Source: Clostridia bacterium (lineage in GTDB: Bacteria > Bacillota > Clostridia > UMGS1883). Taken from it: a DNA stretch of 64,000 bases. The translations under genes were made by a program, and so were the position numbers. Below the pieces are notes generated by a model. The model was not told the DNA's origin, did no database searches, and worked only from the letters and a program-made list of their open reading frames with translations. How positions within the stretch are numbered: the first letter of the stretch is position 1; the number at the start of each line of letters is the position of its first letter. Location of the stretch: contig JAFSGW010000017.1 in assembly GCA_017440585.1 (NCBI GenBank), forward strand, positions 17,401 to 81,400, read 5' to 3'. Positions 1-64,000 of the stretch are shown piece after piece.

Positions 1-1
1 T

Positions 2-145
2 CACGAAATGGGCTTTGCAAGAGAGGTTGGCGACAGAGTTCTCTTTATGGATGGCGGTGTTATTTTGGAAGAGGGTACTCCTGATGAGATTTTCTCGAAC
101 CCCAAGCACCCCAGAACAATTGACTTTTTAAATAAGGTATTATAA
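2..145 (+). CDS. ABC transporter ATP-binding protein, C-terminal fragment (polar amino-acid GlnQ-like); 5' end lies outside window
   Basis: Open frame from window edge ending [47 protein letters not shown], typical C-terminus of amino-acid ABC ATPases; TAA at 143-145 followed by hairpin terminator. Confidence 0.7.
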
Positions 146-150
146 TTTAT

Positions 151-180
151 AAGGCACTTACTTGTGTAGGTGCCTTTTTG
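151..180 (+). terminator. Rho-independent terminator
   Basis: AAGGCAC / GTGCCTT 7-bp stem with 12-nt loop followed by T-run. Confidence 0.7.
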
Positions 181-181
181 C

Positions 182-214
182 TTGACTATTTTTTTATAAA
201 GTGGTAAAATACCA
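182..214 (+). promoter_or_regulatory. Sigma-A type promoter (TTGACT-17-TAAAAT) with a 13-bp palindrome TGGTA-AAA-TACCA overlapping the -10
   Basis: -35 TTGACT about 182-187, 17-nt spacer, -10 TAAAAT about 205-210; perfect inverted repeat at about 202-214; about 30 nt upstream of the COG0523 start. Confidence 0.5.
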
Positions 215-243
215 TAGAATATTAAAAGAAAGAAGAATGCATT

Positions 244-1368
244 ATGACTAAGGTAAATATTATATCGGGCTTTTTGGGTGCAGGTAAGACAACCTTTATA
301 AAAAGGCTTATCGGCGAAGTGTTCAAGGGCGAAAAGCTTGTTTTAATTGAAAATGAATTTGGTGAAATAGGCGTTGACGGCGGTTTTCTGCAGGACGCGG
401 GCATTGAAATTACTGAAATGAATTCAGGCTGCATCTGCTGCAGCTTAGTTGGTGACTTTACAAAGGCACTTGAGGAAACAGTTAAAACCTATAACCCTGA
501 CAGAATTATTATTGAGCCCAGTGGCGTTGGTAAATTAAGTGACGTTATTGCCGCTGTAAACAATACAGAAAACGAAGATATTAAGGTTGACAGCTGTATT
601 ACCGTTGCAGACTGTACAAAGTGCAGAATGTACAGAAAGAACTTCGGTGAATTCTATGAGGACCAGATTTTATACTCCAACTGTGTACTTTTGACAAGAA
701 CAGACAAGGCAACAGAGGAAAAGATTGAGCAGGCAGTTGAAATAATCCGTGATATTAACAAGGATGCAAACATAATTACAACACATCTTGACTCCCTTTC
801 AAAAGAAAGCATTCTTGAGGCATTTACAAAGGGTAAGATGGAGGAGGAGCTTCTCAGCGAAGCTATGCATGCTCACAGTGAGCACGAGCATCACCATCAT
901 CACGAGCACGATGAACACTGTGACTGCGGATGCCATGAGCACGAGCATCATGAGCACCACCATCATGACCATGATGAGCACTGCGACTGCGGATGCCATG
1001 AGCACGAGCATCACCATCATGATCATGATGAACACTGCGACTGCGGATGCCATGACCACGAGCATCATGAACATCACCATCATCACCATGCTGACGAAGC
1101 CTTTACATCCTGGGGCTTTGAAACTGTTAAGAAGTACACTAAAGAAGAAATCGAAAATATACTTACAGAGCTTGACGGCGGTGAATACGGCATGATTTTA
1201 CGCTCAAAGGGTATGCTGCAGTCTCCTGACGGAGGATGGGTATACTTTGACTATGTTCCTCAGGAGCACGATATAAGAGAAGGCAGTGCATGCTATACAG
1301 GTAAGGTTTGTGTAATTGGTGCAGAGCTTTGTGAAGAAAAGCTCGGTGAGCTCTTTAAGAGAGGTTGA
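244..1368 (+). CDS. COG0523 (CobW/YeiR/ZigA family) G3E GTPase metallochaperone with His/Cys-rich insertion
   Basis: Walker A GFLGAGKTT, CxCC metal motif GCICCS, C-terminal CobW_C-like region; about 70-aa insertion HEHHHHHEHDEHCDCGCHEHEHH... with the CDCGC unit repeated three times; RBS AAAGAAAGAAG upstream. Confidence 0.85.
   Translation: MTKVNIISGFLGAGKTTFIKRLIGEVFKGEKLVLIENEFGEIGVDGGFLQDAGIEITEMNSGCICCSLVGDFTKALEETVKTYNPDRIIIEPSGVGKLSDVIAAVNNTENEDIKVDSCITVADCTKCRMYRKNFGEFYEDQILYSNCVLLTRTDKATEEKIEQAVEIIRDINKDANIITTHLDSLSKESILEAFTKGKMEEELLSEAMHAHSEHEHHHHHEHDEHCDCGCHEHEHHEHHHHDHDEHCDCGCHEHEHHHHDHDEHCDCGCHDHEHHEHHHHHHADEAFTSWGFETVKKYTKEEIENILTELDGGEYGMILRSKGMLQSPDGGWVYFDYVPQEHDIREGSACYTGKVCVIGAELCEEKLGELFKRG
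880..1092 (+). repeat. In-frame tandem DNA repeat (units of about 57/63/54 nt plus a partial unit) encoding His/Cys modules
   Basis: gagcacgagcatca...tgcgactgcggatgccat repeated three times with small indels inside CDS 244..1368. Confidence 0.8.
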
Positions 1369-2306
1369 TTGAAATGTTCGGACAGAAAAAAGTTCCCGTT
1401 TTTATAATTAACGGATTTCTGGAAAGCGGTAAAACAACGTTTATCAGAAATGCAATAGTGCAGGACCCTAAAATGCAGCGTGAAAAGGTGCTTCTTATTG
1501 TGTGCGAAGAGGGCGAGGTTGAGTTTGAAAACCTTCCCGACAACATGAAGGTTCACTATATCGATTCAAAGGAAGACGTGAGAAGCGACGTTTTCGGAAA
1601 GCTGAACGAAAAGTATAAGCCCACCTTTGTTATTATTGAATATAACGGCGTTTGGGGCATGCAGACACTTTATCAGACACCTATGCCCAAGACCTGGGGT
1701 CTGGCTGACCAGATGACGATTGTTGATGCCACAACCTTTGAAACCTATTTTAACAACATGAAGAGCATTTTTGCAGACATGCTCCGCTCTTCAACCTCTG
1801 TTATAATGAACCGTTGTACAAGAGAGGACAACTTCAAGTTTTATAAGGACTCCATCAAGCGTACATCACCTCAGTGCGAAATTATGTATGTGAGCGATGT
1901 AGAGGGTATACTTGATATTATGCTTGAGGAGGATTTGCCCTACAGCCTTACAGACAGTGTGATTGTGCTTGATAAGGACACCTATGTAACATGGTATATT
2001 GACATGATTGACAATCCCGACCGCTACGAGGGTAAGGTTGTGGAATACATTGCTCAGGCGGCACGACCTGATTATTTCAGAAAGGGCTATTTCCTTACGG
2101 GTAACATGGTTATGACCTGCTGCGAGGATGATATGCAGTTTTTGGGCTTTGTGTGCAAGTATGACAAGGCTGAAATGGTTGAGGAGGGCGGCTATGTAAG
2201 AGTGAGAGCTGAAATCCACACAGAAAGTGCTCCCGAGTACGATGAAGAGGCAGGTCCCGTGCTTCACGCTTTAAGTGTTGCACCGGTGGCAAGACCTAAA
2301 AAATAA
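1365..2306 (+). CDS. COG0523-family GTPase paralogue lacking the CxCC motif
   Basis: Walker A GFLESGKTT; position equivalent to CxCC reads LIVCEEGE; ATGA start/stop overlap with upstream paralogue indicates translational coupling. Confidence 0.75.
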   Translation: MIEMFGQKKVPVFIINGFLESGKTTFIRNAIVQDPKMQREKVLLIVCEEGEVEFENLPDNMKVHYIDSKEDVRSDVFGKLNEKYKPTFVIIEYNGVWGMQTLYQTPMPKTWGLADQMTIVDATTFETYFNNMKSIFADMLRSSTSVIMNRCTREDNFKFYKDSIKRTSPQCEIMYVSDVEGILDIMLEEDLPYSLTDSVIVLDKDTYVTWYIDMIDNPDRYEGKVVEYIAQAARPDYFRKGYFLTGNMVMTCCEDDMQFLGFVCKYDKAEMVEEGGYVRVRAEIHTESAPEYDEEAGPVLHALSVAPVARPKK

Positions 2307-2356
2307 GAATAATATAAAACAAGATGCCCATAATAACCATAGAATGGAGGAGTTCG

Positions 2357-2710
2357 ATGGATTATTTACGGGCATTTTTAGTTGGCGGAGCATTTTGCGC
2401 CATAGGACAGATACTGATTGATAAAACACGCCTTACGCCTGCAAGGATACTGACGGGGTTTGTTTGTGCAGGGGTAATACTTTCGCTTATAGGTGTATAT
2501 GAGCCCTTAGCCGATTTTGCAGGGGCAGGTGCAAGCGTGCCTCTCACGGGCTTTGGGCATAATCTGTTCCTTGGTGTGAAGGAGGGCATCCGTGAAAACG
2601 GCATTTTAGGTATACTGACGGGGCCACTTACAGCAGCATCGGGAGGGATATGTGCTGTTGTGGTTTTTGCTCTTATTGCAGCTTTTGTGTCGAAGCCTAA
2701 GATGAAGTAA
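2357..2710 (+). CDS. SpoVAC/SpoVAEB-family small membrane protein (stage V sporulation protein A component)
   Basis: About 117 aa, 3-4 TM segments, motifs GAFCAIGQIL, VCAGVILS, AGAGASVPLTGFGH characteristic of the SpoVAC/SpoVAEB family; GGAGG RBS 8 nt upstream of ATG 2357. Confidence 0.55.
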   Translation: MDYLRAFLVGGAFCAIGQILIDKTRLTPARILTGFVCAGVILSLIGVYEPLADFAGAGASVPLTGFGHNLFLGVKEGIRENGILGILTGPLTAASGGICAVVVFALIAAFVSKPKMK

Positions 2711-2738
2711 AGAGTTTTGGGGAAAATGCAATATTTAG

Positions 2739-2767
2739 TTGAAAAGAAAAGTGAGATATGATACAAT
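2739..2767 (+). promoter_or_regulatory. Sigma-A type promoter upstream of ldh (TTGAAA-17-TACAAT)
   Basis: Consensus-like hexamers with 17-nt spacer about 50 nt upstream of the ldh start. Confidence 0.45.
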
Positions 2768-2818
2768 ATATTGAGTGAAGTTATGGGCATATATCACTCT
2801 ACAGAAAGGTATGATGAC

Positions 2819-3751
2819 ATGAAAAGAGAAAAATGCGTTGTAATAGGAAGCGGATTTGTAGGCTCAACAATTGCATATACACTGGCAATCAAGGGAATTT
2901 TCGATGACCTTGCAATTATAGATATAAACCAGGACAAAGCAGAGGGTGATGCCATTGACATCAGCCATGGCGGTGCTTTTGTAAAGCCTGTACAGATTTC
3001 CTCGGGCGATTATAAGCTTTGTAAGGGTGCAGACGTTATTATTATAACTGCAGGCGTTGCACAGAAGCAGGGTGAAACACGACTTGACCTTTTACAGAGA
3101 AATATTGCAGTTTTCAAAAACATAACCGATAACATAAAGGCAGCGGTTGACAACGAGCCCATAGTTATGGTTGTTTCCAACCCGGTTGACATTTTAACCT
3201 ATATTACATGGAAAATGCTCGGTTTTTCCAAAAACAAGGTGTTTGGTTCCGGCACTGTGCTTGACACATCGAGAATGAAATATCTTTTGGGTAAAACAGC
3301 GGGCATTGACGTGAGAAATGTTCACACCTATGTAATAGGTGAGCACGGCGACAGCTCTGTTGCAGCATGGAGCAGTACAACAATTGCAGGCTTAAGCCCT
3401 GAACAGTTCAATCTTCGCCATCCTGAGGTTAACCTTTTAGGCTTACCCCACCAGGTTAAGGAAGCGGCTTATGACGTTATTGATAAAAAGGGTGCAACCT
3501 ACTATGCCATTGCACTTGCAGTTGCGAGAATCTGTGAGGCACTTACCGGGGATGAAAGGTCTGTTTTGACAGTTTCGCCCATCCTTGAGGGTGAATACGG
3601 TATGAACGGTATTGCTCTTTCAGTGCCCTGCATTGTTGGTGTTAACGGCGTGGAAGAAATTATTGAGCTTGACCTGAGCGATATTGAAATGCAGGGGCTT
3701 AAGCAGAGCAGTGAAATTATGTCGAAGCTTTTGAGAGAAGCGGGGTTCTGA
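2819..3751 (+). CDS. ldh: L-lactate dehydrogenase
   Basis: N-terminal Rossmann KCVVIGSGFVGST, LDH/MDH-family motifs (DLAIIDIN, ITAGVAQKQGETRLDL, substrate loop); start chosen at MKREK with RBS GAAAGG; an alternative start exists at 2771 or 2783. Confidence 0.85.
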   Translation: MKREKCVVIGSGFVGSTIAYTLAIKGIFDDLAIIDINQDKAEGDAIDISHGGAFVKPVQISSGDYKLCKGADVIIITAGVAQKQGETRLDLLQRNIAVFKNITDNIKAAVDNEPIVMVVSNPVDILTYITWKMLGFSKNKVFGSGTVLDTSRMKYLLGKTAGIDVRNVHTYVIGEHGDSSVAAWSSTTIAGLSPEQFNLRHPEVNLLGLPHQVKEAAYDVIDKKGATYYAIALAVARICEALTGDERSVLTVSPILEGEYGMNGIALSVPCIVGVNGVEEIIELDLSDIEMQGLKQSSEIMSKLLREAGF

Positions 3752-3771
3752 TTGGAAGGAAGTAGTGCATT

Positions 3772-4587
3772 TTGGCAGAGAGCATAGCACGTTTTATAAA
3801 AAAAATAGCGTTAGCGCTATTTTACATATTGATTTATTTTGCCTTTCTTCATCTTTTGTTCGGACAGGTTGAGTTTCTGGAAGAGGATGCCGAAAACTAC
3901 GGTGAGCTTGTAACTATACTTGCATCGGTAGCATCAATGGCGGTTTATCTTGTGATTCTGTACTTAAGAGAAGTAAAGGTTACGAGGTACATTAAAATTA
4001 AAAATGTAACCCTTCTTGATGCGGTACTGGCACTTATGCTTGCTTTCGGATACCGTATACTGACAGGTGCATACCTGATGTGGTCTGCGGATAATGTGCC
4101 TATGCTTCAAAGGTCCTTAGAGGGGGCACAGAGCGGTTATAATTTAAACACAATGACAACCCTTGGGATAGTAAGTGTGGTTGTTTCTGTGTGCATTGTG
4201 GCACCAATTTTTGAAGAAGTGCTTTTCAGAGGGCTAATACTTGGTGAGCTTAAGAGAGCTATGCCCGACGGCTTTGCAATTGTGCTGCAGGCGGTGCTTT
4301 TCGGCCTGGCTCATGCTGTGCTTGCACAGTCAATTTTTGCTATGGTGTATGCTCTTATTTTAGGTGTACTTTACCTTAGGGTGAAAAATATAGCTGTTGT
4401 AATTTTAGCACATGTGTTTTTCAATATAAGCAGTGTGCTTGAAGTTAAAAATGCAGATATGATAAATCAGATGTTTGTGACGGGTCTTTTACTGACCATG
4501 TCATCCATAGTGATTTTCTTTTACATTTACAAAAGAAAAAAGCCTGCTTCGACAGCAGAAATTACGGGAGGCAATATCAATGTTTGA
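3772..4587 (+). CDS. CPBP (CAAX) family intramembrane metalloprotease
   Basis: Multi-TM protein with EEVLFRG, FGLAHA and HVFFN motifs of the Abi/CPBP family. Confidence 0.7.
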   Translation: MAESIARFIKKIALALFYILIYFAFLHLLFGQVEFLEEDAENYGELVTILASVASMAVYLVILYLREVKVTRYIKIKNVTLLDAVLALMLAFGYRILTGAYLMWSADNVPMLQRSLEGAQSGYNLNTMTTLGIVSVVVSVCIVAPIFEEVLFRGLILGELKRAMPDGFAIVLQAVLFGLAHAVLAQSIFAMVYALILGVLYLRVKNIAVVILAHVFFNISSVLEVKNADMINQMFVTGLLLTMSSIVIFFYIYKRKKPASTAEITGGNINV

Positions 4588-4978
4588 AGAAAAAAGAACT
4601 AAAACACAGGTAAGAATAGGCAGGGTGGATTATGTTATATCCTCCACAGCCGATGAAGCATATGTAAAGAACGTTGCAGAATATGTTGACAATAAGCTTA
4701 ACGAGCTTACAAGAAGCGACAGAAGGCTTTCCAACGTGATGGCGGCAATTCTTACTGCGGTTAACACAGCAGACGAGCTTTTCCGCTCAAGGGAGGACGG
4801 CGAAACACTTCGCGGTCAGCTGTTGCAGTATGCCGATGAAGCAGGTGCGCTTAAGGCACTTACACAGAAGCTTCAGGCGGAAAACAAGCGTCTTACAGAT
4901 GAAAATAATGCTCTCAAGGGTCAGAATGCAAGGCTTGAAGGTGAGCTTAAGCAGTACAGAAGGAACGGAAGACGATGA
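4580..4978 (+). CDS. zapA: Cell division protein ZapA
   Basis: KTQVRIGRVDYVISS...LSNVMAAILTAVNTADELF matches the ZapA core; C-terminal coiled coil. Confidence 0.7.
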   Translation: MFEEKRTKTQVRIGRVDYVISSTADEAYVKNVAEYVDNKLNELTRSDRRLSNVMAAILTAVNTADELFRSREDGETLRGQLLQYADEAGALKALTQKLQAENKRLTDENNALKGQNARLEGELKQYRRNGRR

Positions 4979-7047
4979 GGAAAATAGAGCTCCTGGCACC
5001 TGCAGGCGGAGTTGAGGCTTTGCATGCAGCAGTGCAGAATGGAGCAGATGCCGTATATTTAGGTGAAAAAAGCTTCAGTGCGAGGCAAAGTGCGGCTAAT
5101 TTTACCCAAAGTGAGCTTCACGAGGCTGTAAGGTATGCCCATGAAAGAGATGTGGCTGTTTACCTTGCAATGAATACACTCGTTAATAAAAACGAGCTTC
5201 CTCTGTTTGAAAAGGGCGTTGCCATGGCGGCAGAGTGCGGTGTTGATGCACTTATTGTGCAGGACTTCGGCTGTGCGGAAATGGCGAGAAGCATTTGCCC
5301 TGAATTACCCATTCATGCAAGCACACAGATGAGTGCACATAATGAGAAGGATGTTGAATATCTTTTAAAGAGGGGCTTTTCCCGCATTGTGCTTGCCCGT
5401 GAGCTTGAAATGGAGGAAATTGAAAGTATATATAAAAACACAAGAGCATCCCTTGAGGTATTTGTTCACGGGGCTTTGTGTGTATGTGTATCGGGCCAGT
5501 GCCTTATGAGCTCCTTTATAGGGGGAAGAAGCGGCAACCGTGGTCGCTGTGCACAGCCCTGCAGACAGCTTTATTCCTCGGAGGGCAGAAAGGGTTATCT
5601 TTTAAGTCCGAGGGATTTATGCCTTATTGACGAGCTGGATACCTTAAAGAGGATAGGTGTTGACTCTTTAAAGATTGAGGGCAGAATGAAAAGCCCTGAG
5701 TATGTGGCAACGGTTACGGGAATGTACAGAAAATACCTTGATAACCCCAAAAAGGTATCGGGCGAGGATATAGAGGCTTTGAAGAGGATTTTTGTTCGTG
5801 GTGACGGTTTTACAAAGGCATATTTTGCCCATGTAAACACCCCGGATATGATGAATTATTCTCTTTCAAATGACGGTATTTCCTACAGAAGTGACAAGGA
5901 TATACTGAAATTGGCACAATCAACCTACCGTGAAGGGGTTGAAAACAAAAAGGTGTCTGTAACGGGCTACTTAAGGATGAGAGATGGCGAGGAAACGATG
6001 CTTGTGCTCTCAGACGGGGTAAACAGTGCAACAAGCTACACTGCTGTTCCCGAAAAGGCGATTAACAGACCTCTTTCAGAGGTTGACCTTCAGGAGCGTA
6101 TAGGCAAAATGGGGCAGACACCCTTCCGCCTTGAATATCTTGAGTGCGATATGGATAATGACCTTATCTTGAGTGCAAAGGATATAAATGCCTTAAGGCG
6201 TGACTGCACAGATGCTTTACTTGCAATGCGGGGAAAGGTTGAAGAGAAGAGTGTTACAGCCTTTGACTATGAATACACAAAAAGAAAGCGGGACGGATAT
6301 AAGCTGTCTGTCAGTATAATGGATGAAAAACAGCTTGAAGGCTGTAAGGCTGCCGATTTTGTTTATATGCCTCTTCATATTTTTGAAAAGGTAGAAAAGA
6401 AGGATAACTACATTGTTGAGCTTCCGAAGGTGACCTATGATGTTACAGCATACATTGACCGCCTTAAACAGTGCGGAGCAAAGAGGGTTGCAGCATCCAC
6501 CTACGGCACAGCAAAGGAATTGATAAAGGCGGGCTTTGAATGCATAGGCAACTATGGACTTAATGTTTATAATGCCCTGAGTGCCTGTGAATATGCCCGT
6601 GAAGGCATAGGTCATATAACACTTTCGCCTGAGCTTACGGCTGATGAAATAAGGGAAATTACAAATAATACAGATGCTTTCTGTGAGGTCCTTGTGTACG
6701 GCAGGCAGATGATGATGACAACAAGAGCATGTCTTATAAAGGGCGTACGCAGAAAGTGTGACTGTGAAAAAGAATTAAGGCTCACCGACAAAACGGGTGC
6801 AACATTCCTTGTATATTCCGATAAGTGCGAGCATATAAATGCTGTTTACAACACTGCGGTAACCTTTATGGCAGATAAAAAGCATGTGCTCAACAGCCTG
6901 GGTGTTGATTGCATAAGGCTTGTATTTACGGATGAAACAAAGGATGAGGTAAAAAAAATTATTGCCATGTATAATGGTACGACAGAAATTGAGCTTCCGA
7001 AGAGCTTTACGCGAGGTTATTTTTCCAATGCAGGAAAAAACAGATAG
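4975..7047 (+). CDS. Peptidase U32 family protein (collagenase-like) with C-terminal DUF3656-like extension
   Basis: MRKIELLAPAGGVEALHAAVQNGADAVYLG, the E-x-Cx4-C region (VHGALCVCVSGQCLMS) and RCAQPCR are typical of U32; ATGA overlap with zapA. Confidence 0.8.
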   Translation: MRKIELLAPAGGVEALHAAVQNGADAVYLGEKSFSARQSAANFTQSELHEAVRYAHERDVAVYLAMNTLVNKNELPLFEKGVAMAAECGVDALIVQDFGCAEMARSICPELPIHASTQMSAHNEKDVEYLLKRGFSRIVLARELEMEEIESIYKNTRASLEVFVHGALCVCVSGQCLMSSFIGGRSGNRGRCAQPCRQLYSSEGRKGYLLSPRDLCLIDELDTLKRIGVDSLKIEGRMKSPEYVATVTGMYRKYLDNPKKVSGEDIEALKRIFVRGDGFTKAYFAHVNTPDMMNYSLSNDGISYRSDKDILKLAQSTYREGVENKKVSVTGYLRMRDGEETMLVLSDGVNSATSYTAVPEKAINRPLSEVDLQERIGKMGQTPFRLEYLECDMDNDLILSAKDINALRRDCTDALLAMRGKVEEKSVTAFDYEYTKRKRDGYKLSVSIMDEKQLEGCKAADFVYMPLHIFEKVEKKDNYIVELPKVTYDVTAYIDRLKQCGAKRVAASTYGTAKELIKAGFECIGNYGLNVYNALSACEYAREGIGHITLSPELTADEIREITNNTDAFCEVLVYGRQMMMTTRACLIKGVRRKCDCEKELRLTDKTGATFLVYSDKCEHINAVYNTAVTFMADKKHVLNSLGVDCIRLVFTDETKDEVKKIIAMYNGTTEIELPKSFTRGYFSNAGKNR

Positions 7048-7061
7048 AGAGGGAGATAGTA

Positions 7062-8411
7062 ATGGGAAGATTGTTTGGTACTGATGGTGTTCGCGGTGTT
7101 GCGAATGAGCTTCTTACAAGCGAGCTTGCTTCAAAAATAGGAAAGGCAGGAGCGTGGGTGCTGTCAGGCGGCAGTGAACACAAGGTTAAGATTCTTATTG
7201 GCAGAGACACCAGAATTTCCGGACAGATGCTTGAGGCTGCATTAACGGCAGGCATTTGCTCTGTTGGTGCAGATGTTTACATACTTGGTGTTGCTCCTAC
7301 ACCTGCAGTGGCTTTCCTTACAAAAAAGTATGGCTTCGATGCAGGCGTGGTGGTGAGTGCATCCCACAACAGCTTTGAATTTAACGGCATTAAGTTTTTT
7401 GACAAAACGGGCTATAAGCTTCCCGATGAAACAGAAAACGAAATTGAAGCATATATTTTAGGCGAAAAGGATGGCATTCCCACACCTTCGGGCGAAAAGG
7501 TCGGCTGTGTGTATGATTTTTCGCATAAGCTTGACGACTATGTTGAAAAGGCTGTAAGCACAGCACCCTGCAATTTTGAAGGTAAGTTCTTTGTGCTTGA
7601 CTGTGCAAACGGTGCCTCGGTAGGCACTGCGAAGAAAGCCTTTGAAGCCCTTGGTGCACGTGTTGAGGTATTATCCTGTGAGCCTGACGGAGTTAACATC
7701 AACGACAACTGTGGCTCCACACATATGGAAAACCTTGCAGAAAAGGTAAAGGAGCTTAAGGCAGATGCAGGCTTTGCCTTTGACGGTGATGCTGACAGAA
7801 TGCTTGCTGTTGACGAAGAAGGTAACATTGTTGACGGTGACTGCATAATGGCAATCTGTGCCAACAACATGAAGAAAAAGGGCACACTTAAAAACAACAC
7901 CCTTGTGGCGACAGTTATGAGTAACCTTGGCTTATTCATAATGGGCGAAAAATACGGAATAGATGTTTTAAAAACCAAAGTTGGTGACAGATATGTGCTT
8001 GAAGAAATGCTCAGGGGCGGTCATTCAATCGGTGGTGAGCAGTCAGGTCACGTTATTTTCCTTGACCATAACACAACGGGTGACGGTCTGGTAAGTGCTA
8101 TTGCCCTTGCATCTGTTATGTGTGAAGAGGGTAAGTCTCTCTCTGAGCTTACAAAAATTATCGACATTTATCCTCAGGTGCTTAAAAATGCACGTGTTGC
8201 AAAGAGCGGTGACAATTCCTACAGCGAGGACGAGGTGATTATGGCTTCCATTGCTGCATTGGAGGAGAAGTTCTCCGGTGAAGGAAGAGTGCTTATACGC
8301 CCCTCGGGAACAGAGCCTCTTGTAAGGGTAATGATTGAAGGCAAGAACCAGGAAGAAATTACACGTGATGCCGAAGAGTTGGCAAAGCTTATTGAAGAGA
8401 GGCTGTCCTGA
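7062..8411 (+). CDS. glmM: Phosphoglucosamine mutase
   Basis: MGRLFGTDGVRGVAN, active-site SASHN, phosphohexomutase domains; 449 aa. Confidence 0.9.
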   Translation: MGRLFGTDGVRGVANELLTSELASKIGKAGAWVLSGGSEHKVKILIGRDTRISGQMLEAALTAGICSVGADVYILGVAPTPAVAFLTKKYGFDAGVVVSASHNSFEFNGIKFFDKTGYKLPDETENEIEAYILGEKDGIPTPSGEKVGCVYDFSHKLDDYVEKAVSTAPCNFEGKFFVLDCANGASVGTAKKAFEALGARVEVLSCEPDGVNINDNCGSTHMENLAEKVKELKADAGFAFDGDADRMLAVDEEGNIVDGDCIMAICANNMKKKGTLKNNTLVATVMSNLGLFIMGEKYGIDVLKTKVGDRYVLEEMLRGGHSIGGEQSGHVIFLDHNTTGDGLVSAIALASVMCEEGKSLSELTKIIDIYPQVLKNARVAKSGDNSYSEDEVIMASIAALEEKFSGEGRVLIRPSGTEPLVRVMIEGKNQEEITRDAEELAKLIEERLS

Positions 8412-8575
8412 TGGAACCCAAGGATTACATAATAGTTAAAATTGAAGGCGATTATGCCACACTTAAAGATGTGGAAACGGGCGGTGAGCTTTTTATAGCC
8501 ATGGCACTGTTGCCACCGGGCTGTGACATAGGAACAAAGCTTCATTATGAGTTGTTTGAATATTCGGTTATGTAA
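8411..8575 (+). CDS. Small hypothetical protein (DUF3006-like), translationally coupled to glmM
   Basis: 54-aa ORF starting at the TGATG stop/start overlap; sequence YIIVKIEGDYATLKDVETGGELFIAMALLPPGCDIGTKL resembles DUF3006 proteins. Confidence 0.4.
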   Translation: MEPKDYIIVKIEGDYATLKDVETGGELFIAMALLPPGCDIGTKLHYELFEYSVM

Positions 8576-8605
8576 AGGGTTAAAATATTGTTGGAGGTGA
8601 TTGTA

Positions 8606-8725
8606 GTGAACCAGAAGAACAATCAGAACAACAATAACAATAACCAGCAGAACCAGAATAACCAGAACAACAAGCAGCAGAAGGAAAACAACAAGCAGCA
8701 GAAGCAGAATAACAAGAGTCTTTAA
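8606..8725 (+). CDS. Asn/Gln-rich micro-ORF (about 39 aa), hypothetical
   Basis: GGAGGTG RBS 5 nt upstream of GTG; encodes VNQKNNQNNNNNNQQNQNNQNNKQQKENNKQQKQNNKSL; ends just before a strong hairpin terminator. Confidence 0.3.
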   Translation: MNQKNNQNNNNNNQQNQNNQNNKQQKENNKQQKQNNKSL

Positions 8726-8730
8726 ATAAG

Positions 8731-8760
8731 AAAAGCCCTCGGGTATCCCGAGGGCTTTTC
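8731..8760. terminator. Bidirectional rho-independent terminator
   Basis: AAAAGCCCTCGGG / CCCGAGGGCTTTT stem with tetraloop, between the convergent micro-ORF and TetR gene. Confidence 0.8.
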
Positions 8761-9333
8761 TTATGCAAGGAATATTTCACGTTTTCTTAAGGATGCACTT
8801 ATGCTTGGAAGAAGGGCGAGGATAAACGCCGCAATTTCCTCAGGGGATTTGTCGAAGCCACACTTTACCCACTGTTCAAGCATTCCCAATACGCCCATGA
8901 ACATAAAGCGGAAGATATAGTCCTTATCCTCTTCGGAAACATTGTCGTGATAGTCGAGCTGGGCAAGTCGCTTTACAGCTACCTCAGAAAAGCGAACACG
9001 GAAGGAGTTATTGAAGTCGGGTCGCATAAGTATTTTAAAAAGCTCGCCGTTTGATTTCATGTAATGAAGAAACTCTGTAAGCCCTTCAACACGATTGCCT
9101 TTTATGCTTACCTTGGCAAGGCAGGTGTTGATTTTTTCAACGCTGTCGTTTTCGATTTCATCGCAAAGAGCAAACTGGTCCACATAGTGCAGATAAAAGG
9201 TGGAGCGGTTAACATCGGCGTTTTCGCAGATTTCCTTAATAGTAATCTTTGGAAGGGGCTTTTCCTTTAAAAGCTCAAGAAGACTTTCCTTGAGAAGTGT
9301 TTTGGTCATGGTAACCCGACGGCTTTCTTTCAT
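8761..9333 (-). CDS. TetR/AcrR family transcriptional regulator
   Basis: N-terminal HTH LKESLLELLKEKPLPKITIKEICENADVNRSTFYLHY; RBS AGGAGA 8 nt upstream of ATG at 9333. Confidence 0.85.
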   Translation of the reverse strand: MKESRRVTMTKTLLKESLLELLKEKPLPKITIKEICENADVNRSTFYLHYVDQFALCDEIENDSVEKINTCLAKVSIKGNRVEGLTEFLHYMKSNGELFKILMRPDFNNSFRVRFSEVAVKRLAQLDYHDNVSEEDKDYIFRFMFMGVLGMLEQWVKCGFDKSPEEIAAFILALLPSISASLRKREIFLA

Positions 9334-9351
9334 GATGATTCTCCTTCTGAG

Positions 9352-9376
9352 TAGACAAAAATATTATAAGTGTCTA
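9352..9376. promoter_or_regulatory. Inverted repeat TAGACA-N13-TGTCTA in the TetR promoter region (candidate autoregulatory operator)
   Basis: Perfect 6-bp arms about 20 nt upstream of the TetR start codon on the minus strand. Confidence 0.4.
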
Positions 9377-9435
9377 TTTTACAACATAAACGCCATAATA
9401 TAAACACAACACAACGAATTTTGAGCATCTGATTG

Positions 9436-9464
9436 TTGTTTTTTCGACACAGTGTCATTATAAT
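9436..9464 (+). promoter_or_regulatory. degV promoter (TTGTTT-17-TATAAT) with palindrome GACAC-A-GTGTC in the spacer
   Basis: Hexamers and the 11-bp palindrome at about 9446-9456 read directly. Confidence 0.45.
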
Positions 9465-9501
9465 ATTTTTAGATTAAAAAGTCAATAAAGGAGATATAAA
9501 A

Positions 9502-10326
9502 ATGAGCTATAGAATTGTTATGGACAGTGCAGGAGAAGTGAATGAAAGGCTTTCTGGCAAGGTTGTAAGCGTGCCTTTGACAGTAAGCATAAACGGCAAG
9601 GATTATATTGCCGACGAGAATATGGACATAGACACCTTCCGCAAGGAGGTAAGAGAGTCGAAGGAGCCACCAAGAAGCTCCTGTCCTTCACCTGATGCCT
9701 TCTGTAATGCTATCGGTGACTGCGACAGAGTGTATATAATTACTATCACAGCGGCACTTTCCGGCTCCTATAACAGTGCAAGACTGGGTCTTCAGATGCA
9801 TCTTGGTGAAAACCCGGGAAAAAAGGGCTATGTTTTCAACTCTCTCAATGCTTCCGGCGGTGAAGCACTTGTGGCGGAAAAAATTATTGAGCTTGAGGAA
9901 AAGGGTCTTGAGTTTGAAGAAATTGTAAAAATCACAGAGGAATATATTCCCACAATTACAACAAACGTTGTGCTCGAGGATTTGAGCGTGCTTTACAAAA
10001 ACGGCAGACTTTCAAAGGTTGCATACGTTGCGACAAGCATTATTGACCTTGTGGCAGTCCTTGGTCTCCGTGAAGGTGAGCTTGTAAAAATTGCTCAGGC
10101 AAGGGGCGTTAAGAGGGCTATAGCAAAGCTCACGGAAACAGCCATTGCCGATATTAAGGAAAGAGGCATTAAAAAGATTACCATTACACACTCTGCGGCA
10201 CCTGAAAGGGCAGAGGCTTTAAAGGCGGCACTTGAAAAAGAAGTAGAGGCAGATATAGTAATTGTGCCTACAGGCGGTCTCATAAGCATGTATGCAGGAG
10301 AAAAGGGTCTTGTAATAAGTTATTAA
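9502..10326 (+). CDS. DegV family fatty-acid-binding protein (FakB-like)
   Basis: MSYRIVMDSAGEV..., YIITITAALSGSYNSARLG, 274 aa, typical DegV/EDD fold family. Confidence 0.8.
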   Translation: MSYRIVMDSAGEVNERLSGKVVSVPLTVSINGKDYIADENMDIDTFRKEVRESKEPPRSSCPSPDAFCNAIGDCDRVYIITITAALSGSYNSARLGLQMHLGENPGKKGYVFNSLNASGGEALVAEKIIELEEKGLEFEEIVKITEEYIPTITTNVVLEDLSVLYKNGRLSKVAYVATSIIDLVAVLGLREGELVKIAQARGVKRAIAKLTETAIADIKERGIKKITITHSAAPERAEALKAALEKEVEADIVIVPTGGLISMYAGEKGLVISY

Positions 10327-10331
10327 TATCG

Positions 10332-10368
10332 AAAGCGACATCTTACTGAAAAGATGTCGCTTTTATTT
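10332..10368 (+). terminator. Rho-independent terminator after degV
   Basis: AAGCGACATCTT / AAGATGTCGCTT stem followed by TTTTATTTG. Confidence 0.8.
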
Positions 10369-10369
10369 G

Positions 10370-10398
10370 TTTACACAAAGAGAAATTCCTTCTATAAT
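10370..10398 (+). promoter_or_regulatory. Sigma-A type promoter (TTTACA-17-TATAAT) for the CAZyme island
   Basis: Near-consensus hexamers with 17-nt spacer about 25 nt upstream of ATG 10424. Confidence 0.5.
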
Positions 10399-10423
10399 AG
10401 TATTAAAGAATGGGGGAGTTTTT

Positions 10424-13400
10424 ATGAAAAAGTTTATATCGATTGTTCTGGCGGGAATAATGTGTACAGGAGCTATACCTGCAATAGCAATGGAGGCTGA
10501 TAATGTGACGGAAAATATTATTTATGTATCCCAAACAGGCTTGGATACAAACGAAGGCAGCTTTGAAAAACCGGTGCAGTCACTTAATGTTGCCCGTGAC
10601 ATGGCAAGAGAAATGGAAGGCGAGGTGGAGATTGTTCTTCGTGGCGGCGAATATGTTCTCGAAGAAACTCTCACACTTGATAAAAGAGACAGCAACGTAA
10701 AGTGGAAAAGCTATGAGGGCGAGATCGCCATTGTTACAAGTGCCCGTGATATAACAGACTGGACAATTCATGATGAAGAGAAAAACATTTATAAAGCAGA
10801 GCTTGAGGAAGGCTTTATGACACGTCAGGTGTATTTTAACGGCGAAAAGGCGAAGAGAAGCAGAAGCATTTCCTACAAGGGTGGCTACAGCAACCTTGAC
10901 CGCACCTGCGAATTGGGCTTAAGGTCGCGTAACAGCAGAGAATTTTATTTTTACCGTAATGAGGTAGATAACTGGAACAATTTTGAGGATGTTGAAATAC
11001 ATCTTCTTTCCGCATGGGTTGACAATGTTTTCAGACTTAAAAAGTATGATGGCGAAAAGAACTTTTCGGAAACCACTGTTGATAACGGAGGAAGTGAGGG
11101 TGTAGTTTCTGCTGCTGCGGTAAAAATTCAGGATATTGAAGCAGAAAGAATTTTTAACCGTGCTCACCCCGACCTTACGGGTACAACACGCGGTTATGCA
11201 TCCAGAAGCTATTATTACTTTGAAAACGCCTACGAGTTTATTGATGAGGACCTGGAGTGGTATATTGATAAGCATACAGATACCATTTATTTCAAGGCTC
11301 CTTCGGGCGTTGATATGAACAAGGCAAGAATTACTGTGCCTACATTGGAAACCCTTATCAATATTGAAGGCGACAAGGAAAACAAAGCCGAAAATATTAC
11401 CTTTGAAAACATTACATTTGAATGCACAACATGGACACTCCCCGGTGAGGAAGGTCTTGTTGGGGCTCAGGCGTGCCAGTACACATTAACTACAACATTG
11501 GACAATAAAACAACAGTGTATCATATTCCTGCGGGCTTTTATGCCACATATGCGGATAACCTCCTTGTGAAAGGCTGTACCTTCCGCAAAATGGGTGCGA
11601 TGGGGCTTGACTATTATGAAGGTGTGACAAACAGCAATATTTTTGAAAACGAGGTTTATGATGTTGCGGCAACGGGTATTTCAATTGCCAAGTTCGTGCA
11701 GGACGAAAAAACGGAGTATCACACTGCTTATAACCCCTCAGATAAAAGAGAAATCACAAAAAACATTAATGTTATAAATAATAAGGTGCATCATATAGGC
11801 ACAGAATACGAGGGGGCTGTAGGTATTGCGGCAGGCTATCCCGAGCATATTATAATTGCACATAACGACATTCATAATGTGCCTTATTCTGGTATTTCCG
11901 TAGGCTTTGGCTGGTCTGATGCAGATAATGCCATGAAGCACAATATGATTTTTGCAAACAAGCTTGTTTCTTTGGGTGAGGTGCTTTGTGACTTTGGCGG
12001 TATTTACACTCTTTCAAAACAGCCCGGCAGTGTTTGTGCACGTAACTTTATGGATAATATAAAGAGAAAGGCATGGTTTGACTATGCCTATGCGGCAATG
12101 TATTTTGACGAGCAGACAGAAGGATATGTAATTGAAGACAACCTTTTGGTGAACATTGGCTCCGATGCATGGGGCGGTGGAATTAATTTCAATGGCTGTA
12201 AGAGCAAAAATACCCTCAGGACAAATTATGTAAATAAACCGATTGATACAAACGAAACAACACTTGCAGTATATAATGAGGCAGGTGTGCAATCTGTTGA
12301 AAGTGATGTGCTTGTAAAGGAAGCAGAGGAATACCTTGATAAAATAATAAACCCCGAGGAGCCCTATGACGAAGCAGATTATATGGTGCACAGAGAAATT
12401 ATGCCCATAAAGGCTACTGCAACAAGGGCAGATAGCGGAAGTGATGCATCCTATGCAATTGATAGAAACGGAAACACATCCTATAAGCTTTCCGGGCAGA
12501 CAGCAGAGAGTGCAAAAAATGAATATCTCTTAATTGAGCTTGACGGTAAGAGTGTTGTTGACAGCATTGTGATTGATAAAGAATATCATGCAGGCGGTAT
12601 TAATGAATATGACTACTGGGCAGACTGGTGTATGGCGGTAGGCTGTGAGCTTCAGGGCTCTGTGGATGGTACAACGTGGAAAACAATAGGTGTTATGAAT
12701 ACCTGGCCCGACGGTGTGACAGAGCCTGAAAGTGAGGTGTTTAACCTTGCAGAGCCTATGGCGTATAAGTACATAAGATACATCAGAACAACCGTTAAAA
12801 AGAGCGGTGATTACGGCTACTGGCTCTGGAGCTCTTCTGACGGAGGAAACCGTTTGAACATAAAAGAAATTAGCTTCTTTGGTTCAGTACCCTCCACAAG
12901 GCTTGAACCGATTAACGTAACTGCAACGGGCTGTGACGAAGACAGCGACCCTTCCTATGCAACAGACGGAAACCATAAAACCGTGTATACCCTTTCAAAT
13001 CAGACAGCTGACAGCATGAAGGATGAGTACCTTCTTCTTGAGCTTGACGGAAAGAGAACAGTTGACAAGATAATTATCCGCAGACAGTTTAATGCGGCAA
13101 ACGGCACGGTGAATAACTACTGGTATGACTGGGGTCTTGCGGTAGGCTGTGAGCTTCAGGGTTCCTTTGACGGTGAACAATGGGAGACAATTGCAGTTAT
13201 GAACACCTGGCCTGACGGAAAGGGAGAAACAACCAAGGAGGTATTTGAGCTTCAAAAGCCTGCTAAGTATAAATATGTGAGATACATAAGAACAAAGTAC
13301 AAAACAGGCAGTGATTACCTTGTATGGCTCTGGAAAAATACCGATGGAGGAAACAGACTGAATGTTAAGGAAATTGAGCTTTATTCAGCCCAGAGACCGG

Positions 13401-13663
13401 GAATTTCCTCTGTTAATGAGGAAGGAAAAGAAATTAAGGTAGAGCTTGAAAATGTTTTTGAAGCAAAGGGTGTGCTCTGTGTAGCCTTCTATAATGAGGA
13501 TGAGCTTTTGAATGCGGAAACAAAAATGGTTGAAGAAGGAAAGACAGAGTATTACTTTAAAAAGGCAGATGGGGCAAAGAAAATCAAGGCAATGATAATT
13601 GACCTTGAAAAGGCGGAGCCCCTTTGTGAGTGTAAGATAGCGAGCGAGGAGGAAATAAAATGA
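10424..13663 (+). CDS. Secreted right-handed beta-helix protein (probable glycoside hydrolase/lyase) with two F5/8 type C (discoidin, CBM32-like) modules
   Basis: Signal peptide MKKFISIVLAGIMCTGAIPAIA; parallel beta-helix repeat signatures (NNKVHHIGTEYEGAVGIAAG, IIIAHNDIHNVPYSGISVGFGWS); two about 160-aa modules sharing ...ATDGN...EYLL(I/L)ELDG...AVGCELQGS...YIRYIRT...GGNRLN(I/V)KEI; start chosen at the internal M with RBS GGGGGAG. Confidence 0.7.
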   Translation: MKKFISIVLAGIMCTGAIPAIAMEADNVTENIIYVSQTGLDTNEGSFEKPVQSLNVARDMAREMEGEVEIVLRGGEYVLEETLTLDKRDSNVKWKSYEGEIAIVTSARDITDWTIHDEEKNIYKAELEEGFMTRQVYFNGEKAKRSRSISYKGGYSNLDRTCELGLRSRNSREFYFYRNEVDNWNNFEDVEIHLLSAWVDNVFRLKKYDGEKNFSETTVDNGGSEGVVSAAAVKIQDIEAERIFNRAHPDLTGTTRGYASRSYYYFENAYEFIDEDLEWYIDKHTDTIYFKAPSGVDMNKARITVPTLETLINIEGDKENKAENITFENITFECTTWTLPGEEGLVGAQACQYTLTTTLDNKTTVYHIPAGFYATYADNLLVKGCTFRKMGAMGLDYYEGVTNSNIFENEVYDVAATGISIAKFVQDEKTEYHTAYNPSDKREITKNINVINNKVHHIGTEYEGAVGIAAGYPEHIIIAHNDIHNVPYSGISVGFGWSDADNAMKHNMIFANKLVSLGEVLCDFGGIYTLSKQPGSVCARNFMDNIKRKAWFDYAYAAMYFDEQTEGYVIEDNLLVNIGSDAWGGGINFNGCKSKNTLRTNYVNKPIDTNETTLAVYNEAGVQSVESDVLVKEAEEYLDKIINPEEPYDEADYMVHREIMPIKATATRADSGSDASYAIDRNGNTSYKLSGQTAESAKNEYLLIELDGKSVVDSIVIDKEYHAGGINEYDYWADWCMAVGCELQGSVDGTTWKTIGVMNTWPDGVTEPESEVFNLAEPMAYKYIRYIRTTVKKSGDYGYWLWSSSDGGNRLNIKEISFFGSVPSTRLEPINVTATGCDEDSDPSYATDGNHKTVYTLSNQTADSMKDEYLLLELDGKRTVDKIIIRRQFNAANGTVNNYWYDWGLAVGCELQGSFDGEQWETIAVMNTWPDGKGETTKEVFELQKPAKYKYVRYIRTKYKTGSDYLVWLWKNTDGGNRLNVKEIELYSAQRPGISSVNEEGKEIKVELENVFEAKGVLCVAFYNEDELLNAETKMVEEGKTEYYFKKADGAKKIKAMIIDLEKAEPLCECKIASEEEIK

Positions 13664-16600
13664 AACGAATAGTTTCTGTTATACTGGCAGGAATGCTGAC
13701 ACTTTCGTGCATTCCAATGATTGCAAACGGAGCTGGTACTGACATGAAGCCTTATAAAAAAGGTAATTTTGTAAATAGCTATAATCCGATTATAAGCCGT
13801 ATGGTAAACAGCGGGACCCGTGCATGGCGTGACGGTATGATTTCGGGCAACGGCAGGACGGGTTATGTTACAAGCGGTGAGCCTTATTCCGATGCATTTA
13901 TATTTCAGAATATATTCTTTAACTTTCCCACAAATCAGCCCAGATACACACCCACGGAGCTGACGGGACAGCTTGAAGAAGCAAGAGAGAATGTCTTTAA
14001 CCTTAACGATGACTGGAAAATAAAGGATCAGTATGGTAACACGAGAAAGAGAACCTTCTTTTATTCCTACCATCCGGGGGCACAGCTCCGCCTTACAAGC
14101 AGCTATAAGGACACGGAGAAGGACTATATCCGCTGGACAAACTACGAAACTGCGGAAACGGGCGTTAAGTTTACAGATAAGTACGGCACATGGGAAAGGG
14201 TGAGTTTTACATCACGCCCCGATGATGTGACAGTTACAAAAATGGAAAAGTCCTCGGAAGGAGAGCTTGTCAACATGACCGTTTCCATAGACGATATTGA
14301 AACTATGGCAAAGGGCTGGGACGGTTTTTCTGAAATAAGCCGTATGAAGTACAAAAAAATCGTACCCGATGACTGTTCATATATTGCTCAGTTTGCAAAA
14401 TACCCTGCATACAGCGGAAGTGAGCTGTACGACGGCGGTTATGCCACTGTTACGTACATTATTGCAGAGGGTAAGGATGCAAAGAAAACAAGGGTTGAAA
14501 CTGCAAACAATGAGTCCTATTTCACGGGCAAAAACTATGCGGTAAAAATTGAAAACGCTGAAGCGGTTTACCTTATTACTGCGGTGGACAGAACCTTTAA
14601 TATGACAGGTCAGTCCACGGGCGATGTTATGACAAAATTTGTGAATATGACAAGTTACCCCTTCCTTGACGAAATGGTTGAAAAGCTTGAGGACGTTAAG
14701 GAAAAGTACACGGAAGATGGAAGCTTCAGCTACGAAAAAATACTTGAGCCTTCTGCAAAAATACAAAGTGAGGCTATTAATAATGTGAGCTTTGAGCTTG
14801 CAGGTGATGAGGAGTATGCATCCTACGATAATAATGCACTCATAGGTGTACAACGGGGTACCAGTGGCAGAATAAACCACGAATTTATGCGCCGTGCATA
14901 TGACCAGGCACGCTACGCCCAGGTATGTTGCGGCGGCAGTGCTGCACCAAGACTTTACGGCATGTGGTGCGGTGAATGGAACCCCGGCTGGAGAAGTATA
15001 TATACCCTTGATGCAAACGTTAATTTGCAGACAAGTGCCATGAACACAGGTAACCTTGATGGTAACTTCCAGTACGGCTACATTACATATTTCCTTCGTC
15101 ACAGCCCCGACTTTATGGAAAATGCACGTATGGCATACGGAATGCATGATGCCATTCAGCTCAGTGTTAATACCGATGCTGACAGAGCAATGCACGTTGA
15201 GTACGATAATGCATACCCATTCCAGTACTGGAATGCAGGTGCAAGCTGGTGCTTGCTTCCCATTTTTGAATACTGGCAGTGCTACGGAAACCGGCAGATA
15301 GCAATTAACGAGGATATGCGATTTGAAAACCTTCAGCACGTTTTGGGCGTGAATGACGGTGGACTTACTGATGAGGAATATAATGAAATAAAAGAGCGGG
15401 GCTATCTTGACCTTGAGAAGGACATTTTGTTGCCTCTTCTTACAAAGCAGGCAAACTACTGGGAACAGATTGTAACGCCCAGATATTATACCGACGTTAA
15501 CGGCAAAGCCTGCCACGATGAAAATAAAACAGAATTACTTCCCGGCGAAAAGTATATAATTATACCTACATATTCCCCCGAAAACCATCCTATCGGTTAC
15601 TACAGCACACTTACTGCAAATGCCACCATGGACATTGCGGCAGCACGTGACGGTCTTGATATGGTATGTGCACTTGAAGAAGCTGTAGGAAGAGAGGGCT
15701 GGGAGGACCAGGTTGAAAGATGGCAGAGCCTTAAGGAAAAAATTGCAGACTACAAAACAGATACCGACGGTGCACTCCGTGAGTGGGCAATGGAGGAATA
15801 TCAGGAGAATAACAACCACCGTCACTTAAGCCATCTTTACGTTGCATGGCCAGGATATGATACACAGAATAATCCTGAGTTGGCAAAAGCGGCGAACAAG
15901 GCGCTTGACAACCGCCGTAAATATAATACGGGCGATGCAACAGCGGGTCACGGCTGGATGCATCAGGCTCTTGTTGAAGCACGCTTGAAGCGTGGCGACG
16001 GTATGGTAAGCTCGCTCTTAAAGATGATGAACGGCTCTGCTTATTATTCATCCATGATGACGGACCATGATACAAACAGACGAAATGATACTTATTGTAC
16101 AGATACAGCCTTTGGTACACTTGCTGCAATTAATGAAGCTATGGCATTTTCCTATACGGGACAGATTGAAATACTGCCTGCACTGCCAAAGGAATGGACA
16201 AAGGGCAGTGTTAAGGGGCTTATGGCAAGATGCCGTGTGGAAATTGCCGATATTACATGGGATATTGAAGAACGTGAAGCCTCGGCAACACTTGTTTCCT
16301 CTGAGGATGACAATGTAGTAAAGCTTTCCTCCGGTGAAGCATGGAAAAAGGCAGCAATAAACGGCGAAGAGCTTGAAATTATGCATGGTGAAAGCGGAAA
16401 CTATGTTGAACTTACACTTTCAAAGGATGAAAGCGTGACAGTTGAATTTACCCTTTCAGATGCACCCGACGGCACATACACAATTACAGAGGACGGACAA
16501 TATATGCAGATTTCTGCATATGAAAACGGAAGTGCTCTTACATTTGGTGCTCTTAATGATAAGGCATACTGGGATGTAACAAATACAGATGACGGTTATA

Positions 16601-18219
16601 TCCTTATAAGAAGCACAGCAACAGGTAAATACGTTACAGATGAAAACGGCGTGCTTGTACAGACGAACTATACGGGTGAAGACAACCAGAAGTGGCTTCC
16701 TGAAGATTTCTCAATGACAAGGCTGACAGAATACAGAGAGGTTAACGTTACCCCCGACAGAGTTATTATTACAGCGGATGGTGAAGAGATTGAAAGCCTT
16801 ACAATGGAGGAAGGGGAAACGGTTACTCTTTCTGCAAAAGTTGAGCCTGAGGATGCTTCGGCAACAATTATATGGGCATCGGACAGCATAGGAAGCGGTG
16901 TTGTATTAACAGGTGGCAAGCTTACTGCATATGCACCGGGTAATTTCAATGTTACTGCAACAACTACCACTGGCTATGTGTGCTCACTTCCCGTAAAGGT
17001 TGAGGGAAATGCACGTGATGTCGTTAAGGCAGAGGTAAGTGGCTTTACAAGTGCAGATAACGGCTATAATGGAGATTGGGTACCACAGAATGTGCTTGAC
17101 GGTAAAACGGGTTCGGCATATGCATCAAAGGACGATGGTGCAGTGAAGTATATTGAATTTGAGCTTGAAAAAGAAACTGCAGTTGAGCTTATGTATGTGA
17201 CAGGCAGATTTACGGGTGCTGACGGTGAAGGTGCTTATGCAAAGAGAATTAACGGAGCGAAGATGTATGCTTCCGACAAGCCCTTCGGCAAGAATGTTGC
17301 GAATGCAGTTCTTGTAGGCGAAGTAAGCGGTGTTACCGCAACAAGTGCATATGTTCCTGCCCGTGTCGAAATCAACACAAGAGGCGAAAAGTATAAGTAT
17401 TATACCCTTTATTTTGACACTGTGAACAACGGAAGCAATATTTCACTTGCACTTGATGATATTGCCTTCTATACGGGCGGAAAAAGCTTTGTAGAGAAGC
17501 TTAACCCAATTGTTACTGCAAAGGGAGGAGCAAATCCTTCATATGCAACAGACGGCAATGTGGCTACTATGTTCAGTATTGAAACACAGACAAATTACCC
17601 TAATGAATACATTCAGTTTGAATTGAACGGCATTGCTCCCGTGAATAAAATTGTTGTAAAGAAGGGACTGCTTCCCTTAGGTGGAGTAACCAACTACTGG
17701 GGAGACCATGCATATGCATCGGGCTGTGTGCTTGAAGGAAGCCTTGACGGCATTGAGTGGGAAACCATTTACACGATGACTAAACGCCCCGACGGTACAG
17801 ACAATCAGAGTGAAATTGTTATAACCCCCGAAAACCCCGTGGCTTACAGGTATATCCGCTATATCCGAAAGGAAAGCAACAGTTATATCGGTTGGGCTTC
17901 AAACGGCGGAAACAAGCTTATACTTGCGGATATTGAGTTTTATACAATAAGTGCAGACGTTGAAACAGAGGTTGTAAAAAAGGAGAATAAAGCCGTTACA
18001 ATAAGAGCTAAAAGTAACACAGACGGACAGTTCAGCCTTATTACGGCAGTTTTCGATACTGAAGAAAGACTTGTTGAGGTTGTGACAACACCTTTAAGCT
18101 TAATTGCAGAAACCCCGAAGGAGGTTACTGTTCCCGTAACAAAGGAAGGTAATATAAAGGTTTTTACCTGGGGGAGTAATATGCTCCCCGTAGCAGATAA
18201 AATAAATGTGGAAAAATAG
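13660..18219 (+). CDS. Secreted GH95-family glycoside hydrolase (alpha-L-fucosidase/alpha-L-galactosidase type) with Big_2, ricin-type beta-trefoil and discoidin (CBM32-like) modules
   Basis: Signal peptide MKRIVSVILAGMLTLSCIPMIANGAG; GH95 motifs MWCGEWNPGW...NVNLQTSAMN, HRHLSHLYVAWPG, GHGWMHQALVEARLKRGDG, LPALPKEWTKGSVKGLMARCRVEIADITW; QKW-containing ricin-like module; BIG2-like VTLSAKVEPEDASATIIWASDS; discoidin module with YIRYIR. Confidence 0.8.
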   Translation: MKRIVSVILAGMLTLSCIPMIANGAGTDMKPYKKGNFVNSYNPIISRMVNSGTRAWRDGMISGNGRTGYVTSGEPYSDAFIFQNIFFNFPTNQPRYTPTELTGQLEEARENVFNLNDDWKIKDQYGNTRKRTFFYSYHPGAQLRLTSSYKDTEKDYIRWTNYETAETGVKFTDKYGTWERVSFTSRPDDVTVTKMEKSSEGELVNMTVSIDDIETMAKGWDGFSEISRMKYKKIVPDDCSYIAQFAKYPAYSGSELYDGGYATVTYIIAEGKDAKKTRVETANNESYFTGKNYAVKIENAEAVYLITAVDRTFNMTGQSTGDVMTKFVNMTSYPFLDEMVEKLEDVKEKYTEDGSFSYEKILEPSAKIQSEAINNVSFELAGDEEYASYDNNALIGVQRGTSGRINHEFMRRAYDQARYAQVCCGGSAAPRLYGMWCGEWNPGWRSIYTLDANVNLQTSAMNTGNLDGNFQYGYITYFLRHSPDFMENARMAYGMHDAIQLSVNTDADRAMHVEYDNAYPFQYWNAGASWCLLPIFEYWQCYGNRQIAINEDMRFENLQHVLGVNDGGLTDEEYNEIKERGYLDLEKDILLPLLTKQANYWEQIVTPRYYTDVNGKACHDENKTELLPGEKYIIIPTYSPENHPIGYYSTLTANATMDIAAARDGLDMVCALEEAVGREGWEDQVERWQSLKEKIADYKTDTDGALREWAMEEYQENNNHRHLSHLYVAWPGYDTQNNPELAKAANKALDNRRKYNTGDATAGHGWMHQALVEARLKRGDGMVSSLLKMMNGSAYYSSMMTDHDTNRRNDTYCTDTAFGTLAAINEAMAFSYTGQIEILPALPKEWTKGSVKGLMARCRVEIADITWDIEEREASATLVSSEDDNVVKLSSGEAWKKAAINGEELEIMHGESGNYVELTLSKDESVTVEFTLSDAPDGTYTITEDGQYMQISAYENGSALTFGALNDKAYWDVTNTDDGYILIRSTATGKYVTDENGVLVQTNYTGEDNQKWLPEDFSMTRLTEYREVNVTPDRVIITADGEEIESLTMEEGETVTLSAKVEPEDASATIIWASDSIGSGVVLTGGKLTAYAPGNFNVTATTTTGYVCSLPVKVEGNARDVVKAEVSGFTSADNGYNGDWVPQNVLDGKTGSAYASKDDGAVKYIEFELEKETAVELMYVTGRFTGADGEGAYAKRINGAKMYASDKPFGKNVANAVLVGEVSGVTATSAYVPARVEINTRGEKYKYYTLYFDTVNNGSNISLALDDIAFYTGGKSFVEKLNPIVTAKGGANPSYATDGNVATMFSIETQTNYPNEYIQFELNGIAPVNKIVVKKGLLPLGGVTNYWGDHAYASGCVLEGSLDGIEWETIYTMTKRPDGTDNQSEIVITPENPVAYRYIRYIRKESNSYIGWASNGGNKLILADIEFYTISADVETEVVKKENKAVTIRAKSNTDGQFSLITAVFDTEERLVEVVTTPLSLIAETPKEVTVPVTKEGNIKVFTWGSNMLPVADKINVEK

Positions 18220-18254
18220 CAATATGTGAGGTATAATGTATCTGAGGTGGTTTT

Positions 18255-19043
18255 ATGCTCAGAATTTCAGAGGCTAACATACGTTTTCAGCTTGATAATT
18301 TAAAAATAAAGGTTCTTGGAATAAGCTATGGTGTGTTTTACAAGCCTTTCCCGAAGCACAAACACGGAAACCGTTTTTATGAAGCACATCTTACCTGCGG
18401 AGGAAGCGGTATTCTTATTGCTGACGGAAAGGAGTACCCCTTAAAGGCAGGCACGCTTTATATGACGGGACCTCTGGTTGAGCATGAGCAGATTACAGAT
18501 GTTGAAGACCCCATGGACGAATACTGCATTCAGTTTGAGATTACGGAAAAGCCCGGTGTAAGGCAGGGCAAAACCGCAACCTTCCTGAAGGATACTGTGT
18601 TCTGGATTGGTGAGGATACACAGAATACAAAAAGGCTTTTTGAAATGCTTACCGAGGAGTGCGAAAACAAGAAGATAGGCTACATACAAAGCGTGATAAA
18701 CCTTTCCTGTCAGCTTATGGTGTGCTTTGCACGTAATTATGCAGGCAGTGACCAGGTTGGTGAGTATACGGCAATTACACCCGATGATAAACGTATGATA
18801 ATAACCGATGAAAGCTTTTTGTACAATTACGCCACTATAACACTGCCGCAACTGAGCAGCAGGCTTAACCTGAGCCCCAGGCAGACACAGCGCTTCCTTA
18901 AAAAGGCATACGGTAAGAGCTTTATAGAACTCAGAAGCGAAAGAAGAAAGGAAAAGGCGAAGGAATTTATCAAAAGTGGGAAAAGTGTGATTGAAGCGGC
19001 AACTATGGTCGGGTATACAAATGAAAAAAGCTTAAAGCTTTGA
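18255..19043 (+). CDS. AraC family transcriptional regulator (cupin sensor plus HTH)
   Basis: N-terminal cupin-like region, C-terminal AraC HTH (QTQRFLKKAYGKSFIELRSERRKEKAKEFIKSGKSVIEAATMVGYTNEKS). Confidence 0.75.
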   Translation: MLRISEANIRFQLDNLKIKVLGISYGVFYKPFPKHKHGNRFYEAHLTCGGSGILIADGKEYPLKAGTLYMTGPLVEHEQITDVEDPMDEYCIQFEITEKPGVRQGKTATFLKDTVFWIGEDTQNTKRLFEMLTEECENKKIGYIQSVINLSCQLMVCFARNYAGSDQVGEYTAITPDDKRMIITDESFLYNYATITLPQLSSRLNLSPRQTQRFLKKAYGKSFIELRSERRKEKAKEFIKSGKSVIEAATMVGYTNEKSLKL

Positions 19044-19065
19044 TAGCAAAAATGTCTATTGACTA

Positions 19066-19113
19066 ACACCCCATACTATGATAGAATTACTTATCATGGT
19101 GTGGGGTTGTTTT
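19066..19113 (+). terminator. Imperfect hairpin plus T-run after araC; the stem contains the GGGG Shine-Dalgarno of the next gene
   Basis: ACCCCATACTATGATAG...TTATCATGGTGTGGGGT stem about 16 bp with wobbles, followed by TGTTTTT and ATG 19115. Confidence 0.5.
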
Positions 19114-19114
19114 T

Positions 19115-19564
19115 ATGAAGAAAACTGAAAAATTTGATACAGTAATGCCGCTTATTAAAGAGCGGTTTGAAAAGGGAGAAAGCTTCGTATTTAAGCCCAA
19201 TGGAGTAAGCATGTTGCCATTTATAAAAGGTGGAGAAACATCGGTTGAAATTGAAAAATACGAAGGCGGAGCCGGGATGTTTGACATTGTGTTTTATGTG
19301 CGTGAGGATGGAAAACATGTAATGCACAGAATTGTAAAAATGTACAAAATTGCAAAAATGTACACAAATTCCTTCGGAGTGTGCGGTGATAACCAGTGGT
19401 GGATTGAAGAGGTTAAGGAAGAACAGATTTTTGCCATTGCAAGAAAGGTCTCGGGAAGAAGGCTTCCCGGCAGTTGGTTATACCTTCACACCTTGCCCTT
19501 AAGGCGGTTTGTAATTCATGTTATACAGTATTTAAAAAAGCATATGAGAGGAGAAAAGAAATGA
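19115..19564 (+). CDS. Standalone S24-like (LexA C-terminal-type Ser/Lys) peptidase domain protein
   Basis: GVSMLP (Ser motif), GGETSVEIEK, DIVFYVREDGKHVMHRIVKM (Lys motif); no HTH and no TM; stop overlaps the GH43 start (ATGA). Confidence 0.5.
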   Translation: MKKTEKFDTVMPLIKERFEKGESFVFKPNGVSMLPFIKGGETSVEIEKYEGGAGMFDIVFYVREDGKHVMHRIVKMYKIAKMYTNSFGVCGDNQWWIEEVKEEQIFAIARKVSGRRLPGSWLYLHTLPLRRFVIHVIQYLKKHMRGEKK

Positions 19565-21228
19565 AAAGAGTTTTAGCTTTTGTTATGGCATTTATGATGC
19601 TTTTTGCAATAAGTGTAAGTGCCAACAACCCCATCGTTAAAGAGGACGGTAACGGTAACCGTATTTATGCAGGTGACCCTGCGGCAATTGTTGTTGATGA
19701 TACTGTGTACCTTTTCTGCGGACACGACACATCTACAACAAATTCTTACTACATGCCCGAGTGGCTTTGCTATTCCTCAAAGGACATGATTAACTGGAAG
19801 TATGAAGGCGTGCCCATGAGAGCAAGTGACTTTTCCTGGGGCAGTGCTGCTGATGCCTGGGCAGGTGAGGTTGAATATTATAAGGGCAAGTATTATTTCT
19901 TTATGTGCAAAAACTCCACAGGTATTTCTGTAGGCGTGAGCGACAATATAACCGGGCCTTATAAGGATCACCTGAACGGCGTGAAGCTTGTTCAGCCCGG
20001 CTGGACACGTGGTAAGGTGGGTTGGGACGACATTGACCCTACCGTATGGATTGAGAACGATGAAAAGGGCGTTGAGCACCGCTATATAGCATGGGGCAAC
20101 TCAAACCTTTATATCGCTGAGCTTACTGAGGACATGAAGAGCCTTGTTGACCTTAACGGCGATGGTGCGGTTAACGGTGGCGATATTACTGAAATACATA
20201 TTCAGGACATGCCCAATACAACAGCCTTTACAGAGGCTCCCTGGTTTTATAAAAGAGGGGATTTGTACTATATTTTCTTTGCTAACAGCTGGCACGAAGA
20301 GCTTTCCTATGCCACAAGCAAAAGTGTAACTGGTCCCTATACATACGGCGGAAAGATTATGGAGGCAGGTGCATCCAGTAACACAAACCATCCTTCCGTA
20401 ATTGATTTTAAGGGCAAGACATATATTTTCTATCACACAGGTGCAATGGAAAACGGCAGTGGCTACAGAAGAAGTATTTGCGTTGAAGAGCTTAAGTTCA
20501 ATGATGACGGTTCGATAGACCTCTTCTACGAGAGCAGTGTTGGTCTTGACGGAACAAAGGTTTTTATTTCACCCGTGAGCGACCCTTCAAAGAAAATTTA
20601 TCACGGCTATTTTTCAAACACAATCGAGCCTACTGCATACCCTGCAGGAAGTCTTGTTTTCTGTGATGACTTTACTGTAAATAAAGCTGACTTTGAATGG
20701 GAAATTATTCCCGGCAGAGGAAATGAGGAATATGTTTCCATTCAGGCGGTAAACAAGATGGGCTATTTTATCACAAACTATAATTCCCACGTTAAGGTTC
20801 TGCACGATAACGATGCAACAAGAGAGACTGCACAGAGCATGACCTTTATTGAACGTGATGGCTTGTGCGGTGAAGGTGTGAGCTATGAGAGCATGACGGA
20901 AAAGGGCATGTTTCTTACGGTTGTGGGCAACAGAGTGCAGCTCACCTCAGGTCACGATAAGGAAGCTTCAAGCTTTATTATAACAGAGGTAAATAACCCC
21001 GATAAGCTTACAGTAAGTGCAGACGGGGACGGTATACACCTTAAGGGCACATATACCGGTGATAAGAGAAACGTGCTTTTGTATGTTAAAAATGAAGAAG
21101 GCACAATTGTTGATTTTAAGATTGTAAGAATAAATGAGTCGAGAATGCTTGACTACACCTTCGAGCCTGAAAAGGGCGGAGTATATACTGTTGTATTCGG
21201 CACTTTCAGTGAAAATGTTGAGTTTTAA
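19561..21228 (+). CDS. Secreted GH43 family glycoside hydrolase (arabinofuranosidase/xylosidase type) with C-terminal AbfB/CBM42-like arabinose-binding domain
   Basis: Signal peptide MKRVLAFVMAFMMLFAISVSA; GH43 signatures (IYAGDPAAIVVDDTVYLFCGHD, EAPWFYKRGDLYYIFFA); C-terminal region with beta-trefoil-like repeats (YFITNYNSHVKVL, GMFLTVVGNRVQL). Confidence 0.8.
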   Translation: MKRVLAFVMAFMMLFAISVSANNPIVKEDGNGNRIYAGDPAAIVVDDTVYLFCGHDTSTTNSYYMPEWLCYSSKDMINWKYEGVPMRASDFSWGSAADAWAGEVEYYKGKYYFFMCKNSTGISVGVSDNITGPYKDHLNGVKLVQPGWTRGKVGWDDIDPTVWIENDEKGVEHRYIAWGNSNLYIAELTEDMKSLVDLNGDGAVNGGDITEIHIQDMPNTTAFTEAPWFYKRGDLYYIFFANSWHEELSYATSKSVTGPYTYGGKIMEAGASSNTNHPSVIDFKGKTYIFYHTGAMENGSGYRRSICVEELKFNDDGSIDLFYESSVGLDGTKVFISPVSDPSKKIYHGYFSNTIEPTAYPAGSLVFCDDFTVNKADFEWEIIPGRGNEEYVSIQAVNKMGYFITNYNSHVKVLHDNDATRETAQSMTFIERDGLCGEGVSYESMTEKGMFLTVVGNRVQLTSGHDKEASSFIITEVNNPDKLTVSADGDGIHLKGTYTGDKRNVLLYVKNEEGTIVDFKIVRINESRMLDYTFEPEKGGVYTVVFGTFSENVEF

Positions 21229-21240
21229 GGAGGGGATAAC

Positions 21241-23229
21241 ATGAAAAAATATATTGGTTTAATTTTAGCTTTAGTATGTGTTTTGTGCTTATCTCTTCAT
21301 GCGATAGCAGCAGAAACACTTTACTACACCTTTGACGGCAGTGACAGCCTTACATCTGTTACAAACACCCTTAAAGCAGGTGCAAATGCGGCAATCGGAG
21401 ACGGAGTTCTTAAGCTTAACGGAACTTACGGCTTAAAGCTCGGCTCAGTGGGAAGCAGCTTTTCTGTTTCTGCAATGGTGAAAATAGATTCAAACGGCGG
21501 AACGGACACTATTTTCTTCAAGGATATGGACAATAAGGGCGATAAATGGACAGGCGTTTTGTCCAATGCTAAGAAACCCTCCTTCTGGACACATGGCACA
21601 AGCCACAGATGGGAAACCGTTGCCTCGGGAACAGAAAATTTAGGCGAATGGAGCCATATTGCATATGTTGAAAATAATAGCACGGGCTCACTTTATGTGA
21701 ATGGTGAGCTTGTTGGAAGCGGAAGCGTTGAAAGTGGTGCAGGCACCCTTTACCTTGGTGCAACCTACTGGAGTGCCGATGCACCCTCGGGTATGGTTGA
21801 CAATGTAAAGCTTTTTAATAACGCCCTTACCGCAGGCGAGGTTATGTCGGAATACGAAAGCAATATTGACTTTGAAAGTGCTTTAAAGCTTCCCCGGGAT
21901 GTTATTTCCGATATTGAGCTTGTAAAGAAGGTCGGAACAAAGGTTGTTACCTGGGCAAGCAGTAACGAAGCTGTCATTGATAGAGAAGGTAAGGTAACAC
22001 GTGCCGATGAGGACGTTACTGTTACACTTACTGCCACAGTTGACGGTGAGGTTGTGGGTGAGTTTGAAGTAACGGTGCTTAAAAAGCCCGGTAAGGCAAA
22101 TGATGATGTAATTCTTTCCTATGTGTTTGACTTGGAAAATGATGGCGATATTATCCACGATATGTCCGGTAACGGAAACCACGGTGCGGCATATAACGGT
22201 CTTGAAATTACAAAGGATGGTGCACACTTTGACGGTAGCGACGACTATGTGAAATTAGTTGACGGTATTCTTTACGGGCATGATGAAATTACAATATGCA
22301 CAACCTTTAAGCCCACCGCAGCACAGAAGCATGTGTTCTTATACGGCTTTGGCAACGGTACAGAAACAGGCTATATGTTCCTTAACCCCTCAAGACCTAC
22401 AACAAACACCCTTCGTTTTGCAATGACGAAAACAAATGCAGGGAACGAAAGCTCACTTGTTTCTCTGCCCGGCATCCGTATTAACGAAGAGGTGAACGTG
22501 ACTGTAGTCATAGTGGACAAATATGCCTCTATGTATGTTGATGGTGAATTGGTTATGGATGGCGACCTGGGTATGACAGTAAGTGCCCTTGGCGAAACTA
22601 AGGAAAACTACATTGGTAAATCTCTTTATGAGGCTGATCCTTATTTTGCAGGTTACATGAAGGAGTTTACTGTGTATAACTATGCTATGCGCGAAAGCAG
22701 GATAAAGGAGCTTTACGGAAAGAGCGTTGAATATGCTGAAAGTGATGAAGTGAAAGAGTATATACAGAGCGTTTCCTTTGAGAACGGAATAGAGGTTACG
22801 GTTGATACTTTCAACCGCAATGATGTAAAAATTGGTGTTGTTGTGCTTGATGAGAATTATGAAGTTATTGAATTCAGCGTAAATGATGCCGAAGACGAAA
22901 TTGCAGTTACAAAGGATGGTACAGTTTGTGTATTTGCCTTTGATGAAGAAACAAACACACCCGGAAGCATATTTGTGAAGGGTGAGGGTGAAGGCTTTAC
23001 CTACGAGCATACCCCCGGAGTGGTTAAAATTACAGCAGAAAGCACCCTTAAAGGCGGTATTGCCATAGTTGCAGGCTATGACACCACAGGAGCATTAACA
23101 GGTGTTGTGTGCAAGGCTGTTGACCTTACAGAAGGTGTTGGTGAAGCATTTGAAGGCGATTTTGAAAACGCCGTTATGTTCAAAATGTTCTACTGGGGCA
23201 ACCTTGTTGCCATGATTCCTATGGAATAA
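21241..23229 (+). CDS. Secreted protein with two concanavalin A-like/LamG (Laminin_G_3) lectin domains
   Basis: Signal peptide MKKYIGLILALVCVLCLSLHAIA; LamG-type motifs LYLGATYWSADAPSGMVDNVKLFNNALTAGEV and NYIGKSLYEADPYFAGYMKEFTVYNYAMRESRIKELYG. Confidence 0.7.
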   Translation: MKKYIGLILALVCVLCLSLHAIAAETLYYTFDGSDSLTSVTNTLKAGANAAIGDGVLKLNGTYGLKLGSVGSSFSVSAMVKIDSNGGTDTIFFKDMDNKGDKWTGVLSNAKKPSFWTHGTSHRWETVASGTENLGEWSHIAYVENNSTGSLYVNGELVGSGSVESGAGTLYLGATYWSADAPSGMVDNVKLFNNALTAGEVMSEYESNIDFESALKLPRDVISDIELVKKVGTKVVTWASSNEAVIDREGKVTRADEDVTVTLTATVDGEVVGEFEVTVLKKPGKANDDVILSYVFDLENDGDIIHDMSGNGNHGAAYNGLEITKDGAHFDGSDDYVKLVDGILYGHDEITICTTFKPTAAQKHVFLYGFGNGTETGYMFLNPSRPTTNTLRFAMTKTNAGNESSLVSLPGIRINEEVNVTVVIVDKYASMYVDGELVMDGDLGMTVSALGETKENYIGKSLYEADPYFAGYMKEFTVYNYAMRESRIKELYGKSVEYAESDEVKEYIQSVSFENGIEVTVDTFNRNDVKIGVVVLDENYEVIEFSVNDAEDEIAVTKDGTVCVFAFDEETNTPGSIFVKGEGEGFTYEHTPGVVKITAESTLKGGIAIVAGYDTTGALTGVVCKAVDLTEGVGEAFEGDFENAVMFKMFYWGNLVAMIPME

Positions 23230-23243
23230 AGAGGGTGTAATAA

Positions 23244-23660
23244 TTGATACTTTTGGTTTTATTGGGTATAGGTTTTATAATTTTCGGACTTTTCTATTTT
23301 GACGATTCCGGTCTTTTCGGCTTTGGTCGCAGAAAATGGTACGAAGCAGAGCTTATAGACGAGGTTGAAGATGAGGTGTACGACAACATAGGCGGTACGA
23401 AAACAAGATTTTTCAAGGCTTATGAGTTTGAAGAGGATGGCGAAAAGAAGGTTGTACGCTCACAGAGACCTCTTAAGAGAATTACCAACAAGGTTGGCAG
23501 AAAAACAAAAATCCTTGTGGACTCAAAAAGCCGTAAGGCAATGGATAAGCAGGATGTAATACTGTATCGCACCATTGCAGCAATTTTCGTTGCAGTCGGT
23601 ATTTTACTAATTGCAGGTGTAGTGTATATTAAGCTTAACGTAAAGGGAGCTGTTCTCTGA
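23244..23660 (+). CDS. Small membrane protein with N- and C-terminal TM helices (DUF3592-like)
   Basis: MILLVLLGIGFIIFGLFYF... and AIFVAVGILLIAGVVYI; charged soluble core; 1-nt stop/start overlap with the sirtuin gene. Confidence 0.45.
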   Translation: MILLVLLGIGFIIFGLFYFDDSGLFGFGRRKWYEAELIDEVEDEVYDNIGGTKTRFFKAYEFEEDGEKKVVRSQRPLKRITNKVGRKTKILVDSKSRKAMDKQDVILYRTIAAIFVAVGILLIAGVVYIKLNVKGAVL

Positions 23661-24376
23661 TGGACAAAATCCGGAAGCTTCAGGACATGATAAATAAAAG
23701 TGAACGTATTGTGTTTTTTGGCGGTGCAGGCGTTTCAACAGAATCGGGCATTCCCGATTTCAGAAGTGTTGACGGACTGTATAATCAAAAATACGAATTT
23801 CCCCCTGAGGAAATTATAAGCCACAGCTTTTATAAAAGTAACCCTGAGGAATTTTACCGTTTTTATAAGGACAGAATGATATTTCCTTTGGCTGTGCCCA
23901 ACAAAGCACACGAGTACCTTGCAAGGCTTGAAAAAACGGGGAAATTAAAGGCTGTTATCACACAGAATATTGATTCTCTGCACACGATGGCAGGCTGTGA
24001 AAATGTGCTTGAGCTTCACGGCTCGGTAATGCGGAATTACTGTGAAAAATGCGGTAAGTTCTATGACCTTGACTATGTTATGGCAACAGAGGGAGTGCCC
24101 ATGTGTGAATGTGGTGGAAGGGTAAAGCCCGATGTGGTTCTGTATGAGGAACAGCTTGACGGCAAAATACTCAAAGATGCGGTAAATGCGATAGAAAGTG
24201 CCGATATGCTTATAATAGGAGGCACAAGCCTGATTGTTTACCCTGCTGCAGGACTTATAAGGCATTTTTTCGGAGACCATCTTGTGATTATAAATAAAAG
24301 CGAAACCACTGCTGATAACTGGGCTGACCTGGTTATACACGAACCAATTGGCGAGGTTTTCGGACAGTTAAAATAA
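23660..24376 (+). CDS. NAD-dependent protein deacylase (Sir2 family, class-U-like sirtuin)
   Basis: FFGGAGVSTESGIPDFRS, catalytic His in LELHGS, Zn ribbon CEKCGK...CECGG; 238 aa. Confidence 0.85.
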   Translation: MDKIRKLQDMINKSERIVFFGGAGVSTESGIPDFRSVDGLYNQKYEFPPEEIISHSFYKSNPEEFYRFYKDRMIFPLAVPNKAHEYLARLEKTGKLKAVITQNIDSLHTMAGCENVLELHGSVMRNYCEKCGKFYDLDYVMATEGVPMCECGGRVKPDVVLYEEQLDGKILKDAVNAIESADMLIIGGTSLIVYPAAGLIRHFFGDHLVIINKSETTADNWADLVIHEPIGEVFGQLK

Positions 24377-24387
24377 GGAGAAAAAAT

Positions 24388-24717
24388 ATGGCAAAGTATG
24401 AGACCACCTTAACGGGCGATTTTCATGAGATATTGCACAGAATAGAGGATGGAATTATTCACGGAAGTGCATCGGCTACACTGGAGGACTGGAGCAATTT
24501 TGAGCTTGATGGTGTAAGGTGCAGTGTAAGGGTTTTTGAACGCTACAGCTATACGGGAGGAAACCGGGTAAGTATGAATGTGACATTGTTTGGAACGGGG
24601 AATACAGTTCACATTTCGGCAATTACTTCAGGCGGAAGCCAGGCTATGTTTTTCAAAATCAATACATTCGGTGAAGAAGCATTTTTAGAGAAAATAATAG
24701 AAATACTTGAAAGATAA
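24388..24717 (+). CDS. Hypothetical protein (109 aa), third gene of the sirtuin operon
   Basis: AGGAG RBS 8 nt upstream; no recognisable motif; followed by a strong terminator. Confidence 0.4.
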   Translation: MAKYETTLTGDFHEILHRIEDGIIHGSASATLEDWSNFELDGVRCSVRVFERYSYTGGNRVSMNVTLFGTGNTVHISAITSGGSQAMFFKINTFGEEAFLEKIIEILER

Positions 24718-24721
24718 TGAG

Positions 24722-24757
24722 TAAAAGCGTGAGAATTTCAAAATTCTCACGCTTTTT
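24722..24757 (+). terminator. Rho-independent terminator
   Basis: AAAAGCGTGAGAATTTTC / GAAAATTCTCACGCTTTTT long perfect stem. Confidence 0.85.
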
Positions 24758-24760
24758 AGT

Positions 24761-24789
24761 TGAAATTTGCAAATTTTAGTAGTATAATA
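24761..24789 (+). promoter_or_regulatory. Sigma-A type promoter (TTGAAA-17-TATAAT) for the Rrf2-cysK-nifSU-nadA operon
   Basis: Near-consensus hexamers about 30 nt upstream of the Rrf2 start. Confidence 0.5.
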
Positions 24790-24820
24790 TAATAGCGATA
24801 ATTTGGAGGGAGGGGTAAAA

Positions 24821-25252
24821 ATGAAAATAACATCCCGTGGAAGATATGCACTAAAGGTTATGATTGATATTGCAGAGCAGAAAAGCGATGATTATATAAA
24901 GCTTAATGATATTGCACAGCGTCAGAGTATTTCGGAAAAATACCTTGAAAGCATTATTGCATCCCTCACAAAGGCAGGTTTACTTATCGGTGTAAGAGGT
25001 AAGGGCGGTGGCTACAAGCTTAGCAAAAAGCCCGAGGAATATACCGTCGGAAGCATCCTTAAAATTACAGAGGGCTCACTTACACCCGTGAGCTGTATGG
25101 ACTGTAAGCCTAACACCTGCGTTTCTGTTGAAAGCTGTAAAACACTTCCTTTATGGGAGGGGCTCGACAAGGTGATTGACAATTATCTTGAAAGCGTTAC
25201 CGTGGCAGATCTGGCTTTTGGCAAAAATAAGGGCGATAATTACGTTATTTAG
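24821..25252 (+). CDS. Rrf2 family transcriptional regulator (CymR/IscR-like)
   Basis: MKITSRGRYALKVMIDIAEQ...; HTH plus conserved Cys-containing C-terminal region; start at internal ATG with RBS GGAGGGAGGGG. Confidence 0.8.
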   Translation: MKITSRGRYALKVMIDIAEQKSDDYIKLNDIAQRQSISEKYLESIIASLTKAGLLIGVRGKGGGYKLSKKPEEYTVGSILKITEGSLTPVSCMDCKPNTCVSVESCKTLPLWEGLDKVIDNYLESVTVADLAFGKNKGDNYVI

Positions 25253-25264
25253 TTAAAACTCCTT

Positions 25265-25300
25265 TAAACCTATTGACAAAGTAGGTTTTATACAATATAA
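25265..25300 (+). promoter_or_regulatory. cysK promoter (TTGACA-17-TATAAT) embedded in inverted repeat AAACCTA-N9-TAGGTTT
   Basis: Consensus hexamers; 7-bp perfect arms flanking the -35. Confidence 0.45.
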
Positions 25301-25338
25301 TTCATTTAAAGAGAATATATTGTAAGGAGAAATGGGTT

Positions 25339-26265
25339 ATGATATATAAATCTGTTGATAAAATAATCGGCAAAACACCGATTTTAGAGCTTGTAAATAT
25401 AGAAAAAGAGTTTGGGCTTAAAGCAAGGCTTTTTGCCAAGCTTGAGTACTTTAACCCCTGCGGCAGCGTGAAAGACAGAGTTGCAAAAGCAATGCTTGAC
25501 GATGCCGAGGCAAAAGGGCTTATAAAAAAGGGCTCTGTAATTATCGAACCTACAAGCGGTAACACGGGTATAGGTCTTGCGGCCGTCGGTACTGCACGGG
25601 GCTACAGAGTTATAATAGTTATGCCCGACACAATGAGCATGGAAAGACGAACCCTTATGACAGCCTACGGTGCAGAGCTTGTTCTGACCGACGGAAGGCT
25701 TGGTATGAGCGGTGCTATTAAAAGGGCTGAGGAGCTCTCGCGGGAAATTGAAGGAAGCTACATTCCCGGTCAGTTTGAAAATAAAGCAAACAGTAAGGCA
25801 CATTTTGACACCACAGGACCTGAAATATACGATGACATGGAAGGTAAGGTCGACGTTTTCGTGGCAGGCGTAGGCACAGGCGGTACAATAACGGGCGTTG
25901 GCGAATATTTGAAGAACAAAAACGATAAGGTTAAAATTGTTGCCGTTGAGCCAAAGAGTAGCGCTGTGCTCTCAGGCGGTGAGCCGTCAGGGCATAAAAT
26001 ACAGGGTATAGGTGCAGGCTTTATACCGGAGGTTTTGAACCAAAATATAATTGACGAAATTATCCCCGTAAGTGATGAAAATGCATTCAGATGGGGAAGA
26101 ATAATCGGGAACAGAACGGGCGTTCTTGCGGGCATATCCTCAGGTGCGGCACTTTGTGCGGCAATAGAGGTGGCAAAACGTGATGAGAGTAAAGGATTAA
26201 ATATAGTTGTACTTTTCCCGGATACAGGCGACAGATATCTGTCAACACAGCTGTTTTCGGACTAA
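25339..26265 (+). CDS. cysK: Cysteine synthase A (O-acetylserine sulfhydrylase)
   Basis: PLP-lysine motif region, SGNTGIGLA, GTGGT loop; 308 aa. Confidence 0.9.
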   Translation: MIYKSVDKIIGKTPILELVNIEKEFGLKARLFAKLEYFNPCGSVKDRVAKAMLDDAEAKGLIKKGSVIIEPTSGNTGIGLAAVGTARGYRVIIVMPDTMSMERRTLMTAYGAELVLTDGRLGMSGAIKRAEELSREIEGSYIPGQFENKANSKAHFDTTGPEIYDDMEGKVDVFVAGVGTGGTITGVGEYLKNKNDKVKIVAVEPKSSAVLSGGEPSGHKIQGIGAGFIPEVLNQNIIDEIIPVSDENAFRWGRIIGNRTGVLAGISSGAALCAAIEVAKRDESKGLNIVVLFPDTGDRYLSTQLFSD

Positions 26266-26288
26266 GGATAGTGAAAGAAGGATAAATT

Positions 26289-27479
26289 ATGAGAGTATAT
26301 GCAGACAATGCCGCAACAACTCGTATGAGTGATGTGGCAATAAAGGCGATGCTGCCTTACATGAGCGAGGTTTACGGCAACCCCTCAAGCCTTCACTCAG
26401 TAGGTCAGGAGGCGAAGGAGCACCTTGACGAGGCAAGAAAAATTATGGCTGAAAACCTCGGCTGTGAGCCCTTTGAAATTATTTTCACATCGGGCGGCAG
26501 TGAGGCAGACAACCAGGCAATTGTTTCTGCAGCAGCAATCGGTGCAAGAAAGAACAAGAAGCACATTATTTCCACAGCCTTTGAGCATCATGCAGTGCTT
26601 CACACATTAAAAAAGCTTGAAAGACAGGGCTATGAAATTGAGCTTTTAGATGTTCACGAAAACGGCATGGTTACAGCCGAGCAGGTTAAGGATGCTATCC
26701 GTGAGGATACGTGCCTTGTTACAATAATGTATGCAAATAACGAAATCGGCTCTGTAATGCCCATTGAGGAGATTGGCGCTGTATGCAAAGAAAAGGGTGT
26801 TCTTTTCCATACAGATGCTGTGCAGGCGGCAGGACACATAAAAATTAACGTAAAAGAGCAGAATATTGACATGCTTTCTCTTTCTGCGCATAAATTCCAC
26901 GGTCCCAAGGGTATTGGTGCTCTTTATGTGAGACGGGGCATTATGCTTACAAACATAATTGAAGGCGGTGCTCAGGAAAGAGGCAAGAGAGCAGGTACTG
27001 AAAACATTCCTGCAATTATGGGTATGGCGGCAGCATTTGCCGATGCATGCAGTAAGATTGATGAGCACACAGAAAAGGTTCAGAAAATGCGTGACAGGCT
27101 CATTGAAGGTCTTTCCGGGGTGCCTCATTCAGTTTTAAACGGTGATAAGGAACATCGCCTTGCAGGTAATGTACACTTCTGCTTTGAGGGCATCGAGGGC
27201 GAAGCACTTCTTCTGCTTCTTGATATGCACGGTGTATGTGCATCCTCAGGCTCTGCTTGCACATCGGGCTCACTTGACCCCAGCCATGTGCTTATGGCAA
27301 TAGGCAGACCTCACGATATTGCTCACGGCTCGTTAAGGCTTTCTCTTTCTGCTGAAAACACAGAGGAAGAAATTGACCATATATTGACTGTTGTGCCCAA
27401 GGTGGTAGAACAGCTGAGAAACATGTCACCCGTATGGCGTGATTTACAGGAAGGAAGAAGAGAATATGTTATACAGTAA
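26289..27479 (+). CDS. nifS: Cysteine desulfurase (NifS/IscS type)
   Basis: Class V aminotransferase; SLSAHKFHGPKG PLP-lysine motif; active-site Cys loop SSGSAC. Confidence 0.9.
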   Translation: MRVYADNAATTRMSDVAIKAMLPYMSEVYGNPSSLHSVGQEAKEHLDEARKIMAENLGCEPFEIIFTSGGSEADNQAIVSAAAIGARKNKKHIISTAFEHHAVLHTLKKLERQGYEIELLDVHENGMVTAEQVKDAIREDTCLVTIMYANNEIGSVMPIEEIGAVCKEKGVLFHTDAVQAAGHIKINVKEQNIDMLSLSAHKFHGPKGIGALYVRRGIMLTNIIEGGAQERGKRAGTENIPAIMGMAAAFADACSKIDEHTEKVQKMRDRLIEGLSGVPHSVLNGDKEHRLAGNVHFCFEGIEGEALLLLLDMHGVCASSGSACTSGSLDPSHVLMAIGRPHDIAHGSLRLSLSAENTEEEIDHILTVVPKVVEQLRNMSPVWRDLQEGRREYVIQ

Positions 27480-27897
27480 AACAGTAATGGACCACTTTAC
27501 AAACCCCAGAAACGTAGGCTGCATCGAAAATGCAGACGGTGTTGGCGAGGTTGGCAACGTAAAGTGCGGCGATATAATGAAGATTTATCTTGTAATTGAG
27601 GATAACATCATTAAGGACGTAAAGTTTGAAACCTTCGGTTGCGGCAGTGCTATTGCAGCAAGCAGTATTTCCACAGAAATGATTATGGGCAAAACAGTTG
27701 AAGAAGCCCTTGCTCTTTCCAATAAAGAGGTTGTTGAAGCATTAGGTGGTCTTCCTGCCCCCAAGATTCATTGCTCAGTGCTTGCTGAAGAAGCTATAAA
27801 GGCTGCAATTAAGGACTATTACGATAAGAACGGTATCGAATACGATAAGGCTTTGTTCCCCGATTGCGCAAACTGCGATCATTGTGACCATCACTAA
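27466..27897 (+). CDS. nifU: Fe-S cluster assembly scaffold protein NifU/IscU
   Basis: Conserved Cys motifs (GNVKCGD, FGCGSAIA, HCS); overlaps the nifS stop. Confidence 0.85.
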   Translation: MLYSKTVMDHFTNPRNVGCIENADGVGEVGNVKCGDIMKIYLVIEDNIIKDVKFETFGCGSAIAASSISTEMIMGKTVEEALALSNKEVVEALGGLPAPKIHCSVLAEEAIKAAIKDYYDKNGIEYDKALFPDCANCDHCDHH

Positions 27898-27920
27898 ACT
27901 TACACAAAGGAGAAACAATT

Positions 27921-28838
27921 ATGGACACATTATCTATCCGTGACGAAATCCTCCGTTTGAAAAAAGAAAAAGATGTATGCATTCTGGCACACAGCTATCA
28001 GGCTAAGGCAATTACAGAAATTGCCGACTTTACGGGCGACAGCTATCAGCTCAGCGTAATGGCATCGAAAACAGATGCAAAAACCGTTATTATGTGCGGT
28101 GTACGCTTCATGGCTGAAACCGTGAAAATTCTTTCACCTGAGAAAACAGTTATTCTTTCAAGCCCCATTGCAGGCTGTCCTATGGCAGAGCAGATGAGCA
28201 AGGAATACATTGAAAACATAAAGAAAAGCTATCCTGATTATGCTGTTGTTGCTTATATCAACACAACGGCAGAGCTGAAAACCATATGCGACGTTTGTGT
28301 TACAAGTGCCTCTGCGGTGAAGATTGTAAAGAATATTCCCAACGATAAAATTCTTTTCATTCCCGACTGTAACTTAGGTAGCTACGTTGCAAAGAATGTT
28401 CCCGAAAAAACATTCAAGCTTCTTCATGGCGGTTGCCCCATCCACGGTAAGATAACGGGAGAAGAGGCAAGGGTGGCAAAGAGGCTTCATCCTGATGCAA
28501 AATTCCTTGTGCATCCCGAATGTGTTCCTCAGGTTGTTGCTCAGGCTGATGTTGTAGGCTCTACAACAGTTATTATCGACTATGCAAAGCAGAGCGAGGA
28601 AAAGGAATTTATTATCGGAACAGAAATTGCAATTTCTGAATATCTGCAGTTTGAATGCCCCGAAAAGAAGTTCTATCCCTTATCCTCAAAGCTTATATGC
28701 CCTGATATGAAGGCAACAACACTGGTTGATGTGTATAATATTTTGAAGGGTGACGGCGGTGAAGTTATTGAGCTTCCCGAGGAAACCATAGTCAAGGCTC
28801 GTGCATGTATTGACAAGATGATTGAGCTTGGTGGCTGA
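27921..28838 (+). CDS. nadA: Quinolinate synthase A
   Basis: AHSYQAKAITEIADFTGDSYQLS, three conserved Cys regions for the 4Fe-4S cluster; 305 aa. Confidence 0.85.
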   Translation: MDTLSIRDEILRLKKEKDVCILAHSYQAKAITEIADFTGDSYQLSVMASKTDAKTVIMCGVRFMAETVKILSPEKTVILSSPIAGCPMAEQMSKEYIENIKKSYPDYAVVAYINTTAELKTICDVCVTSASAVKIVKNIPNDKILFIPDCNLGSYVAKNVPEKTFKLLHGGCPIHGKITGEEARVAKRLHPDAKFLVHPECVPQVVAQADVVGSTTVIIDYAKQSEEKEFIIGTEIAISEYLQFECPEKKFYPLSSKLICPDMKATTLVDVYNILKGDGGEVIELPEETIVKARACIDKMIELGG

Positions 28839-28851
28839 TACATAAAGGCTT

Positions 28852-28882
28852 AAAAGACGATGCACGTGCATCGTCTTTTTGC
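28852..28882 (+). terminator. Rho-independent terminator
   Basis: AAAAGACGATGCAC / GTGCATCGTCTTTT stem plus T-run. Confidence 0.85.
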
Positions 28883-28908
28883 TTTAAAGATGAGAAGGAG
28901 GCATACGT

Positions 28909-31464
28909 ATGATTAAGTTTAGACTGCTTGAGGGACGTGTGCAAAATGGCGGTGTTACCTTTGGTGTGCCGCATTTTAAAGGCGAAATAAGTGACAGTAA
29001 TAATCTTATTGTTGAGCAGGGCGAGAGTGTGCTTTTATCGCAAAATAAACCCATTGCCTTCTGGGAGGACGGGTCTGTCAAGTGGAGTGCTGTTTCGGTA
29101 GTGCCCGGTGATGGCGAAGTAACCGTAAGGCAGGGATTTGGGATAAAGGCTGATAATATGCCCGTTACAGAAACCGTTGAAAGCATCACCGTTGACAACG
29201 GATGCTTTAAAGCTGTTTTTTATAAAAAAGGTAATGTATTAATGGAAACCGACAGCTTTTCTGTAGGGTTAAAGGCTGTAAAGACACTTGTTACAAAGGA
29301 AAAGGATGTAACAATAAAAAAAGAGATAACCTATCACGGTGAAATAACTGAGTGTATGACAGAAGAGACGGGAAGTGTAAAAACGGTTATATGTTTAAAG
29401 GGTGCGCATAAGGCTGAGGACAGTTTTCTTCCGTTTATTCTCAGAGTTACGTTGTATAAAAATTCACCCAAGGCTGATATTGTACACACCTTTATTTATG
29501 ATGGCGATGCAGTAAAGGATTTTATAGGCGGTATAGGTGTATGTGTAAAACACAAGATGAAGGGAAACTGTGCAAACCGCCGTGTGAAAATAGCAGGTGA
29601 CAGTGGTATTTTCCATGAACCCCTTAAGATGCTCACCACCTGGAGACCAAGAATTAAAAGAGAATATTATATGGCTCAGCTACGGGGCGAAAGCATTGAT
29701 GTGTTGAATATTTATGATGAACGTGGGCAAAAGGTGAGCGATGAGGTGATTGACAATGTAACCGTGTGGGACTGCTATAAGTATACTCAGGTTACGCCTG
29801 ACAGCTTTAAAATTACAAAGAGAACTGCTCATGAGGAATGTGCATATATAAATGCAGGCTTTGGCAAAAGGGCAAAGGGGCTTTTATATGCTGGAGATGA
29901 AAAAGGTGGTATTGCAGTTGCTATGCGCCATTTTTACGAAAAAGCACCCTCTGCCATATGGGCTGAAAAGCTTTCGGAGGACGAAGCTGAAATAACTGCA
30001 TGGATTCATCCTGCAGATAGTGAAGCACTTGACCTGCGACACTATGACACAGTTTCTCACGACCAGACCTATTACGAGGGCTTTCCGTATCTTGATTCTG
30101 ACCCTTACGGCATTGCATGCACCAATGAATTGTCTGTTTTTGTCTATGGCGAGACACCGGAGGATGATAAGCTTTTATCTGATGCGGAAAGTGTGGCAAG
30201 ACCTGCAGTGTATGTGACGGATAGTGAAACCTATAAAAACACAAATGTTCTGGGCACGTTTTCATTGCCCGATAAATCCACTCCCTTTAAGGCATGGCTT
30301 GAGGAGGAGCTTGACAAGGCGGTTGACTTTTATATTGAAGAGGTTGAAAAAAGGCACTGGTATGGGCTTTTTGACTACGGCGATGTTATGCATACCTACG
30401 ATGCCATCCGCCACTCATGGAAGTATGACATGGGCGGATACGCCTGGCAGAATACAGAGCTTGTGCCTACCTTGTGGCTGTGGTATATGTTCTTAAGAAG
30501 TGGCAGAGGCGATGTTTTTAGCCTTGCAGAGGCTATGAGCCGTCATACGGCAGATGTTGACGTTTATCACATGGGTGCTAAAAAAGGCCTTGGAAGCAGG
30601 CATAATGTGCTTCACTGGGGTGATTCCTGCAAGGAAGCCAGAATTGCTATGGCGGGGCACCACAGACCGCTTTATTATATAATGGGCGGTGATGCACGTA
30701 TTGGAGACGTGTTTGACGATGTTCGTGACGGTGATATGGCAACCATTTTAACTGACCCCTTGGGTGCATTTTACAAAAAGGATACAATGAAACTTCCGAC
30801 CCATGCAAGGCTCGGTCCTGACTGGTCAAGCTACTGCTCCAACTGGTATACAGAATGGGAAAGAAAGGGTAATACTCAATACCGTGATAAAATAGAAACA
30901 GGTGTTGCAGATATACGAAGTGCACCACTTGGCATGATATCGGGTCCTGATTTTGAATACGATCCCGAAACGGGACACCTGGGCTATTTTGGCGAGAACG
31001 CCACGGGAGGGATGCACCTTGCAATTTGTATGGGTGGACCACAGACCTGGATGGAGCTTGCAGATAAATTAAGTGATGATAAATTGAAAAATATGCTCGC
31101 AGAATTCGGCAGATTTTACTTTCTTTCTTCCGAGGAAAAGCAGAAGGAGGGAAAAGGGCTTAAAAGGGCAGGAGCGTATTCCTTCCCATATATGGCAGCA
31201 GCAATGGGAGCATATGCGGCAAAAGAATATAAGGACGAAAACCTTGCATATAAAGTATGGAAAGAGCTTATAGGTGCCCTTCCTCAGGGAGGCTTTGACA
31301 AAAAGACGGTGAAGTATTATAATAATGATAAGCTTGAGGAAATAGTTCATATAAGCACTAACTTTGCATCACAGTGGTGTCTTAATACTATTGTGTGCCT
31401 TGAATTAATAAAAGAATATATTCCCAAGAGCTTGAAAGAACATAATAATGAAAAGGAGATATAA
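28909..31464 (+). CDS. Large (851 aa) cytoplasmic hypothetical protein, family not recognised
   Basis: GGAGG RBS; no signal peptide; conserved-looking blocks HWYGLFDYGDVMHTYD, GGYAWQNTELVPTLWLWYMFLRSG, HNVLHWGDSCKEARIAMAGHHRP. Confidence 0.5.
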   Translation: MIKFRLLEGRVQNGGVTFGVPHFKGEISDSNNLIVEQGESVLLSQNKPIAFWEDGSVKWSAVSVVPGDGEVTVRQGFGIKADNMPVTETVESITVDNGCFKAVFYKKGNVLMETDSFSVGLKAVKTLVTKEKDVTIKKEITYHGEITECMTEETGSVKTVICLKGAHKAEDSFLPFILRVTLYKNSPKADIVHTFIYDGDAVKDFIGGIGVCVKHKMKGNCANRRVKIAGDSGIFHEPLKMLTTWRPRIKREYYMAQLRGESIDVLNIYDERGQKVSDEVIDNVTVWDCYKYTQVTPDSFKITKRTAHEECAYINAGFGKRAKGLLYAGDEKGGIAVAMRHFYEKAPSAIWAEKLSEDEAEITAWIHPADSEALDLRHYDTVSHDQTYYEGFPYLDSDPYGIACTNELSVFVYGETPEDDKLLSDAESVARPAVYVTDSETYKNTNVLGTFSLPDKSTPFKAWLEEELDKAVDFYIEEVEKRHWYGLFDYGDVMHTYDAIRHSWKYDMGGYAWQNTELVPTLWLWYMFLRSGRGDVFSLAEAMSRHTADVDVYHMGAKKGLGSRHNVLHWGDSCKEARIAMAGHHRPLYYIMGGDARIGDVFDDVRDGDMATILTDPLGAFYKKDTMKLPTHARLGPDWSSYCSNWYTEWERKGNTQYRDKIETGVADIRSAPLGMISGPDFEYDPETGHLGYFGENATGGMHLAICMGGPQTWMELADKLSDDKLKNMLAEFGRFYFLSSEEKQKEGKGLKRAGAYSFPYMAAAMGAYAAKEYKDENLAYKVWKELIGALPQGGFDKKTVKYYNNDKLEEIVHISTNFASQWCLNTIVCLELIKEYIPKSLKEHNNEKEI

Positions 31465-31466
31465 AT

Positions 31467-32267
31467 ATGGGATTTTTAACAGGAAAAACAGCGATTATTA
31501 CAGGTGCAGGCTTTGCAGCACTTTCTGACGGAAGATGCGGCTCCATAGGCTACGGCATTGCAACAGCTTATGCAAAGGAAGGCTGCAATCTGGTTATCAC
31601 GGGTCGCAATGTAGCAAAGCTTGAAAAAGCAAAGGAAGAGCTTGAGAGCCTTTACGGCATTAAGGTACTTGCACTTCCTGCAGATATTTCAGAAGGCAGT
31701 GATAACGAGGCAATTGCAAAGAGTGTTGCGGAAAAAGCAATTGAAGCCTTCGGCAGAATTGACGTGCTTATTAACAATGCTCAGGCATCTGCATCGGGCG
31801 TTACAATTCAGGACCATACAACAGAACAGTTTAACCTTGCTATGTACTCGGGTCTTTATGCAACCTTCTACTACATGAAGGCATGCTATCCTTACCTTAA
31901 GGAAACAAAGGGCAGCGTTATAAACTTTGCTTCAGGTGCAGGCTTGTTCGGCAATTACGGACAGTGCTCCTACGCAGCTGCAAAGGAAGCTATCCGCGGC
32001 CTCAGTCGTGTTGCGGCTACAGAATGGGCAAAGGATGGCATTAACACAAATGTTGTGTGCCCCTTAGCATGGACAAGTCAGCTCGAAAACTTTGAAAAGG
32101 CTTATCCCGAAGCCTTTAAGGCAAATGTGAAGATGCCTCCTGCAGGTCACTATGGTGATGCAGAGCTTGAAATAGGCAGAGTATGTGTTCAGCTTGCTTC
32201 TCCCGACTTTAAGTATATGAATGGTGAAACCCTCACTTTAGAAGGCGGAATGGGCTTAAGACCGTAA
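31467..32267 (+). CDS. SDR family oxidoreductase with interrupted glycine-rich motif (FabI/FabL-like N-terminus)
   Basis: GKTAIITGAGFAALSDGRCGSIGYGIATAYA, NNAQ, catalytic YAAAK; 3 nt after the upstream stop. Confidence 0.75.
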   Translation: MGFLTGKTAIITGAGFAALSDGRCGSIGYGIATAYAKEGCNLVITGRNVAKLEKAKEELESLYGIKVLALPADISEGSDNEAIAKSVAEKAIEAFGRIDVLINNAQASASGVTIQDHTTEQFNLAMYSGLYATFYYMKACYPYLKETKGSVINFASGAGLFGNYGQCSYAAAKEAIRGLSRVAATEWAKDGINTNVVCPLAWTSQLENFEKAYPEAFKANVKMPPAGHYGDAELEIGRVCVQLASPDFKYMNGETLTLEGGMGLRP

Positions 32268-32273
32268 ACGAAG

Positions 32274-33626
32274 GTGAAAATAATGGAACAGACAAAAAAC
32301 GATTTTTCCGTTGGTTCTGTTAAAAGACTTATAATTTCTCAGGCTGTACCCCTGACACTTGCTCAGGCGGTACAGCTTCTGTACAATGTTGTTGACAGAA
32401 TTTACATAGGGCATCTGGAAAACATAGGTGACATTGCTTTAACCGGGCTTGGCATAACCTTTCCCGTAATAGTTATTGTAGCGGCGTTTACGAGCCTTTT
32501 CGGCACGGGCGGAACAACTGTTTTCTCAATTGCACGGGGAAAGGGCGAAACGGATGAGGCGGAGAAGGTTATAGGCAACGTGTTTATGCTGCTTGTCCTC
32601 TTTTCGGTGGGGCTTTTTGCACTGTGCTATTTATTTAAAAGACCGATACTTTTTTTATTCGGTGCAAGCGAGGAGTCCTTTGTTCATGCCAATGCATACC
32701 TTCAGATTTACCTTTACGGCACACTCTTTTCCATGCTTTCCACGGGCATGAACGGCTTTATAAACGCTCAGGGCTTCCCGAAGGTGGGCATGCTGTCGGT
32801 TATTATTGGTGCAGCGGTAAATATTGTGCTTGACCCTATATTCATTTTTGGCTTAGATATGGGCGTAAAGGGTGCTGCCATGGCAACTGTTATAAGCCAG
32901 GCTATATCAGCTTTATGGGTTGTGGGCTTTCTTTTAAGCAAAAAGGCGATTTTGAGGCTTTCCTTTAATAAACTCAGAATTAGTCAAAACAGACTCTGTA
33001 AAATTGTTAGCCTTGGGCTCCCGGGCTTTGTTATGCAGGGCACAAACAGCCTTGTGCAGATTGTGTGCAACCGTCAGCTTCAGCAGTATGGCGGTGATTT
33101 ATATGTTGGTATAATGACAGTTTTAAACTCCGTAAGGGAAATGGTGTCACTGCCTGTTATGGGCATAAGCCACGGTGCACAGCCCATTTTAGGCTTCAAT
33201 TACGGTGCAAAACAGAACAAACGTGTAAAAGAAGGCATACGCTTCACTGCAACACTTGGTATGGTGTACACGCTTTTTGCATGGCTTCTTGTGATGCTTA
33301 TCCCGAAGGAGCTTATGAGCATTTTCTCCGAGGATGCCGAGACTATTGCAGTCGGTGCGCAGATGCTCAATATTTACTTTTTCGGCTTTGTGTTTATGGC
33401 ATTTCAGTTTGCAGGGCAAACGGCGTTTCAATCCCTTGGCAAGGCGAAGCAGGCAATTTTCTTTTCACTTTTCAGAAAGGCCATTATTGTTGTGCCACTT
33501 ACAATTATTCTGCCCTTATGCGGCTTGGGCGTTGAAGGTGTGTTCTGGGCAGAGCCAATTTCAAATGCGGTAGGCGGCTTGGCGGCATTTGGTGCAATGT
33601 GGGCTATGATATACAGAAAGTTATAG
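32274..33626 (+). CDS. MATE family efflux transporter
   Basis: 12-TM protein with MATE N- and C-lobe signatures (AQAVQLLYNVVDRIYIGHL). Confidence 0.8.
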   Translation: MKIMEQTKNDFSVGSVKRLIISQAVPLTLAQAVQLLYNVVDRIYIGHLENIGDIALTGLGITFPVIVIVAAFTSLFGTGGTTVFSIARGKGETDEAEKVIGNVFMLLVLFSVGLFALCYLFKRPILFLFGASEESFVHANAYLQIYLYGTLFSMLSTGMNGFINAQGFPKVGMLSVIIGAAVNIVLDPIFIFGLDMGVKGAAMATVISQAISALWVVGFLLSKKAILRLSFNKLRISQNRLCKIVSLGLPGFVMQGTNSLVQIVCNRQLQQYGGDLYVGIMTVLNSVREMVSLPVMGISHGAQPILGFNYGAKQNKRVKEGIRFTATLGMVYTLFAWLLVMLIPKELMSIFSEDAETIAVGAQMLNIYFFGFVFMAFQFAGQTAFQSLGKAKQAIFFSLFRKAIIVVPLTIILPLCGLGVEGVFWAEPISNAVGGLAAFGAMWAMIYRKL

Positions 33627-33629
33627 AAT

Positions 33630-33660
33630 TAAAGGCTTCCTTTATGAGGAAGCCTTTTGT
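33630..33660. terminator. Bidirectional hairpin between convergent MATE and deacetylase genes
   Basis: AAGGCTTCC / GGAAGCCTT stem with 7-nt loop, T-run downstream; includes the stop codon of the minus-strand gene. Confidence 0.6.
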
Positions 33661-34400
33661 TGTCTGCCTGTGTGGTCGATGGTGTAGTTTTCTTTATAGA
33701 TTAAGTCGCCGACCTTACAGAAGGTATAACCTTCGTTTTTTAATGCTTGCAAAATACCGGGGAGGGCAGAAGCGGTTTGCTTTGTGCCGTTATGGAAAAG
33801 GAGGATTGAGCCCGGTTGTAGTTTTGCAAAGATACGTTCCTTCATTTGCTCTTCTGTTAAATTCTTCCAGTCCAAACTGTCGATATTCCACTGAATGCAG
33901 TATCTGCCTGTTTCCTTGCAGGCTAAAATGGAGTTATTTGTATAGTCACCTGAGGGGGCACGCATTAAATTGGGGCGGATGCCTAAAACCGATTGAATAG
34001 CTGAGTCGCACTTATCCATGTCGGCTATTATTTCATCCTTGGAAAGAGTGGAGTAGAGGGTGTGGTTATAGCTGTGGGAGGCTATTTCATGCCCTGCATT
34101 ATAGAGCTTTTTCAAGCTTTCGGGAAAACGCTCTGCCCAGTCGCCCGTTACAAAGAAGGTTGAGGGGCAATTGTGCTCATTTAAAACAGAAATAATTGTG
34201 TCGATATCGTCGTCATTCCAGGCTGAGTCAAAAGTGACGGCGATTTTCTTTTCTTCCGTTTCAACAGAATAGATGGGAAGCTCCTTTGTTTTTGTTGATG
34301 TTTCCATGGTTTCGATAAAGCTCGGCAGGGAGAAAGCTGCAATGAGAAGTACCGTGGCACAAAGTATAAGTTTTTTTGCACTTAAAACAAATATTTTCAC
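33642..34400 (-). CDS. Polysaccharide deacetylase (NodB homology), PdaA-like peptidoglycan MurNAc deacetylase
   Basis: Signal/anchor then TFDSAWND, HSYNH, MRAPSGDY, LLFHNG motifs; GTG start sharing 1 nt with the cwlD stop. Confidence 0.75.
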   Translation of the reverse strand: MKIFVLSAKKLILCATVLLIAAFSLPSFIETMETSTKTKELPIYSVETEEKKIAVTFDSAWNDDDIDTIISVLNEHNCPSTFFVTGDWAERFPESLKKLYNAGHEIASHSYNHTLYSTLSKDEIIADMDKCDSAIQSVLGIRPNLMRAPSGDYTNNSILACKETGRYCIQWNIDSLDWKNLTEEQMKERIFAKLQPGSILLFHNGTKQTASALPGILQALKNEGYTFCKVGDLIYKENYTIDHTGRQQKASS

Positions 34401-35125
34401 TATAAGTCCTCACTTTTTACAAGATTTATTTTTTCATAATCATTGACATTGCGGTAATAGTCCACAATGCCGTCACAGATTGCCCCTGCAATCCGTTTCT
34501 GATAAGCTTTGTCGGAAAGAAGGGTTTCATCCTCGGGGTTTGAAAGGAAGCCACATTCCACTATAACTGCGGGGATTGTGGCGTTTTTCATTAAAAACAG
34601 TGTTTTTTCTGCTTGCTTTATGTTTCTTGTCTGCACTTTGGGGTCAATTTCTTTAATGCGGTCCATTATAAGCTGGGCAAGAAGTGTTGACTGCACAAAG
34701 TTTGGGGAATATAAAACCTCTGCACCGCGGTATTTTGCCTGGGAAAATTTATTGATATGTATGCTTACAAACATGTCGGATGGGGTTTTTGTCATAATAT
34801 CGAGGCGTTTGTACATATCTGCCTTTTTCTTTTTATCAAGCCCGTTTTCGTCCTCACGGGTGAGAACAACGTTGAAACCACGCTCAGAGAGCTCTTCCTT
34901 AAGCTGTAGCGAAATTTCTAAATTAAGAGGGCTTTCGGCAACCTTATTTTTACTTACTGCACCGCCGTCGGGAAGCCCGTGCCCCGGGTCAATAATAACC
35001 GTACGGACGTTTTCGTGGCGGAAGCTTACGGCAGGAGCACTGCGGACGGAAAAGCCAAGGGCTATAAAAATTATGAGAAGCCCCATAACAAAAAGCACAA
35101 GCCCTCGTTTAATTACAATTAACAA
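34400..35125 (-). CDS. cwlD: N-acetylmuramoyl-L-alanine amidase (Amidase_3), CwlD-like
   Basis: N-terminal TM; VIIDPGHG, SIHINKF, Amidase_3 Zn ligands. Confidence 0.75.
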   Translation of the reverse strand: MLIVIKRGLVLFVMGLLIIFIALGFSVRSAPAVSFRHENVRTVIIDPGHGLPDGGAVSKNKVAESPLNLEISLQLKEELSERGFNVVLTREDENGLDKKKKADMYKRLDIMTKTPSDMFVSIHINKFSQAKYRGAEVLYSPNFVQSTLLAQLIMDRIKEIDPKVQTRNIKQAEKTLFLMKNATIPAVIVECGFLSNPEDETLLSDKAYQKRIAGAICDGIVDYYRNVNDYEKINLVKSEDL

Positions 35126-35259
35126 TTAATTCACCTCATTTATACACTCTATGAATATTTGTGTGTAAAAATGCAATAAGGTTCTTGTAATAGATAAAGA
35201 AAAACTGCATATACTTATTAAAAAAGCTGTCAGAGCGTGTACATAAAGGAGTTGTGCAA

Positions 35260-35862
35260 ATGGAAAATAATAATTTTATAAGTCTGCAGGGGAAGGTAGA
35301 GGGGGCTGTTGAGTTCAGCCACAGTGTGCTTGATGAGGATTTTTACAAGTTTATGCTGAATGTATCGAGGCTTTCGGGGGTAGTGGATTCGCTCCCCGTT
35401 ACAGTGTCAAAAAGGCTTCTGGAAAATACAGAGCTTAATGACGGTGACCGTATAGCCCTGACGGGACAGCTGAGGAGCTATAACAAATACCAGGAAAACA
35501 GAACGAGGCTTATACTTACCGCTTTTGCAAAATCAATTGAAGAGGTTCATGATGAGGAAAACCCCAACAATGTGCTTCTTAACGGATATGTGTGCAAAAG
35601 CCCCACCTACAGAAAAACCCCCTTCGGCAGAGAAATTACTGACGTTATAATTGCGGTTAACCGTGCCTTTAACCGTTCCGACTATATTCCTACCATTTGT
35701 TGGGGCAAAAATGCACTTCTTTGCCGTGATTTGCCTGTTGGTGCAAATGTGCTTATAAAAGGCAGACTGCAGTCGCGGGAATATACAAAACGGCTGGGCG
35801 AGGATTTTGAAGTAAGAACTGCATATGAGGTTTCTGTGGGAGAAATTGAAGAAATTTCGTAA
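35260..35862 (+). CDS. SSB-like protein with two tandem OB folds and no acidic C-terminal tail
   Basis: Second half NVLLNGYVCKSPTYRKTPFGREITDVIIAVNR...ICWGKNA...VLIKGRLQSREY matches the SSB OB fold; first half is a degenerate OB; AAGGAG RBS 9 nt upstream. Confidence 0.5.
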   Translation: MENNNFISLQGKVEGAVEFSHSVLDEDFYKFMLNVSRLSGVVDSLPVTVSKRLLENTELNDGDRIALTGQLRSYNKYQENRTRLILTAFAKSIEEVHDEENPNNVLLNGYVCKSPTYRKTPFGREITDVIIAVNRAFNRSDYIPTICWGKNALLCRDLPVGANVLIKGRLQSREYTKRLGEDFEVRTAYEVSVGEIEEIS

Positions 35863-35929
35863 ATAATATATTGCAAGTGCACCGAAAATATAGTATAATC
35901 TACTTGTTAATAAAACTGTGAGGTGCAAC

Positions 35930-36340
35930 ATGCGGATTATAGGACTTGACTACGGTGAGGCAAGAATAGGCGTTGCCGTAAGCGATTTGCTCGGAACAAT
36001 TGCAAACCCTTTGGATACCATAAGCGAAAAGGACCGTGAAAAACAGCTTCTTAAGGTTTTAGAGGTTATTGAAAGGGAAAAGGCTGATAAAATAGTTGTG
36101 GGGCTTCCTAAAAGAATGGACGGCACATTGGGGCACCGTGCGGAATATACAAAGGCTTTTGCCGAGGAGCTTAGCGAAAGATGCTCTCTGCCGCTTGTTA
36201 TGTGGGATGAAAGGCTTTCTTCCTCTGAAGCACACCGCATGCTTGATGCAGGTGGCGTAAGCGGTAAAAAACGTAAAACAAAGGTTGACAAAATTGCCGC
36301 AGTTTTAATACTGCAGACATATCTTGACAGCCAAATATAG
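35930..36340 (+). CDS. ruvX: Holliday junction resolvase-like protein RuvX/YqgF
   Basis: MRIIGLDYGEARIGVAVSD, RNase H-like; GAGGTG RBS. Confidence 0.9.
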   Translation: MRIIGLDYGEARIGVAVSDLLGTIANPLDTISEKDREKQLLKVLEVIEREKADKIVVGLPKRMDGTLGHRAEYTKAFAEELSERCSLPLVMWDERLSSSEAHRMLDAGGVSGKKRKTKVDKIAAVLILQTYLDSQI

Positions 36341-36359
36341 AAAGAAAGGACGAATGATT

Positions 36360-36617
36360 ATGGATAACAAGGATGAAATTCTTGAAACTATGGAGGACTT
36401 TGACGTTTTAGATGAAATCGACTACGAGGGTGCTACATACTTTGCGATGACACCTATTGACGATGACAGCGAAGAAGCAGGCGAAGTTTTCATTATGAAG
36501 CTTGTTGAAATCAACGGTGCTGAAATGCTTGAAAGCGTTGAAGACGAGGAATTGTTTGACAAGATTTACGAAATTTTCAAGGAAAATAATGCAGACGAAT
36601 TTGACTTTGAAGACTGA
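36360..36617 (+). CDS. DUF1292 family acidic protein (YrzB-like)
   Basis: Highly acidic 85 aa; syntenic position after ruvX as in Bacillus yrrK-yrzB. Confidence 0.65.
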   Translation: MDNKDEILETMEDFDVLDEIDYEGATYFAMTPIDDDSEEAGEVFIMKLVEINGAEMLESVEDEELFDKIYEIFKENNADEFDFED

Positions 36618-36880
36618 TTCTTGAGCATAATAGCATTACAACAAGTAAATATAACGCTCTGCGGTGTACGTATTTATCGGGGCACTATTTGAACCAACAC
36701 TTTTTTTAAGGGAGAAAAACTCTCGGTCCGCTGCGTGCATGCTCTCCCTTGGGAAACCGACGAAGAGAGAAGCCCATAACCGGAACGGATTTCACCCACC
36801 TGCGTAGCAGGTTTCAAATAAGCCTCATTTACGGCATTGCGGGGCATTTGTTGTATAAAACATAAGATGGAGTTGAGAAA

Positions 36881-37312
36881 ATGAGTAAAGTTAAATGCAA
36901 TAAATGCGGTTCCGACATAAAAATTACATCCATATTTTTAGAAAAGGCAGGCTGTGAAAACTGCGGTAACAGTATTGATTTTACGGCTATGGACCAGCTT
37001 TCCGGCTTAAGGCAGGGGCTTATGCTTGGTACGGCTGTCTTCTGCGGTGTTGCTCTTTTGATTTTTATGCTCGTCTCCGGAATAAGCTTTAGTGAATTGG
37101 GTGCATTGTGGGAAGAGCTCAGCGTGGGTTCAATGGGCATGCTGTTGTTCTTTGCCTGTGTAATTGTGCTTGTTGTCGGCACACTGGAGCGTGTTATAGG
37201 CTGTTCCATTTACGAAGAGTGGAGAAAAAGAGAAGAAGAGCTTGAAAAAATTGCCGAAGAAAAACGCAGACAGGAAGCTTTGCAGGCAATGATGGATTGT
37301 GATAACGAATAA
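36881..37312 (+). CDS. Zinc-ribbon membrane protein, hypothetical
   Basis: CNKCGS...CENCGN zinc ribbon, two TM helices, C-terminal coiled coil; GGAG RBS. Confidence 0.5.
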   Translation: MSKVKCNKCGSDIKITSIFLEKAGCENCGNSIDFTAMDQLSGLRQGLMLGTAVFCGVALLIFMLVSGISFSELGALWEELSVGSMGMLLFFACVIVLVVGTLERVIGCSIYEEWRKREEELEKIAEEKRRQEALQAMMDCDNE

Positions 37313-37315
37313 TAC

Positions 37316-37348
37316 ATAAAAAAGAGACTCGTTTGAGTCTCTTTTTTA
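37316..37348. terminator. Bidirectional terminator
   Basis: AAAAAAGAGACTC / GAGTCTCTTTTTT stem between convergent genes. Confidence 0.8.
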
Positions 37349-38122
37349 TGCTGTGAACGAGTCACCGGTTGATATATAGTTGAGTTTATCATTCATAATT
37401 TCTTTCAATACTTCAAACTGAGCCTGTCCGGTACAGTGGCAAGTGTAATATGTGCAGTTATACGAAAGCAAAGCTTTGGCTGATTCGGTGAGTCTTTGTA
37501 AGCCTTTCTCATCAATATTGATTTTCATAAAGTGAAAACCGCCAATGAGAACATCGGGGTTAAAGAAATGGGCAATATTCAAGATGCCTTTATGTGAGCA
37601 GCCGCTGATGAGGATTTTCCTATTATTCTCTTTTATAAGCAGATATTGTTCATGGTCAAAATTATCGGGTATATTGCTATCGAGTGTTAAGGAGCTGTGG
37701 TCTACATCAAAGGGAGCGGGGAGCAGTGAGGCGGGGAAAAGGGTGAGGTTATCTATGTGAAGGGGAGCTGATACACAGGTAAACCTTTCATTTCCCGAAA
37801 GAGTGCGGTCAAGACCGATGTAACCGTTTTTGGAGTAATGGTTTTCAAAAGCATGAGGGCTGAGATAAATTTCAGCCTTTGAATTGGTTTCGAGAAACCG
37901 TTTTAAACCGCCGCCATGGTCATAGTGACCGTGGGATATGATTAAAATATCAACCTTTGTAAGGTCAATGCCAAGCTTTACTGCATTTTTATAAAAAGCA
38001 TCGCTCTGACCTGTATCAAAGAGAATTCTGTGGTTTTCTGTTTCGATATATAAACTCAGCCCGTGCTCTGAGAAAAGATGGCTGTGAGCTGTTGTATTTT
38101 CTGTTAAAACTGTTATTTGCAT
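37346..38122 (-). CDS. MBL-fold metallo-hydrolase
   Basis: ISHGHYDHGGG metal-binding motif; 258 aa. Confidence 0.75.
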   Translation of the reverse strand: MQITVLTENTTAHSHLFSEHGLSLYIETENHRILFDTGQSDAFYKNAVKLGIDLTKVDILIISHGHYDHGGGLKRFLETNSKAEIYLSPHAFENHYSKNGYIGLDRTLSGNERFTCVSAPLHIDNLTLFPASLLPAPFDVDHSSLTLDSNIPDNFDHEQYLLIKENNRKILISGCSHKGILNIAHFFNPDVLIGGFHFMKINIDEKGLQRLTESAKALLSYNCTYYTCHCTGQAQFEVLKEIMNDKLNYISTGDSFTA

Positions 38123-38166
38123 AGTATACCTCTTAAAAATGCCCGACCTTAGTCGGGCATTTGGTG

Positions 38167-39174
38167 TTATTGTAATAAATTCTTCTTTACAAGAAATTTG
38201 CCCGTACCCTTTGCAACGGTGAGCATGGGGTCTTCGGGAATGATAACCTTAATGCCCGTTGCCTGGGAAATGAGTTTGTCAAAGCCGTAAAGAAGACTGC
38301 TGCCGCCAGTAAGGATAATGCCACGGTCAGAAATGTCACCTGCAAGCTCGGGAGGCGTTTGCTCCAGAACATTGACAATTTCTTCGATAATTGTGTTAAC
38401 GCTTTCGGAAAGAGCTTCCATTATTTCCCCTGAGGAAATGAGCATTGACTGGGGAAGGCCCGACACCAGGCTTCTGCCTTTGATTTCGCAGTTTAATACA
38501 TCGGGACGTTCGGAAACACAACCGATATCCTTCTTTACATACTCCGCTGTTTTTTCGCCTATTATGATGGCAAACTTTTTACGGACATAACGGACTATAG
38601 CATCATCAAAACGGTCACCTGCTATTTTAAGTGAACTGGAGGCAACAATACCGTTCATGGAAATAACTGCAATGTCGGTTACACCGCCGCCTATATCAAC
38701 AACCATTGTGCCCGAGGGACGGGAAATGTCACAGCCTGCACCAATTGCCGCAGCGATGGGTGAGGAAACTATCTGCACCTTACGGGCACCGCTTCTTAAA
38801 AGGGCATCCATAACGGCTCTCTTTTCAACCTCGGTTGCACCGCCGGGGACAGAAACAACAACAGCAGGCTTGATTATATTATGTGAGCACACCTTTTTTA
38901 TAAATACAGTGAGCATTTCTTCAGTTGCTTTATAGTCAGAAATAACGCCGTCCTTCATGGGGCGTACGGCAATTATACCAACAGGAGTTCTGCCGAGCAT
39001 AACCTCACTTGTGAGCCCCACGGCATGGATGGTTTTACTTGAACGATACATTGTAACAATGGAGGGCTCTGTTAAGCTGATGCCCTTTTTTGTACTTATA
39101 CGGACGTTGGATGTGCCTAAATCCAAACCGATTTCATGTACGTAATTGAACAAAATCTGCCACCGTCCTTTCAT
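38167..39174 (-). CDS. Actin-like rod-shape protein MreB/Mbl paralogue
   Basis: IGLDLGTSNVRI, GGGTTDIAVIS, actin/HSP70 fold; the start codon is uncertain (a long N-terminal extension before IGLDLG). Confidence 0.8.
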   Translation of the reverse strand: MKGRWQILFNYVHEIGLDLGTSNVRISTKKGISLTEPSIVTMYRSSKTIHAVGLTSEVMLGRTPVGIIAVRPMKDGVISDYKATEEMLTVFIKKVCSHNIIKPAVVVSVPGGATEVEKRAVMDALLRSGARKVQIVSSPIAAAIGAGCDISRPSGTMVVDIGGGVTDIAVISMNGIVASSSLKIAGDRFDDAIVRYVRKKFAIIIGEKTAEYVKKDIGCVSERPDVLNCEIKGRSLVSGLPQSMLISSGEIMEALSESVNTIIEEIVNVLEQTPPELAGDISDRGIILTGGSSLLYGFDKLISQATGIKVIIPEDPMLTVAKGTGKFLVKKNLLQ

Positions 39175-39322
39175 TGTTTTGCAATAAATATGAATAAAAT
39201 TATATTATCAAACAATCGTTCATAAATCAATGCTTTTTTGATTAAATTTGCACCACTTGACAAATTTATGTATTTGATATAATATATACTGGAAATTTAT
39301 AATAAAGGATTTGATTATTTTT

Positions 39323-40597
39323 ATGGACAGTAGTCTATGGTTTGTTCTGGTAATACTCATTATACTTTCCGGATATTTTTCCGCAAGTGAAACAGCGTTT
39401 TCTGCGTTTAACCGTGCGAGAATGAAAAACCTGGCGCAAAACGGCAACAAAAAGGCAACACTTGTGCTGAAAATGAGTGAGGATTTTGACAAGGTTCTTT
39501 CTACGCTTCTCATTGGTAACAACATTGTTAATATTACAGCAACAACAATTGCAACTATTTTGTTTGCACAGATGCTTTTTATTCCTCAGGAAATAAGAGC
39601 AACAGCTTCAACTGTTTTCATGACACTTGCCGTACTGATTTTTGGTGAAATTACACCTAAGTCTATGGCAAAGCAGGCTCCCGAAGCATTTGCAATGTTT
39701 TCGGCTCCGTTTCTTAATGCATTGTCAATTGTTCTTACGCCATTGAGCATTATTTTCATGGCATGGCAGAAAAAAATTGTAAACAAGGTGTTTGACTTTG
39801 GTGCAGACGATAAAATTACTGAAGATGAGCTTCTTACAATTGTTGACGAGGCAGCAGAGGATGGCGGCATAAACAGCCAGGAAAGCGAGCTTATAAAGAA
39901 CGCCATTGAGTTTAACGATATAGAGGTTAACGAGGTACTTACGCCCCGTGTTGACGTTGTTGCAATTGACATTGAATGGGACAAGGAGAAGATTGCCGAA
40001 ACCTTTGAAGAGTCGGGATTTTCCAGACTGCCTGTTTATAAAGATACCATTGATAACATCATAGGCGTGCTTACACACCGTGACTTTGTAGCTGAAGAAA
40101 AGAGTGACATTTTCAGGATTGAAAGTGCCATCAAGCCCGTTAAGTTTATTTTCTCAACTATGAAAATATCAAAGCTTCTGAGGTTTTTGCAGGAAAGCAA
40201 GTCACATATAGTAGTTGTAAGTGATGAATACGGCGGTACAGAGGGTATTGTAACCTTAGAAGACATTATAGAAGCACTTGTCGGCGAAATCTGGGACGAA
40301 TACGACAGTGTTGAGCAGAGCGATTTTGAAAAGATTTCCGATAATGCATACAAGGTGAATGCTTCGGCTACATTAGAGGATATGTTTGAATTTTTCTCCC
40401 TTCGTTTTGATGAGGAAGAAATGGACGACATAAATACTGTAGGCGGATTTGTGGCTTCCCAGCTTGAAAAAATACCCGATGTGGGCGATACCTTTGAATA
40501 TGAAAACCTGAAGTTTACTGTTACGAGTACAGACTCGGCAAGAGTGCTGAGTGTGCTTGTAAAGGTGGGCGAAAAGGAAAATAAAGAAGAAAACTAG
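39323..40597 (+). CDS. CNNM/CorC-type transporter (DUF21 membrane domain plus CBS pair plus CorC_HlyC)
   Basis: LSGYFSASETAFSA, CBS domains, C-terminal transporter-associated domain; an alternative TTG start at 39311 lies too close to the RBS. Confidence 0.8.
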   Translation: MDSSLWFVLVILIILSGYFSASETAFSAFNRARMKNLAQNGNKKATLVLKMSEDFDKVLSTLLIGNNIVNITATTIATILFAQMLFIPQEIRATASTVFMTLAVLIFGEITPKSMAKQAPEAFAMFSAPFLNALSIVLTPLSIIFMAWQKKIVNKVFDFGADDKITEDELLTIVDEAAEDGGINSQESELIKNAIEFNDIEVNEVLTPRVDVVAIDIEWDKEKIAETFEESGFSRLPVYKDTIDNIIGVLTHRDFVAEEKSDIFRIESAIKPVKFIFSTMKISKLLRFLQESKSHIVVVSDEYGGTEGIVTLEDIIEALVGEIWDEYDSVEQSDFEKISDNAYKVNASATLEDMFEFFSLRFDEEEMDDINTVGGFVASQLEKIPDVGDTFEYENLKFTVTSTDSARVLSVLVKVGEKENKEEN

Positions 40598-40606
40598 TAT
40601 AACTGA

Positions 40607-40632
40607 CCCTGAAATATGGGTCATTTTTTCTT
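40607..40632 (+). terminator. Rho-independent terminator
   Basis: TGACCC / GGGTCA stem followed by TTTTTTC. Confidence 0.7.
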
Positions 40633-40754
40633 AAAAAAATTTGTATAACTCAAAAAAAAGTGTTGTAAAATTAAAATGCAGATGCTATAATAATTGATGG
40701 TATTTTGACAGAGTATGTTTCTGCCAAAAATTTAACATGTTAGAGGGGATTACA

Positions 40755-41954
40755 ATGGCAAACAAAGAAAGAAGAGTCGGAACGGTATCAAGAGGTATTC
40801 GCTGTCCTATCATACGCGAAGGTGATGATCTTGCTGCAATCGTAGCAACAAGCGTCCTTGAAGCGGCTGAATTTGAGGGCTTTGAAATCAGAGATCGTGA
40901 CGTTATTTCCATAACAGAATCTATCGTAGCAAGAGCACAGGGAAACTATGCTTCTGTTGACGATATTGCCGCAGATGTTAAGGCTAAGCTCGGCGGGGAC
41001 ACAGTAGGTGTTATTTTCCCCATACTTTCACGTAACCGCTTTGCTATTTGCTTAAAGGGTATTGCAAAGGCTGTAAAGAAGGTTGTTCTTATGCTCAGCT
41101 ATCCCTCTGACGAGGTTGGTAATGAGCTCATAAGCATTGATAAAATTGACGAAGCAGGCATCAACCCCTATTCCGATGTGCTTTCCCTTGAAAAGTATCG
41201 TGAGCTTTTCGGCGAAAACAAGCACGAATTTACAGGTGTTGATTATGTTCAGTACTATGGCGATGTTATAAAAGAATGCGGTGCAGAGGTTGAAATTGTT
41301 TTTGCAAATCAGGCAAAGGCTATTCTCGATTACACCGACTGTGTTATCAACTGCGATATTCACACACGTGCTCGCACAAAGCGTATTCTTCTTGCTGCAG
41401 GTGCAAAGGTTGTATGCTCTCTTGACGATATTCTTAACGCTCCTGTGAATGGTTCCGGCTGTAATGAAAAATATGGCCTTCTCGGCTCCAATAAGTCCAC
41501 AGAGGACAAGATTAAGCTTTTCCCCAGAGAATGTAAAGACCTTGTGCTTGATATCCAGAAGAGAGTTATGGATGCAACAGGCAAGCATGTTGAGGTTATG
41601 GTATACGGTGACGGTGCATTCAAGGATCCTCAGGGTAAAATCTGGGAGCTTGCTGACCCGGTTGTTTCTCCTGCTTATACAGACGGTCTTGTTGGCACAC
41701 CCAATGAACTTAAGCTTAAGTACCTTGCAGATAACGACTTTGCAGAGCTTTCCGGTGAAGCTTTGAAGGAAGCTATCAGCAAGAGCATTAAGGAGAAGGA
41801 AGGTAACCTTGTAGGCAACATGGCATCTCAGGGTACAACACCCCGTCAGCTTACAGACCTTATCGGTTCTCTTTGTGACCTTACCTCCGGTTCCGGTGAT
41901 AAGGGTACACCCGTTGTACTTGTACAGGGCTATTTCGACAACTATACAAACTAA
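40755..41954 (+). CDS. CofE-like (F420-0:gamma-glutamyl ligase fold) family protein, 399 aa
   Basis: GIRCPIIREGDDLAAIVATSVLEAAEF...RDRDVISITESIVARAQGN matches the CofE-like N-terminal pattern; start at internal ATG with RBS AGAGGGGA. Confidence 0.45.
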   Translation: MANKERRVGTVSRGIRCPIIREGDDLAAIVATSVLEAAEFEGFEIRDRDVISITESIVARAQGNYASVDDIAADVKAKLGGDTVGVIFPILSRNRFAICLKGIAKAVKKVVLMLSYPSDEVGNELISIDKIDEAGINPYSDVLSLEKYRELFGENKHEFTGVDYVQYYGDVIKECGAEVEIVFANQAKAILDYTDCVINCDIHTRARTKRILLAAGAKVVCSLDDILNAPVNGSGCNEKYGLLGSNKSTEDKIKLFPRECKDLVLDIQKRVMDATGKHVEVMVYGDGAFKDPQGKIWELADPVVSPAYTDGLVGTPNELKLKYLADNDFAELSGEALKEAISKSIKEKEGNLVGNMASQGTTPRQLTDLIGSLCDLTSGSGDKGTPVVLVQGYFDNYTN

Positions 41955-41960
41955 TCATAT

Positions 41961-41988
41961 AAAAAGCGACTTTCGGGTCGCTTTTTTG
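41961..41988 (+). terminator. Rho-independent terminator
   Basis: AAGCGAC / GTCGCTT stem plus T-run. Confidence 0.75.
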
Positions 41989-42080
41989 TATGATTGCACC
42001 AAAAAAATATTGTTGCTTTTTTAAAGGCTGTATATTATAATACTTAAGATAGGTTATACAAATTGAAAGGACTGATTTAA

Positions 42081-43274
42081 ATGTATTTATCAAAGAAATT
42101 TTCTTCAATCAGCCCCTCTGCAACACTTGCTATTGATTCTAAGTTCAAGGCAATGAAAGCGGAAGGTATAGATGTGGTTGGTTTCGGTGCAGGTGAACCT
42201 GACTTTCCGACACCCCGTCACATAAAGGATGCCGCTATAGCTGCAATTGAGAATAATATGACAACATATACACCTGCTTCGGGAACACTTGCCGTAAAGG
42301 AAGCAGTATGCTGTAAGTTTAAAAATGAAAACAACCTTGAATATAAGGCTGAAAATATTGTTGTATCAAACGGTGCAAAGCACTCTCTTAACAATGCTCT
42401 CGGTGCAATTTTAAACCCCGGTGACGAGGTTATAATTCCTGCACCCTGCTGGGTAAGCTATCCCGAGATGGTGCTTCTTGCAGACGGTGTGCCCGTTATT
42501 GTTAATTCTACAGAGGAAGAAGGCTTCCTTCCCACAATTGAAAAAATTAAGGCTGCTGTTACAGAAAAGACAAGAGCTATTATTATTAACAACCCTTCAA
42601 ACCCCACCGGTATGTGCTATTCTGAAGAGTTGCTCCGCGAAATTGCAGATTTGTGTGTGAAGAACAACATATACATTATTGCAGACGAAATTTACGAAAG
42701 CCTTGTTTACGGTGGCAGAAAGAATTTCTCCATCGCTACAATAAGCGATGAGGTTAAGGACATTACAATCGTTGTAAACGGTGTTTCCAAAACTTATGCA
42801 ATGACCGGCTGGAGAATTGGTTACACAGCTTCCAATGCACGCCTTGCGAAGATTATGGGCAATGTGCAGTCTCATGCAACAAGCAACCCCAACTCTATCG
42901 CTCAGCATGCAACTGTTGCAGCTCTTACAGGGGATCAGGAGCCCGTTTTGGAAATGAAGAAGGCTTTTGAAGAGAGAAGAAACCACATGGTTGAGAGAAT
43001 GAACTCCATCGACGGTGTAAGCTGTATTATGCCTGATGGTGCATTCTACATCATGATGAATATTTCTGCACTTTTGGGCAAGGAAATTGACGGCACGGTT
43101 ATCACAGGCAGTGATGTGTTTGCAGAGAAGTTCCTTGAGGTCGAAAAGGTTGCAGTTGTACCCGGCAAGAGCTTTGGTACAGATATTCACGTAAGATGGA
43201 GCTATGCAACAAGCATGGAAAACATCGATAAGGGTCTTGACAGACTTGAAGCATTTATTGCAAAGCTTAAATAA
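42081..43274 (+). CDS. Aspartate/aromatic aminotransferase (class I PLP aminotransferase)
   Basis: GEPDFPTP, NPSNPTG, SKTYAMTGWRIGY PLP-lysine region. Confidence 0.85.
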   Translation: MYLSKKFSSISPSATLAIDSKFKAMKAEGIDVVGFGAGEPDFPTPRHIKDAAIAAIENNMTTYTPASGTLAVKEAVCCKFKNENNLEYKAENIVVSNGAKHSLNNALGAILNPGDEVIIPAPCWVSYPEMVLLADGVPVIVNSTEEEGFLPTIEKIKAAVTEKTRAIIINNPSNPTGMCYSEELLREIADLCVKNNIYIIADEIYESLVYGGRKNFSIATISDEVKDITIVVNGVSKTYAMTGWRIGYTASNARLAKIMGNVQSHATSNPNSIAQHATVAALTGDQEPVLEMKKAFEERRNHMVERMNSIDGVSCIMPDGAFYIMMNISALLGKEIDGTVITGSDVFAEKFLEVEKVAVVPGKSFGTDIHVRWSYATSMENIDKGLDRLEAFIAKLK

Positions 43275-43294
43275 TTTTAAAAGGAGATATAATC

Positions 43295-44095
43295 ATGAAA
43301 CTTGGTGTTATCGGTGCAGGTAATATGTCCTCTGCAATTCTGCAGGGCGTAATCAAAGCCGGAGCTTTTAAGGTTGAGGATATCTACGTGAGCGAAATTC
43401 TTGAAGATAAGCTCCAAAAAGCTGCTGAGCTTGGCGTTCATACAACTACTGATGCAAGAGTTGTTGTTGAAAACAGTGACTATATTATGTTTGGTGTAAA
43501 GCCCAACGTTATCCTTAAGGTAATGGATGGCGTTAAGAATTTTATCGGTGATAAGGTTGTAATTTCCATAGCTGCAGGTATAAGCGTTGAAAGCATGAAG
43601 GCTGTGCTTGGTACAAAGGCAAAGGTTGTTCGTACAATGCCCAATATGCCTGCTCTTGTAGGTGAGGGTATGACAGCAGTGTGCAAGGCTGACGATGTGT
43701 CTGAAGAAGAAATGAAAGTCGTTTTCGACATTTTCAATTCAATCGGCAAAACAGCACTTCTGCCCGAAACACTCATTAACACAGCAACTGCTACAAACGG
43801 TAGTGGTCCTGCATATGTTTTCATGATGATTGAAGCCATGGCCGATGCTGCGGTGCTTCACGGCATTCCCCGTGACACTGCATATCTGCTTGTTTCACAG
43901 ACAATTCTTGGTGCGGCAAAGCTTGCACTTGAAACAGGAAAACATCCCGGTCAGCTTAAGGATATGGTATGTTCACCCGGCGGTACTGCAATTGAGGCAG
44001 TATATCAGCTTGAGCTTGACGGCTTCCGTGCATCGCTTATTAACGCAATTGACCGTTGCGTAAAGAAAGCAAACAGCATGGGCGAAAAGAAATAA
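43295..44095 (+). CDS. proC: Pyrroline-5-carboxylate reductase
   Basis: MKLGVIGAGNMSSAIL Rossmann motif, P5CR C-terminal dimerisation domain. Confidence 0.9.
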   Translation: MKLGVIGAGNMSSAILQGVIKAGAFKVEDIYVSEILEDKLQKAAELGVHTTTDARVVVENSDYIMFGVKPNVILKVMDGVKNFIGDKVVISIAAGISVESMKAVLGTKAKVVRTMPNMPALVGEGMTAVCKADDVSEEEMKVVFDIFNSIGKTALLPETLINTATATNGSGPAYVFMMIEAMADAAVLHGIPRDTAYLLVSQTILGAAKLALETGKHPGQLKDMVCSPGGTAIEAVYQLELDGFRASLINAIDRCVKKANSMGEKK

Positions 44096-44132
44096 GGACA
44101 AGATTCATAATCTCTTCGTTTTTGTCATATAT

Positions 44133-44705
44133 ATGGACAGAAACGGAGGGATTTCTTTGTTCAGACATAAATATAAGCATTTAAACGGCATAGCATTTGC
44201 ACTTGGACTGTTTTTCACCGTAGGACTTGTTCTGGGGACTCTTGCACTTTTGTATGTGCCTCAAAGCATTGTAAGCGAGGCGGTAGCCACATTTAAGATC
44301 AATAAAAGCGAAAGCTTTGGTGCACTTTTTAAAGAAAATCTTACATTTGAGCTTGTGTGGATGTTTGTTTTGTGGATGCTGGGGAGCAGTGCCGTTACTG
44401 CATCCTTTACCGGTGCCGTAATATCTCTGCGTGGGTTTGTAATTGGCTTTTCAATGGCTTTTTCCAATATAAGCGAGCTTGGCTGGCTCGGGATTTTTAC
44501 AAGAAGCATTTTGCCTCAGTGCATAACGGCATTGCCATTGATGAGTGCATTTGTTATAATGTGTACAATGCAGATTTCCGGGAGAAGCACGGGTTATAAC
44601 GGTCAGGCAGGGTATTTTATACGCGGAGGGCTGTTTTTTGTACTTTTAGTACCGCTTTGTGCTCTTGAAACCTGGCTTATGCTGTTTTTTGAAAAATTTT
44701 GTTAA
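44133..44705 (+). CDS. spoIIM: Stage II sporulation protein M-like membrane protein
   Basis: 190 aa, about 5 TM segments; conserved spoIIM-xerD synteny in Clostridia. Confidence 0.5.
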   Translation: MDRNGGISLFRHKYKHLNGIAFALGLFFTVGLVLGTLALLYVPQSIVSEAVATFKINKSESFGALFKENLTFELVWMFVLWMLGSSAVTASFTGAVISLRGFVIGFSMAFSNISELGWLGIFTRSILPQCITALPLMSAFVIMCTMQISGRSTGYNGQAGYFIRGGLFFVLLVPLCALETWLMLFFEKFC

Positions 44706-44765
44706 TTTTACTATTGTATATTGCTGTTGTTTGGGTGTAAAATCGTATGGAAGGGAGGGTAAGGC

Positions 44766-45644
44766 ATGAAAAAGCTGATTTCGGCATATGAGAATGCTCT
44801 TTGGAACGAGTGTGCGAAAAATACGGTGCAATCATACATGATTGACCTTGAAAAATTTCTTAAAGAGTGTAATGTTAAAACTAAAAAAGACCTTCTTAAG
44901 ATAAAGGCGGATACCGTAAACGACTATATACAGAACCGGAAAAACCTTGGTGTGTCTTATTCTTCTGTTTTGAGATCGGTTGCTTCTTTGAAAAAATTTT
45001 TTGGTTACGCCTTTGAAGCGGGAATAACGAAGAGAAATCCTGCTGAGGGCATAAACATGCCTAAACCGCAACGGAAAATGCCCATCACAATGACTGATGA
45101 AGAGGTTGTAGACTTGCTTGAAGCCCCCGATAAAGCAACCTTGAAGGGGATAAGGGACTCGGCTATGCTGGAGCTTATGTATGCAACGGGTGCACGTGTT
45201 AGTGAAATTGTAGGTCTTAAAACAGGCGATGTGGTTTTAAAAAATGAGGTTGTTATCCTTCAGACCGGTAAAAAAAGCAGATATGTTCCCATTGGAAGTG
45301 TTGCCATAGATGCATTGTATAAATACATTAAAGATTGCCGTGGTGAAATTGCTACGGAAAAGTCAGGAGATTCATTTTTCCTTAATCTTTACGGTGAGCC
45401 CATGTCCAGGCAGGGCTTCTGGAAAATTGTGAAGGGTTACATTGAAAAATGCGGGCTTAATCCGGGTATAACACCCCAGAGCTTACGCCATTCCTTTGCT
45501 CTTCATATGCTCCGTAACGGGGCAGATGCACGTGCTGTTTCAGAAATGCTCGGCTACAGCGATGTTTCCTCAACAAAAATTTATATGGATGTTTTAAATA
45601 ACAGAATACGCGATATTTATAAAAGCTCTCATCCGAGAGCATAA
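44766..45644 (+). CDS. xerD: Site-specific tyrosine recombinase XerD
   Basis: R...HxxR...Y catalytic signature (LRHSFALHMLRNGADARAVSEMLGYSDVSSTKIYMDV). Confidence 0.85.
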   Translation: MKKLISAYENALWNECAKNTVQSYMIDLEKFLKECNVKTKKDLLKIKADTVNDYIQNRKNLGVSYSSVLRSVASLKKFFGYAFEAGITKRNPAEGINMPKPQRKMPITMTDEEVVDLLEAPDKATLKGIRDSAMLELMYATGARVSEIVGLKTGDVVLKNEVVILQTGKKSRYVPIGSVAIDALYKYIKDCRGEIATEKSGDSFFLNLYGEPMSRQGFWKIVKGYIEKCGLNPGITPQSLRHSFALHMLRNGADARAVSEMLGYSDVSSTKIYMDVLNNRIRDIYKSSHPRA

Positions 45645-45670
45645 AAAGGAGCCACAGGGCTCCTTTTTAT
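45645..45670 (+). terminator. Rho-independent terminator
   Basis: GGAGCC / GGCTCC stem plus TTTTT. Confidence 0.7.
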
Positions 45671-45723
45671 GTGGACATAAGGGGCAAATAGTGGTACAAT
45701 ATTTTAAAAGGAGGTGAGGATAA

Positions 45724-46929
45724 ATGCGTGTGATACTTCATTGCGACTGCAATGGCTTTTTCGCTTCTGTAGAAGCACTTGATAATCCCGAACTGAAAAA
45801 CATACCTATGGCAGTAGGCGGCGATGAGGAAAGCAGAAAAGGCATAATACTCGCAAAAAATGAAGCAGCAAAAAAGTACGGTATTGTAACTGCAGAAACC
45901 ATATGGTCTGCAAGAAAAAAGTGCCCTCATCTTGTAATTGTACCCCCAAGGCACGAAAGATACATGGAGGTATCAAGGAAAGTTAACGAAATATACAAGG
46001 AATATACAGAATTTGTAGAGCCCTTTGGTATTGACGAATCCTGGCTTGATGTAACAAGTGTTAAAGAGCTTTTCGGCGACGGCAAAAAGATTGCTGATGA
46101 ATTGAGAGGAAGAATTGCCCGTGAAATAGGGACAACAATTTCCGTGGGTGTATCATTTACGAAATCCTTTGCAAAACTGGGCAGCGATTATAAGAAGCCT
46201 GATGCTACGACGGTTATAATGCCTGAGGATGTTGAAAGGATTGTTTATCCTCAGCCGTTGGGAAATTTGCTTTTTGCGGGTGCAAAAAGCTGTAATGAAT
46301 TTTCTAAATACGGTATAAACACCATAGGCGAGCTTGCAAAAGCAGACAAGGCTTTTATTGAGAAACATTTTGGTAAAAACGGATTGCTTTTATATAATTA
46401 CGCTATCGGAAACGATGAGGACAGAGTGCGTAGTATTTACGAAGAAGAGGAGATAAAATCCATTGGAAATTCCTACACATTTGCCCATGATTTGCAAGGG
46501 GAGGAGGAAATAAGGCATGCACTTATGTGGCTGTGTGACGTTGTTTCCTCAAGAATGAGAAAGGCAGGAGTAAAGTGCACGGTTGTTTCAGCCACGGTTC
46601 GTGACGGAAACTTCAGAACGGTTTCAAGGCAGATGACACTTTCTGCACCCACAAACCACGCCAGGGATTTACTGGAATTTGGAATGACGCTTGTGAAAAA
46701 GTGTGGAATATCACAGGGAGTAAGGCTTCTTGGCATATCCGGCACCAATTTTGTGCAGGACGGGGAAGAACAGATTACTCTTTTTGGCATTGAAAACAAC
46801 AGAAAGAGTGAAAAGCTTGATGCTGCCATTGACTCGGTGAGGGCAAGATTTGGGCAAAAAGCTGTAAAATTTGCTTCAAGTGAAGAGCATTATACTAAAT
46901 ATGCCGAAAAAGGTGAAGATAACAACTAA
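45724..46929 (+). CDS. dinB: DNA polymerase IV (Y-family)
   Basis: MRVILHCDCNGFFASVE, IMPUMUC fold motifs. Confidence 0.9.
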   Translation: MRVILHCDCNGFFASVEALDNPELKNIPMAVGGDEESRKGIILAKNEAAKKYGIVTAETIWSARKKCPHLVIVPPRHERYMEVSRKVNEIYKEYTEFVEPFGIDESWLDVTSVKELFGDGKKIADELRGRIAREIGTTISVGVSFTKSFAKLGSDYKKPDATTVIMPEDVERIVYPQPLGNLLFAGAKSCNEFSKYGINTIGELAKADKAFIEKHFGKNGLLLYNYAIGNDEDRVRSIYEEEEIKSIGNSYTFAHDLQGEEEIRHALMWLCDVVSSRMRKAGVKCTVVSATVRDGNFRTVSRQMTLSAPTNHARDLLEFGMTLVKKCGISQGVRLLGISGTNFVQDGEEQITLFGIENNRKSEKLDAAIDSVRARFGQKAVKFASSEEHYTKYAEKGEDNN

Positions 46930-47012
46930 ACTTTGTGATTTATATTGACAATAAACATACATTTTTGGTAAAATATAATGGAGAATTTGTTTGAAGAAAA
47001 GAGGGTTTTATT

Positions 47013-47516
47013 ATGAAAACACCTAAGGTGGCACTTATTATGGGCAGTGATTCAGATTTTGAAGCCGTAAAGCCTTGTATAAAGAGGCTCAAGAGCTTTG
47101 GAATTGAAACAACAGTACGAGTTTTATCAGCACACAGAACTCCTGATGAGTCCAAGGAGTTTGCAACAAACGCGGAAAAGAACGGATACGACTGTATTAT
47201 TGCGGCAGCAGGTAAGGCTGCACATCTTCCCGGTGTGCTCGCAGCATTTACAACTCTTCCCGTAATTGGTATTCCGATTAAGTCTTCTACAATGGACGGC
47301 ATGGATTCGCTTTTTTCCATTGTTCAGATGCCTCCGGGAATTCCCGTTGCAACAGTTGCAATAAACGGCAGTGATAATGCGGCAATCCTTGCATGTCAGA
47401 TTCTTTCTCTTCGCTATGAAGAGCTTGGATTGAAAATGAAGGAGCTCAAGCGTGAGATGAGAGAAAAGGTTCTCGAAAAGGATGCAAAAATTCAGGCTTT
47501 GGCCGATGAAATATAA
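47013..47516 (+). CDS. purE: N5-carboxyaminoimidazole ribonucleotide mutase
   Basis: KVALIMGSDSD, class I PurE. Confidence 0.9.
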   Translation: MKTPKVALIMGSDSDFEAVKPCIKRLKSFGIETTVRVLSAHRTPDESKEFATNAEKNGYDCIIAAAGKAAHLPGVLAAFTTLPVIGIPIKSSTMDGMDSLFSIVQMPPGIPVATVAINGSDNAAILACQILSLRYEELGLKMKELKREMREKVLEKDAKIQALADEI

Positions 47517-47535
47517 GAAAAGTGAGGAATAGGTT

Positions 47536-48567
47536 ATGAGCGAAAGTTATAAGAACGCCGGCGTTGACGTTGAAGCCGGTTATGAAGCTGTCAGACTTAT
47601 GAAGGCTGACGTTAAGAAGACATTTATTGATGGCGTTATGAGTGATATAGGCGGTTTTGGCGGTCTTTTCTCCATCAATAAGGATAATTACGAGGAGCCT
47701 GTGCTTGTTTCCGGTACAGATGGTGTAGGCACAAAGCTTAAGATGGCGTTTATTGCCGATAAGCACGACACAGTAGGTATTGACGCAGTTGCAATGTGTG
47801 TTAATGACGTTGTGTGCTCCGGTGCGAAGCCCCTTTTCTTCCTTGACTATGTAGCAGTAGGCAAGAACGTTCCCGAAAAGGTTGCAACCATTGTAAAGGG
47901 CGTTGCTGACGGCTGTGTTCAGGCAGGCTGTGCACTCATCGGCGGCGAAACTGCCGAAATGCCCGGATTTTATCCCGTTGACGAATACGATATCGCAGGC
48001 TTTACTGTAGGTATTGTTGACAAGAAGGATATCATTGACGGAAGTAAGCTTAGTAGCGGCGATGCACTTATCGGTATTGCATCAAGCGGTGTTCACTCCA
48101 ACGGTTTTTCTCTTGTCAGAAAGGTTTTCGATGTTCGTGAGGACAATGAAAAGCTTAAGGAATATAACGAATTTTTAGGCGACAGCCTTGTAAACACACT
48201 TCTTACACCCACAAAGATTTATGTTAAGAGTGCACTTAAGCTCATTGAAGAGTGCGATGTAAGAGCAATTTCCCACATTACAGGCGGTGGCTTCTACGAA
48301 AACATTCCGAGAATGTTGCCTGCAAATATGAAGGCTGTTATCAAGAAGGATTCCTTCGAGGTTCTTCCCATCTTCAAGCTTTTGCAGGAGGTTGGCAACA
48401 TTCCCGAAAGAGATATGTTCAACACCTTTAATATGGGTATCGGTATGATTGCTGCTGTTCCTGCCGCTGAGGCTGAAAAAGCAGTAAAGGTTCTCGAAGA
48501 AATGGGCGAGAAGGCATACATCATCGGTACTGTTGAAGACGGTGAAAACGGGGTAGAGCTTATATGA
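47536..48567 (+). CDS. purM: Phosphoribosylformylglycinamidine cyclo-ligase
   Basis: AIRS N- and C-domains, [10 protein letters not shown]. Confidence 0.9.
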
Positions 48568-49154
48568 AAAGAATAGGCGTTCTCGTTTCAGGTGGCGGAA
48601 CAAACCTTCAGGCAATTCTTGATGCCTGCGAATCAGGGCTTATAAAGTCGGGCAAGGTTGTTACCGTTGTATCCAACAAAAAGGATGTATACGCCTTAGA
48701 AAGGGCAAAAAATGCCAATGTTGAAGGCATTGTTATTGAAAAGAAGGCATTTGACAGCATTGAAGCCTTTGACGAGGCACTTTGTGCACATATGAAAAGC
48801 CGTGAGGTAGACCTTATTGTTATGGCAGGCTTTCTGTGCATAGTGGGTGACAAGCTTATAAGTGAATTTGAGAACAGAATTATAAATATTCACCCGTCGC
48901 TTATTCCCTCCTTCTGCGGTGCAGGTTTTTACGGGCTTCGTGTTCACGAGGCGGCACTTAATTACGGAGTTAAGGTTTCCGGTGCAACCGTGCATTATGT
49001 GAACGGTGTTGTTGACGGAGGCAAAATTATAAAGCAGAAGGCTGTTTATATTAAAGATGACGATACTCCCGAAACTCTTCAGAAGCGTATTATGGAAGAG
49101 GCTGAATGGAAGATACTTCCCGAAGCAATTGAGGAAATCTGTGCATCTATGTAA
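48564..49154 (+). CDS. purN: Phosphoribosylglycinamide formyltransferase
   Basis: [22 protein letters not shown]. Confidence 0.9.
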
Positions 49155-49169
49155 GAAAGGACGATTGAA

Positions 49170-49874
49170 ATGATACTTTCCGAAGAACTTAAGAATAATT
49201 CCTACCCCGGCAGAGGTATTGTGATAGGCAAGAGCAAGTGCGGTAAGTTCGCTGTTACAGCTTACTTCATTATGGGCAGAAGCGAAAACAGCCGTAACAG
49301 AGTTTTTGTTGAAGATGGTGAAGGCATCCGTACAGAGGCTTTTGACCCTTCAAAGCTCACTGACCCTCATCTTATTATTTATGCACCCGTAAGAGTGCTT
49401 GGCAACAAGACAATAGTTACAAACGGTGACCAGACTGATACAATCTATGAGCTTATGAATCAGCAGCTCACCTTTGAGCAGAGCCTTCGCGCACGTGAAT
49501 TTGAAGATGATGCCCCCAATTACACACCCCGTATTTCAGGCATCATGAAGGTTGAAGGCGGTAACTACAGCTATGCTATGAGCATTTTAAAGAGCAATAA
49601 CGGTAACCCCGATTCCTGCCTCAGATTTACATATTCCTACAAGAATCCTCTTAACGGTGAAGGTCACTTTATCCATACCTATATGGGCGACGGAAATCCC
49701 CTTCCTTCCTTTAAGGGTGAGCCTAAAGAAGTTGTGATTGATGAAGATATCGACGCATTCACAAATACTATCTGGACATCTCTTAATGAGGACAACAAGG
49801 TTTCTTTATTTGTAAGATATATTGATATTGAAACAGGTAAATATGAAACAAGAATTATTAACAAAAACAACTAA
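49170..49874 (+). CDS. IMP cyclohydrolase, PurO-like (archaeal-type)
   Basis: YPGRGIVIGKSKCGKFAVTAYFIMGRSENSRNR matches the PurO family N-terminus. Confidence 0.65.
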   Translation: MILSEELKNNSYPGRGIVIGKSKCGKFAVTAYFIMGRSENSRNRVFVEDGEGIRTEAFDPSKLTDPHLIIYAPVRVLGNKTIVTNGDQTDTIYELMNQQLTFEQSLRAREFEDDAPNYTPRISGIMKVEGGNYSYAMSILKSNNGNPDSCLRFTYSYKNPLNGEGHFIHTYMGDGNPLPSFKGEPKEVVIDEDIDAFTNTIWTSLNEDNKVSLFVRYIDIETGKYETRIINKNN

Positions 49875-49882
49875 CGGAGGTC

Positions 49883-51061
49883 ATGAAAATGAATTCTATG
49901 CAGTTAAAGTATGGTTGTAACCCCAACCAGAAGCCTTCCCGTATTTATATTGAAAACGGCGATCTGCCTATTGAAGTATTGAACGGCAACCCCGGTTATA
50001 TTAACCTTCTTGATGCATTTAACGGCTGGCAGCTTGTGCGCGAGCTTAAAAAGGCTACAGGTCTTCCTGCGGCTACAAGCTTCAAGCACGTTTCTCCTGC
50101 AGGTGCTGCAGTTGGTGAGCCTTTGAGCGATGTGTTAAAGAAAATCTATTTTGTTGAAGATAAAGAACTTTCTCCTTTAGCTTGTGCATATGCAAGAGCA
50201 AGAGGTGCTGACAGAATGAGCTCCTTTGGTGACTTTGTTGCTTTAAGCGATGTTTGTGATGTTCCCACAGCTATGCTTCTTAAGCCCGAAGTTTCTGACG
50301 GCGTTATTGCACCCGGTTATGAGCCCGAAGCCCTTGAAATTTTAAAGAGCAAGAGAAGAGGTACATATAACATCATTAAAATTGATGAAAGCTATGTTCC
50401 CGATCCCATTGAACGTAAGCAGGTGTTCGGTATTACCTTTGAGCAGGGCAGAAATGAGCTTGATATCAATGCTGATATGCTTAATGAAATCGTTACAAAG
50501 AACACAGAAATTCCCGAAAGTGCAAAGAGAGACCTTCTTATTGCTCTTATCACACTTAAGTATACACAGTCAAACTCCGTTTGCTATGCAAAGGACGGTC
50601 AGGCTATAGGTATTGGTGCAGGTCAGCAGAGCCGTATCCACTGCACACGTCTTGCAGGCAGCAAGGCAGACAACTGGTGGCTTCGTCAGTCTCCTCAGGT
50701 TTTAGGCTTAAAGTTTTTGGACACAGTTGCAAAGCCTGACAGAGACAACGCTATTGACGTTTATATGTCCGAGGATTATATGGATGTTTTAGCTGACGGC
50801 ATCTGGGAAAACATTTTTGCAGAAAAGCCTGCTGTTTTCACAAAGGAAGAGAAGAGAGCATGGCTTGATAAGAACACTGATGTTGCTCTTGGCTCCGATG
50901 CATTCTTCCCCTTTGGTGATAACATTGAAAGAGCATATAAGAGTGGCGTTAAGTATATTGCACAGCCCGGCGGTTCGAAGCGTGACGACATTGTTATCGA
51001 AACCTGCGACAGATTCGGCATTGCAATGTGCATGACACACAACAGATTATTCCATCATTAA
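49883..51061 (+). CDS. purH: AICAR transformylase (PurH formyltransferase domain only)
   Basis: LKYGCNPNQ and downstream AICARFT motifs; lacks the MGS-like cyclohydrolase domain. Confidence 0.8.
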   Translation: MKMNSMQLKYGCNPNQKPSRIYIENGDLPIEVLNGNPGYINLLDAFNGWQLVRELKKATGLPAATSFKHVSPAGAAVGEPLSDVLKKIYFVEDKELSPLACAYARARGADRMSSFGDFVALSDVCDVPTAMLLKPEVSDGVIAPGYEPEALEILKSKRRGTYNIIKIDESYVPDPIERKQVFGITFEQGRNELDINADMLNEIVTKNTEIPESAKRDLLIALITLKYTQSNSVCYAKDGQAIGIGAGQQSRIHCTRLAGSKADNWWLRQSPQVLGLKFLDTVAKPDRDNAIDVYMSEDYMDVLADGIWENIFAEKPAVFTKEEKRAWLDKNTDVALGSDAFFPFGDNIERAYKSGVKYIAQPGGSKRDDIVIETCDRFGIAMCMTHNRLFHH

Positions 51062-51079
51062 TCCCGGGAGGCTTTTAAA

Positions 51080-52348
51080 ATGAAGGTTTTAGTAGTTGGC
51101 GGCGGCGGAAGAGAGCATACAATTGTATGGAAGCTTTCCCAGAGCCCTAAGGTTGATAAGATTTATTGTGCACCCGGCAATGCAGGTATTGCCTCCCTGG
51201 CAGAATGTGTTGCTATTAAGGCAACCGATGTTGATGCTATGGTGGACTTTGCCGTAAAGGAAAAGGTTGACATGGTTATGGTTGCACCTGATGACCCGTT
51301 GGTGCTCGGCATGGTTGATGCTATGGAGGCTAAGGGTATCCGTGCATTCGGTCCCAGAGCAAATGCGGCAATTATTGAAGGCAGTAAGGTTTTTTCTAAG
51401 GACCTTATGAAGAAGTACAATATTCCTACTGCAAAGTATGAAGTGTTTGACAATGCAGATGCAGCGATAAAATATCTTCAGACTGCACCTATCCCTACGG
51501 TTATCAAGGCAGAAGGCTTGGCACTTGGTAAGGGCGTTATTATTGCAATGACTCTTGAAGAGGCAGAAAAAGCTGTTCACGAAATGATGGAGGATAAGGT
51601 TTTCGGCAATGCGGGAAGCCGTATTGTTATTGAAGAATTTTTGTCCGGTCCCGAGGTAAGTGTTCTTGCATTTACTGACGGCAAGACTGTTAAGCCCATG
51701 GTTTCAGCTCAGGACCATAAGAGAGCATATGATAACGATGAAGGTCTTAACACAGGCGGCATGGGAACTTTCTCACCCTCAAGAATTTACGACGAAAAGA
51801 TGGCAGAGGAATGCATGCAGAACATTTTTATTCCTACAGTAAATGCCATGAATGCAGAGGGCAGAACCTTCAAGGGCGTTTTATACTTTGGTCTTATGGC
51901 AACAAAGGATGGCGTTAAGGTTATTGAATACAACTGCCGTTTCGGTGACCCCGAGACTCAGGTTGTGCTCCCGAGATTAGAGAGCGACCTTTACGAAATT
52001 TTTGATGCAATTATTGATGAAAGACTTGCCGAGATTGACATAAAATGGCGTGACGGCGGTGCTGTATGCGTTGTTTGTGCAAGCGGCGGTTATCCCGTTA
52101 AGTATGAATCGGGCTTTGAAATTACAGGCATTGAGGATGCGGAAGCTTTAGGCGACATTACCGTATTCCATGCAGGCACAAAGGCTCAAGACGGTAAAAT
52201 TGTTACCGCAGGTGGCAGAGTGCTTGGTGTTACCGCTGTTGCTGAAAGCCTTGATGCTGCAATTAAGAAGGCATACGAGGGTGTAGAAAAGGTGCACTTT
52301 GACAAGATGCACTACAGAAAAGATATAGGTATTAAAAAATACAACTGA
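51080..52348 (+). CDS. purD: Phosphoribosylamine--glycine ligase
   Basis: MKVLVVGGGGREH, ATP-grasp. Confidence 0.9.
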   Translation: MKVLVVGGGGREHTIVWKLSQSPKVDKIYCAPGNAGIASLAECVAIKATDVDAMVDFAVKEKVDMVMVAPDDPLVLGMVDAMEAKGIRAFGPRANAAIIEGSKVFSKDLMKKYNIPTAKYEVFDNADAAIKYLQTAPIPTVIKAEGLALGKGVIIAMTLEEAEKAVHEMMEDKVFGNAGSRIVIEEFLSGPEVSVLAFTDGKTVKPMVSAQDHKRAYDNDEGLNTGGMGTFSPSRIYDEKMAEECMQNIFIPTVNAMNAEGRTFKGVLYFGLMATKDGVKVIEYNCRFGDPETQVVLPRLESDLYEIFDAIIDERLAEIDIKWRDGGAVCVVCASGGYPVKYESGFEITGIEDAEALGDITVFHAGTKAQDGKIVTAGGRVLGVTAVAESLDAAIKKAYEGVEKVHFDKMHYRKDIGIKKYN

Positions 52349-52360
52349 TAGGTTGATTTT

Positions 52361-53494
52361 ATGAATAAGAATACACAAAGCAAAACTAACTTTTTCCTTA
52401 CCGTTCTGGATGAAAGACTCCGGAACGGAAAGGAATATTTTCTTAATATAGACATTAGTTTCAAATCAGGCACAAAAACTTTTCCCGCTAAAGTAAAGAA
52501 AGAGGGAGAAGATTTTGTGTTTATTCATAATGCGAATAAAGAAAAGTTTGAGTGGAAACTGATTGTTGATGCAATGGCAAATTATGATTCCATGGTTCTT
52601 GTATACAAGGAAAGAGGTACAAATGCCGTTATAGAGGCAAGTGACCGCAATGTTACATTGAAGTATGAGGATTCTGCCGAAACAGAGGAGGAGACAACCT
52701 CAACTGTTAAAAACAACCGCAATTATCTTATTAAGCCTCCCAAGGCGAATACTCTTTTAAAAGAGATAGGCATTATGGGCGAAAACGGCAAAATAAAGAA
52801 CGATATGGTTCGTAAGTATAACCAGATTGACCATTTTGTTGAGCTTATAAGCGACCATTTAAAGCGTATTGACGGTAAGGTAGAGGTGCTTGACTGTGCC
52901 TGCGGTAAGAGCTATCTTTCTTTTGCACTTAATTACTATCTTCGTGATGTTCTGAAAAAGGATTGTCACGTGACGGGCGTTGACTATTCTGAGGTTGTAA
53001 TTAAAGCCTCGAAGAAGAGTGCTGAAAACATGGGCTATTCAAACATGACATTTGTTAAGGCTGACCTTACCGATTACAAGGTAACAACACCGCCTGATGT
53101 TGTTATAAGCCTTCATGCCTGCGACATTGCAACGGACATGGCAATTGCGGCAGGCATAAACAACGGAGCAAAGGCAATTTTTGCAGTGCCCTGCTGTCAT
53201 AAGGAGCTTTTGGGGCAGTATTCCTACGATGAATTTGCACCGCTTTTAAAGCACGGCATTTTCAAGGCAAGGATGGCAGATTTACTTACAGACAGCCTCA
53301 GATGTTTGCTTCTTGAAGCCTCAGGCTATACTGTGACTGCTCAGGAGTACATTTCACCCGTTGAAACCCCTAAGAACCTTCTTATTAAAGCCTTTAAGGA
53401 TGGCAAAAGACAGAAGGAAGCAAAGGAAGAATATTTAAGATTAAAAGAACTGCTTGGGGTTACACCAAAGCTTGAAACGCTTATAAAGCTGTGA
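52361..53494 (+). CDS. Class I SAM-dependent methyltransferase (Methyltransf_32-like)
   Basis: VLDCACGKSYLSF SAM-binding motif, 377 aa. Confidence 0.6.
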   Translation: MNKNTQSKTNFFLTVLDERLRNGKEYFLNIDISFKSGTKTFPAKVKKEGEDFVFIHNANKEKFEWKLIVDAMANYDSMVLVYKERGTNAVIEASDRNVTLKYEDSAETEEETTSTVKNNRNYLIKPPKANTLLKEIGIMGENGKIKNDMVRKYNQIDHFVELISDHLKRIDGKVEVLDCACGKSYLSFALNYYLRDVLKKDCHVTGVDYSEVVIKASKKSAENMGYSNMTFVKADLTDYKVTTPPDVVISLHACDIATDMAIAAGINNGAKAIFAVPCCHKELLGQYSYDEFAPLLKHGIFKARMADLLTDSLRCLLLEASGYTVTAQEYISPVETPKNLLIKAFKDGKRQKEAKEEYLRLKELLGVTPKLETLIKL

Positions 53495-53502
53495 GGTGGG
53501 TT

Positions 53503-54045
53503 ATGAGACTTATTTTTGCATCGGACATACACGGAAGTGAATATTACACGAAAAAGCTTCTGGAACGTTATGAGGACTTAAAATGCGATAAATTAATTCT
53601 CCTTGGTGACATTTTATACCACGGACCCAGAAATGATTTGCCTGAGGGTTACAACCCCAAGGGCGTAATTGCTCTTTTAAATGCTTTAAGCGATGAAATA
53701 CTGTGTGTGAGGGGTAATTGCGAGGCTGAGGTTGACCAGATGGTATTGGATTTTTCCTGCATGAGTGAAAGCATGGTAATGTTTGAAAGAGGGAAAATGC
53801 TTTTTATAACACACGGGCATAAATTCAATATGGAAAACCTGCCCAAATTAAAGAAGGGTGATATTCTCATACACGGGCATACCCACGTGCAGACAGTGGA
53901 AAGCTTCGGCGAAAATTTATACATTAACCCCGGCAGTATATCAATCCCGAAAGAAAACAACCCGCCCTCATTTATGCTTTATGAGAACGGAAGGTTTACA
54001 ATATATGACTTCGATATGAACGTTTTAAACGAGGTGAGCATATGA
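53503..54045 (+). CDS. YfcE-like metallophosphoesterase (calcineurin-like phosphodiesterase)
   Basis: ASDIHGS, LGDILYHGPRN, GNCE, HGHTH; GAGGTG RBS. Confidence 0.8.
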   Translation: MRLIFASDIHGSEYYTKKLLERYEDLKCDKLILLGDILYHGPRNDLPEGYNPKGVIALLNALSDEILCVRGNCEAEVDQMVLDFSCMSESMVMFERGKMLFITHGHKFNMENLPKLKKGDILIHGHTHVQTVESFGENLYINPGSISIPKENNPPSFMLYENGRFTIYDFDMNVLNEVSI

Positions 54046-56336
54046 ATAAGATAACTTTGTATCCCGATAAAAAATTGCATCCCCTTGGTGATTTGTACGG
54101 TATATTTTTTGAAGATATAAACCACGCCGCTGATGGCGGATTATATGCAGAAATGGTACAAAACCGTTCTTTTGAGTTTGACACAATTGACAATAGAAGG
54201 TATAACCCTCTTACTGCCTGGGAAACCCTTGGCTGTGAAGTGAGGGTTGAAAATGCATATCCTCTTAATCGCAACAATACCCATTACCTTGTAATTGAAG
54301 TAAATGACTATGAATGCGGTGTTGAAAACCACGGCTTTAATGACGGTATGCATATCAAGAAGGGCGAGAGGTACAAATTTTCCTTTTACGCACGACGTAA
54401 TACGGGTTTTTCAAAAGATGTGAACATCCGCCTTGTTTCGAAAGAAACGGGGCCCGTGGCTTGTGAAACCATTAAAATTACAAGCTGCGACTGGGAAAAG
54501 TACCAGTGTGTGCTTACTGCAGAGGAAAGCGGAGTTTGTTATCTTGTAATTACAACCTCGGGAAAGAGCCTTGTTTACCTTGATGATGTATCACTTTTCC
54601 CTGAAAATACATATAAGAACCGTGAAAACGGTTTAAGGCGTGATATAGCAACACTTCTTGCGGAATTAAAGCCTAAATTTATGCGTTTCCCCGGGGGATG
54701 CCTGGTGCACGACGGCAATCTGGACCCTCATGCAAGAAATTCGCTGTATCGCTGGAAAAATACAATCGGTGATGTGAGTGAAAGACCAACAAGGAGAAGT
54801 AACTGGGGCTATAATCAGACCTTAGGGCTCGGGTATTACGAATATTTCCTTTTCTGCGAGGATATTGGTGCAAAGCCTTTGCCCGTTCTTCCTGCGGCAT
54901 ATAACCCTCATCACCACGATGCTGTGCCCTTTGATGAATTAAAGCCCTGGATAGATGATGCACTTGATTTGATTGAGTTTGCAAACGGCACAACCGAAAC
55001 TAAATGGGGCAAAATCCGTGCAGAGCTTGGTCACAGCGAGCCCTTTAACCTTGAATACCTTGCAATAGGTAATGAAGAGGTGGGGGATGACTTCTTTGAA
55101 AGGTACCCTTATTTCCATAAGGCTATAAAGGAAAAATACCCCGAAATTAAGCTTATAGGCTCATCGGGACCCTTCCCCTGCGGTGGCGAGTTTGAAAAGG
55201 GATGGAAATGTGCAAGGGAAAACAAGAGTGAAATGGTAGATGAGCATTACTACGTTTCACCTGAATGGATGATAGCAAACAACAAGAGGTATTTTGAATA
55301 TAAAAAGGATGACCCGAAGGTATTTTTAGGTGAATATGCTTCCTGGGGCAACACCTTTTACAACGCCCTCTGCGAGGCAAGCTATATGACCGCTATGGAA
55401 ACAAGCGGAAATGTGGCACTTGCATGCTATGCACCTCTTCTTTGTAATGCTGACTATGTGAACTGGAAGCCTGACCTTATCTGGTTTAACGGTGAAAGTG
55501 CATATGGCACACCTAACTACTATGTACAGAAGCTCTTTATGAATAACCAGGGAGACAGTGCAATAGAGCATTCTGTAGTTTCGGAGAAAAACTCTGTTGC
55601 TCTCAGTGACGAAAACATCACCGGAGAGATATTTTTCAAAACAGTGGACACCGAAGCACAGTTTTATGACATTAAAATTAACGGAAAAACTGTAAATGAA
55701 AAAGGCTTTACACTTAAACGGGAAGGTTCGCAGATGAAAAAGCTCGAAGAAGTAGGAATTTTAGGGGATTTTGAGTTAGAGTGTAAAGCGAAAGAGCTTG
55801 ACGGAAAAAGAGGCTTTATCATCTGTTTTGGAGTTAAAGGTTATGGCAATTTATACCATTGGGAGTTCGGCGGCTGGCAAAATCAGGACAGTGCGGTATG
55901 CTCAACGGTAAATTACAGAGAGTCTGTTCTTGCCCATGAACTCAGAAGCGTGGAGAAAGACCGTGAATACACACTTAAAGTGGTTGTCCGCAAAAATGTG
56001 ATTTTATGCTATATTGATAACGAGCTTGTTCACGAGGCAGTTGTGAAGCCTGCGGTAGTTGAACCCGTTTATACAGCATCTTCCGTAAACGAAGACGGCA
56101 GTGTGGTTTTAAAGGTTGTTAATTTGCAGGATACTGAATATAATGCAGAAATCGAAACAAATATGAACATACAACGCGTGGCAGGTGAGGTTATAACAGG
56201 GGATTTAAATGCCGAAAACAGCTTTGAAAACCCCAAAAACATTGTGCCTTGTAATATAGCTTTTGAGTATGAAGGCTCGGTTATAAAGCATAGTTTCCCT
56301 TCCCATAGCGTAACGGTAATAGTAATAAATGGATAA
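54042..56336 (+). CDS. GH51 alpha-L-arabinofuranosidase with N-terminal CBM4/9-like domain (intracellular, no signal peptide)
   Basis: LYGIFFEDINHAADGGLYAEMVQNRSFE, RFPGGCLVHDG, IGNEEVGD (acid/base Glu region), C-terminal beta-sandwich. Confidence 0.8.
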   Translation: MNKITLYPDKKLHPLGDLYGIFFEDINHAADGGLYAEMVQNRSFEFDTIDNRRYNPLTAWETLGCEVRVENAYPLNRNNTHYLVIEVNDYECGVENHGFNDGMHIKKGERYKFSFYARRNTGFSKDVNIRLVSKETGPVACETIKITSCDWEKYQCVLTAEESGVCYLVITTSGKSLVYLDDVSLFPENTYKNRENGLRRDIATLLAELKPKFMRFPGGCLVHDGNLDPHARNSLYRWKNTIGDVSERPTRRSNWGYNQTLGLGYYEYFLFCEDIGAKPLPVLPAAYNPHHHDAVPFDELKPWIDDALDLIEFANGTTETKWGKIRAELGHSEPFNLEYLAIGNEEVGDDFFERYPYFHKAIKEKYPEIKLIGSSGPFPCGGEFEKGWKCARENKSEMVDEHYYVSPEWMIANNKRYFEYKKDDPKVFLGEYASWGNTFYNALCEASYMTAMETSGNVALACYAPLLCNADYVNWKPDLIWFNGESAYGTPNYYVQKLFMNNQGDSAIEHSVVSEKNSVALSDENITGEIFFKTVDTEAQFYDIKINGKTVNEKGFTLKREGSQMKKLEEVGILGDFELECKAKELDGKRGFIICFGVKGYGNLYHWEFGGWQNQDSAVCSTVNYRESVLAHELRSVEKDREYTLKVVVRKNVILCYIDNELVHEAVVKPAVVEPVYTASSVNEDGSVVLKVVNLQDTEYNAEIETNMNIQRVAGEVITGDLNAENSFENPKNIVPCNIAFEYEGSVIKHSFPSHSVTVIVING

Positions 56337-57876
56337 ATTCAAAAGTTTTGCTGAAAAAGTGCAGGACGTAACAGCAAATGTGCTTTTAACAAGACCTTTG
56401 GCAGTGTTTTCTGTTCTTGCATTCATATTTGTAATTATGAGGCTCTATTTTTCCATAGAGCCTCTGCTTTTGCTGGCATTTTTCATAGGCTGTCTGTTTG
56501 TTTTCCTTTACGTTAAAGGTAAAACAGATGCTTTCATAACTGCATTTTTATGCTTGTCCATGCTTTTGGGGATTTGTGCCGCAAATAATAAGCTTTTTAA
56601 GGTGGAAAGCCTATATAAAAGCCTTGACGATGAATATGTCCGCATTTCGGGAACGGTGTCATCTGTGCCTGATGAAGGAAAAAGCTTTAACACCTTCTTT
56701 GTTGAATGCGATGAAATCGAGTCGCACAAAGGCACGTTTAATAATGTGAAGGTTTATGTGAAGCTGAAGGACCGCTTTCCTTTGAGCTATGGCGACAGAA
56801 TCCTTTTTAATGCAAAGCTAACTGCTGCAGGGAGAAATGATACACCTTTTGAAAAGTATTATCTTGCAAAAGGGGCACTGTTTACAGCAAGTGATGTGAC
56901 GGTGCTTGGGAGGTCTCCGTCCGCGGGCTTTGACGGTATACTTGCAAGGGCAAGGAACTATTTTATCACAGTTTCGGATAAATGGCTTGAAAACCGTGAT
57001 GCAGTAGCTCTCTTTAAGGCACTTACTGCAGGCGACAGAAGCGATTTTTCAAAGGAGCTGACAAGAAACCTCAGCCTTTCAGGGCTTAGCCACATTGCCT
57101 GTGTATCGGGGTTACATGTGTCAATCATAGGTATGGCGGTTTTCTCCCTCTTTAAAAAGCGGGGAAGGGTTTTATCGGCAATACTGGCACTTACGGCAGT
57201 TTATTTCTTTGCTTTCCTTACGGGTGCAACGCCCTCTTCATTACGTGCGGCAATAATGTTTACAAGCTTTATAATCGCCCGTATTGCATTAAGGGACAAC
57301 GACAGCTTTACATCCCTTTGCATTTCAGCTATGCTGCTTATTCTGATAAATCCTTATGTAATATTTGATACGGGGTTCATTCTGTCTTTTTTAAGTGTAC
57401 TTGGCATACAGATATTTTCATATTATTTCAAGCAACTAATGAGCTTTTTGCCCGATAAGCTTTCCGATTCCATATCTGTTACAATGGCAGCACAGCTCAT
57501 GACAGCACCGGTTGTGGTGAATATGTTCGGATATTTAACAACCTATTCGGTGTTTTCAAACATAATTATTTCCGTAATTTTCATATGGGTATTATATTTG
57601 TGCTTCGTTCTTGCTTTCGTTGCACCAATTCCCATAATAAACACAATTACGGCGTGGCTTTGCGAATGTGGGCTTATAATTATAGCGGCTGTGGCAAATT
57701 TCTTTGCGGAATTGCCCTTCAGCCACATTGGTGCAAGCAGTATGAACGTAGTGCAGATTATAGCATATTATGTTATAGTGGTTATGTTTGTTTTCAGAGA
57801 GAAGCTTTCTAAATGGTTTACGGGCACAGTTTTGCTTTTGTGCATGCTGTTGTCGGTTGTAAGTGCTTTTATTTAA
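56329..57876 (+). CDS. ComEC/Rec2-related membrane protein lacking the C-terminal MBL domain
   Basis: DUF4131-like N-terminus and Competence domain (LSGLSHIACVSGLHVSII); 515 aa; start overlaps the GH51 stop. Confidence 0.65.
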   Translation: MDKFKSFAEKVQDVTANVLLTRPLAVFSVLAFIFVIMRLYFSIEPLLLLAFFIGCLFVFLYVKGKTDAFITAFLCLSMLLGICAANNKLFKVESLYKSLDDEYVRISGTVSSVPDEGKSFNTFFVECDEIESHKGTFNNVKVYVKLKDRFPLSYGDRILFNAKLTAAGRNDTPFEKYYLAKGALFTASDVTVLGRSPSAGFDGILARARNYFITVSDKWLENRDAVALFKALTAGDRSDFSKELTRNLSLSGLSHIACVSGLHVSIIGMAVFSLFKKRGRVLSAILALTAVYFFAFLTGATPSSLRAAIMFTSFIIARIALRDNDSFTSLCISAMLLILINPYVIFDTGFILSFLSVLGIQIFSYYFKQLMSFLPDKLSDSISVTMAAQLMTAPVVVNMFGYLTTYSVFSNIIISVIFIWVLYLCFVLAFVAPIPIINTITAWLCECGLIIIAAVANFFAELPFSHIGASSMNVVQIIAYYVIVVMFVFREKLSKWFTGTVLLLCMLLSVVSAFI

Positions 57877-57972
57877 GGACACGGAGACGTGTCCTTAAAT
57901 TTTTACTTGACAAGCCTACAAATGTAGTCTATAATGAGGTTGACTACAATTGTAGGTGAAAGGAGAATTAGT

Positions 57973-58332
57973 ATGCCTAAAACAATAACAGAATCCGAAT
58001 ATGAGATTATGAAGGTCTTGTGGGAAAACAGCGGTGCCATGGGGCTTGGAGAAATAATGAGCACACTGGGCGATAAATGGGCACGTAATACCGTTGGTAC
58101 ACTTCTTGTACGTCTTGCTGAAAAAGGCGTTATAGGCGTTAAAAAGCAGGGTAAAACCAATTTGTATTGTGCAATCTTAAATGAGAAGGATTACAGCATA
58201 AGTGAAACAAAGAGCTTTTTGTCGAAGCTTTATAAGGGCTCCGTTGGAAACCTGGTTGCATCTTTGTTTGAAAGCAAAGAGCTTTCCGAAGCTGAAATAG
58301 AAAGCCTCAGAAAAATTATTAACGGTGACTGA
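57973..58332 (+). CDS. BlaI/MecI/CopY family transcriptional repressor
   Basis: TESEYEIMKVLWENSGAMGLGEIMSTL winged-helix; AAAGGAG RBS. Confidence 0.85.
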   Translation: MPKTITESEYEIMKVLWENSGAMGLGEIMSTLGDKWARNTVGTLLVRLAEKGVIGVKKQGKTNLYCAILNEKDYSISETKSFLSKLYKGSVGNLVASLFESKELSEAEIESLRKIINGD

Positions 58333-58334
58333 CT

Positions 58335-59135
58335 ATGAAAACATTGTTATTTTTAAACATTCAGGGAAGTGTGCTTGTAATATTGCTTCTTTTGCTGAAA
58401 AAAATAATTCACCGTTCTTTTTCGGGCAAGGCACAAAGAGCAATGTGGGCTTTTGCAGCGGTTATGTTTTTACTGCCCATATGGAAGCTGGTGCCTGCGG
58501 AGAAGGCTGTACCAATAATCATACCCTATTATGATGACAGCTTAATTTATGAAGCTGTGGCAGACATAAGCGAAAATGATGACAGAGATTTTAACACAGA
58601 GGAATTTTCTCCCATAAAGATATATGATATCGTGCCTTTAATATGGGGGTCGGGAGCAGCTTTGTTTATGCTTCTGAGCATCTCAAGCTATATGGTGTTT
58701 CTGTTTAAAAAGAGAAGAGCAAGCAATAGTGTTACCGATGAGGTTCTTGAAAATATACTGCCCGAAACAGATATAAAACGGAAAATAAGGCTCAGAGAGT
58801 GCACTGATAATGACTCGCCTATGCTGACGGGAGTGTTTTTCCCTGTTGTGTACATACCAAAGAATGAGCTTAACGAGGCGGAGAGAGGGTATATATACCG
58901 TCATGAGCTTATGCATTTTCTGCATAAGGATTTGCTGTTGAAATGGTTTGTATGCTTTATCAATGCCATACATTGGTTCAATCCTTTTATGTATATTGTT
59001 ATGAGAAATATTAATGAAGCCTGCGAAATTTACTGCGACGAAGAAGTTACAAAAGATATGGATATTGAGAGCAAACGAGGGTACATGAATACAATATTGA
59101 ATTTAGTAGGGAAGAAAGGAGAAAACTATGTTTAA
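58335..59135 (+). CDS. M56 (BlaR1-type) zinc metalloprotease domain protein without sensor domain
   Basis: 4 TM helices, HELMH zinc motif in RHELMHFLHKD; 266 aa; 2 nt after the BlaI stop. Confidence 0.75.
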   Translation: MKTLLFLNIQGSVLVILLLLLKKIIHRSFSGKAQRAMWAFAAVMFLLPIWKLVPAEKAVPIIIPYYDDSLIYEAVADISENDDRDFNTEEFSPIKIYDIVPLIWGSGAALFMLLSISSYMVFLFKKRRASNSVTDEVLENILPETDIKRKIRLRECTDNDSPMLTGVFFPVVYIPKNELNEAERGYIYRHELMHFLHKDLLLKWFVCFINAIHWFNPFMYIVMRNINEACEIYCDEEVTKDMDIESKRGYMNTILNLVGKKGENYV

Positions 59136-60402
59136 AAGCATTTACACAACACGTATGAGCGGAAGCAGCAGGGTTCTTGCGAAGAGATTTGAAAAAATTT
59201 CAGGTCAGCCGGGCAGGTTTAAAAGCCTGAAGGCTGTAATATGCAGTGTTCTGGTTATATCTGTTTTCGCCCTTGGAACTATCGTTATGGCTGATATTGA
59301 CAAAGAGGAGGAATATACGCTTCTTATCACAAATAATCGCTTGGCTGTACTTCTTGAAAATACACCCTTTGTTGAAAACGGAGAAGTATATGTTCCCCTT
59401 CGTGAGCTTTTTACAAAGCTTGGGTTTATGAATCATATTGATGCAAAAATGGAATGGAATGACGGAACAGTACTGATTTATCTTGTTGAAGAAAACCTTA
59501 ACGAGGACAGAGGCAGTGCACATACAAGCTATATGTATAAAATTGAAATTGGCAAAAGCGAGCTTTTGATGAACCCTGATGAATTAGTCAGTATGGAAGG
59601 AAGCTATGAATTTACAGAGCCGATGAATTTGCCTCCCGTACTGAAAGGAAATGTAACATACATACCGTTTGCATATGCACAAAGAATGGTTGAGAGAGCC
59701 GACAACGGAATACAGTCACCTCCTGACAGATACGATCTGGAATTCGTATATTCGGGAGAGGTGCTTGAGATTGGTTATCCTTTTGACATGGAATATCCCG
59801 TGACAAGTATGTTTGGCGAAAGAATACATCCTATAACGGGAGAAAAGAGATTGCATAGCGGAACGGATTTTGGTGTAGATGTGGGAACAAGCGTCAGAGC
59901 CGGTATTGACGGAATGGTTACGGACGAAGGTTTTGATGAAAACAACGGATATTATGTTGTTGTGAAAAATGATATCGGAGTGGAGATTTTATATGCTCAC
60001 CTGAGCACTATTGCAAGGCATGGTGCATACGAGGTTAAAAAGGGCGATATTATAGGGGCGAGCGGAAACAGTGGTAAATCTACAGGACCGCATTTGCATA
60101 TGGAGGTTAAAATTAACGGAAAGTATGTTAACCCTGAGCTGTATTTTGAGGATGTTGTTTATGTAGCAGGTTTTCTGAATGAGGTTTCGGATCAATTACC
60201 GAGAGTATTACATATATGCGGCTATCCGGATGCGGAATATGAAATTAAAGGATGCAGTATTGAAAATGACAATGCACATATCGAAATTGAACTTTTAAAT
60301 TACGAAAACGATGTCATTACTATTCAGTATTACAAAAATGCCGGTGGACAGTGGTGGCTTGGGGCAGGCTTTAATAAGCAGGGGTTAATATTCATAACAT
60401 AA
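59128..60402 (+). CDS. Membrane-anchored M23 family peptidase with Cu-amine-oxidase-N1-like stalk domain
   Basis: N-terminal tail plus TM; ENGEVYVPLRELFTKLG; M23 motifs HSGTDFG, LYAHLS, GPHLHMEV; start overlaps the M56 stop. Confidence 0.75.
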   Translation: MFKSIYTTRMSGSSRVLAKRFEKISGQPGRFKSLKAVICSVLVISVFALGTIVMADIDKEEEYTLLITNNRLAVLLENTPFVENGEVYVPLRELFTKLGFMNHIDAKMEWNDGTVLIYLVEENLNEDRGSAHTSYMYKIEIGKSELLMNPDELVSMEGSYEFTEPMNLPPVLKGNVTYIPFAYAQRMVERADNGIQSPPDRYDLEFVYSGEVLEIGYPFDMEYPVTSMFGERIHPITGEKRLHSGTDFGVDVGTSVRAGIDGMVTDEGFDENNGYYVVVKNDIGVEILYAHLSTIARHGAYEVKKGDIIGASGNSGKSTGPHLHMEVKINGKYVNPELYFEDVVYVAGFLNEVSDQLPRVLHICGYPDAEYEIKGCSIENDNAHIEIELLNYENDVITIQYYKNAGGQWWLGAGFNKQGLIFIT

Positions 60403-60436
60403 AAAAGATGCAGGAAGAATTTCCTGCATCTTTTTG
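60403..60436. terminator. Bidirectional terminator
   Basis: AGATGCAGGAA / TTCCTGCATCT stem flanked by A/T runs between convergent genes. Confidence 0.8.
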
Positions 60437-60437
60437 G

Positions 60438-62402
60438 TTAGTTTGAGAATTTAATCTGATTCCAGAGTGACTGGATGTAATTGTTTGTTTCCTCGGGAAG
60501 TGCAATGTAAAGCTCTGTTTTTTCGTTTAAGAATTCATCAGAGGGGTAACGGCGTTCGTCGTTCTTCACCTCGTCATCAAGAAGCTCAAACACTTCCTTA
60601 TGGGGAGTGGAGTAGCCGATGTATTCACAGTTTGCAAGAGCAATTTCTGTTTCGCAAAGGAAGTTGATATACATTTCAGCTGCTTCCTTATTCTTCGCAC
60701 CGGTGGGAATACAAGCCGCATCCACAAACCTATTGGTGCCCTCCTTGGGAATGTAATAGTCAAGGTCGGGATTGGACTCAAGCATGGAAACCGCATCACC
60801 AACGTAATAGGGTGCTACAGCGGCGTTACCGCCTTCCATTTTGTCAAACACTTCGTCCATTACATATGCCTGAACAAGGTCTGATGAATACTGCTCGTAG
60901 AGCTTTTCAAAGGTTTTGTCAATCTCATTTTTATCTGTTGTGTTCAGAGAATAACCCATGTAGCACTGTGCTGCCGCAAAGGCATCACGGGGGTTGTTGA
61001 ACATAAGAATGTTGCCCTTTTGTGCTTCATCCCAGAGAGCACCCCAGCTGTCGGGAGCCTTGTCATACATGGTTTTGTTGTAGATAATGCAAACCATACC
61101 CCAGGTGTAGGGAACTGTGTACTCATTGGTTGGGTCATAGGAAAGGTTTTTGAAGGTATCCATTATCTTTGTGTCAAAGTTGGGAATGTTTTCATAATCC
61201 AGCTTCTGAATCATGCCTTCGTTTATGAACCTTGAAATCATATAGTCAGAAGGGATAACAATGTCATAATTAGCACCACCGCTCTTTAATTTAGCGTAGA
61301 GCTCTTCATTGTTGGTATAGGTTGTGTAATTAACCTTAATGCCCGTTAAAGCCTCAAACTGCTCATTAACGTTTATCATATCCGCTTCATCTATACAGAG
61401 GTATTCGCCCCAGTTTGCAACGTTAATTGTCAGTTTATCGTTTGCAAAACGCGTATAGTCATAATTTGAAAGCATGCGCATGTCCATTTCAAGCTTGGGA
61501 CCCATATTGAGCACAATGCCAACTGTAACACCAACAGAAGAAACGAGGAGGACAAGAGCTGTTATAAGGGCAATTGTCTTCTTTCTTGAACGAAGACCTT
61601 CTTTTTCCTTCTGTTCAACCCTGAGCTTTCTGTTGTCAATAAAGTTCTTTACAACGAGAACTATAAGTATTGTAACAAAAATGAGGGTGGAAAGTGCATT
61701 GATACTGGGGTCCATGTTACGTCTTGTCATGGAGTTGATTACAATGGGAAGTGTGAGTACGCCTTCACCTGAGTTGAAGTAGCTGACAACAAAGTCGTCA
61801 AGAGAGTAGGTGAGAGCCATTATAAAGCCTGAAAATACGCCGGGCAATATTTCGGGTATAACAACTTTAAAGAATGCCTGACGGGAATTACAGCCTAAAT
61901 CATATGCCGCTTCGAGCAAATTGGGGTTCATCTGCCTTAATTTGGGCAGAACCTGAAAGATTACATAGGGAACACAGAATGCAATATGTGCAAGAACAAG
62001 TGTGATGTAACCAAATTCAAGCGGGGTATAGCGCATGAACACCTTGAAAAGAAGCATTAAGGATACACCCATGATAATTTCGGGGTTTACAATGGGGATA
62101 TAGGTAATGTTCATTACAAGGGAACGTGTTTTTTTGTTAAGGTTATTGATGCCTATTGCAGCTGTTGTACCCAAAGCTGTGGAAATAACAGAAGAAACAA
62201 TTGCCACAAGAAGGGTATTGAACAGAGCGAGCATTGTGGTGCGATCAGAAAACAGTGCAACGTACCATCTTAAGGAGAAACCGCCCCATGCAACACGTGA
62301 ATCCTTCGCATTGAAGGAGAAAATTACAAGTGTAAGGATGGGCAGGTATAGAAAGAGCACCAGAAGCACCATATAAAGTTTTGAGGTCAAGGACTTTTTC
62401 AT
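60438..62402 (-). CDS. Spermidine/putrescine ABC transporter permease PotC fused in-frame to periplasmic binding protein PotD
   Basis: N-terminal 6-TM permease with EAA-like loop, then a TM resembling a PotD signal peptide (KKTIALITALVLLVSSVGVTVG), then PotD-like SBP domain. Confidence 0.75.
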   Translation of the reverse strand: MKKSLTSKLYMVLLVLFLYLPILTLVIFSFNAKDSRVAWGGFSLRWYVALFSDRTTMLALFNTLLVAIVSSVISTALGTTAAIGINNLNKKTRSLVMNITYIPIVNPEIIMGVSLMLLFKVFMRYTPLEFGYITLVLAHIAFCVPYVIFQVLPKLRQMNPNLLEAAYDLGCNSRQAFFKVVIPEILPGVFSGFIMALTYSLDDFVVSYFNSGEGVLTLPIVINSMTRRNMDPSINALSTLIFVTILIVLVVKNFIDNRKLRVEQKEKEGLRSRKKTIALITALVLLVSSVGVTVGIVLNMGPKLEMDMRMLSNYDYTRFANDKLTINVANWGEYLCIDEADMINVNEQFEALTGIKVNYTTYTNNEELYAKLKSGGANYDIVIPSDYMISRFINEGMIQKLDYENIPNFDTKIMDTFKNLSYDPTNEYTVPYTWGMVCIIYNKTMYDKAPDSWGALWDEAQKGNILMFNNPRDAFAAAQCYMGYSLNTTDKNEIDKTFEKLYEQYSSDLVQAYVMDEVFDKMEGGNAAVAPYYVGDAVSMLESNPDLDYYIPKEGTNRFVDAACIPTGAKNKEAAEMYINFLCETEIALANCEYIGYSTPHKEVFELLDDEVKNDERRYPSDEFLNEKTELYIALPEETNNYIQSLWNQIKFSN

Positions 62403-63205
62403 ACTACGGCATCCTCCCCTCCGAACTGGTTAAAGATGCCTATAATAACAAGCACGATAACCATAAGAACCAGGCTGAGGGCAGAGCCTACGTACGGGTC
62501 ATAGTTCAAGCCTAAAAATTCCTGCTCAATAAGGTCACCGATAAGACCGATGGTGGAGCCTGAGAGCATACGGGATATAATGAATGTTGAAACAGAGGGC
62601 ACAAATACCATTGTAATACCCGTTGAAATACCGGGAATTGCAAGGGGTATGATAACCTTTCGTACAACATTTGAATCAGAACAGCCTAAATCCTGTGCCG
62701 CTTCGATTACACTCTTGTCAATTTTTGTCATGATGGAGTATAAGGGCAGTATCATAAAGGGAAGATTGTTATAAATCATACCCAGTATAACTGCGGCAGA
62801 GGTGTTGAGCATTTTTAAGGGCTTTAAACCAAAGAATATAAGTATCTGGTTGATAAAACCGTTTGTATCGAGAATGTTCATCCAGGCATAGGTTCTTAAG
62901 ATAAAGTTAATCCACATAGGAAGCATAAGAAGCATAAGTGCTGTGGACTGCTTTTCCTCGGGAAGACGGGAAATTATGTATGCCGCAGGAAAGCCGAGGA
63001 AGAGGCATACAACCGTTGTGATAACAGCGTAGGTAACCGAACGCCAGAGCGTGGGAAGGTATTTTGAAATTTCCATCAGGTTGGAAACTGTAAAGGAGCC
63101 TGTTTCTTCATCGGTAAAGGCAAAGATACCAACCAGAATCAAAGGCACAACAGTGAAAATAACCATCCACGCGTAATAGGGAAGCGCAATAGCTTTTGAT
63201 TTCAT
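62399..63205 (-). CDS. potB: Spermidine/putrescine ABC transporter permease PotB
   Basis: 6 TM helices, EAA motif region AAQDLGCS; 4-nt overlap with the downstream gene. Confidence 0.85.
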   Translation of the reverse strand: MKSKAIALPYYAWMVIFTVVPLILVGIFAFTDEETGSFTVSNLMEISKYLPTLWRSVTYAVITTVVCLFLGFPAAYIISRLPEEKQSTALMLLMLPMWINFILRTYAWMNILDTNGFINQILIFFGLKPLKMLNTSAAVILGMIYNNLPFMILPLYSIMTKIDKSVIEAAQDLGCSDSNVVRKVIIPLAIPGISTGITMVFVPSVSTFIISRMLSGSTIGLIGDLIEQEFLGLNYDPYVGSALSLVLMVIVLVIIGIFNQFGGEDAVV

Positions 63206-63248
63206 TTCTTAACCTCTTTTCCGTTTAATATTCTGTGTACGGAAAAAG

Positions 63249-64000
63249 CTATTCGCGTAATTTGTGCATGATGTGAATATCGTTGGGCTGAAGTGTCATG
63301 CCTATTCTTGCACCTATGGGCTGACTCTTCGTGGAATGTATTTTCCAGAGGAAGTTATCTGTTTCAACAAGGATTTCGAAGTGCACACCCTTGAAAATAA
63401 CATCCTTTACAACACCAACAATTGCTTCCTTGCAGGGAGCAACAACCTTGATATCCTCGGGGCGGATAACAACATCAACAAGCTTGTCTGTGCCGAAGCC
63501 TGCATCCTCGCATTCAAAAACAACGCCACCGATTTCAACAAAGTAGTCTGCATGCATAATGCCGTCAATAATGTTGCTTTCGCCGATAAAGTCGGCAACA
63601 AAGGCATTGACGGGTTCATTATATATGTCCTCAGGAGTGCCTATCTGCTGAATTTCACCATGGTTCATTACAACAACGGTGTCACTCATTGTAAGGGCTT
63701 CCTCCTGGTCATGTGTTACGTAAATAAATGTAATGCCAAGTCTCTTATGAATCTTTTTAAGCTCAATCTGCATTTCCTTACGAAGCTTTAAGTCAAGAGC
63801 ACCTAAGGGCTCGTCCAGTAAAAGCACGCGGGGCTTGTTTACAAGGGCACGTGCAATACCCACTCTCTGCTGCTGACCGCCTGAGAGGGAGTTGATGGAA
63901 CGACGCTCGTAGCCCGAAAGGTTCACAAGACGAAGCATTTCCGTTACATTTTCTTTGATTTCAGATTCACTCATTTTCTTTAATCTTAAACCAAAGGCTA
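63249..64000 (-). CDS. potA: Spermidine/putrescine ABC transporter ATP-binding protein PotA, 5'-partial (N-terminus beyond window)
   Basis: [15 protein letters not shown] signature, Walker [13 protein letters not shown]-terminal TOBE domain; the reading frame stays open upstream of the listed Met to the window edge. Confidence 0.85.

Follow-up and report, generated by a model that had tools for sequence, protein, structure and literature searches.

A GH141–GH95–AraC cassette next to a separate GH43 operon in a Clostridia genome: putative side-chain-clipping enzymes for complex plant glycans

Organization of the locus

The locus lies within a 64,000-nucleotide stretch from the genome of an uncultured gut Clostridia bacterium, hereafter the window, and encodes four secreted proteins and a short AraC-like regulator, together with several promoter and hairpin elements (Table 1). 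A preliminary description had listed a promoter, four signal-peptide proteins and an AraC-like gene with no known anchor and no adjacent transporter, all of which we recovered, and had overlooked the 149-aa and 138-aa open reading frames, the boundary hairpin, a common C-terminal module and the GH141_M match.

Table 1 Features of the locus, in window positions
Feature	Position	Strand	Basis or remark
Unit A, accessory cassette (operator/hairpin, promoter, GH141, GH95, AraC-like regulator)	about 10328..19060	+	comparison of window with L091
Hairpin + T-run enclosing the palindrome; also resembles a DegV terminator	10331-10364		-19.6 kcal/mol, z -7.8
Palindrome CGACAT-N12-ATGTCG, candidate operator of the AraC-like regulator	10336..10359	.	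single copy in window
Sigma-70-type promoter TTTACA-17-TATAAT	10370..10398	+	score 11/12
Secreted GH141-family beta-helix glycosidase, 1079 aa	10424..13663	+	signal peptide; Pfam GH141_M; PDB match
Secreted divergent GH95, 1519 aa	13660..18219	+	three Pfam GH95 domains above cut-off
Possible own promoter of regulator, TGGAAA-17-TATAAT	18209-18237	+	
Short AraC-like regulator, 262 aa	18255..19043	+	Pfam AraC_binding and HTH_18
Boundary element: 17-bp hairpin + T-run (19068-19107)	19059..19107	+	promoter scoring, RNA folding
Unit B promoter TTGACT-17-TAGAAT, in left arm of boundary hairpin	19059-19087	+	
S24/S26-like peptidase homologue (orf149), 149 aa, no TM segment	19115..19564	+	NCBI names of relatives; residues; fold matches
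Secreted GH43 arabinofuranosidase/xylosidase-type enzyme with AbfB/CBM42, 555 aa	19561..21228	+	Pfam, PDB match
Secreted non-catalytic lectin-like protein	21241..23229	+	LamG_3, aBig_2, LamG_3, beta-sandwich, tail domain (aa 594-661)
Remaining unit B transcription unit	23244..24717	+	gene order same in L091
Two-TM protein, 138 aa	23244-23660	+	
SIR2 deacetylase	23660-24376	+	start overlaps preceding stop
DUF6054	24388-24717	+	
Terminator-like hairpin after DUF6054	~24725-24755		

All four secreted proteins carry a single hydrophobic stretch, located at the N terminus and ending in an Ala-X-Ala-type sequence. A C-terminal LPXTG motif is absent from all of them, and Pfam detected no dockerin, SLH or Gram-positive anchor domain. 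An unannotated C-terminal beta-sandwich tail is common to three of the four (GH141, GH95 and the LamG protein) and also occurs in cohesin and BspA-type surface proteins, such that the free-enzyme status of these proteins is uncertain. The debranching kit of free enzymes proposed earlier is thus retained as secreted, modular, side-chain-trimming glycosidases with no known anchor, with a question mark over 'free'. A scan of the flanking genes, which took in most open reading frames between window positions 244 and 48567, revealed no ABC or PTS gene, and a linked transporter was also absent in every related locus examined.

Comparison with related loci resolved the region into two units. In locus L091 the flanks are the same, but the sequence passes from DegV straight into ATTGACT and the S24/S26-like gene, such that an S24/S26–GH43–LamG operon stands right after DegV with GH141, GH95 and AraC absent; because these flanks are identical minus unit A, they define its boundaries. 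Locus L090 carries unit A and then unit B, with readable insertion junctions. The hairpin between the units would terminate upstream read-through, and its combination with the unit B promoter is seen again in two related loci, behind DegV in L091 and behind AraC in L090. Unit B is a lineage-core operon with its own promoter and no tie to the AraC-like gene.

The GH141 gene, a GH95 gene of this clade and the AraC-like gene were adjacent in ~42 of ~50 Clostridia loci (MAGs), both where the enzymes are long and secreted and where they are short and lipoprotein- or TM-anchored, and in many unrelated genomic contexts. All carriers were gut bacteria, mostly from herbivore guts. The palindrome of unit A occurred once in the window (0.01 expected), before GH141, and a search of the whole window found none before GH43. 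Since unit B stands alone in L091, the trio recurs in unrelated contexts and GH43 lacks the palindrome, regulation of all four enzymes by this AraC protein is unlikely, and the single AraC-centred island of the earlier account gives way to two units.

Architecture of the encoded proteins

The beta-helix protein, whose family had been left unassigned, is by homology a member of GH141, as indicated by its best PDB match (5mqp, BT_1002, which is Bacteroides thetaiotaomicron BT1002; E 8.8e-47, 30.8% identity over 520 positions), the GH141_M Pfam match and conservation of both catalytic aspartates. These residues, Asp523 (11990-11992) and Asp562 (12107-12109), match the BT1002 pair in the alignment and do not vary among 16 relatives; the BT1002 pair sits at chain positions 528/569, taken to be D523/D564 of the publication shifted by a +5 offset (PMC10154630). 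The catalytic region (~aa 30-640) is followed by two F5/8-type-C (CBM32-like) modules (~aa 670-975), found by Pfam and previously described as discoidin modules, and by the tail domain (aa 1001-1069). The window enzyme falls in a separate clade from BT1002, to which it is 27-31% identical, compared to 50-68% for members of the BT1002 clade. Because GH141 has three known activities, including an endo-xylanase and endo-fucanases (PMC5593877, PMC12786026), and this clade is separate, a new specificity is possible, as had been suggested, now within a known family.

The GH95 start overlaps the GH141 end (ATGA overlap). The N-terminal, catalytic and C-terminal GH95 domains are accompanied by ricin-like, Big_2, two F5/8-type-C and tail (aa 1443-1512) modules, in agreement with the earlier domain list, with RicinB_lectin_2 scoring 25.0 bits, below the 25.6 cut-off. 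No relative of solved structure was found for the F5/8-type-C modules. Key residues include Asp451 of the YTLDANVN motif (15010-15012), the SPEN Glu641 (15580-15582) and Asp815 of the C-terminal domain (16102-16104). The canonical N-x-N seems to be D-A-N in this GH95 clade, and the chemistry may differ accordingly from the canonical one. Like the alpha-L-galactosidase/fucosidases BACOVA_03438 (4ufc) and Xanthomonas GH95 (7kmq), the window enzyme has the three-domain architecture, the acid Glu of SPEN, an HRH(L/V)SHL motif and the base-activating network's Asp. It departs from them in that significant alignment is limited to the C-terminal half of its catalytic domain (E 1e-21 or weaker), in an apparent Asp in place of the first Asn of N-x-N and in ~600 aa of additional lectin-like modules. 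At one position it has Thr, as do its three best matches among solved GH95 chains (2rdy, 4ufc, 7kmq). Thr at that position marks L-galactose-tolerant enzymes, and AfcA has His.

In unit B, orf149 is joined to GH43 through an ATGA overlap, and its relatives are named 'S24/S26 family peptidase' by NCBI. Invariant residues are G30, S32, M33, P35, H71, R72, G91, D92, N93 and E98, and the best fold matches were SpsB, SEC11C and LexA. As in the tapA-sipW-tasA operon of Bacillus subtilis, where a dedicated S26B peptidase is encoded with its secreted cargo, a small peptidase with GxSMxP, HR and GDN motifs heads an operon for secreted proteins; unlike in that operon, the peptidase homologue has no TM segment and has distant homologues located in PqqD/ScmC RiPP-like clusters. 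A cytoplasmic leader-peptidase-type role would be at least as likely as a dedicated S26B-type one. The GH43 enzyme has catalytic residues Asp39, Asp159 and Glu225 and matches xylosidase/arabinofuranosidases best in the PDB (E 1e-60), and Pfam found both the GH43 and the AbfB/CBM42 domain expected from the preliminary description, as well as the two Laminin_G_3 domains of the tandem-LamG protein, with an aBig_2.

Probable glycan targets

We regard a pectic target, with side chains bearing fucose, L-galactose or rhamnose, as somewhat more likely than hemicellulose, if unproven, because of the trio, the insertion of GH78 in two close relatives and the pectin-related neighbours of others. In those two relatives (L087 and L007) the genes form one GH141–GH78–GH95 operon with the rhamnosidase GH78 inserted between, and neighbours in relatives include PL11 RG-I lyase, UxaC/UxuA/UxuB, GH51 and GH2. 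In B. thetaiotaomicron, BT1010 (GH95), BT1002 (GH141) and BT1001 (GH78) all act on products of chain A of rhamnogalacturonan-II (RG-II) (PMC10154630; bioRxiv 10.64898/2026.03.13.711244), and the GH141/GH95 pair would by analogy remove L-fucose- or L-galactose-containing units from RG-II chain A-type pectic side chains. The two systems bring together the same three families, with the GH141 Asp pair conserved, but differ in the low identity and separate clade of the window GH141, in a very divergent GH95 with an altered N-x-N region and in a Gram-positive host whose secreted enzymes carry CBM32-like modules, with no SusC/D pair, no HTCS regulator and none of the other ~20 RG-II enzymes. Of the families required to break down RG-II, most are missing from these loci (no GH137-GH140 or GH142/143, and GH2 in one locus only). 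On true RG-II, BT1002-type action requires prior GlcA removal, which is a point against RG-II itself.

The xyloglucan or arabinoxylan substrate proposed earlier is possible, but not the best supported, and the corresponding scenario of one AraC-controlled island whose free enzymes debranch decorated hemicellulose seems unlikely. There, GH95 would take alpha-L-fucose or alpha-L-galactose off xyloglucan or corn glucuronoarabinoxylan, GH43-CBM42 would remove arabinofuranose, and the beta-helix enzyme would cut the backbone or an unusual side chain. GH43 and CBM42 are each classic modules for arabinoxylan/arabinan, a GH31 lies near the L007 cassette, GH95 enzymes active on fucosylated xyloglucan and L-galactosylated xylan are known (PMC10154630), and the GH141 Xyn141E is an endo-xylanase encoded beside GH43, GH2 and CE1 (PMC5593877). 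However, the window GH141 is 31% identical to BT1002, compared to 20.7% for Xyn141E (PMC5593877), GH78 and pectin/hexuronate genes appear in or near relatives' cassettes, the two units are separable, no palindrome precedes GH43, and xylanase, xyloglucanase, esterase and beta-galactosidase are all absent from the window. The Xyn141E operon of Acetivibrio (Clostridium) thermocellum (Cthe_2194-2197: CE1, GH141, GH43, GH2) resembles the window in placing a Clostridia GH141 beside GH43 and in encoding extracellular enzymes with no linked transporter; in contrast, its enzymes carry CBM6 and dockerin modules, absent from the window enzymes, and join the cellulosome, and it has no GH95 or AraC-like partner.

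A non-plant fucosylated glycan as the target of unit A, be it host mucin, another animal glycan, a microbial exopolysaccharide or an algal fucan, is distinctly improbable. The F5/8-type-C modules would in that case bind galactose or GalNAc, and such CBM32-like modules are common on mucin-degrading enzymes. Every carrier is a gut bacterium, mucin O-glycans and milk oligosaccharides lose alpha-1,2-fucose to GH95 enzymes, and endo-fucanases are among the members of GH141 (PMC10154630, PMC12786026), but carriers come mostly from herbivore guts, the co-located genes are of plant type (GH43, CBM42, GH51, GH78, PL11, GH30), and no sialidase, GH20, GH29, GH33 or sulfatase is nearby.

Proposed control of the cassette

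The palindrome is probably the operator of the AraC-like regulator, as suggested by its distribution. We found 45 exact copies in 1.37 Mb of fetched related loci (0.4 expected), all adjoining GH141, GH95 or regulator genes. Between families the half-sites stay exact and the spacer keeps its length of ~13 nt (range 12-14) although its sequence is unrelated. In the window it ends exactly 10 nt before the -35 hexamer, a spacing repeated in L003, L007, L010 and L012. The promoter itself keeps its position in orthologous loci, and downstream of it lie a GGGGGAG ribosome-binding site and the start codon (ATG, 10424); being near consensus, it would have no obvious need for an activator.

The regulator comprises a cupin sensor, an intact first HTH and a truncated second HTH. 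An intact second HTH is missing in all orthologues, those of 226-234 aa ending right after the first HTH and the window copy within the second; a single intact HTH would fit a dimer on an inverted repeat. Escherichia coli AraC (araBAD/araC) similarly has an N-terminal cupin sensor followed by a C-terminal HTH region, a gene adjoining sugar-active genes, and a site next to the enzyme-promoter -35, which here in some loci lies over the regulator's own promoter, a placement expected for activation and autorepression. The window regulator differs from it in that the first HTH alone is intact, and the candidate site sets two 6-bp half-sites in inverted orientation with ~13 nt between them, rather than 17-bp direct repeats.

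It is improbable that the palindrome is merely a terminator inherited with the cassette, next to a decaying or unrelated AraC-like protein that does not control these genes. The strong hairpin and T-run in the window's lineage, the regulator's lack of an intact second HTH and a different hairpin at the same place in L004 would agree with this. Against it, 13-nt loops are long for a terminator, the half-sites and spacer length persist despite unrelated spacers, and the regulator is preserved in almost every locus (29-78% identity). Furthermore, Acutalibacteraceae and Fimenecus loci have the palindrome either between GH95 and GH141 genes that diverge from it or on the -35/spacer of the promoter that serves the regulator, positions at which termination makes no sense; its RNA folding is weak in such placements, as it is in L085 (z -1.5). 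Weighing against the operator reading, the copy in the window would serve perfectly well as the intrinsic terminator of DegV too, and common descent of the cassette accounts for part of the conservation.

Under operator control, a dimer of the AraC-like regulator would occupy the palindrome, with one HTH on each 6-bp half-site, and would couple expression of the cassette to a released sugar. The near-consensus promoter would drive GH141 and the translationally coupled, divergent GH95, with the F5/8-type-C modules holding the pair on the polymer, and released sugars would be taken up by transporters encoded elsewhere in the genome. The explanation as a whole, which we judge slightly more probable than its negation, is that two adjacent, independently inherited transcription units here encode extracellular side-chain-clipping enzymes that would act against complex plant glycans.

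Two juxtaposed units with different histories

The promoter, the Pfam content of the genes and the secretion features all lay at the positions where the preliminary description had placed them. Its reading of these genes as a single AraC-linked island, in contrast, gave way to one of two juxtaposed units. Unit A (~10328-19060) comprises a palindrome, a promoter, the genes for a beta-helix enzyme (GH141) and a GH95, and a short AraC-like gene, while unit B runs from a small S24/S26-like ORF (orf149) through the GH43-CBM42, LamG and two-TM protein genes into SIR2 and DUF6054. The flanks are housekeeping genes (upstream DegV, phosphoglucomutase and U32 peptidase; downstream SIR2, Rrf2, CysK, NifS/NifU and NadA). 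In L091, a related locus fetched for comparison, the flanks are as in the window (cobW ... U32, PGM, TetR and DegV on one side; SIR2, DUF6054, Rrf2 and CysK on the other), and DegV is directly followed by the S24/S26-like gene, GH43-CBM42, LamG, a small membrane protein and SIR2, with no GH141, GH95 or AraC-like gene in the locus. A second relative (L090/L087) carries GH141-GH78-GH95-AraC and then the same S24/S26-GH43-LamG set. Junction alignment placed the insertion in the window between the DegV stop and ATTGACT, which holds the -35 element (TTGACT) of the promoter for unit B, TTGACT-17-TAGAAT with TG. It is unit A that includes the AraC-like gene, and because the "island" arose when two units were recently brought side by side, co-regulation across the region is not to be assumed.

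A 17-bp hairpin followed by a T-run carries the unit B promoter in its left arm, an arrangement kept in three genomes (window 19059-19107, L091 about 9945-9995, L090 about 9770-9830). The hairpin would block transcription arriving from upstream, with unit B starting from the embedded promoter. Read-through transcripts can form this hairpin and transcripts from the embedded promoter cannot. An Rfam scan of 9000-25500 found no riboswitch or known RNA, only a chance miRNA match (E 0.96).

Features of units A and B, in window positions
Feature	Position	Strand	Remarks
Hairpin with T-run	10331-10364		Upstream of promoter
Palindrome CGACAT-N12-ATGTCG	10336-10359		Within the hairpin upstream of the promoter
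Promoter TTTACA-17-TATAAT	10370-10398	+	Between hairpin and GGGGGAG ribosome-binding site
ATG of GH141	10424	+	After GGGGGAG ribosome-binding site
Beta-helix protein (GH141), two F5/8-type-C stretches	10424-13663	+	Pfam
Tail domain of GH141	13424-13630	+	Profile; also in related loci L003-L016
GH95, ricin-like, Big_2, two F5/8-type-C modules	13660-18219	+	Pfam
Tail domain of GH95	17986-18195	+	Profile; also in L003-L016
AraC-like gene	18255-19043	+	Pfam
Hairpin with embedded unit B promoter	19068-19107		Between AraC-like gene and orf149; missed by the preliminary description
149-aa ORF (orf149)	19115-19564	+	ATGA overlap with GH43 start; missed by the preliminary description
GH43 with AbfB/CBM42	19561-21228	+	Pfam
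Tandem Laminin_G_3 protein (LamG)	21241-23229	+	Pfam
Tail domain of LamG	23020-23223	+	Profile; also in L003-L016
138-aa two-TM ORF	23244-23660	+	Stop overlaps SIR2 start; missed by the preliminary description

Within unit B, both Pfam domains of the GH43-CBM42 protein were recovered (Glyco_hydro_43, 136.6 bits; AbfB, 40.7 bits), and it has the five-bladed propeller domain and the AbfB-type beta-trefoil. Its closest xylosidase/arabinofuranosidase structures were 8hcj, 4nov (Xsa43E) and 3qed (CjAbf43A; E 1e-55 to 1e-60), with DPA, IDPT and EAPW aligned against 8hcj (E 1.5e-60) and the Asp/Asp/Glu triad present (D39, D159, E225). No catalytic domain was found in the LamG protein, whose nearest solved relatives were an S-layer-protein domain and a domain of an extracellular arabinanase; since the LamG_3-aBig_2 pair is fused in other genomes to a GH43-related domain or a beta-helix domain, its architecture suggests an accessory binding role. 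The LamG gene continues through the 138-aa ORF and SIR2 to DUF6054 (to 24717) with no detectable terminator, an order kept in L091. Co-transcription of a deacetylase with secreted glycan-binding proteins, as appears to occur here (23244-24717), is an odd pairing.

Relatives of orf149 are named "S24/S26 family peptidase" by NCBI, and the family has invariant GxSMxP, HR and GDN motifs. Sequence searches with orf149 gave no Pfam, NCBIfam or PDB match, and the top Foldseek matches of its AlphaFold2 model (pLDDT 82) were SpsB, SEC11C, LexA and UmuD, all at E >= 3e-3. It has no TM segment, as is also the case for the orf149-type proteins of two further loci (L092 8001-8435; L093 1941-2420). Close orthologues were always the first gene of a GH43-CBM42 operon, and distant homologues lay in clusters with PqqD and ScmC (plus an ABC exporter, a nucleotidyltransferase and small ORFs) that resemble RiPP loci. 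A role as a SipW-like dedicated signal peptidase is weakened by the lack of a TM segment and by the occurrence of these homologues in RiPP-like clusters.

The GH141-GH95-AraC trio and its enzymes

The beta-helix enzyme, which the preliminary description had wrongly considered unassigned to any family, belongs to GH141, because it matches the founding member BT_1002 of Bacteroides thetaiotaomicron, has the GH141 insertion domain (Pfam GH141_M, 33.1 bits, cut-off 27, a match missed by that description) and retains the catalytic Asp pair. The match joined query residues 32-573 to chain residues 26-580 of the BT_1002 structure 5mqp_A (phmmer E 8.8e-47), with 30.8% identity over 520 aligned positions. 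Mutagenesis identified D523 and D564 of BT1002 as essential (PMC10154630, PMC12786026). Query D523 and D562, both invariant among 16 relatives, aligned with chain residues D528 and D569 of 5mqp, taken as the published D523 and D564 under an assumed +5 offset in PDB numbering, the sole assignment that fits the 41-residue spacing. The window is a scaffold from a metagenome, and the protein is 100% identical to an NCBI-listed protein from a "Clostridia bacterium" MAG, and in the hit list its clade was separate from that of BT1002 (27-35% vs. 50-68% identity to BT1002). To our knowledge, only three activities have been characterised in GH141 (alpha-L-fucosidase, endo-xylanase and endo-fucanase). 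The family includes an endo-xylanase (PMC5593877) and endo-fucanases (PMC12786026).

All three domains of the GH95 protein scored above Pfam cut-offs (Glyco_hyd_65N_2, 61.6 bits; Glyco_hydro_95_cat, 139.8 bits; Glyco_hydro_95_C, 46.7 bits), such that the N-terminal beta-sandwich, the (alpha/alpha)6 catalytic domain and the C-terminal domain are all present. Alignment to solved GH95 structures was significant only in the C-terminal half of the catalytic domain (best 7kmq, E 1e-21), and YSPEN (E641) and CTD (D815) aligned with the matching motifs of 7kmq, 2rdy and 4ufc. The HRHLSHL motif was also present, and the SPEN Glu, HRHLSHL and D815 were kept in four orthologues. By analogy with the characterised GH95 AfcA, we take E641 to be the general acid and D815 the Asp of the base-activating network. 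Where solved enzymes have YT(L/I)NIN, the window protein has YTLDANVN (15001-15024, aa 448-455), which is kept in four orthologues at 56-72% identity. The ungapped alignment, weak at a domain E of 4-100, set Asp451 opposite the first Asn of N-x-N, and a two-residue shift would give N-V-N. Because the local alignment is weak, this clade may have either an Asn-to-Asp change at the water-positioning pair or a motif shifted by two residues. GH95 is regarded as a fucosidase/L-galactosidase family, and the window enzyme is, judged by its sequence, a divergent member.

We assessed conservation of the trio in 79 loci recovered by a GH141 profile search. GH141, GH95 and the AraC-like gene were adjacent in about 42 of about 50 Clostridia loci, the exceptions being mostly short contigs or contig edges, and the partners were a GH95 of a particular clade (48-82% identity) and an AraC-like gene (29-78%). 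Homologues in Bacteroidota and Fibrobacter had neither of these partners. Carriers among the relatives were Clostridia, Oscillospiraceae, Acutalibacteraceae and Candidatus Fimenecus MAGs, and their named hosts were herbivore guts. Acutalibacteraceae had the order GH95 <- regulator -> GH141 and short enzymes (GH141 of 636 aa with a lipoprotein-type signal; GH95 of 888 aa with an N-terminal membrane anchor), and outside the lineage of the window the trio had no unit B genes beside it. Literature searches on the trio in Firmicutes returned only metagenome surveys. Each component adds a new member to a known family, and the trio, with a shortened regulator and a palindromic site, amounts to a variant on a well-known type of system.

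A truncated AraC-like regulator and a candidate operator

The regulator has a cupin sensor (AraC_binding, 28.7 bits, cut-off 21.1) followed by an HTH_18 match that covers profile positions 1-61 of 80, at which point the protein ends, and it lacks the full two-HTH C-terminal domain (about 100 aa) of AraC/XylS. In orthologues of 226-234 aa the protein ends directly after the first HTH, and in the window copy partway through the second; none of the orthologues has the second HTH intact. A canonical AraC in the related locus L007 is >20 aa longer at that end. Because the second HTH is incomplete, the protein is classed on its domain composition as AraC-like and not as a canonical AraC/XylS member.

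The palindrome upstream of the GH141 promoter is the sole copy in 64 kb (0.01 expected), and exact CGACAT-N11-15-ATGTCG occurred 45 times in 1.37 Mb of fetched loci (about 36 once duplicate loci were removed), compared to 0.4 expected. The spacer was 13 nt in most copies (range 12-14), with conserved half-sites and no conservation of the spacer sequence. All copies were intergenic, lying before GH141, between divergent GH95 and GH141, before the regulator gene, or before another secreted CAZyme gene of the same locus, the last represented by one exact copy, in L003. The distance from the palindrome end to the start of the -35 was exactly 10 nt in the window, L003, L007, L010 and L012. Loci of the Fimenecus type have a second copy over the promoter of the regulator gene itself, where it covers the -35 (TTGCAA or TTACAA, within the spacer) and the stretch ahead of the -10.

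In the window's lineage the arms of the palindrome are longer and a T-run follows; this copy probably serves DegV as a terminator as well. A terminator does not account for the copy in L085, which sits between two genes read in opposite directions and makes a poor RNA fold (z -1.5). The AraC-like protein is the only regulator conserved with the trio genes, and the palindrome is a candidate operator for it. A dimer formed through the cupin domains, each subunit having a single HTH, would suit an inverted repeat of 6-bp half-sites, and the site positions would fit a protein that activates the enzyme promoters and represses its own, as AraC does. Copies or near-copies also preceded other secreted CAZyme genes in relatives (L003 6133-6157; L005 2401-2425; L016 569-592), encoding a 1255-aa beta-helix protein, a GH95 and a beta-helix-LamG fusion, which hints at a regulon larger than the trio.

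Possible cell-surface retention and candidate target

The GH141, GH95, GH43 and LamG proteins each carry one hydrophobic segment, at the N-terminus. Pfam searches of these four found no dockerin or SLH domain, and a regular expression and hydropathy scan found no LPXTG and no C-terminal TM or hydrophobic segment, so that none has the features of a cellulosomal or wall-anchored protein. No ABC or PTS gene occurred among the flanking genes scanned (window 244-48567) and no transporter lay beside the GH141/GH95 genes in nine related loci (L003-L005, L085, L087-L091); the linked transporter (SusC/D, ABC or PTS) of a polysaccharide utilisation locus was thus not found among the genes covered. The earlier view of a secreted side-chain-trimming kit with no linked transporter thus holds. 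No ligand was inferred for the F5/8-type-C modules because a PDB search with them gave no match.

That these are free enzymes, as also proposed, is made uncertain by a C-terminal module, missed by the preliminary description, that is common to three of the four secreted proteins and may act in surface retention or sorting. A profile seeded only with the 85 C-terminal residues of GH141 orthologues matched the window GH95 (E 1e-8) and, weakly, LamG at their very ends; the GH43 tail (E 0.02-0.06) was not counted. The domain spans about 70-75 aa and ends in a K-x-F/M-x-W...P-L/V pattern. After iteration, the profile matched 44 proteins in the fetched loci (GH141, GH95, GH78, GH2, CBM35, beta-helix and LamG proteins), always <=14 residues from the C-terminus, and searched against 1.84 billion representative proteins it returned 1,691 clusters at E <= 0.001. 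Among the best 150 of these matches, 118 ended <=15 residues from the C-terminus, and ten sampled carriers included cohesin proteins, BspA-type LRR surface proteins and CBM proteins. At E <= 10, Pfam gave nothing meaningful for these tails or for either of the small ORFs. An AlphaFold2 model of the tail (pLDDT 87) is a seven-stranded FN3/Ig-like sandwich, and no function could be read from the fold because a fold search matched only generic FN3/Ig-like sandwiches (TM about 0.6, no E <= 0.001). Orthologous enzymes that lack the tail, in Acutalibacteraceae, have membrane anchors instead, and a surface-retention or sorting role for the module is suggested.

Hemicellulose had been proposed as the target, and precedents in that direction exist for GH95 and GH43-CBM42. 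One GH141 is an endo-xylanase (PMC5593877), a further hemicellulose precedent; against a pectic RG-II target there is also the absence of most RG-II-specific families and the difference between the window GH141 clade and BT1002. By sequence evidence, the best-supported target would instead be pectic, on the basis of GH78 insertions, the RG-II chain A precedent and pectin-related neighbours. A GH78 alpha-L-rhamnosidase lies between GH141 and GH95 in the two closest syntenic relatives, and the two enzymes with this GH78 represent the families of three RG-II enzymes of B. thetaiotaomicron, of which BT1010 (GH95, an alpha-L-galactosidase) starts chain A breakdown, BT1002 (GH141) releases 2-O-Me-Xyl-Fuc from this chain and BT1001 (GH78) cleaves the Rha-Api that is left (PMC10154630; bioRxiv 10.64898/2026.03.13.711244). 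In relatives, the genes nearby encode among others a PL11 RG-I lyase, GH30, GH51, GH2 and UxaC/UxuA/UxuB, and a PcRGLX-like protein is encoded 5.7 kb downstream in the window. An RG-II chain A-like target, or a related one bearing Fuc, L-Gal or Rha, would be the likeliest single option, to which we give at most a somewhat less than even chance.

In the related locus L004 (5658-9817), the GH141-GH95-AraC cassette adjoins the hexuronate catabolism genes UxaC, a mannitol-dehydrogenase-family (UxuB/UxaB-type) gene and UxuA. In the window, 28909-33626 encodes the PcRGLX-like protein (851 aa, PL26-type fold), then a short-chain dehydrogenase and a MatE transporter, and may be another pectin-related unit.

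Taken together, unit A could be a previously undescribed regulon widespread in gut Clostridia, in which a single-HTH AraC-like protein binds CGACAT-N13-ATGTCG and controls one clade each of GH141 and GH95 (the latter with a putative Asp-for-Asn active-site change), both of new specificity, the ~75-aa C-terminal beta-sandwich being a new cell-surface retention or sorting module; that this combined reading is correct in every part we consider rather unlikely. With a dedicated regulator and a candidate operator that can be read from sequence, the tightly conserved pair of GH141 and GH95 is a compact and testable entry point, and the palindrome offers a way to search genomes for the remaining regulon members. 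The tail module may explain how "anchor-less" enzymes stay with the cell, and the system could show how uncultured gut Clostridia without Bacteroides-type PULs harvest L-fucose, L-galactose and rhamnose from complex pectins.

Follow-up and report, generated by a model that had tools for sequence, protein, structure and literature searches.

Which kind of peptidase is encoded by the short gene that lies between araC and a GH43 gene in this Clostridia genome, and how is that gene expressed? The initial annotation of the locus read the product as a standalone S24-type (LexA-like) Ser-Lys peptidase, perhaps made by read-through from araC and possibly acting as a regulatory or processing partner of AraC or GH43. 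Here we examined this proposal in the window (the whole 64-kb stretch of DNA analysed) and in relatives of the gene. "S26L" is our working name for the ORF at 19115-19564. The features discussed below are collected in Table 1.

Table 1. Features of the S26L region (positions in the window).
Feature	Position	Strand	Basis
AraC-like regulator, 262 aa	18255..19043	+	Pfam HTH_18, AraC_binding
-35 hexamer TTGACT	19059..19064	+	Promoter scan; invariant in 10 aligned loci
17-bp hairpin	19067..19108	+	5' arm 19067-19083, loop 19084-19091, 3' arm 19092-19108
Extended -10 TGaTAGAAT, 17-nt spacer, in the hairpin 5' arm and loop	19079..19087	+	Promoter scan, which flags the TG extension
Shine-Dalgarno GGGG (GAGG in relatives)	19103..19106	+	8 nt before ATG, in the hairpin 3' arm
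T-run TTGTTTTT after the stem	19107..19114	+	Sequence; terminator scan
S26L, anchorless S26B-like peptidase gene, 149 aa	19115..19564	+	
Proposed catalytic residues Ser32, His71, Asp92 (plus Arg72, Glu98)	19208-19210, 19325-19327, 19388-19390	+	
18-nt tandem duplication, IVKMYK/IAKMYT	19321..19370	+	TRF; gap in the alignment of relatives
GH43 + AbfB arabinofuranosidase-like, signal peptide	19561..21228	+	Pfam; hydropathy of residues 4-22 = 2.15
Secreted Laminin_G_3 / aBig_2 protein (LamG)	21241..23229	+	Pfam; hydropathy
Small 2-TM protein, 138 aa	23244..23660	+	Two hydrophobic segments
SIR2 (canonical sirtuin), overlaps the 2-TM gene	23660..24376	+	Pfam SIR2, 2e-48
DUF6054, last tightly spaced operon gene	24388..24717	+	Pfam

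S26L is an intact gene under purifying selection

The 149-aa reading frame was recovered as first described, and so was the overlap of its stop codon (TGA, 19562-19564) with the GH43 start codon at 19561 (ATGA); translational coupling of S26L to GH43 is supported. Comparison with eight orthologues gave dN/dS values of 0.10-0.20, indicating purifying selection, and the ORF was intact in all orthologues. A pseudogene reading was rejected on these grounds: S26L is a real, functional and conserved gene. NCBI already labels relatives of S26L 'S24/S26 family peptidase'.

The internal 18-nt direct repeat reported earlier is a tandem duplication of 2.7 copies with 87% match, as detected by TRF. It amounts to a net insertion of 6 aa in a variable beta-hairpin loop right after His71-Arg72. 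Only 2 of 196 family members carry the insertion, namely the window protein and P0001 (97% identical), and the alignment has a gap at this position in the other 194.

S26L has a signal-peptidase fold with a predicted Ser/His active site

S26L has the LexA/signal-peptidase fold, that is, the fold of the clan SF beta-barrel peptidases. Its AF2 model had a pLDDT of 87, and the best structural match was SipA, a non-catalytic homologue. PF00717, the model proposed at the outset for identifying the domain, did not match the window protein, for which the Pfam search returned nothing at E<=1; a PDB search with the single sequence gave noise only. Among 30 relatives, PF00717 matched nine, all below threshold (best E 4e-4).

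The profile of the S26L family aligned to the type I signal peptidases (SPase I) of B. anthracis (E 1e-3) and S. aureus (E 2e-3). These alignments matched S32 with the catalytic Ser, H71-R72 with the K-R pair of the active site, and the GDN motif with box E. The GVSMLP motif, singled out from the start for its Ser, was present with Ser32, and G30, S32, M33 and P35 were invariant in 196 relatives. Conservation in the same set was 100% for S32, R72 and D92 and 99% for H71 (195/196) and E98. The catalytic Lys had been placed in HRIVKM, but this residue, Lys75, is conserved in only 52% of relatives, and it is His71 that aligns to the catalytic Lys.

Replacement of Lys by His is typical of ER-type signal peptidases (PMC2913515), and the catalytic residues of SipW are Ser47/His87/Asp106 (PMC8767453). 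Position 47 of the SipW model aligned with residue 32 of the window protein. The Ser/His/Asp pattern of the S26B peptidases, as in SipW, was thus found in S26L as S32, H71 and D92, each at least 99% conserved, the equivalence being alignment-based. Profile models pointed the same way: the archaeal signal peptidase model TIGR02228 matched all 30 relatives tested (best E 6e-9) and the SipW model 24 of them, and the SodX model TIGR02754 matched 8, all below threshold. All signal peptidase HMM matches of the family were below the curated cutoffs; the window protein scored 13.5 bits against TIGR02228 (cutoff 51.85) and 12.8 against the SipW model NF046067 (cutoff 190). Features of the P-type (S26A) were not found, the Lys position being His and PF10502 occurring in only 1 of the 30 relatives (E 0.079). 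In its sequence, S26L most resembles the ER/archaeal-type (S26B) signal peptidases, for example SipW and Sec11, with a predicted Ser-His rather than a LexA-like Ser-Lys site, and it is presumably catalytically active.

These data bear directly on the idea of a free S24 domain of the LexA/UmuD/CI type, which would cleave itself by a Ser-Lys mechanism upon a signal, act on AraC or GH43 and depend on read-through from araC. The clan SF (S24/S26) fold and the standalone architecture that this idea presupposed were indeed found, but self-cleavage of the S24 kind is largely refuted because of the substitution by His. In addition, neither AG nor CG (an Ala-Gly or Cys-Gly site) nor any conserved cleavage loop or other candidate site was seen in residues 1-29, by sequence and alignment. 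No LexA or UmuD model of NCBIfam matched the relatives tested, all of which matched the archaeal signal peptidase model. S26L also differs from LexA, UmuD and lambda CI in having no DNA-binding domain, no HTH being detected by Pfam. Together with the gene order and promoter described below, this makes an S24 switch very improbable.

Another possibility is that S26L is a non-catalytic chaperone or adaptor that uses the peptidase fold to bind a partner, e.g. the 2-TM protein, in the manner of SipA, its best structural match. However, the S. pyogenes SipA/LepA pilus-assembly homologue (PDB 4n31) is membrane-anchored and without catalytic residues, whereas the Ser, His and Asp of S26L are invariant. 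SipA-type proteins have lost the very residues (S32, H71, R72, D92, E98) that are at least 99% conserved in 196 diverse family members, a pattern expected of active enzymes. We therefore consider the adaptor reading unlikely and retain the peptidase.

S26L lacks a membrane anchor

An S26 peptidase with an overlooked TM segment had also been considered in the initial annotation. The likeness to S26 was borne out, and the TM segment is truly absent. The highest 19-residue Kyte-Doolittle mean of S26L was 0.81 and came from its C-terminal helix, which is basic and amphipathic; signal peptides and TM segments encoded by the neighbouring genes reached 2.15 to 2.88. By hydropathy, S26L has no signal peptide and no TM segment at either terminus, and thus the initial description of a protein with neither HTH nor TM was correct. 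Since it has no membrane anchor, S26L most probably resides in the cytoplasm or is bound to the inner side of the membrane.

This location matters for the possibility that S26L is a dedicated SipW-like signal peptidase for the co-transcribed GH43 and LamG proteins, as sipW is in tapA-sipW-tasA. SipW and archaeal signal peptidase are the closest sequence models, the Ser/His/Asp pattern fits, and S26L is translationally coupled to genes for two proteins whose classical signal peptides end in VSA|N (GH43) and AIA|A (LamG). SipW itself is operon-encoded and substrate-specific (PMC8767453). However, signal peptides are cleaved at the outer surface of the membrane, and without a TM segment the active site of S26L has no access to it. 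Moreover, the GH43-LamG operon occurs without S26L in one locus (L089) and S26L occurs without GH43 or LamG in another (L081), and most family members have no secreted neighbour. A signal peptidase for GH43 and LamG is accordingly quite improbable.

The neighbourhood of S26L varies among relatives

S26L would be the promoter-proximal gene of an operon consisting of S26L, GH43, LamG, the 2-TM gene, SIR2 and DUF6054. The araC gene is part of an optional block, GH141-GH95-AraC, which some relatives carry as an upstream insertion (present in L084, L086 and L009). The block is absent from L001, L005, L007, L080, L083 and L085, which have degV upstream instead, and most orthologous S26L loci are without araC. 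Downstream, the linkage to GH43 is limited to one clade, with L081 and L089 each holding only one of the two genes. This distribution does not support S26L as a specific partner of GH43 or AraC in regulation or processing. DUF6054 was present in L001, L002, L003 and L005 and absent from L080, L083, L084 and L085.

Among the loci seen, the gene that adjoins S26L more consistently than GH43, LamG or SIR2 is that of the 2-TM protein. The protein had no Pfam family match and was 43% identical to the product of the gene directly 3' of S26L in L081; the window SIR2 was 73% identical to the SIR2 of that locus. The presence of a sirtuin gene raised the question of a defence system. This reading was rejected, as PADLOC gave no match for S26L, the 2-TM protein or DUF6054 and only a marginal one for the sirtuin.

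S26L belongs to a large family with different neighbours

The S26L family comprised 14,324 clusters at 50% identity that scored E<=1e-3, and the wider family has no Pfam model. Its members are short, about 143-160 aa, with a basic amphipathic helix at the C terminus. In the 69 loci that contained such a gene, the neighbours included NTP_transf_5 in 22, PqqD in 20 and a ScmC-like gene in 13. The ScmC-like neighbour of distant S26L relatives is ~250-285 aa long, and the nucleotidyltransferase is PF14907. Large genes beside relatives of S26L encoded Endonuclease_1, PrmA, an MFS transporter, BrkB and DUF3798, as well as capsule functions.

PqqD is a peptide-binding protein, and its presence beside family members points in the same direction as a role in leader removal. 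HMMs built from the relatives' neighbours detected no PqqD, ScmC-like or NTP_transf_5 gene in the 64-kb window. With no PqqD-type partner in the window, the leader-peptidase analogy is borrowed from paralogues of 30-40% identity.

Lasso-peptide clusters of rumen Firmicutes are accompanied by PqqD/B1, HPr-kinase-like and nucleotidyltransferase gene types (PMC7533575), and most of the distant S26L relatives resemble such tailoring sets in adjoining PqqD, ScmC-like and PF14907 genes. We considered whether S26L takes the place of the B2 protease of lasso-peptide clusters. As stated, this was rejected: the neighbours are not lasso cyclases, and neither a lasso cyclase nor a B2 protease lay beside S26L in the loci checked. 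A literature search on ScmC, PF27840 and PF14907 gave nothing relevant, and no S26-type peptidases with RiPP recognition elements were found there. The cassette of PqqD, ScmC, NTP_transf_5 and S26L therefore appears undescribed in the literature searched.

A predicted promoter is embedded in the terminator-like hairpin upstream of S26L

The initial annotation had pointed to a long hairpin followed by a T-run, with a GGGG Shine-Dalgarno (SD) sequence in its 3' arm, and all of these were confirmed (Table 1). The hairpin region folded at -30 kcal/mol (z = -6.8), and none of 200 shuffled sequences folded as well. The hairpin and T-run were listed by the terminator scan and have the features of an intrinsic terminator, namely a stem-loop and U-run located 3' of a stop codon. 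The same DNA contains TTGACT-17-TGaTAGAAT, which scored 10/12 in the promoter scan in addition to the TG extension and has the features of a sigma-A extended -10 promoter.

We aligned the module from 10 loci. The TATG.TA.AAT columns of the -10 region were invariant (consensus TTGACT-17-TGnTAnAAT), 96.5% of stem cells were paired, and four pairs in the outer half of the stem showed compensatory changes. Non-Watson-Crick stem cells on the + strand were 11 G.U and 3 A.C, an excess of G.U that is expected of RNA pairing. Synonymous sites between the module loci were near saturation (dS 1.1 to above 4), and therefore the conservation of this intergenic module reflects selection. In every case the module immediately followed the stop codon of a gene on the + strand; it was kept in the 10 loci behind either degV or araC and also occurred in L009, where an insert lies after the module. 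The description of the hairpin as the araC terminator was thus right in that it is terminator-like and 3' of araC, but it is not specific to araC, as the same module stands behind degV.

No Rfam match was found in 18000-25000, so that the hairpin is not a known riboswitch or cis-regulatory RNA, and it is unique within the 64-kb window and not a repeated element. When metagenomes were scanned for the promoter/hairpin pattern, the 22 matches were generic Firmicutes promoters that did not precede S26L, and no further copies of the module turned up. Generic promoters of the TTGACT-17-TGnTAnAAT type are common in metagenomes.

The two kinds of transcript that cross this region would differ in structure. 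Transcripts from upstream (araC here, degV in relatives) hold both arms and would be expected to terminate at the hairpin; in read-through RNA, the SD would be paired and masked. Transcripts from the embedded promoter would begin inside the 3' arm, where the start site is predicted, so that no hairpin could form and the SD would be free. In line with this model, RNA starting at ~19093 folded at only -6.5 kcal/mol (z +0.5), compared with -28 kcal/mol for RNA that includes the 5' arm. The operon has its own predicted promoter, embedded in the terminator hairpin and conserved in 10 loci. Because of this arrangement, the operon would not depend on read-through but would be shielded from transcription that arrives from upstream. 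The earlier proposal of dependence on araC read-through is contradicted by the conserved promoter between araC and S26L and by the position of the module behind degV in relatives that lack araC.

The inverted repeat, which overlaps the -10 element, might instead serve mainly as the DNA operator of a dimeric repressor and not as an RNA terminator. The centre of the palindrome (ACTATGATA...TATCATAGT) coincides with the -10 region, and genes for TetR-family and Rrf2-family regulators are nearby. However, the 17-bp stem ends in a T-run and has compensatory changes in its outer half, and the excess of G.U over A.C on the + strand, as well as the constant position right behind a + strand stop codon, speak against this. 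A predominantly operator function is rather unlikely, although operator and terminator roles are not mutually exclusive.

The embedded promoter is similar to back-to-back arrangements of a terminator and a sigma-A extended -10 promoter in its GC-rich stem, T-run and TTGACT-17-TGnTAnAAT sequence. It differs from them in that the elements overlap: the -10 is part of the 5' arm and loop, and the 3' arm contains both the predicted start site and the SD. Covariation in the stem extends over at least 10 species.

Discussion

We propose that Ser32 of the GxSMxP motif acts as the nucleophile and that His71 of the invariant HR motif acts as the general base, replacing the Lys found in LexA and in the SPase I of bacteria. 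A supporting role may fall to Asp92, in the invariant GDN motif, and to Glu98, six residues on. S26L would then cut at a specific site and free its dedicated partner, a protein or a peptide, of a leader or pro-segment. By analogy, S26L is most likely a cytoplasmic Ser/His endopeptidase that trims such a segment from its partner. As a whole, this account of an anchorless clan SF Ser/His peptidase with its own embedded promoter and a function in leader or pro-segment removal seems to us reasonably probable.

Dedicated leader peptidases exist in related families. SodX is a small S26-type peptidase devoted to removing the N-terminal leader from one specific protein. S26L shows some likeness to it in the weak, sub-threshold model matches of 8 of the 30 relatives, whereas enzymes of the SodX type stand nearer to the P-type of bacteria. 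No sodN was seen among the neighbours of S26L; those in the window are AraC, GH43, LamG, 2-TM and SIR2. A role comparable to that of SipW on TasA or of SodX on NiSOD is likely for S26L, by analogy. In comparison with the S26B enzymes (SipW and the Sec11 proteins of yeast, human and archaea), S26L is shorter, has no membrane anchor and scores far below the cutoffs, and the typical neighbours of its family are PqqD, ScmC-like and nucleotidyltransferase genes rather than secretory substrates.

A broader scenario is speculative and, in our view, doubtful. The family may consist of cytoplasmic Ser/His peptidases that arose from the ER/archaeal signal-peptidase lineage and that serve, in most Clostridia, as the leader peptidase of an undescribed peptide-modification system with PqqD (RRE), ScmC-like and nucleotidyltransferase components. 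The clade of the window would have lost these partners and taken on a new role with the 2-TM protein and the sirtuin. In that case, an active site of the signal-peptidase type would operate on the cytoplasmic side of the membrane.

The module upstream of S26L is of interest in itself. One 42-nt hairpin would, as covariation suggests, stop the upstream transcript, silence translation of read-through RNA and supply both the promoter and the ribosome-binding site of the next operon. Recognizing such overlapping terminator/promoter/SD modules would help in annotating operons, and the module could provide a compact insulator.

S26L is a member of a large uncharacterised family and not a LexA-like switch. 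This family combines predicted ER-type Ser/His chemistry with the lack of any membrane anchor, and its usual neighbours suggest peptide maturation. Once found, the substrate of this family would establish a new role for the active site of signal peptidases, and it could lead to a new pathway of peptide modification in Clostridia of the gut and rumen.

Family and proposed active site of S26L

S26L, the peptidase-fold protein encoded just upstream of GH43, has 52 close homologues of ~143 aa, most of which come from Clostridia MAGs of animal guts; NCBI labels some of them 'S24/S26 family peptidase', and no Pfam domain is precomputed for any of the 52. When 1.84 billion cluster representatives were searched with a family profile, 14,324 proteins scored E ≤ 1e-3 (4,713 at E ≤ 1e-10), nearly all of them standalone and 140–170 aa long. 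The family thus exceeds 14,000 clusters, and it has neither a Pfam model nor a characterised member.

The sequence elements described in the initial annotation (ORF, hairpin, T-run, GGGG Shine-Dalgarno [SD] sequence, ATGA overlap, 18-nt repeat, and absence of HTH and TM) were all present, but the catalytic Lys that it proposed in HRIVKM was not borne out. The S26L family profile aligned to the Gram-positive signal peptidases 4nv4 (E 1e-3) and SpsB (E 2e-3): Ser32 matched their catalytic Ser, His71-Arg72 took the place of the catalytic Lys-Arg, and G91-D92-N93 corresponded to the box E GDN. Over 196 diverse members, G30, S32, M33, P35, R72, G91, and D92 were 100% conserved, H71 and E98 99%, and D57 97%, whereas the proposed Lys, K75, was conserved in 52%. 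A non-catalytic adaptor of the SipA type is unlikely in a family with invariant catalytic residues. Among structural matches, the best was Streptococcus pyogenes SipA, with a score of 10.2, against 9.3 for LexA, 8.5 for Escherichia coli signal peptidase I, 8.3 for lambda CI, and 7.3 for SEC11A.

Replacement of Lys by His sets ER/archaeal-type signal peptidases, which use Ser, His, and Asp, apart from bacterial ones (PMC2913515); the corresponding residues of SipW are Ser47/His87/Asp106 (PMC8767453). TIGR02228 (archaeal signal peptidase I) matched 30/30 relatives tested (best E 6e-9) and the SipW model 24/30, both below their curated cutoffs, and residue 32 of the window protein aligned with SipW model position 47. 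These HMM results agree with an ER-type affinity. No LexA or UmuD model matched S26L or the 30 relatives; PF00717 gave sub-threshold scores in nine of them and did not match the window protein at all. S26L has neither the Ser-Lys pair nor the self-cleavage site typical of S24. With His in place of Lys, no cleavage site, and no S24 HMM match, the LexA/UmuD-like self-cleaving regulator envisaged in the initial annotation is extremely improbable.

The window protein had no Pfam match at E ≤ 1, hence no HTH. Nor did it contain a hydrophobic segment: its Kyte-Doolittle means over 19 residues peaked at 0.81, compared with 2.15 and 2.67 for the signal peptides of GH43 and of the Laminin_G_3 protein (LamG), and 2.88 for the neighbouring 2-TM protein. 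By alignment, S26L shares the active-site pattern of S26B signal peptidases but lacks two of their defining features, a membrane anchor and a score above the family HMM cutoff. The most fitting description is an anchorless clan-SF peptidase that shows an ER-type Ser/His pattern and belongs to a large uncharacterised family. Purifying selection acts on the gene (dN/dS 0.10–0.20). The 18-nt repeat (2.7 copies, 87% match, Tandem Repeats Finder; encoding IVKMYK/IAKMYT) adds six residues in only 2/196 members, the window protein and the 97% identical P0001, within an indel-prone loop immediately after His71-Arg72, and looks like a tolerated lineage-specific change.

Features of the S26L locus in the window
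Feature	Position	Strand	Remark
Terminator and promoter of the 8.7-kb block	10326-10424		just after degV stop
8.7-kb block	10367-19043		between degV and the module
AraC-like gene	18255-19043		
AraC-like stop	19041-19043	+	sequence
-35 TTGACT	19059-19064	+	promoter scan
Extended -10 TG-a-TAGAAT	19079-19087	+	promoter scan; 17-nt spacer
Predicted transcription start	~19093-19096		~7 nt after -10; beginning of hairpin 3' arm
GGGG (SD)	19103-19106	+	8 nt 5' of S26L ATG
S26L ORF	19115-19564	+	149 aa
18-nt repeat	19321-19370		
ATGA, S26L stop/GH43 start	19561-19564	+	sequence
2-TM protein gene	23244-23660		138 aa

A predicted promoter within a predicted terminator hairpin upstream of S26L

The 71-nt spacer between the AraC-like stop and the S26L start contains a long inverted repeat and TTGTTTTT, and forms a 17-pair hairpin. 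The 86-nt region folded at -30.2 kcal/mol (z = -6.8), which none of 200 shuffles equalled, and the hairpin was also on the terminator scan list. This module of hairpin, T-run, embedded promoter, and SD also directly precedes the S26L start codon in nine further loci (L001, L005, L007, L010, L080, L083, L084, L085, and L086). The preceding gene is degV in L001, L005, L007, L080, L083, and L085, and AraC-like in the window, L084, L086, and L009; the module is not araC-specific. The araC genes of L084 and L086 stop at the TGA within the -35 hexamer TTGACT of the next operon.

In an alignment of ten module sequences, the -35 hexamer and the TATG.TA.AAT columns were invariant. Column identity was 82%, which reflects selection because synonymous sites between the loci are near saturation. 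The stem varied yet stayed paired in 96.5% of cells, with both-side changes in four pairs (10 cells); no shuffle equalled the observed pairing or covariation score, and slid controls paired at 31–52%. Non-Watson-Crick cells on the + strand were 11 G.U and 3 A.C, an excess that points to pairing as RNA. That the hairpin serves as a DNA operator, a role compatible with termination, is therefore doubtful.

RNA from the predicted start folded at only -6.5 kcal/mol (z +0.5), and RNA with both arms at -28.3 kcal/mol with GGGG paired. Transcripts from upstream would end at the hairpin, and read-through RNA would be poorly translated, while the S26L operon would be transcribed from its own strong predicted promoter with the SD free. 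The most economical reading, with start site and termination predicted, is a terminator with a promoter inside, an insulated module that is the opposite of the dependence on araC read-through first proposed. The overlap is neat, but its parts are ordinary.

In L009 (5752-6000), the intact module directly after araC is followed by a ~170-nt insert before the S26L start, which includes a second hairpin (aacgtgaaagtttcacgtt); the 3' arm of the module is thus not used as the SD in this locus. Two unrelated loci on JGI metagenome contigs (L105 8097-8170 and L108) have a similar layout, in which the sequence surrounding the downstream SD (ATAAAAATAAAGGGAGA) shows complementarity to the promoter spacer (TCCCCTTTTTATG). 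Embedding of promoters in hairpins may therefore be more widespread in these Firmicutes.

Gene neighbourhood in orthologous loci

The window genes from S26L to DUF6054 (S26L, GH43+AbfB, Laminin_G_3, 2-TM protein, SIR2, DUF6054) lie -4 to 14 nt apart. Orthologous loci with 53–69% S26L identity share the order S26L-GH43-LamG-2TM-SIR2, but its parts are separable. L081 and L082 (44% S26L identity) have overlapping S26L, 2-TM, and SIR2 genes without GH43 and LamG (L081 2-TM protein 43% and SIR2 73% identical to the window); L087 has S26L, GH43, LamG, and 2-TM without SIR2; and L089 has GH43, LamG, 2-TM, and SIR2 behind a similar promoter without S26L. Among 69 wider-family genome loci, GH43 follows S26L only in the window's clade. 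The pairing of peptidase and CAZyme, initially taken as a possible partnership, therefore seems to result from a gene order particular to this clade and not to be evidence of functional partnership. A SipW-like signal peptidase dedicated to GH43 and LamG is very unlikely, as nothing would bring its active site to the outer side of the membrane, and S26L and these two genes also occur apart.

Upstream, the GH141-GH95-AraC block is shared with some relatives (L084, L086, and L009) but missing from others (L001, L005, and L085). It spans 8.7 kb in the window, with its own terminator and promoter, and encodes a GH141-like beta-helix protein with F5/8 type C domains, a 1519-aa GH95, and the AraC-like regulator. 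The regulator and its orthologues (L084 6141-6947; L086 6142-6948; L009 4928-5752) all end in '...VGY..E.SLK', and the HTH_18 match covers only 61/80 profile positions; the final helix of the second HTH thus seems to be missing from them. In L089 (1-320; Logan SRR33013290), the operon is preceded by a permease gene, then a terminator and the promoter TTGACA-17-TGaTACAAT; the -10 region of this promoter is similar to the 5' arm of the window module. L085 (12109-15848) has a tandem pair of Laminin_G_3/aBig_2 genes (662 and 584 aa) in place of the single gene in the window. The L081 homologue P0042 (~2012-2064; JGI Ga0376465_0014197) was annotated with an internal ATG as its start; the 13 codons that precede it in frame (DTKFKISELRPF...) agree with the N-terminus of the family and begin at ATA, 5 nt after a GGAGGG SD, possibly a non-canonical start or a sequencing error.

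Across the 69 loci, PF14907 nucleotidyltransferase was a neighbour in 22, PqqD in 20 (directly upstream in 19), and a ScmC-like protein of ~250–285 aa in 13; ABC proteins and capsule genes also recurred. Accessory genes of these kinds have been reported around the lasso-peptide clusters of rumen Firmicutes (PMC7533575). None of the loci checked had a lasso cyclase beside S26L, and the 64-kb window contains no PqqD, ScmC-like, or PF14907 partner. A ScmC-like/PqqD/S26L cassette recurs in L006 (940-2420), L014, L065, L066, L071, and L074, often with an ABC protein or PF14907 nucleotidyltransferase; it contains no recognisable cyclase or radical-SAM gene, and no report of it was found in the literature searched.

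Proposed function

The initial interpretation is partly supported; its LexA-like and read-through ideas do not hold. We consider S26L to be, with fair probability, an active endopeptidase with Ser32/His71 (Asp92) at its centre and an S26B origin; having no anchor, it would act in the cytoplasm or on the inner side of the membrane. By analogy with SipW, SodX, and the PqqD context of its paralogues, it would most likely trim the leader or pro-segment of a dedicated partner. The 2-TM protein, the most consistent S26L neighbour across the loci seen (more so than GH43, LamG, or SIR2), is the first substrate candidate. It has two terminal TM segments around a charged domain of ~80 aa, matches no Pfam family, and occurs only in this narrow clade of Clostridia, with 36 homologues of ≥50% identity. 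With a signal-peptidase-type active site and no anchor, the S26L family is a reasonable target for biochemical work.

Follow-up and report, generated by a model that had tools for sequence, protein, structure and literature searches.

A PL26-family (PcRGLX-like) exo-rhamnogalacturonan lyase homologue without a signal peptide in a Clostridia bacterium

Gene and family assignment

The window, which is the whole 64-kb stretch of DNA analysed here, contains a long open reading frame whose product was originally described as an orphan with no recognisable family. The question is to which family this protein belongs and on what substrate it may act. The ORF was read in the window as originally called, with 851 aa, an ATG start and a good RBS (Table 1), and its neighbours are those that were claimed, nadA on one side (the product matches PF02445, E 8.6e-115) and an SDR and MATE pair on the other. 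The terminator-like hairpin that closes the nadA unit (dG -22 kcal/mol, z -5.7 against shuffles) stands upstream of the RBS, so the gene probably starts its own transcript. The GC content of the ORF (0.40-0.47) is similar to that of the surroundings and gave no signature of horizontal transfer. No hydrophobic leader is present at the N-terminus (MIKFRLLEGRVQNGG...), and since the first Pfam domain, PF19501, begins at residue 8, there is no space for a signal peptide, which agreed with the original prediction.

The Pfam domains PF19501, PF21345 and PF21346 were found in this order, full-length, and all above their gathering cut-offs. At least 763 homologues were present in the protein collection, and 1386 representatives of 50%-identity clusters were found at E <= 1e-3; the Firmicutes homologues are named 'exo-rhamnogalacturonan lyase family protein' by NCBI and UniRef. 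The NCBIfam search with the window protein gave no match, but NCBIfam has no model for this PL26 protein, so that this null result does not imply an orphan. On the basis of its sequence, the window protein is a member of the PL26 / PcRGLX family. The orphan claim is contradicted by the three PcRGLX domains, by the match to PDB 5xq3 (E 2.6e-118) and by the number of homologues; the original prediction had itself named a clear profile match to a characterised family as grounds for giving it up, and PcRGLX provides such a match. Its suggestion of an alpha/alpha-toroid protein fared better, as the family is one of three-domain enzymes with an (alpha/alpha) toroid domain, PF21346. The curators of CAZy reported that PL26, with 1657 sequences in their 2023 network analysis, is homogeneous and has no subfamilies, and that it had one characterised member as of 2023, which is fungal and secreted (PMC10461819). 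We found no enzymology for any bacterial PL26 protein.

Table 1. Features of the gene and its surroundings, in positions of the window
Feature	Position	Strand	Remarks
Intrinsic-terminator-like hairpin closing the nadA unit	28852-28880	+	12-bp perfect stem, then T run
RBS AAGGAGG	28895-28901	+	7 nt 5' of ATG; direct sequence reading
PL26-family (PcRGLX-like) exo-rhamnogalacturonan lyase homologue, no signal peptide	28909-31464	+	Pfam, PDB match, homologues, AF2 and Foldseek
PcRGLX_1st, N-terminal RIFT-barrel, PF19501	28930-29115 (residues 8-69)	+	E 1e-12, 48.1 bits against cut-off 22.1
PcRGLX_2nd, central beta-sandwich, PF21345	29164-30180 (residues 86-424)	+	E 4.6e-81; contains Y389-E390
PcRGLX_3rd, C-terminal (alpha/alpha) toroid, PF21346	30202-31422 (residues 432-838)	+	E 1.5e-143, profile positions 1-410/411
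Perfect sigma-70 consensus TTGACA-17-TATAAT	31295-31323	+	Inside PL26 ORF 3' end, ~145 nt upstream of SDR start
SDR oxidoreductase, 266 aa	31467-32267	+	Starts 2 nt after PL26 stop; RBS inside PL26 3' end
MATE-family transporter, 450 aa	32274-33626	+	Followed by terminator-like hairpin 33631-33657

Comparison with PcRGLX and proposed function

PcRGLX, the exo-rhamnogalacturonan lyase of Penicillium chrysogenum 31B (CAZy PL26, EC 4.2.2.24; PDB 5xq3, 5xqg, 5xqj, 5xqo), is structurally and biochemically characterised and has the same complete three-domain architecture as the window protein. Membership of PL26 is judged by significant similarity to this founder across the ~867-aa module, and the phmmer match of query 13-828 to chain 20-891 of 5xq3 showed such similarity, at 32% identity over about 804 aligned columns. 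The window protein is ~50 residues shorter because surface insertions are trimmed. PcRGLX is a secreted fungal enzyme, whereas the window protein, which has no signal peptide, would act in the cytoplasm.

The AF2 model of the window protein (pLDDT 87, pTM 0.90) superposed on 5xq3, 5xqg and 5xqo with TM 0.88-0.90 (PcRGLX 0.89). The Foldseek search with this model, a check proposed in the original prediction, returned PcRGLX entries as all of the top 13 matches (TMq 0.88-0.90), and the next matches had a TM of <= 0.25. The confidence of the model is lowest precisely at the most conserved loops.

Homologue sequences were taken from the loci by BLAST-based extraction (65 sequences). Across 33 bacterial homologues and PcRGLX, 89 columns were invariant and the window protein keeps all of them; nor does it depart from the consensus at any site with >= 90% conservation among 66 members of the family. 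The motifs invariant between the bacteria and PcRGLX include DYGD-MHTYD, GGYAW and RH-V-HW. The three Trp/His/Asp-rich motifs that had first drawn notice were found at residues 482-498, 521-532 and 568-587, and most of their residues do not vary among the bacterial homologues and PcRGLX. The toroid domain is the location of the motifs at residues 482-498, 507-517, 521-532 and 564-587.

The structure 5xqo, whose title is 'complexed with tetrameric substrate', differs from the wild type solely by Tyr437->Phe (TYEDW to TFEDW, chain 5xq3_B against 5xqo_A). Y389-E390 of the query (nt 30073-30078) aligns with Y437-E438 of PcRGLX in 5xq3 chain numbering, and both residues are invariant in the 33 bacterial sequences plus PcRGLX (n=34). 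From the Phe mutation and the title of 5xqo, we infer that Tyr437, and Y389 in the window protein, may be catalytic. Kunishige et al. reportedly defined the catalytic and substrate-binding residues of PcRGLX by mutagenesis in 2018. The exo-rhamnogalacturonan lyase activity (EC 4.2.2.24), which releases deltaGalA-Rha from the reducing end, has been described for PcRGLX only (PMC10461819).

Our results suggest, with a probability of roughly 0.75, that the window protein is an intracellular PL26 exo-rhamnogalacturonan lyase homologue with rhamnogalacturonan I (RG-I) oligosaccharides as its substrate. By analogy with PcRGLX, it would bind RG-I backbone oligosaccharides at the reducing end. Since the protein is predicted to be intracellular, like its counterpart in Bacillus described below, the substrates would be oligosaccharides produced extracellularly and subsequently taken up. 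The product would be processed by an unsaturated rhamnogalacturonyl hydrolase of GH105 and by the rhamnose and keto-deoxy-uronate pathways, and because none of these genes lies in the window, they would be encoded elsewhere in the genome.

Genomic context of the gene and its relatives

For the YetA of the Bacillus subtilis group, the 857-aa product of the gene in the B. halotolerans yetA slot served as a stand-in, with no claim of strict orthology. It shows 41% identity over 844 residues (649 bits) to the query, has a similar length and the same three domains, is also without a signal peptide, and its activity is predicted. This identity and the PL26 domains bear out the YetA-like or PL26-like relationship that was originally suggested. 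The gene order of the Bacillus cluster is yesS-rhgT-yesUVWXYZ-yetA-lplABCD (PMC2885750), and in B. halotolerans the PL26 gene lies between yesZ (GH42) and lplABCD, after yesW/yesX (PL11). The Bacillus gene is embedded in a rhamnogalacturonan cluster of PL11 lyases, GH42, esterases and an LplABC ABC importer, whereas the window gene is found by itself, with nadA on one side and SDR/MATE on the other.

The PL26 proteins encoded in RG-I clusters of Lachnospiraceae (for example Lacrimispora L005, Acetatifactor L046, and loci L030, L041 and L059) have the same architecture at 42-46% identity and are flanked by an ABC solute-binding protein (SBP) and permeases, PL11, GH105, DUF1961 and an AraC regulator. 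The locus of the Lacrimispora protein (45% identity), for example, consists of AraC, two ABC permeases, a 520-aa SBP, PL26, PL11 and GH88/105. Most homologues at <= 48% identity are likewise flanked by RG-I genes (ABC importer, PL11, GH105, DUF1961), but none of the Lachnospiraceae-type flanking genes was found at the window gene or at its 25 closest clade members.

The window's clade (>= 51% identity) belongs to gut Clostridia, including Candidatus Ornithomonoglobus and MAGs from the ruminant and rabbit gut; it is widespread in gut Clostridia MAGs and its protein length is uniform. In the NJ tree, this clade is nested inside RG-linked Firmicutes sequences, with the Lachnospiraceae PL26 as the sister diversity from which it emerges, and its basal members (L024 and L027) still have an adjacent DUF1961. 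RG genes within 10 kb were found in 0/26 loci of the clade. Near the ORF, the 64-kb window has no gene for GH105, PL11, GH28, rhamnose catabolism or oligosaccharide ABC transport, and no co-location of the yes/yet/lpl type (PL11, GH105, DUF1961/YesU, LplABC-type importer, AraC/YesS regulator). The clade nests among RG-linked relatives but has lost the RG-I context. Because all 26 loci are without RG genes, the support of gene context for an RG-I role is borrowed from relatives at <= 48% identity. ORF clustering of 27 loci revealed no conserved neighbours in the clade beyond short-range synteny, in which malic enzyme, PtsI, an SLH protein, FGGY kinase, Band_7 and TPM were observed.

The loss of all RG-I cluster context raises the alternative that the stand-alone Clostridia clade keeps the fold and chemistry but cleaves a different Rha-uronate or uronate oligosaccharide instead of the RG-I backbone, such as the Rha-alpha-1,4-GlcA that caps arabinogalactan proteins, or fragments derived from RG-II. 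The window encodes enzymes for the side chains of pectin or for arabinogalactan (GH43+AbfB, GH95, GH141-like, GH51), the loci of relatives carry GH127, GH53 and GH2, and only one PL26 enzyme has been characterised (PMC10461819). Against this stand the nesting of the clade within RG-linked sequences, the absence of any deviation at >= 90% conserved positions, and a CAZy network analysis without functional subgroups (PMC10461819). Moreover, only two fixed differences separate the clade from the other bacterial sequences (E467 versus Q, G593 versus a gap), both at positions that are not shared with PcRGLX, and with so few differences a signal of neofunctionalisation was rejected. We consider another substrate unlikely. 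We are more doubtful still of a wider proposal, that the clade left the RG-I operon and took on a new role as a stand-alone cytoplasmic lyase, recurrently beside MATE, which would act on another uronate oligosaccharide or serve a novel pathway of uptake or detoxification; if true, this would be the first functional split inside PL26.

The CAZyme island of the window (10367-23229: GH141-like, GH95, GH43, Laminin_G_3) lies upstream of the gene. The link between them that had been suggested was not upheld: six housekeeping genes and a terminator stand between them, the arrangement is unconserved in relatives, and the clade has no carbohydrate gene among its conserved neighbours.

The downstream genes were also considered as possible partners. 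In loci L007, L045 and L015 a MATE gene is immediately next to the PL26 homologue, in L024 one lies nearby, and five of the only six MATE genes in 1.12 Mb of loci belong to the window's clade; this adjacency is weak but recurrent. In L007, the PL26, SDR and MATE genes are neighbours as in the window, but the PL26 gene is on the opposite side of the SDR-MATE pair. Between the two loci the SDR is 95% and NadA 94% identical, PL26 only 70%.

KduD, DhuD and DEH reductases reduce keto-uronates in other lyase pathways, and the three genes might by comparison form one module, in which the lyase yields an unsaturated uronate, the SDR reduces this product or a keto-uronate derivative, and MATE moves a substrate or a toxic intermediate. 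The three genes are on the same strand, the SDR starts directly after the PL26 stop, and there is no terminator before 33631. On the other hand, the perfect sigma-70 consensus in the PL26 3' end is likely to be a separate promoter for SDR-MATE; only three such perfect matches occur in the 64 kb, where 0 are expected by chance, and the other two are intergenic and upstream of genes. The SDR scored 101.5 bits against KduD TIGR01832 (cut-off 338.85), far under the equivalog cut-off, and its best NCBIfam matches (BudC, FabG, glucose 1-dehydrogenase) were all below their cut-offs; it appears generic, and its assignment as KduD or DhuD is unsupported. We know of no MATE transporter that carries oligosaccharides. 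The SDR is adjacent to PL26 in no locus besides the window and L007, and SDR and NadA are conserved with the backbone. Because PL26 has diverged and lies on the other side in L007, its adjacency to the pair looks like drift in a variable spot. A functional module is improbable, and SDR and MATE probably form a unit apart from PL26, under a promoter of their own, and are not its obligate partners.

The gene stands by itself amid housekeeping genes, and between the window and L007 it diverges faster (70% identity) than its neighbours (81-95%), as might a catalytically dead or non-enzymatic relic that decays after loss of the RG-I operon. This is very improbable for an intact, full-length ORF with a strong RBS that keeps all 89 invariant residues, in a clade that is widespread and uniform in length. 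A glycoside hydrolase, also raised in the original prediction, is scarcely credible: combinations of toroid and beta-sandwich are known from both GH and PL families, but above TM 0.25 the only structural relatives are PcRGLX entries, and the Tyr that is altered in the substrate-bound entry is conserved.

The reading as an intracellular PL26 homologue acting on RG-I oligosaccharides is preferred, and the result is chiefly a correction of annotation, in that what had been labelled an orphan is an ordinary member of CAZy PL26 and Pfam PcRGLX. As the sole characterised enzyme of this large family is fungal, the gut-Clostridia protein is a reasonable first bacterial candidate, and its characterisation could clarify how pectin-degrading gut Clostridia handle imported RG-I oligosaccharides.

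Family and fold of the 851-residue protein

The original prediction described the product of this ORF as a cytoplasmic orphan with no recognisable family, possibly YetA/PL26-like. The orphan label fails, because all three Pfam domains of PcRGLX, the CAZy PL26 exo-rhamnogalacturonan lyase of Penicillium chrysogenum, match the protein in order, each from end to end. PcRGLX was also the sole family matched among solved-structure sequences (E 2.6e-118, query residues 13–828). The AlphaFold2 model, whose input alignment held 33 homologues, reached pLDDT 87 and pTM 0.90; the top 13 Foldseek matches in the PDB were all PcRGLX entries (TM 0.88–0.90), and no other structure there exceeded TM 0.25. The pLDDT was below 50 at residues 388–390, 395–399, 507–517 and 564–571 (nt about 30070–30621), and the remainder was confident. 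These stretches coincide exactly with the most conserved loops, presumably of the active site, and a shallow alignment (33 sequences) or conformations that depend on a ligand or metal may explain their low values.

The YetA/PL26 guess, on the other hand, was correct. A Bacillus halotolerans homologue of 857 aa, which shares 41% identity with the window protein across 844 residues, lies between yesZ (GH42) and lplABCD, downstream of yesU, yesV, yesW and yesX. In B. subtilis, with its order 'rhgT yesUVWXYZ yetA lplABCD' (PMC2885750), the corresponding place is taken by yetA. At least 763 homologues were found in one protein collection at E ≤ 1e-10, and in a second, clustered at 50% identity, 1386 representatives matched at E ≤ 1e-3, 253 of them at E ≤ 1e-30. 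No NCBIfam model matched the window protein; its Firmicutes homologues bear the name 'exo-rhamnogalacturonan lyase family protein' in NCBI and UniRef. We assign the protein to the PL26 (PcRGLX/YetA-like) family with a probability of about 0.97. What is new here is a further member of an already known family; the gene is real and was rightly described under a wrong headline.

The ORF, its ribosome-binding site and the absence of a signal peptide were borne out by the sequence, as were the neighbours, NadA on the 5' side and an SDR followed by a MATE transporter on the 3' side. The nadA unit is closed by a 12-bp hairpin with a T tail just 5' of the AAGGAGG box (dG -22 kcal/mol, z -5.7 vs shuffles). 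A cytoplasmic location is expected, since the translation opens with no hydrophobic leader and its first Pfam match runs from residue 8.

Features of the PL26 gene, its product and its surroundings
Feature	Position	Strand	Remarks
CAZyme island	10367-23229		GH141-like, GH95, AraC regulator, GH43+AbfB, Laminin_G_3
Ribosome-binding box AAGGAGG	28895-28901		7 nt before ATG of PL26 ORF
PL26-family ORF	28909-31464	+	851 codons, ATG start
PF19501, RIFT barrel	residues 8-69		Pfam E 1e-12
PF21345, beta-sandwich	residues 86-424		Pfam E 4.6e-81
PF21346, alpha/alpha toroid	residues 432-838		Pfam E 1.5e-143
Perfect sigma-70 consensus TTGACA-17-TATAAT	31295-31323	+	inside PL26 ORF 3' end, ~145 nt before SDR start
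SDR	31467-32267		starts 2 nt after PL26 stop
MATE transporter	32274-33626		after SDR
GH51 arabinofuranosidase with CBM4_9	54042-56336		apart from island

Conserved residues and predicted reaction

A catalytic position was sought in the differences among the PcRGLX PDB chains. The chain of 5xqo, an entry entitled 'complexed with tetrameric substrate', departs from the wild type only in Tyr437 to Phe (TYEDW to TFEDW), which we infer to be an inactivating swap of a catalytic residue. PcRGLX residues 20–890 were rebuilt from the chain comparison and aligned with 33 bacterial homologues. Y389-E390 of the window protein stood opposite Y437-E438, a pair invariant in all these sequences; the HMMER pairwise alignment instead sets Y388 opposite Tyr437, a Tyr occupying the position in both. 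From fungal PcRGLX to gut Clostridia, 89 columns of this set are invariant, and they take in most His, Asp, Trp and Arg residues of the three motifs quoted in the original prediction, which we found in the translation at residues 482–498, 521–532 and 568–587. The window protein showed no deviation at positions at least 90% conserved in a 66-sequence set, and its clade (homologues at least 51% identical to it) has only two residues fixed differently from the other bacterial sequences.

The characterised PL26 activity is the β-elimination of α-L-Rha-(1→4)-α-D-GalA in exo mode. According to the CAZy curators, PL26 comprises 1657 sequences, of which one is a characterised enzyme, and is not divided into subfamilies (PMC10461819). 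This supports functional uniformity. The homology, fold, conserved residues and absent secretion signal observed here, together with the rhamnogalacturonan (RG) context of relatives, point to an intracellular exo-rhamnogalacturonan lyase as the likely specific activity. From these we infer the reaction, substrate and downstream steps: the protein would perform the same cleavage in the cytoplasm on imported oligosaccharides, and its product would pass to a GH105 hydrolase whose gene would lie in another part of the genome.

The SDR and MATE neighbours

A separate promoter for SDR-MATE is predicted, and probable, from the rare perfect sigma-70 consensus embedded in the 3' end of the lyase gene. 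Such sites occur three times in 64 kb vs none expected by chance, and the other two (25273–25301 and 57907–57935) are intergenic, upstream of genes. The lyase, SDR and MATE genes could also be on one transcript, given gaps of 2 and 6 nt and a first terminator at 33631. A dedicated module of the three is argued against by the embedded promoter, by the generic SDR and by the rearrangement at L007, the genome locus closest to the window, which comes from a Clostridia MAG of the roe deer rectum.

Window 27921–34400 was compared with L007 6056–18780. The backbone identity was 94% for NadA, 95% for SDR, 81% for MATE and 83% for PdaB, vs only 70% for the lyase, which follows MATE in L007 and precedes SDR in the window. 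The lyase has been moved or replaced inside a conserved backbone, and the stretch from nadA to pdaB is a variable spot. L007 additionally carries small DUF2752 and TM2 genes and four unknown ORFs.

The SDR scored below the KduD threshold (101 bits vs a cut-off of 339), and no NCBIfam equivalog scored above its cut-off. In the PDB the SDR is closest to FabG-like or hydroxybutyrate dehydrogenases, the top match being 7wbc, an unnamed SDR (187 bits). The Gly-rich dinucleotide-binding loop of the window's SDR has an insertion of ~9 residues (TGAGFAALSDGRCGSIGYGIA). MATE directly abuts the PL26 homologue on the same strand in L007 (8616–9944) and two further loci, L045 (8596–9912) and L015 (12787–14067), and lies close to it in L024 (8037–9191); these MATE proteins are 23–81% identical to that of the window, their loci belong to several subclades of the window's clade, and the 65 loci (1.12 Mb) hold just 6 MATE genes in all. 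The recurrent association is weak and phylogenetically non-independent, and it has no obvious rationale.

Genomic context in the window and in relatives

No RG-I genes were found near the PL26 ORF in the window. Six housekeeping genes separate the CAZyme island from it, and outside the island and GH51 the window is housekeeping. In the island, the GH141-like protein with F5/8 type C (discoidin) domains has 1098 aa and GH95 has 1519 aa. Island and GH51 form a plant-glycan set, which suggests that the organism degrades pectin side chains or arabinogalactan.

The Lacrimispora homologue (45% identity) has an AraC regulator, two ABC permeases and a 520-aa SBP on its 5' side, and a PL11 lyase and GH88/105 on its 3' side. 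A tblastn search of 64 genome loci with these cluster proteins placed RG-cluster genes beside most of the homologues that share at most 48% identity with the window protein, and beside no homologue in the window's clade (26 loci). When neighbouring ORFs were clustered, no partner gene was conserved within this clade. Its members are Clostridia MAGs (roe deer, goat, rabbit and human guts), Candidatus Ornithomonoglobus and Oscillospiraceae MAGs, and a neighbour-joining tree nested them among RG-linked Firmicutes sequences. DUF1961 still adjoins PL26 in two basal members (L024 and L027).

The homologues of L060–L066 (Bacteroidota, Ignavibacteria and KSB1; 36–38% identity) carry N-terminal hydrophobic leaders and most Firmicutes sequences lack them, so exported and cytoplasmic forms of the family split by taxonomy, the former in Gram-negatives. 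L018 and L019 are identical, inverted PL26 copies ~15 kb apart with identical flanks on one 76-kb MAG contig (CAZWMB010000001.1, about 40470–43055 and 57662–60247), probably a palindromic assembly artefact rather than a true duplication.

The residual interest of this gene lies in the bacterial PL26 proteins having no characterised member as of 2023 (PMC10461819), and in the operon context that the window's clade has lost.
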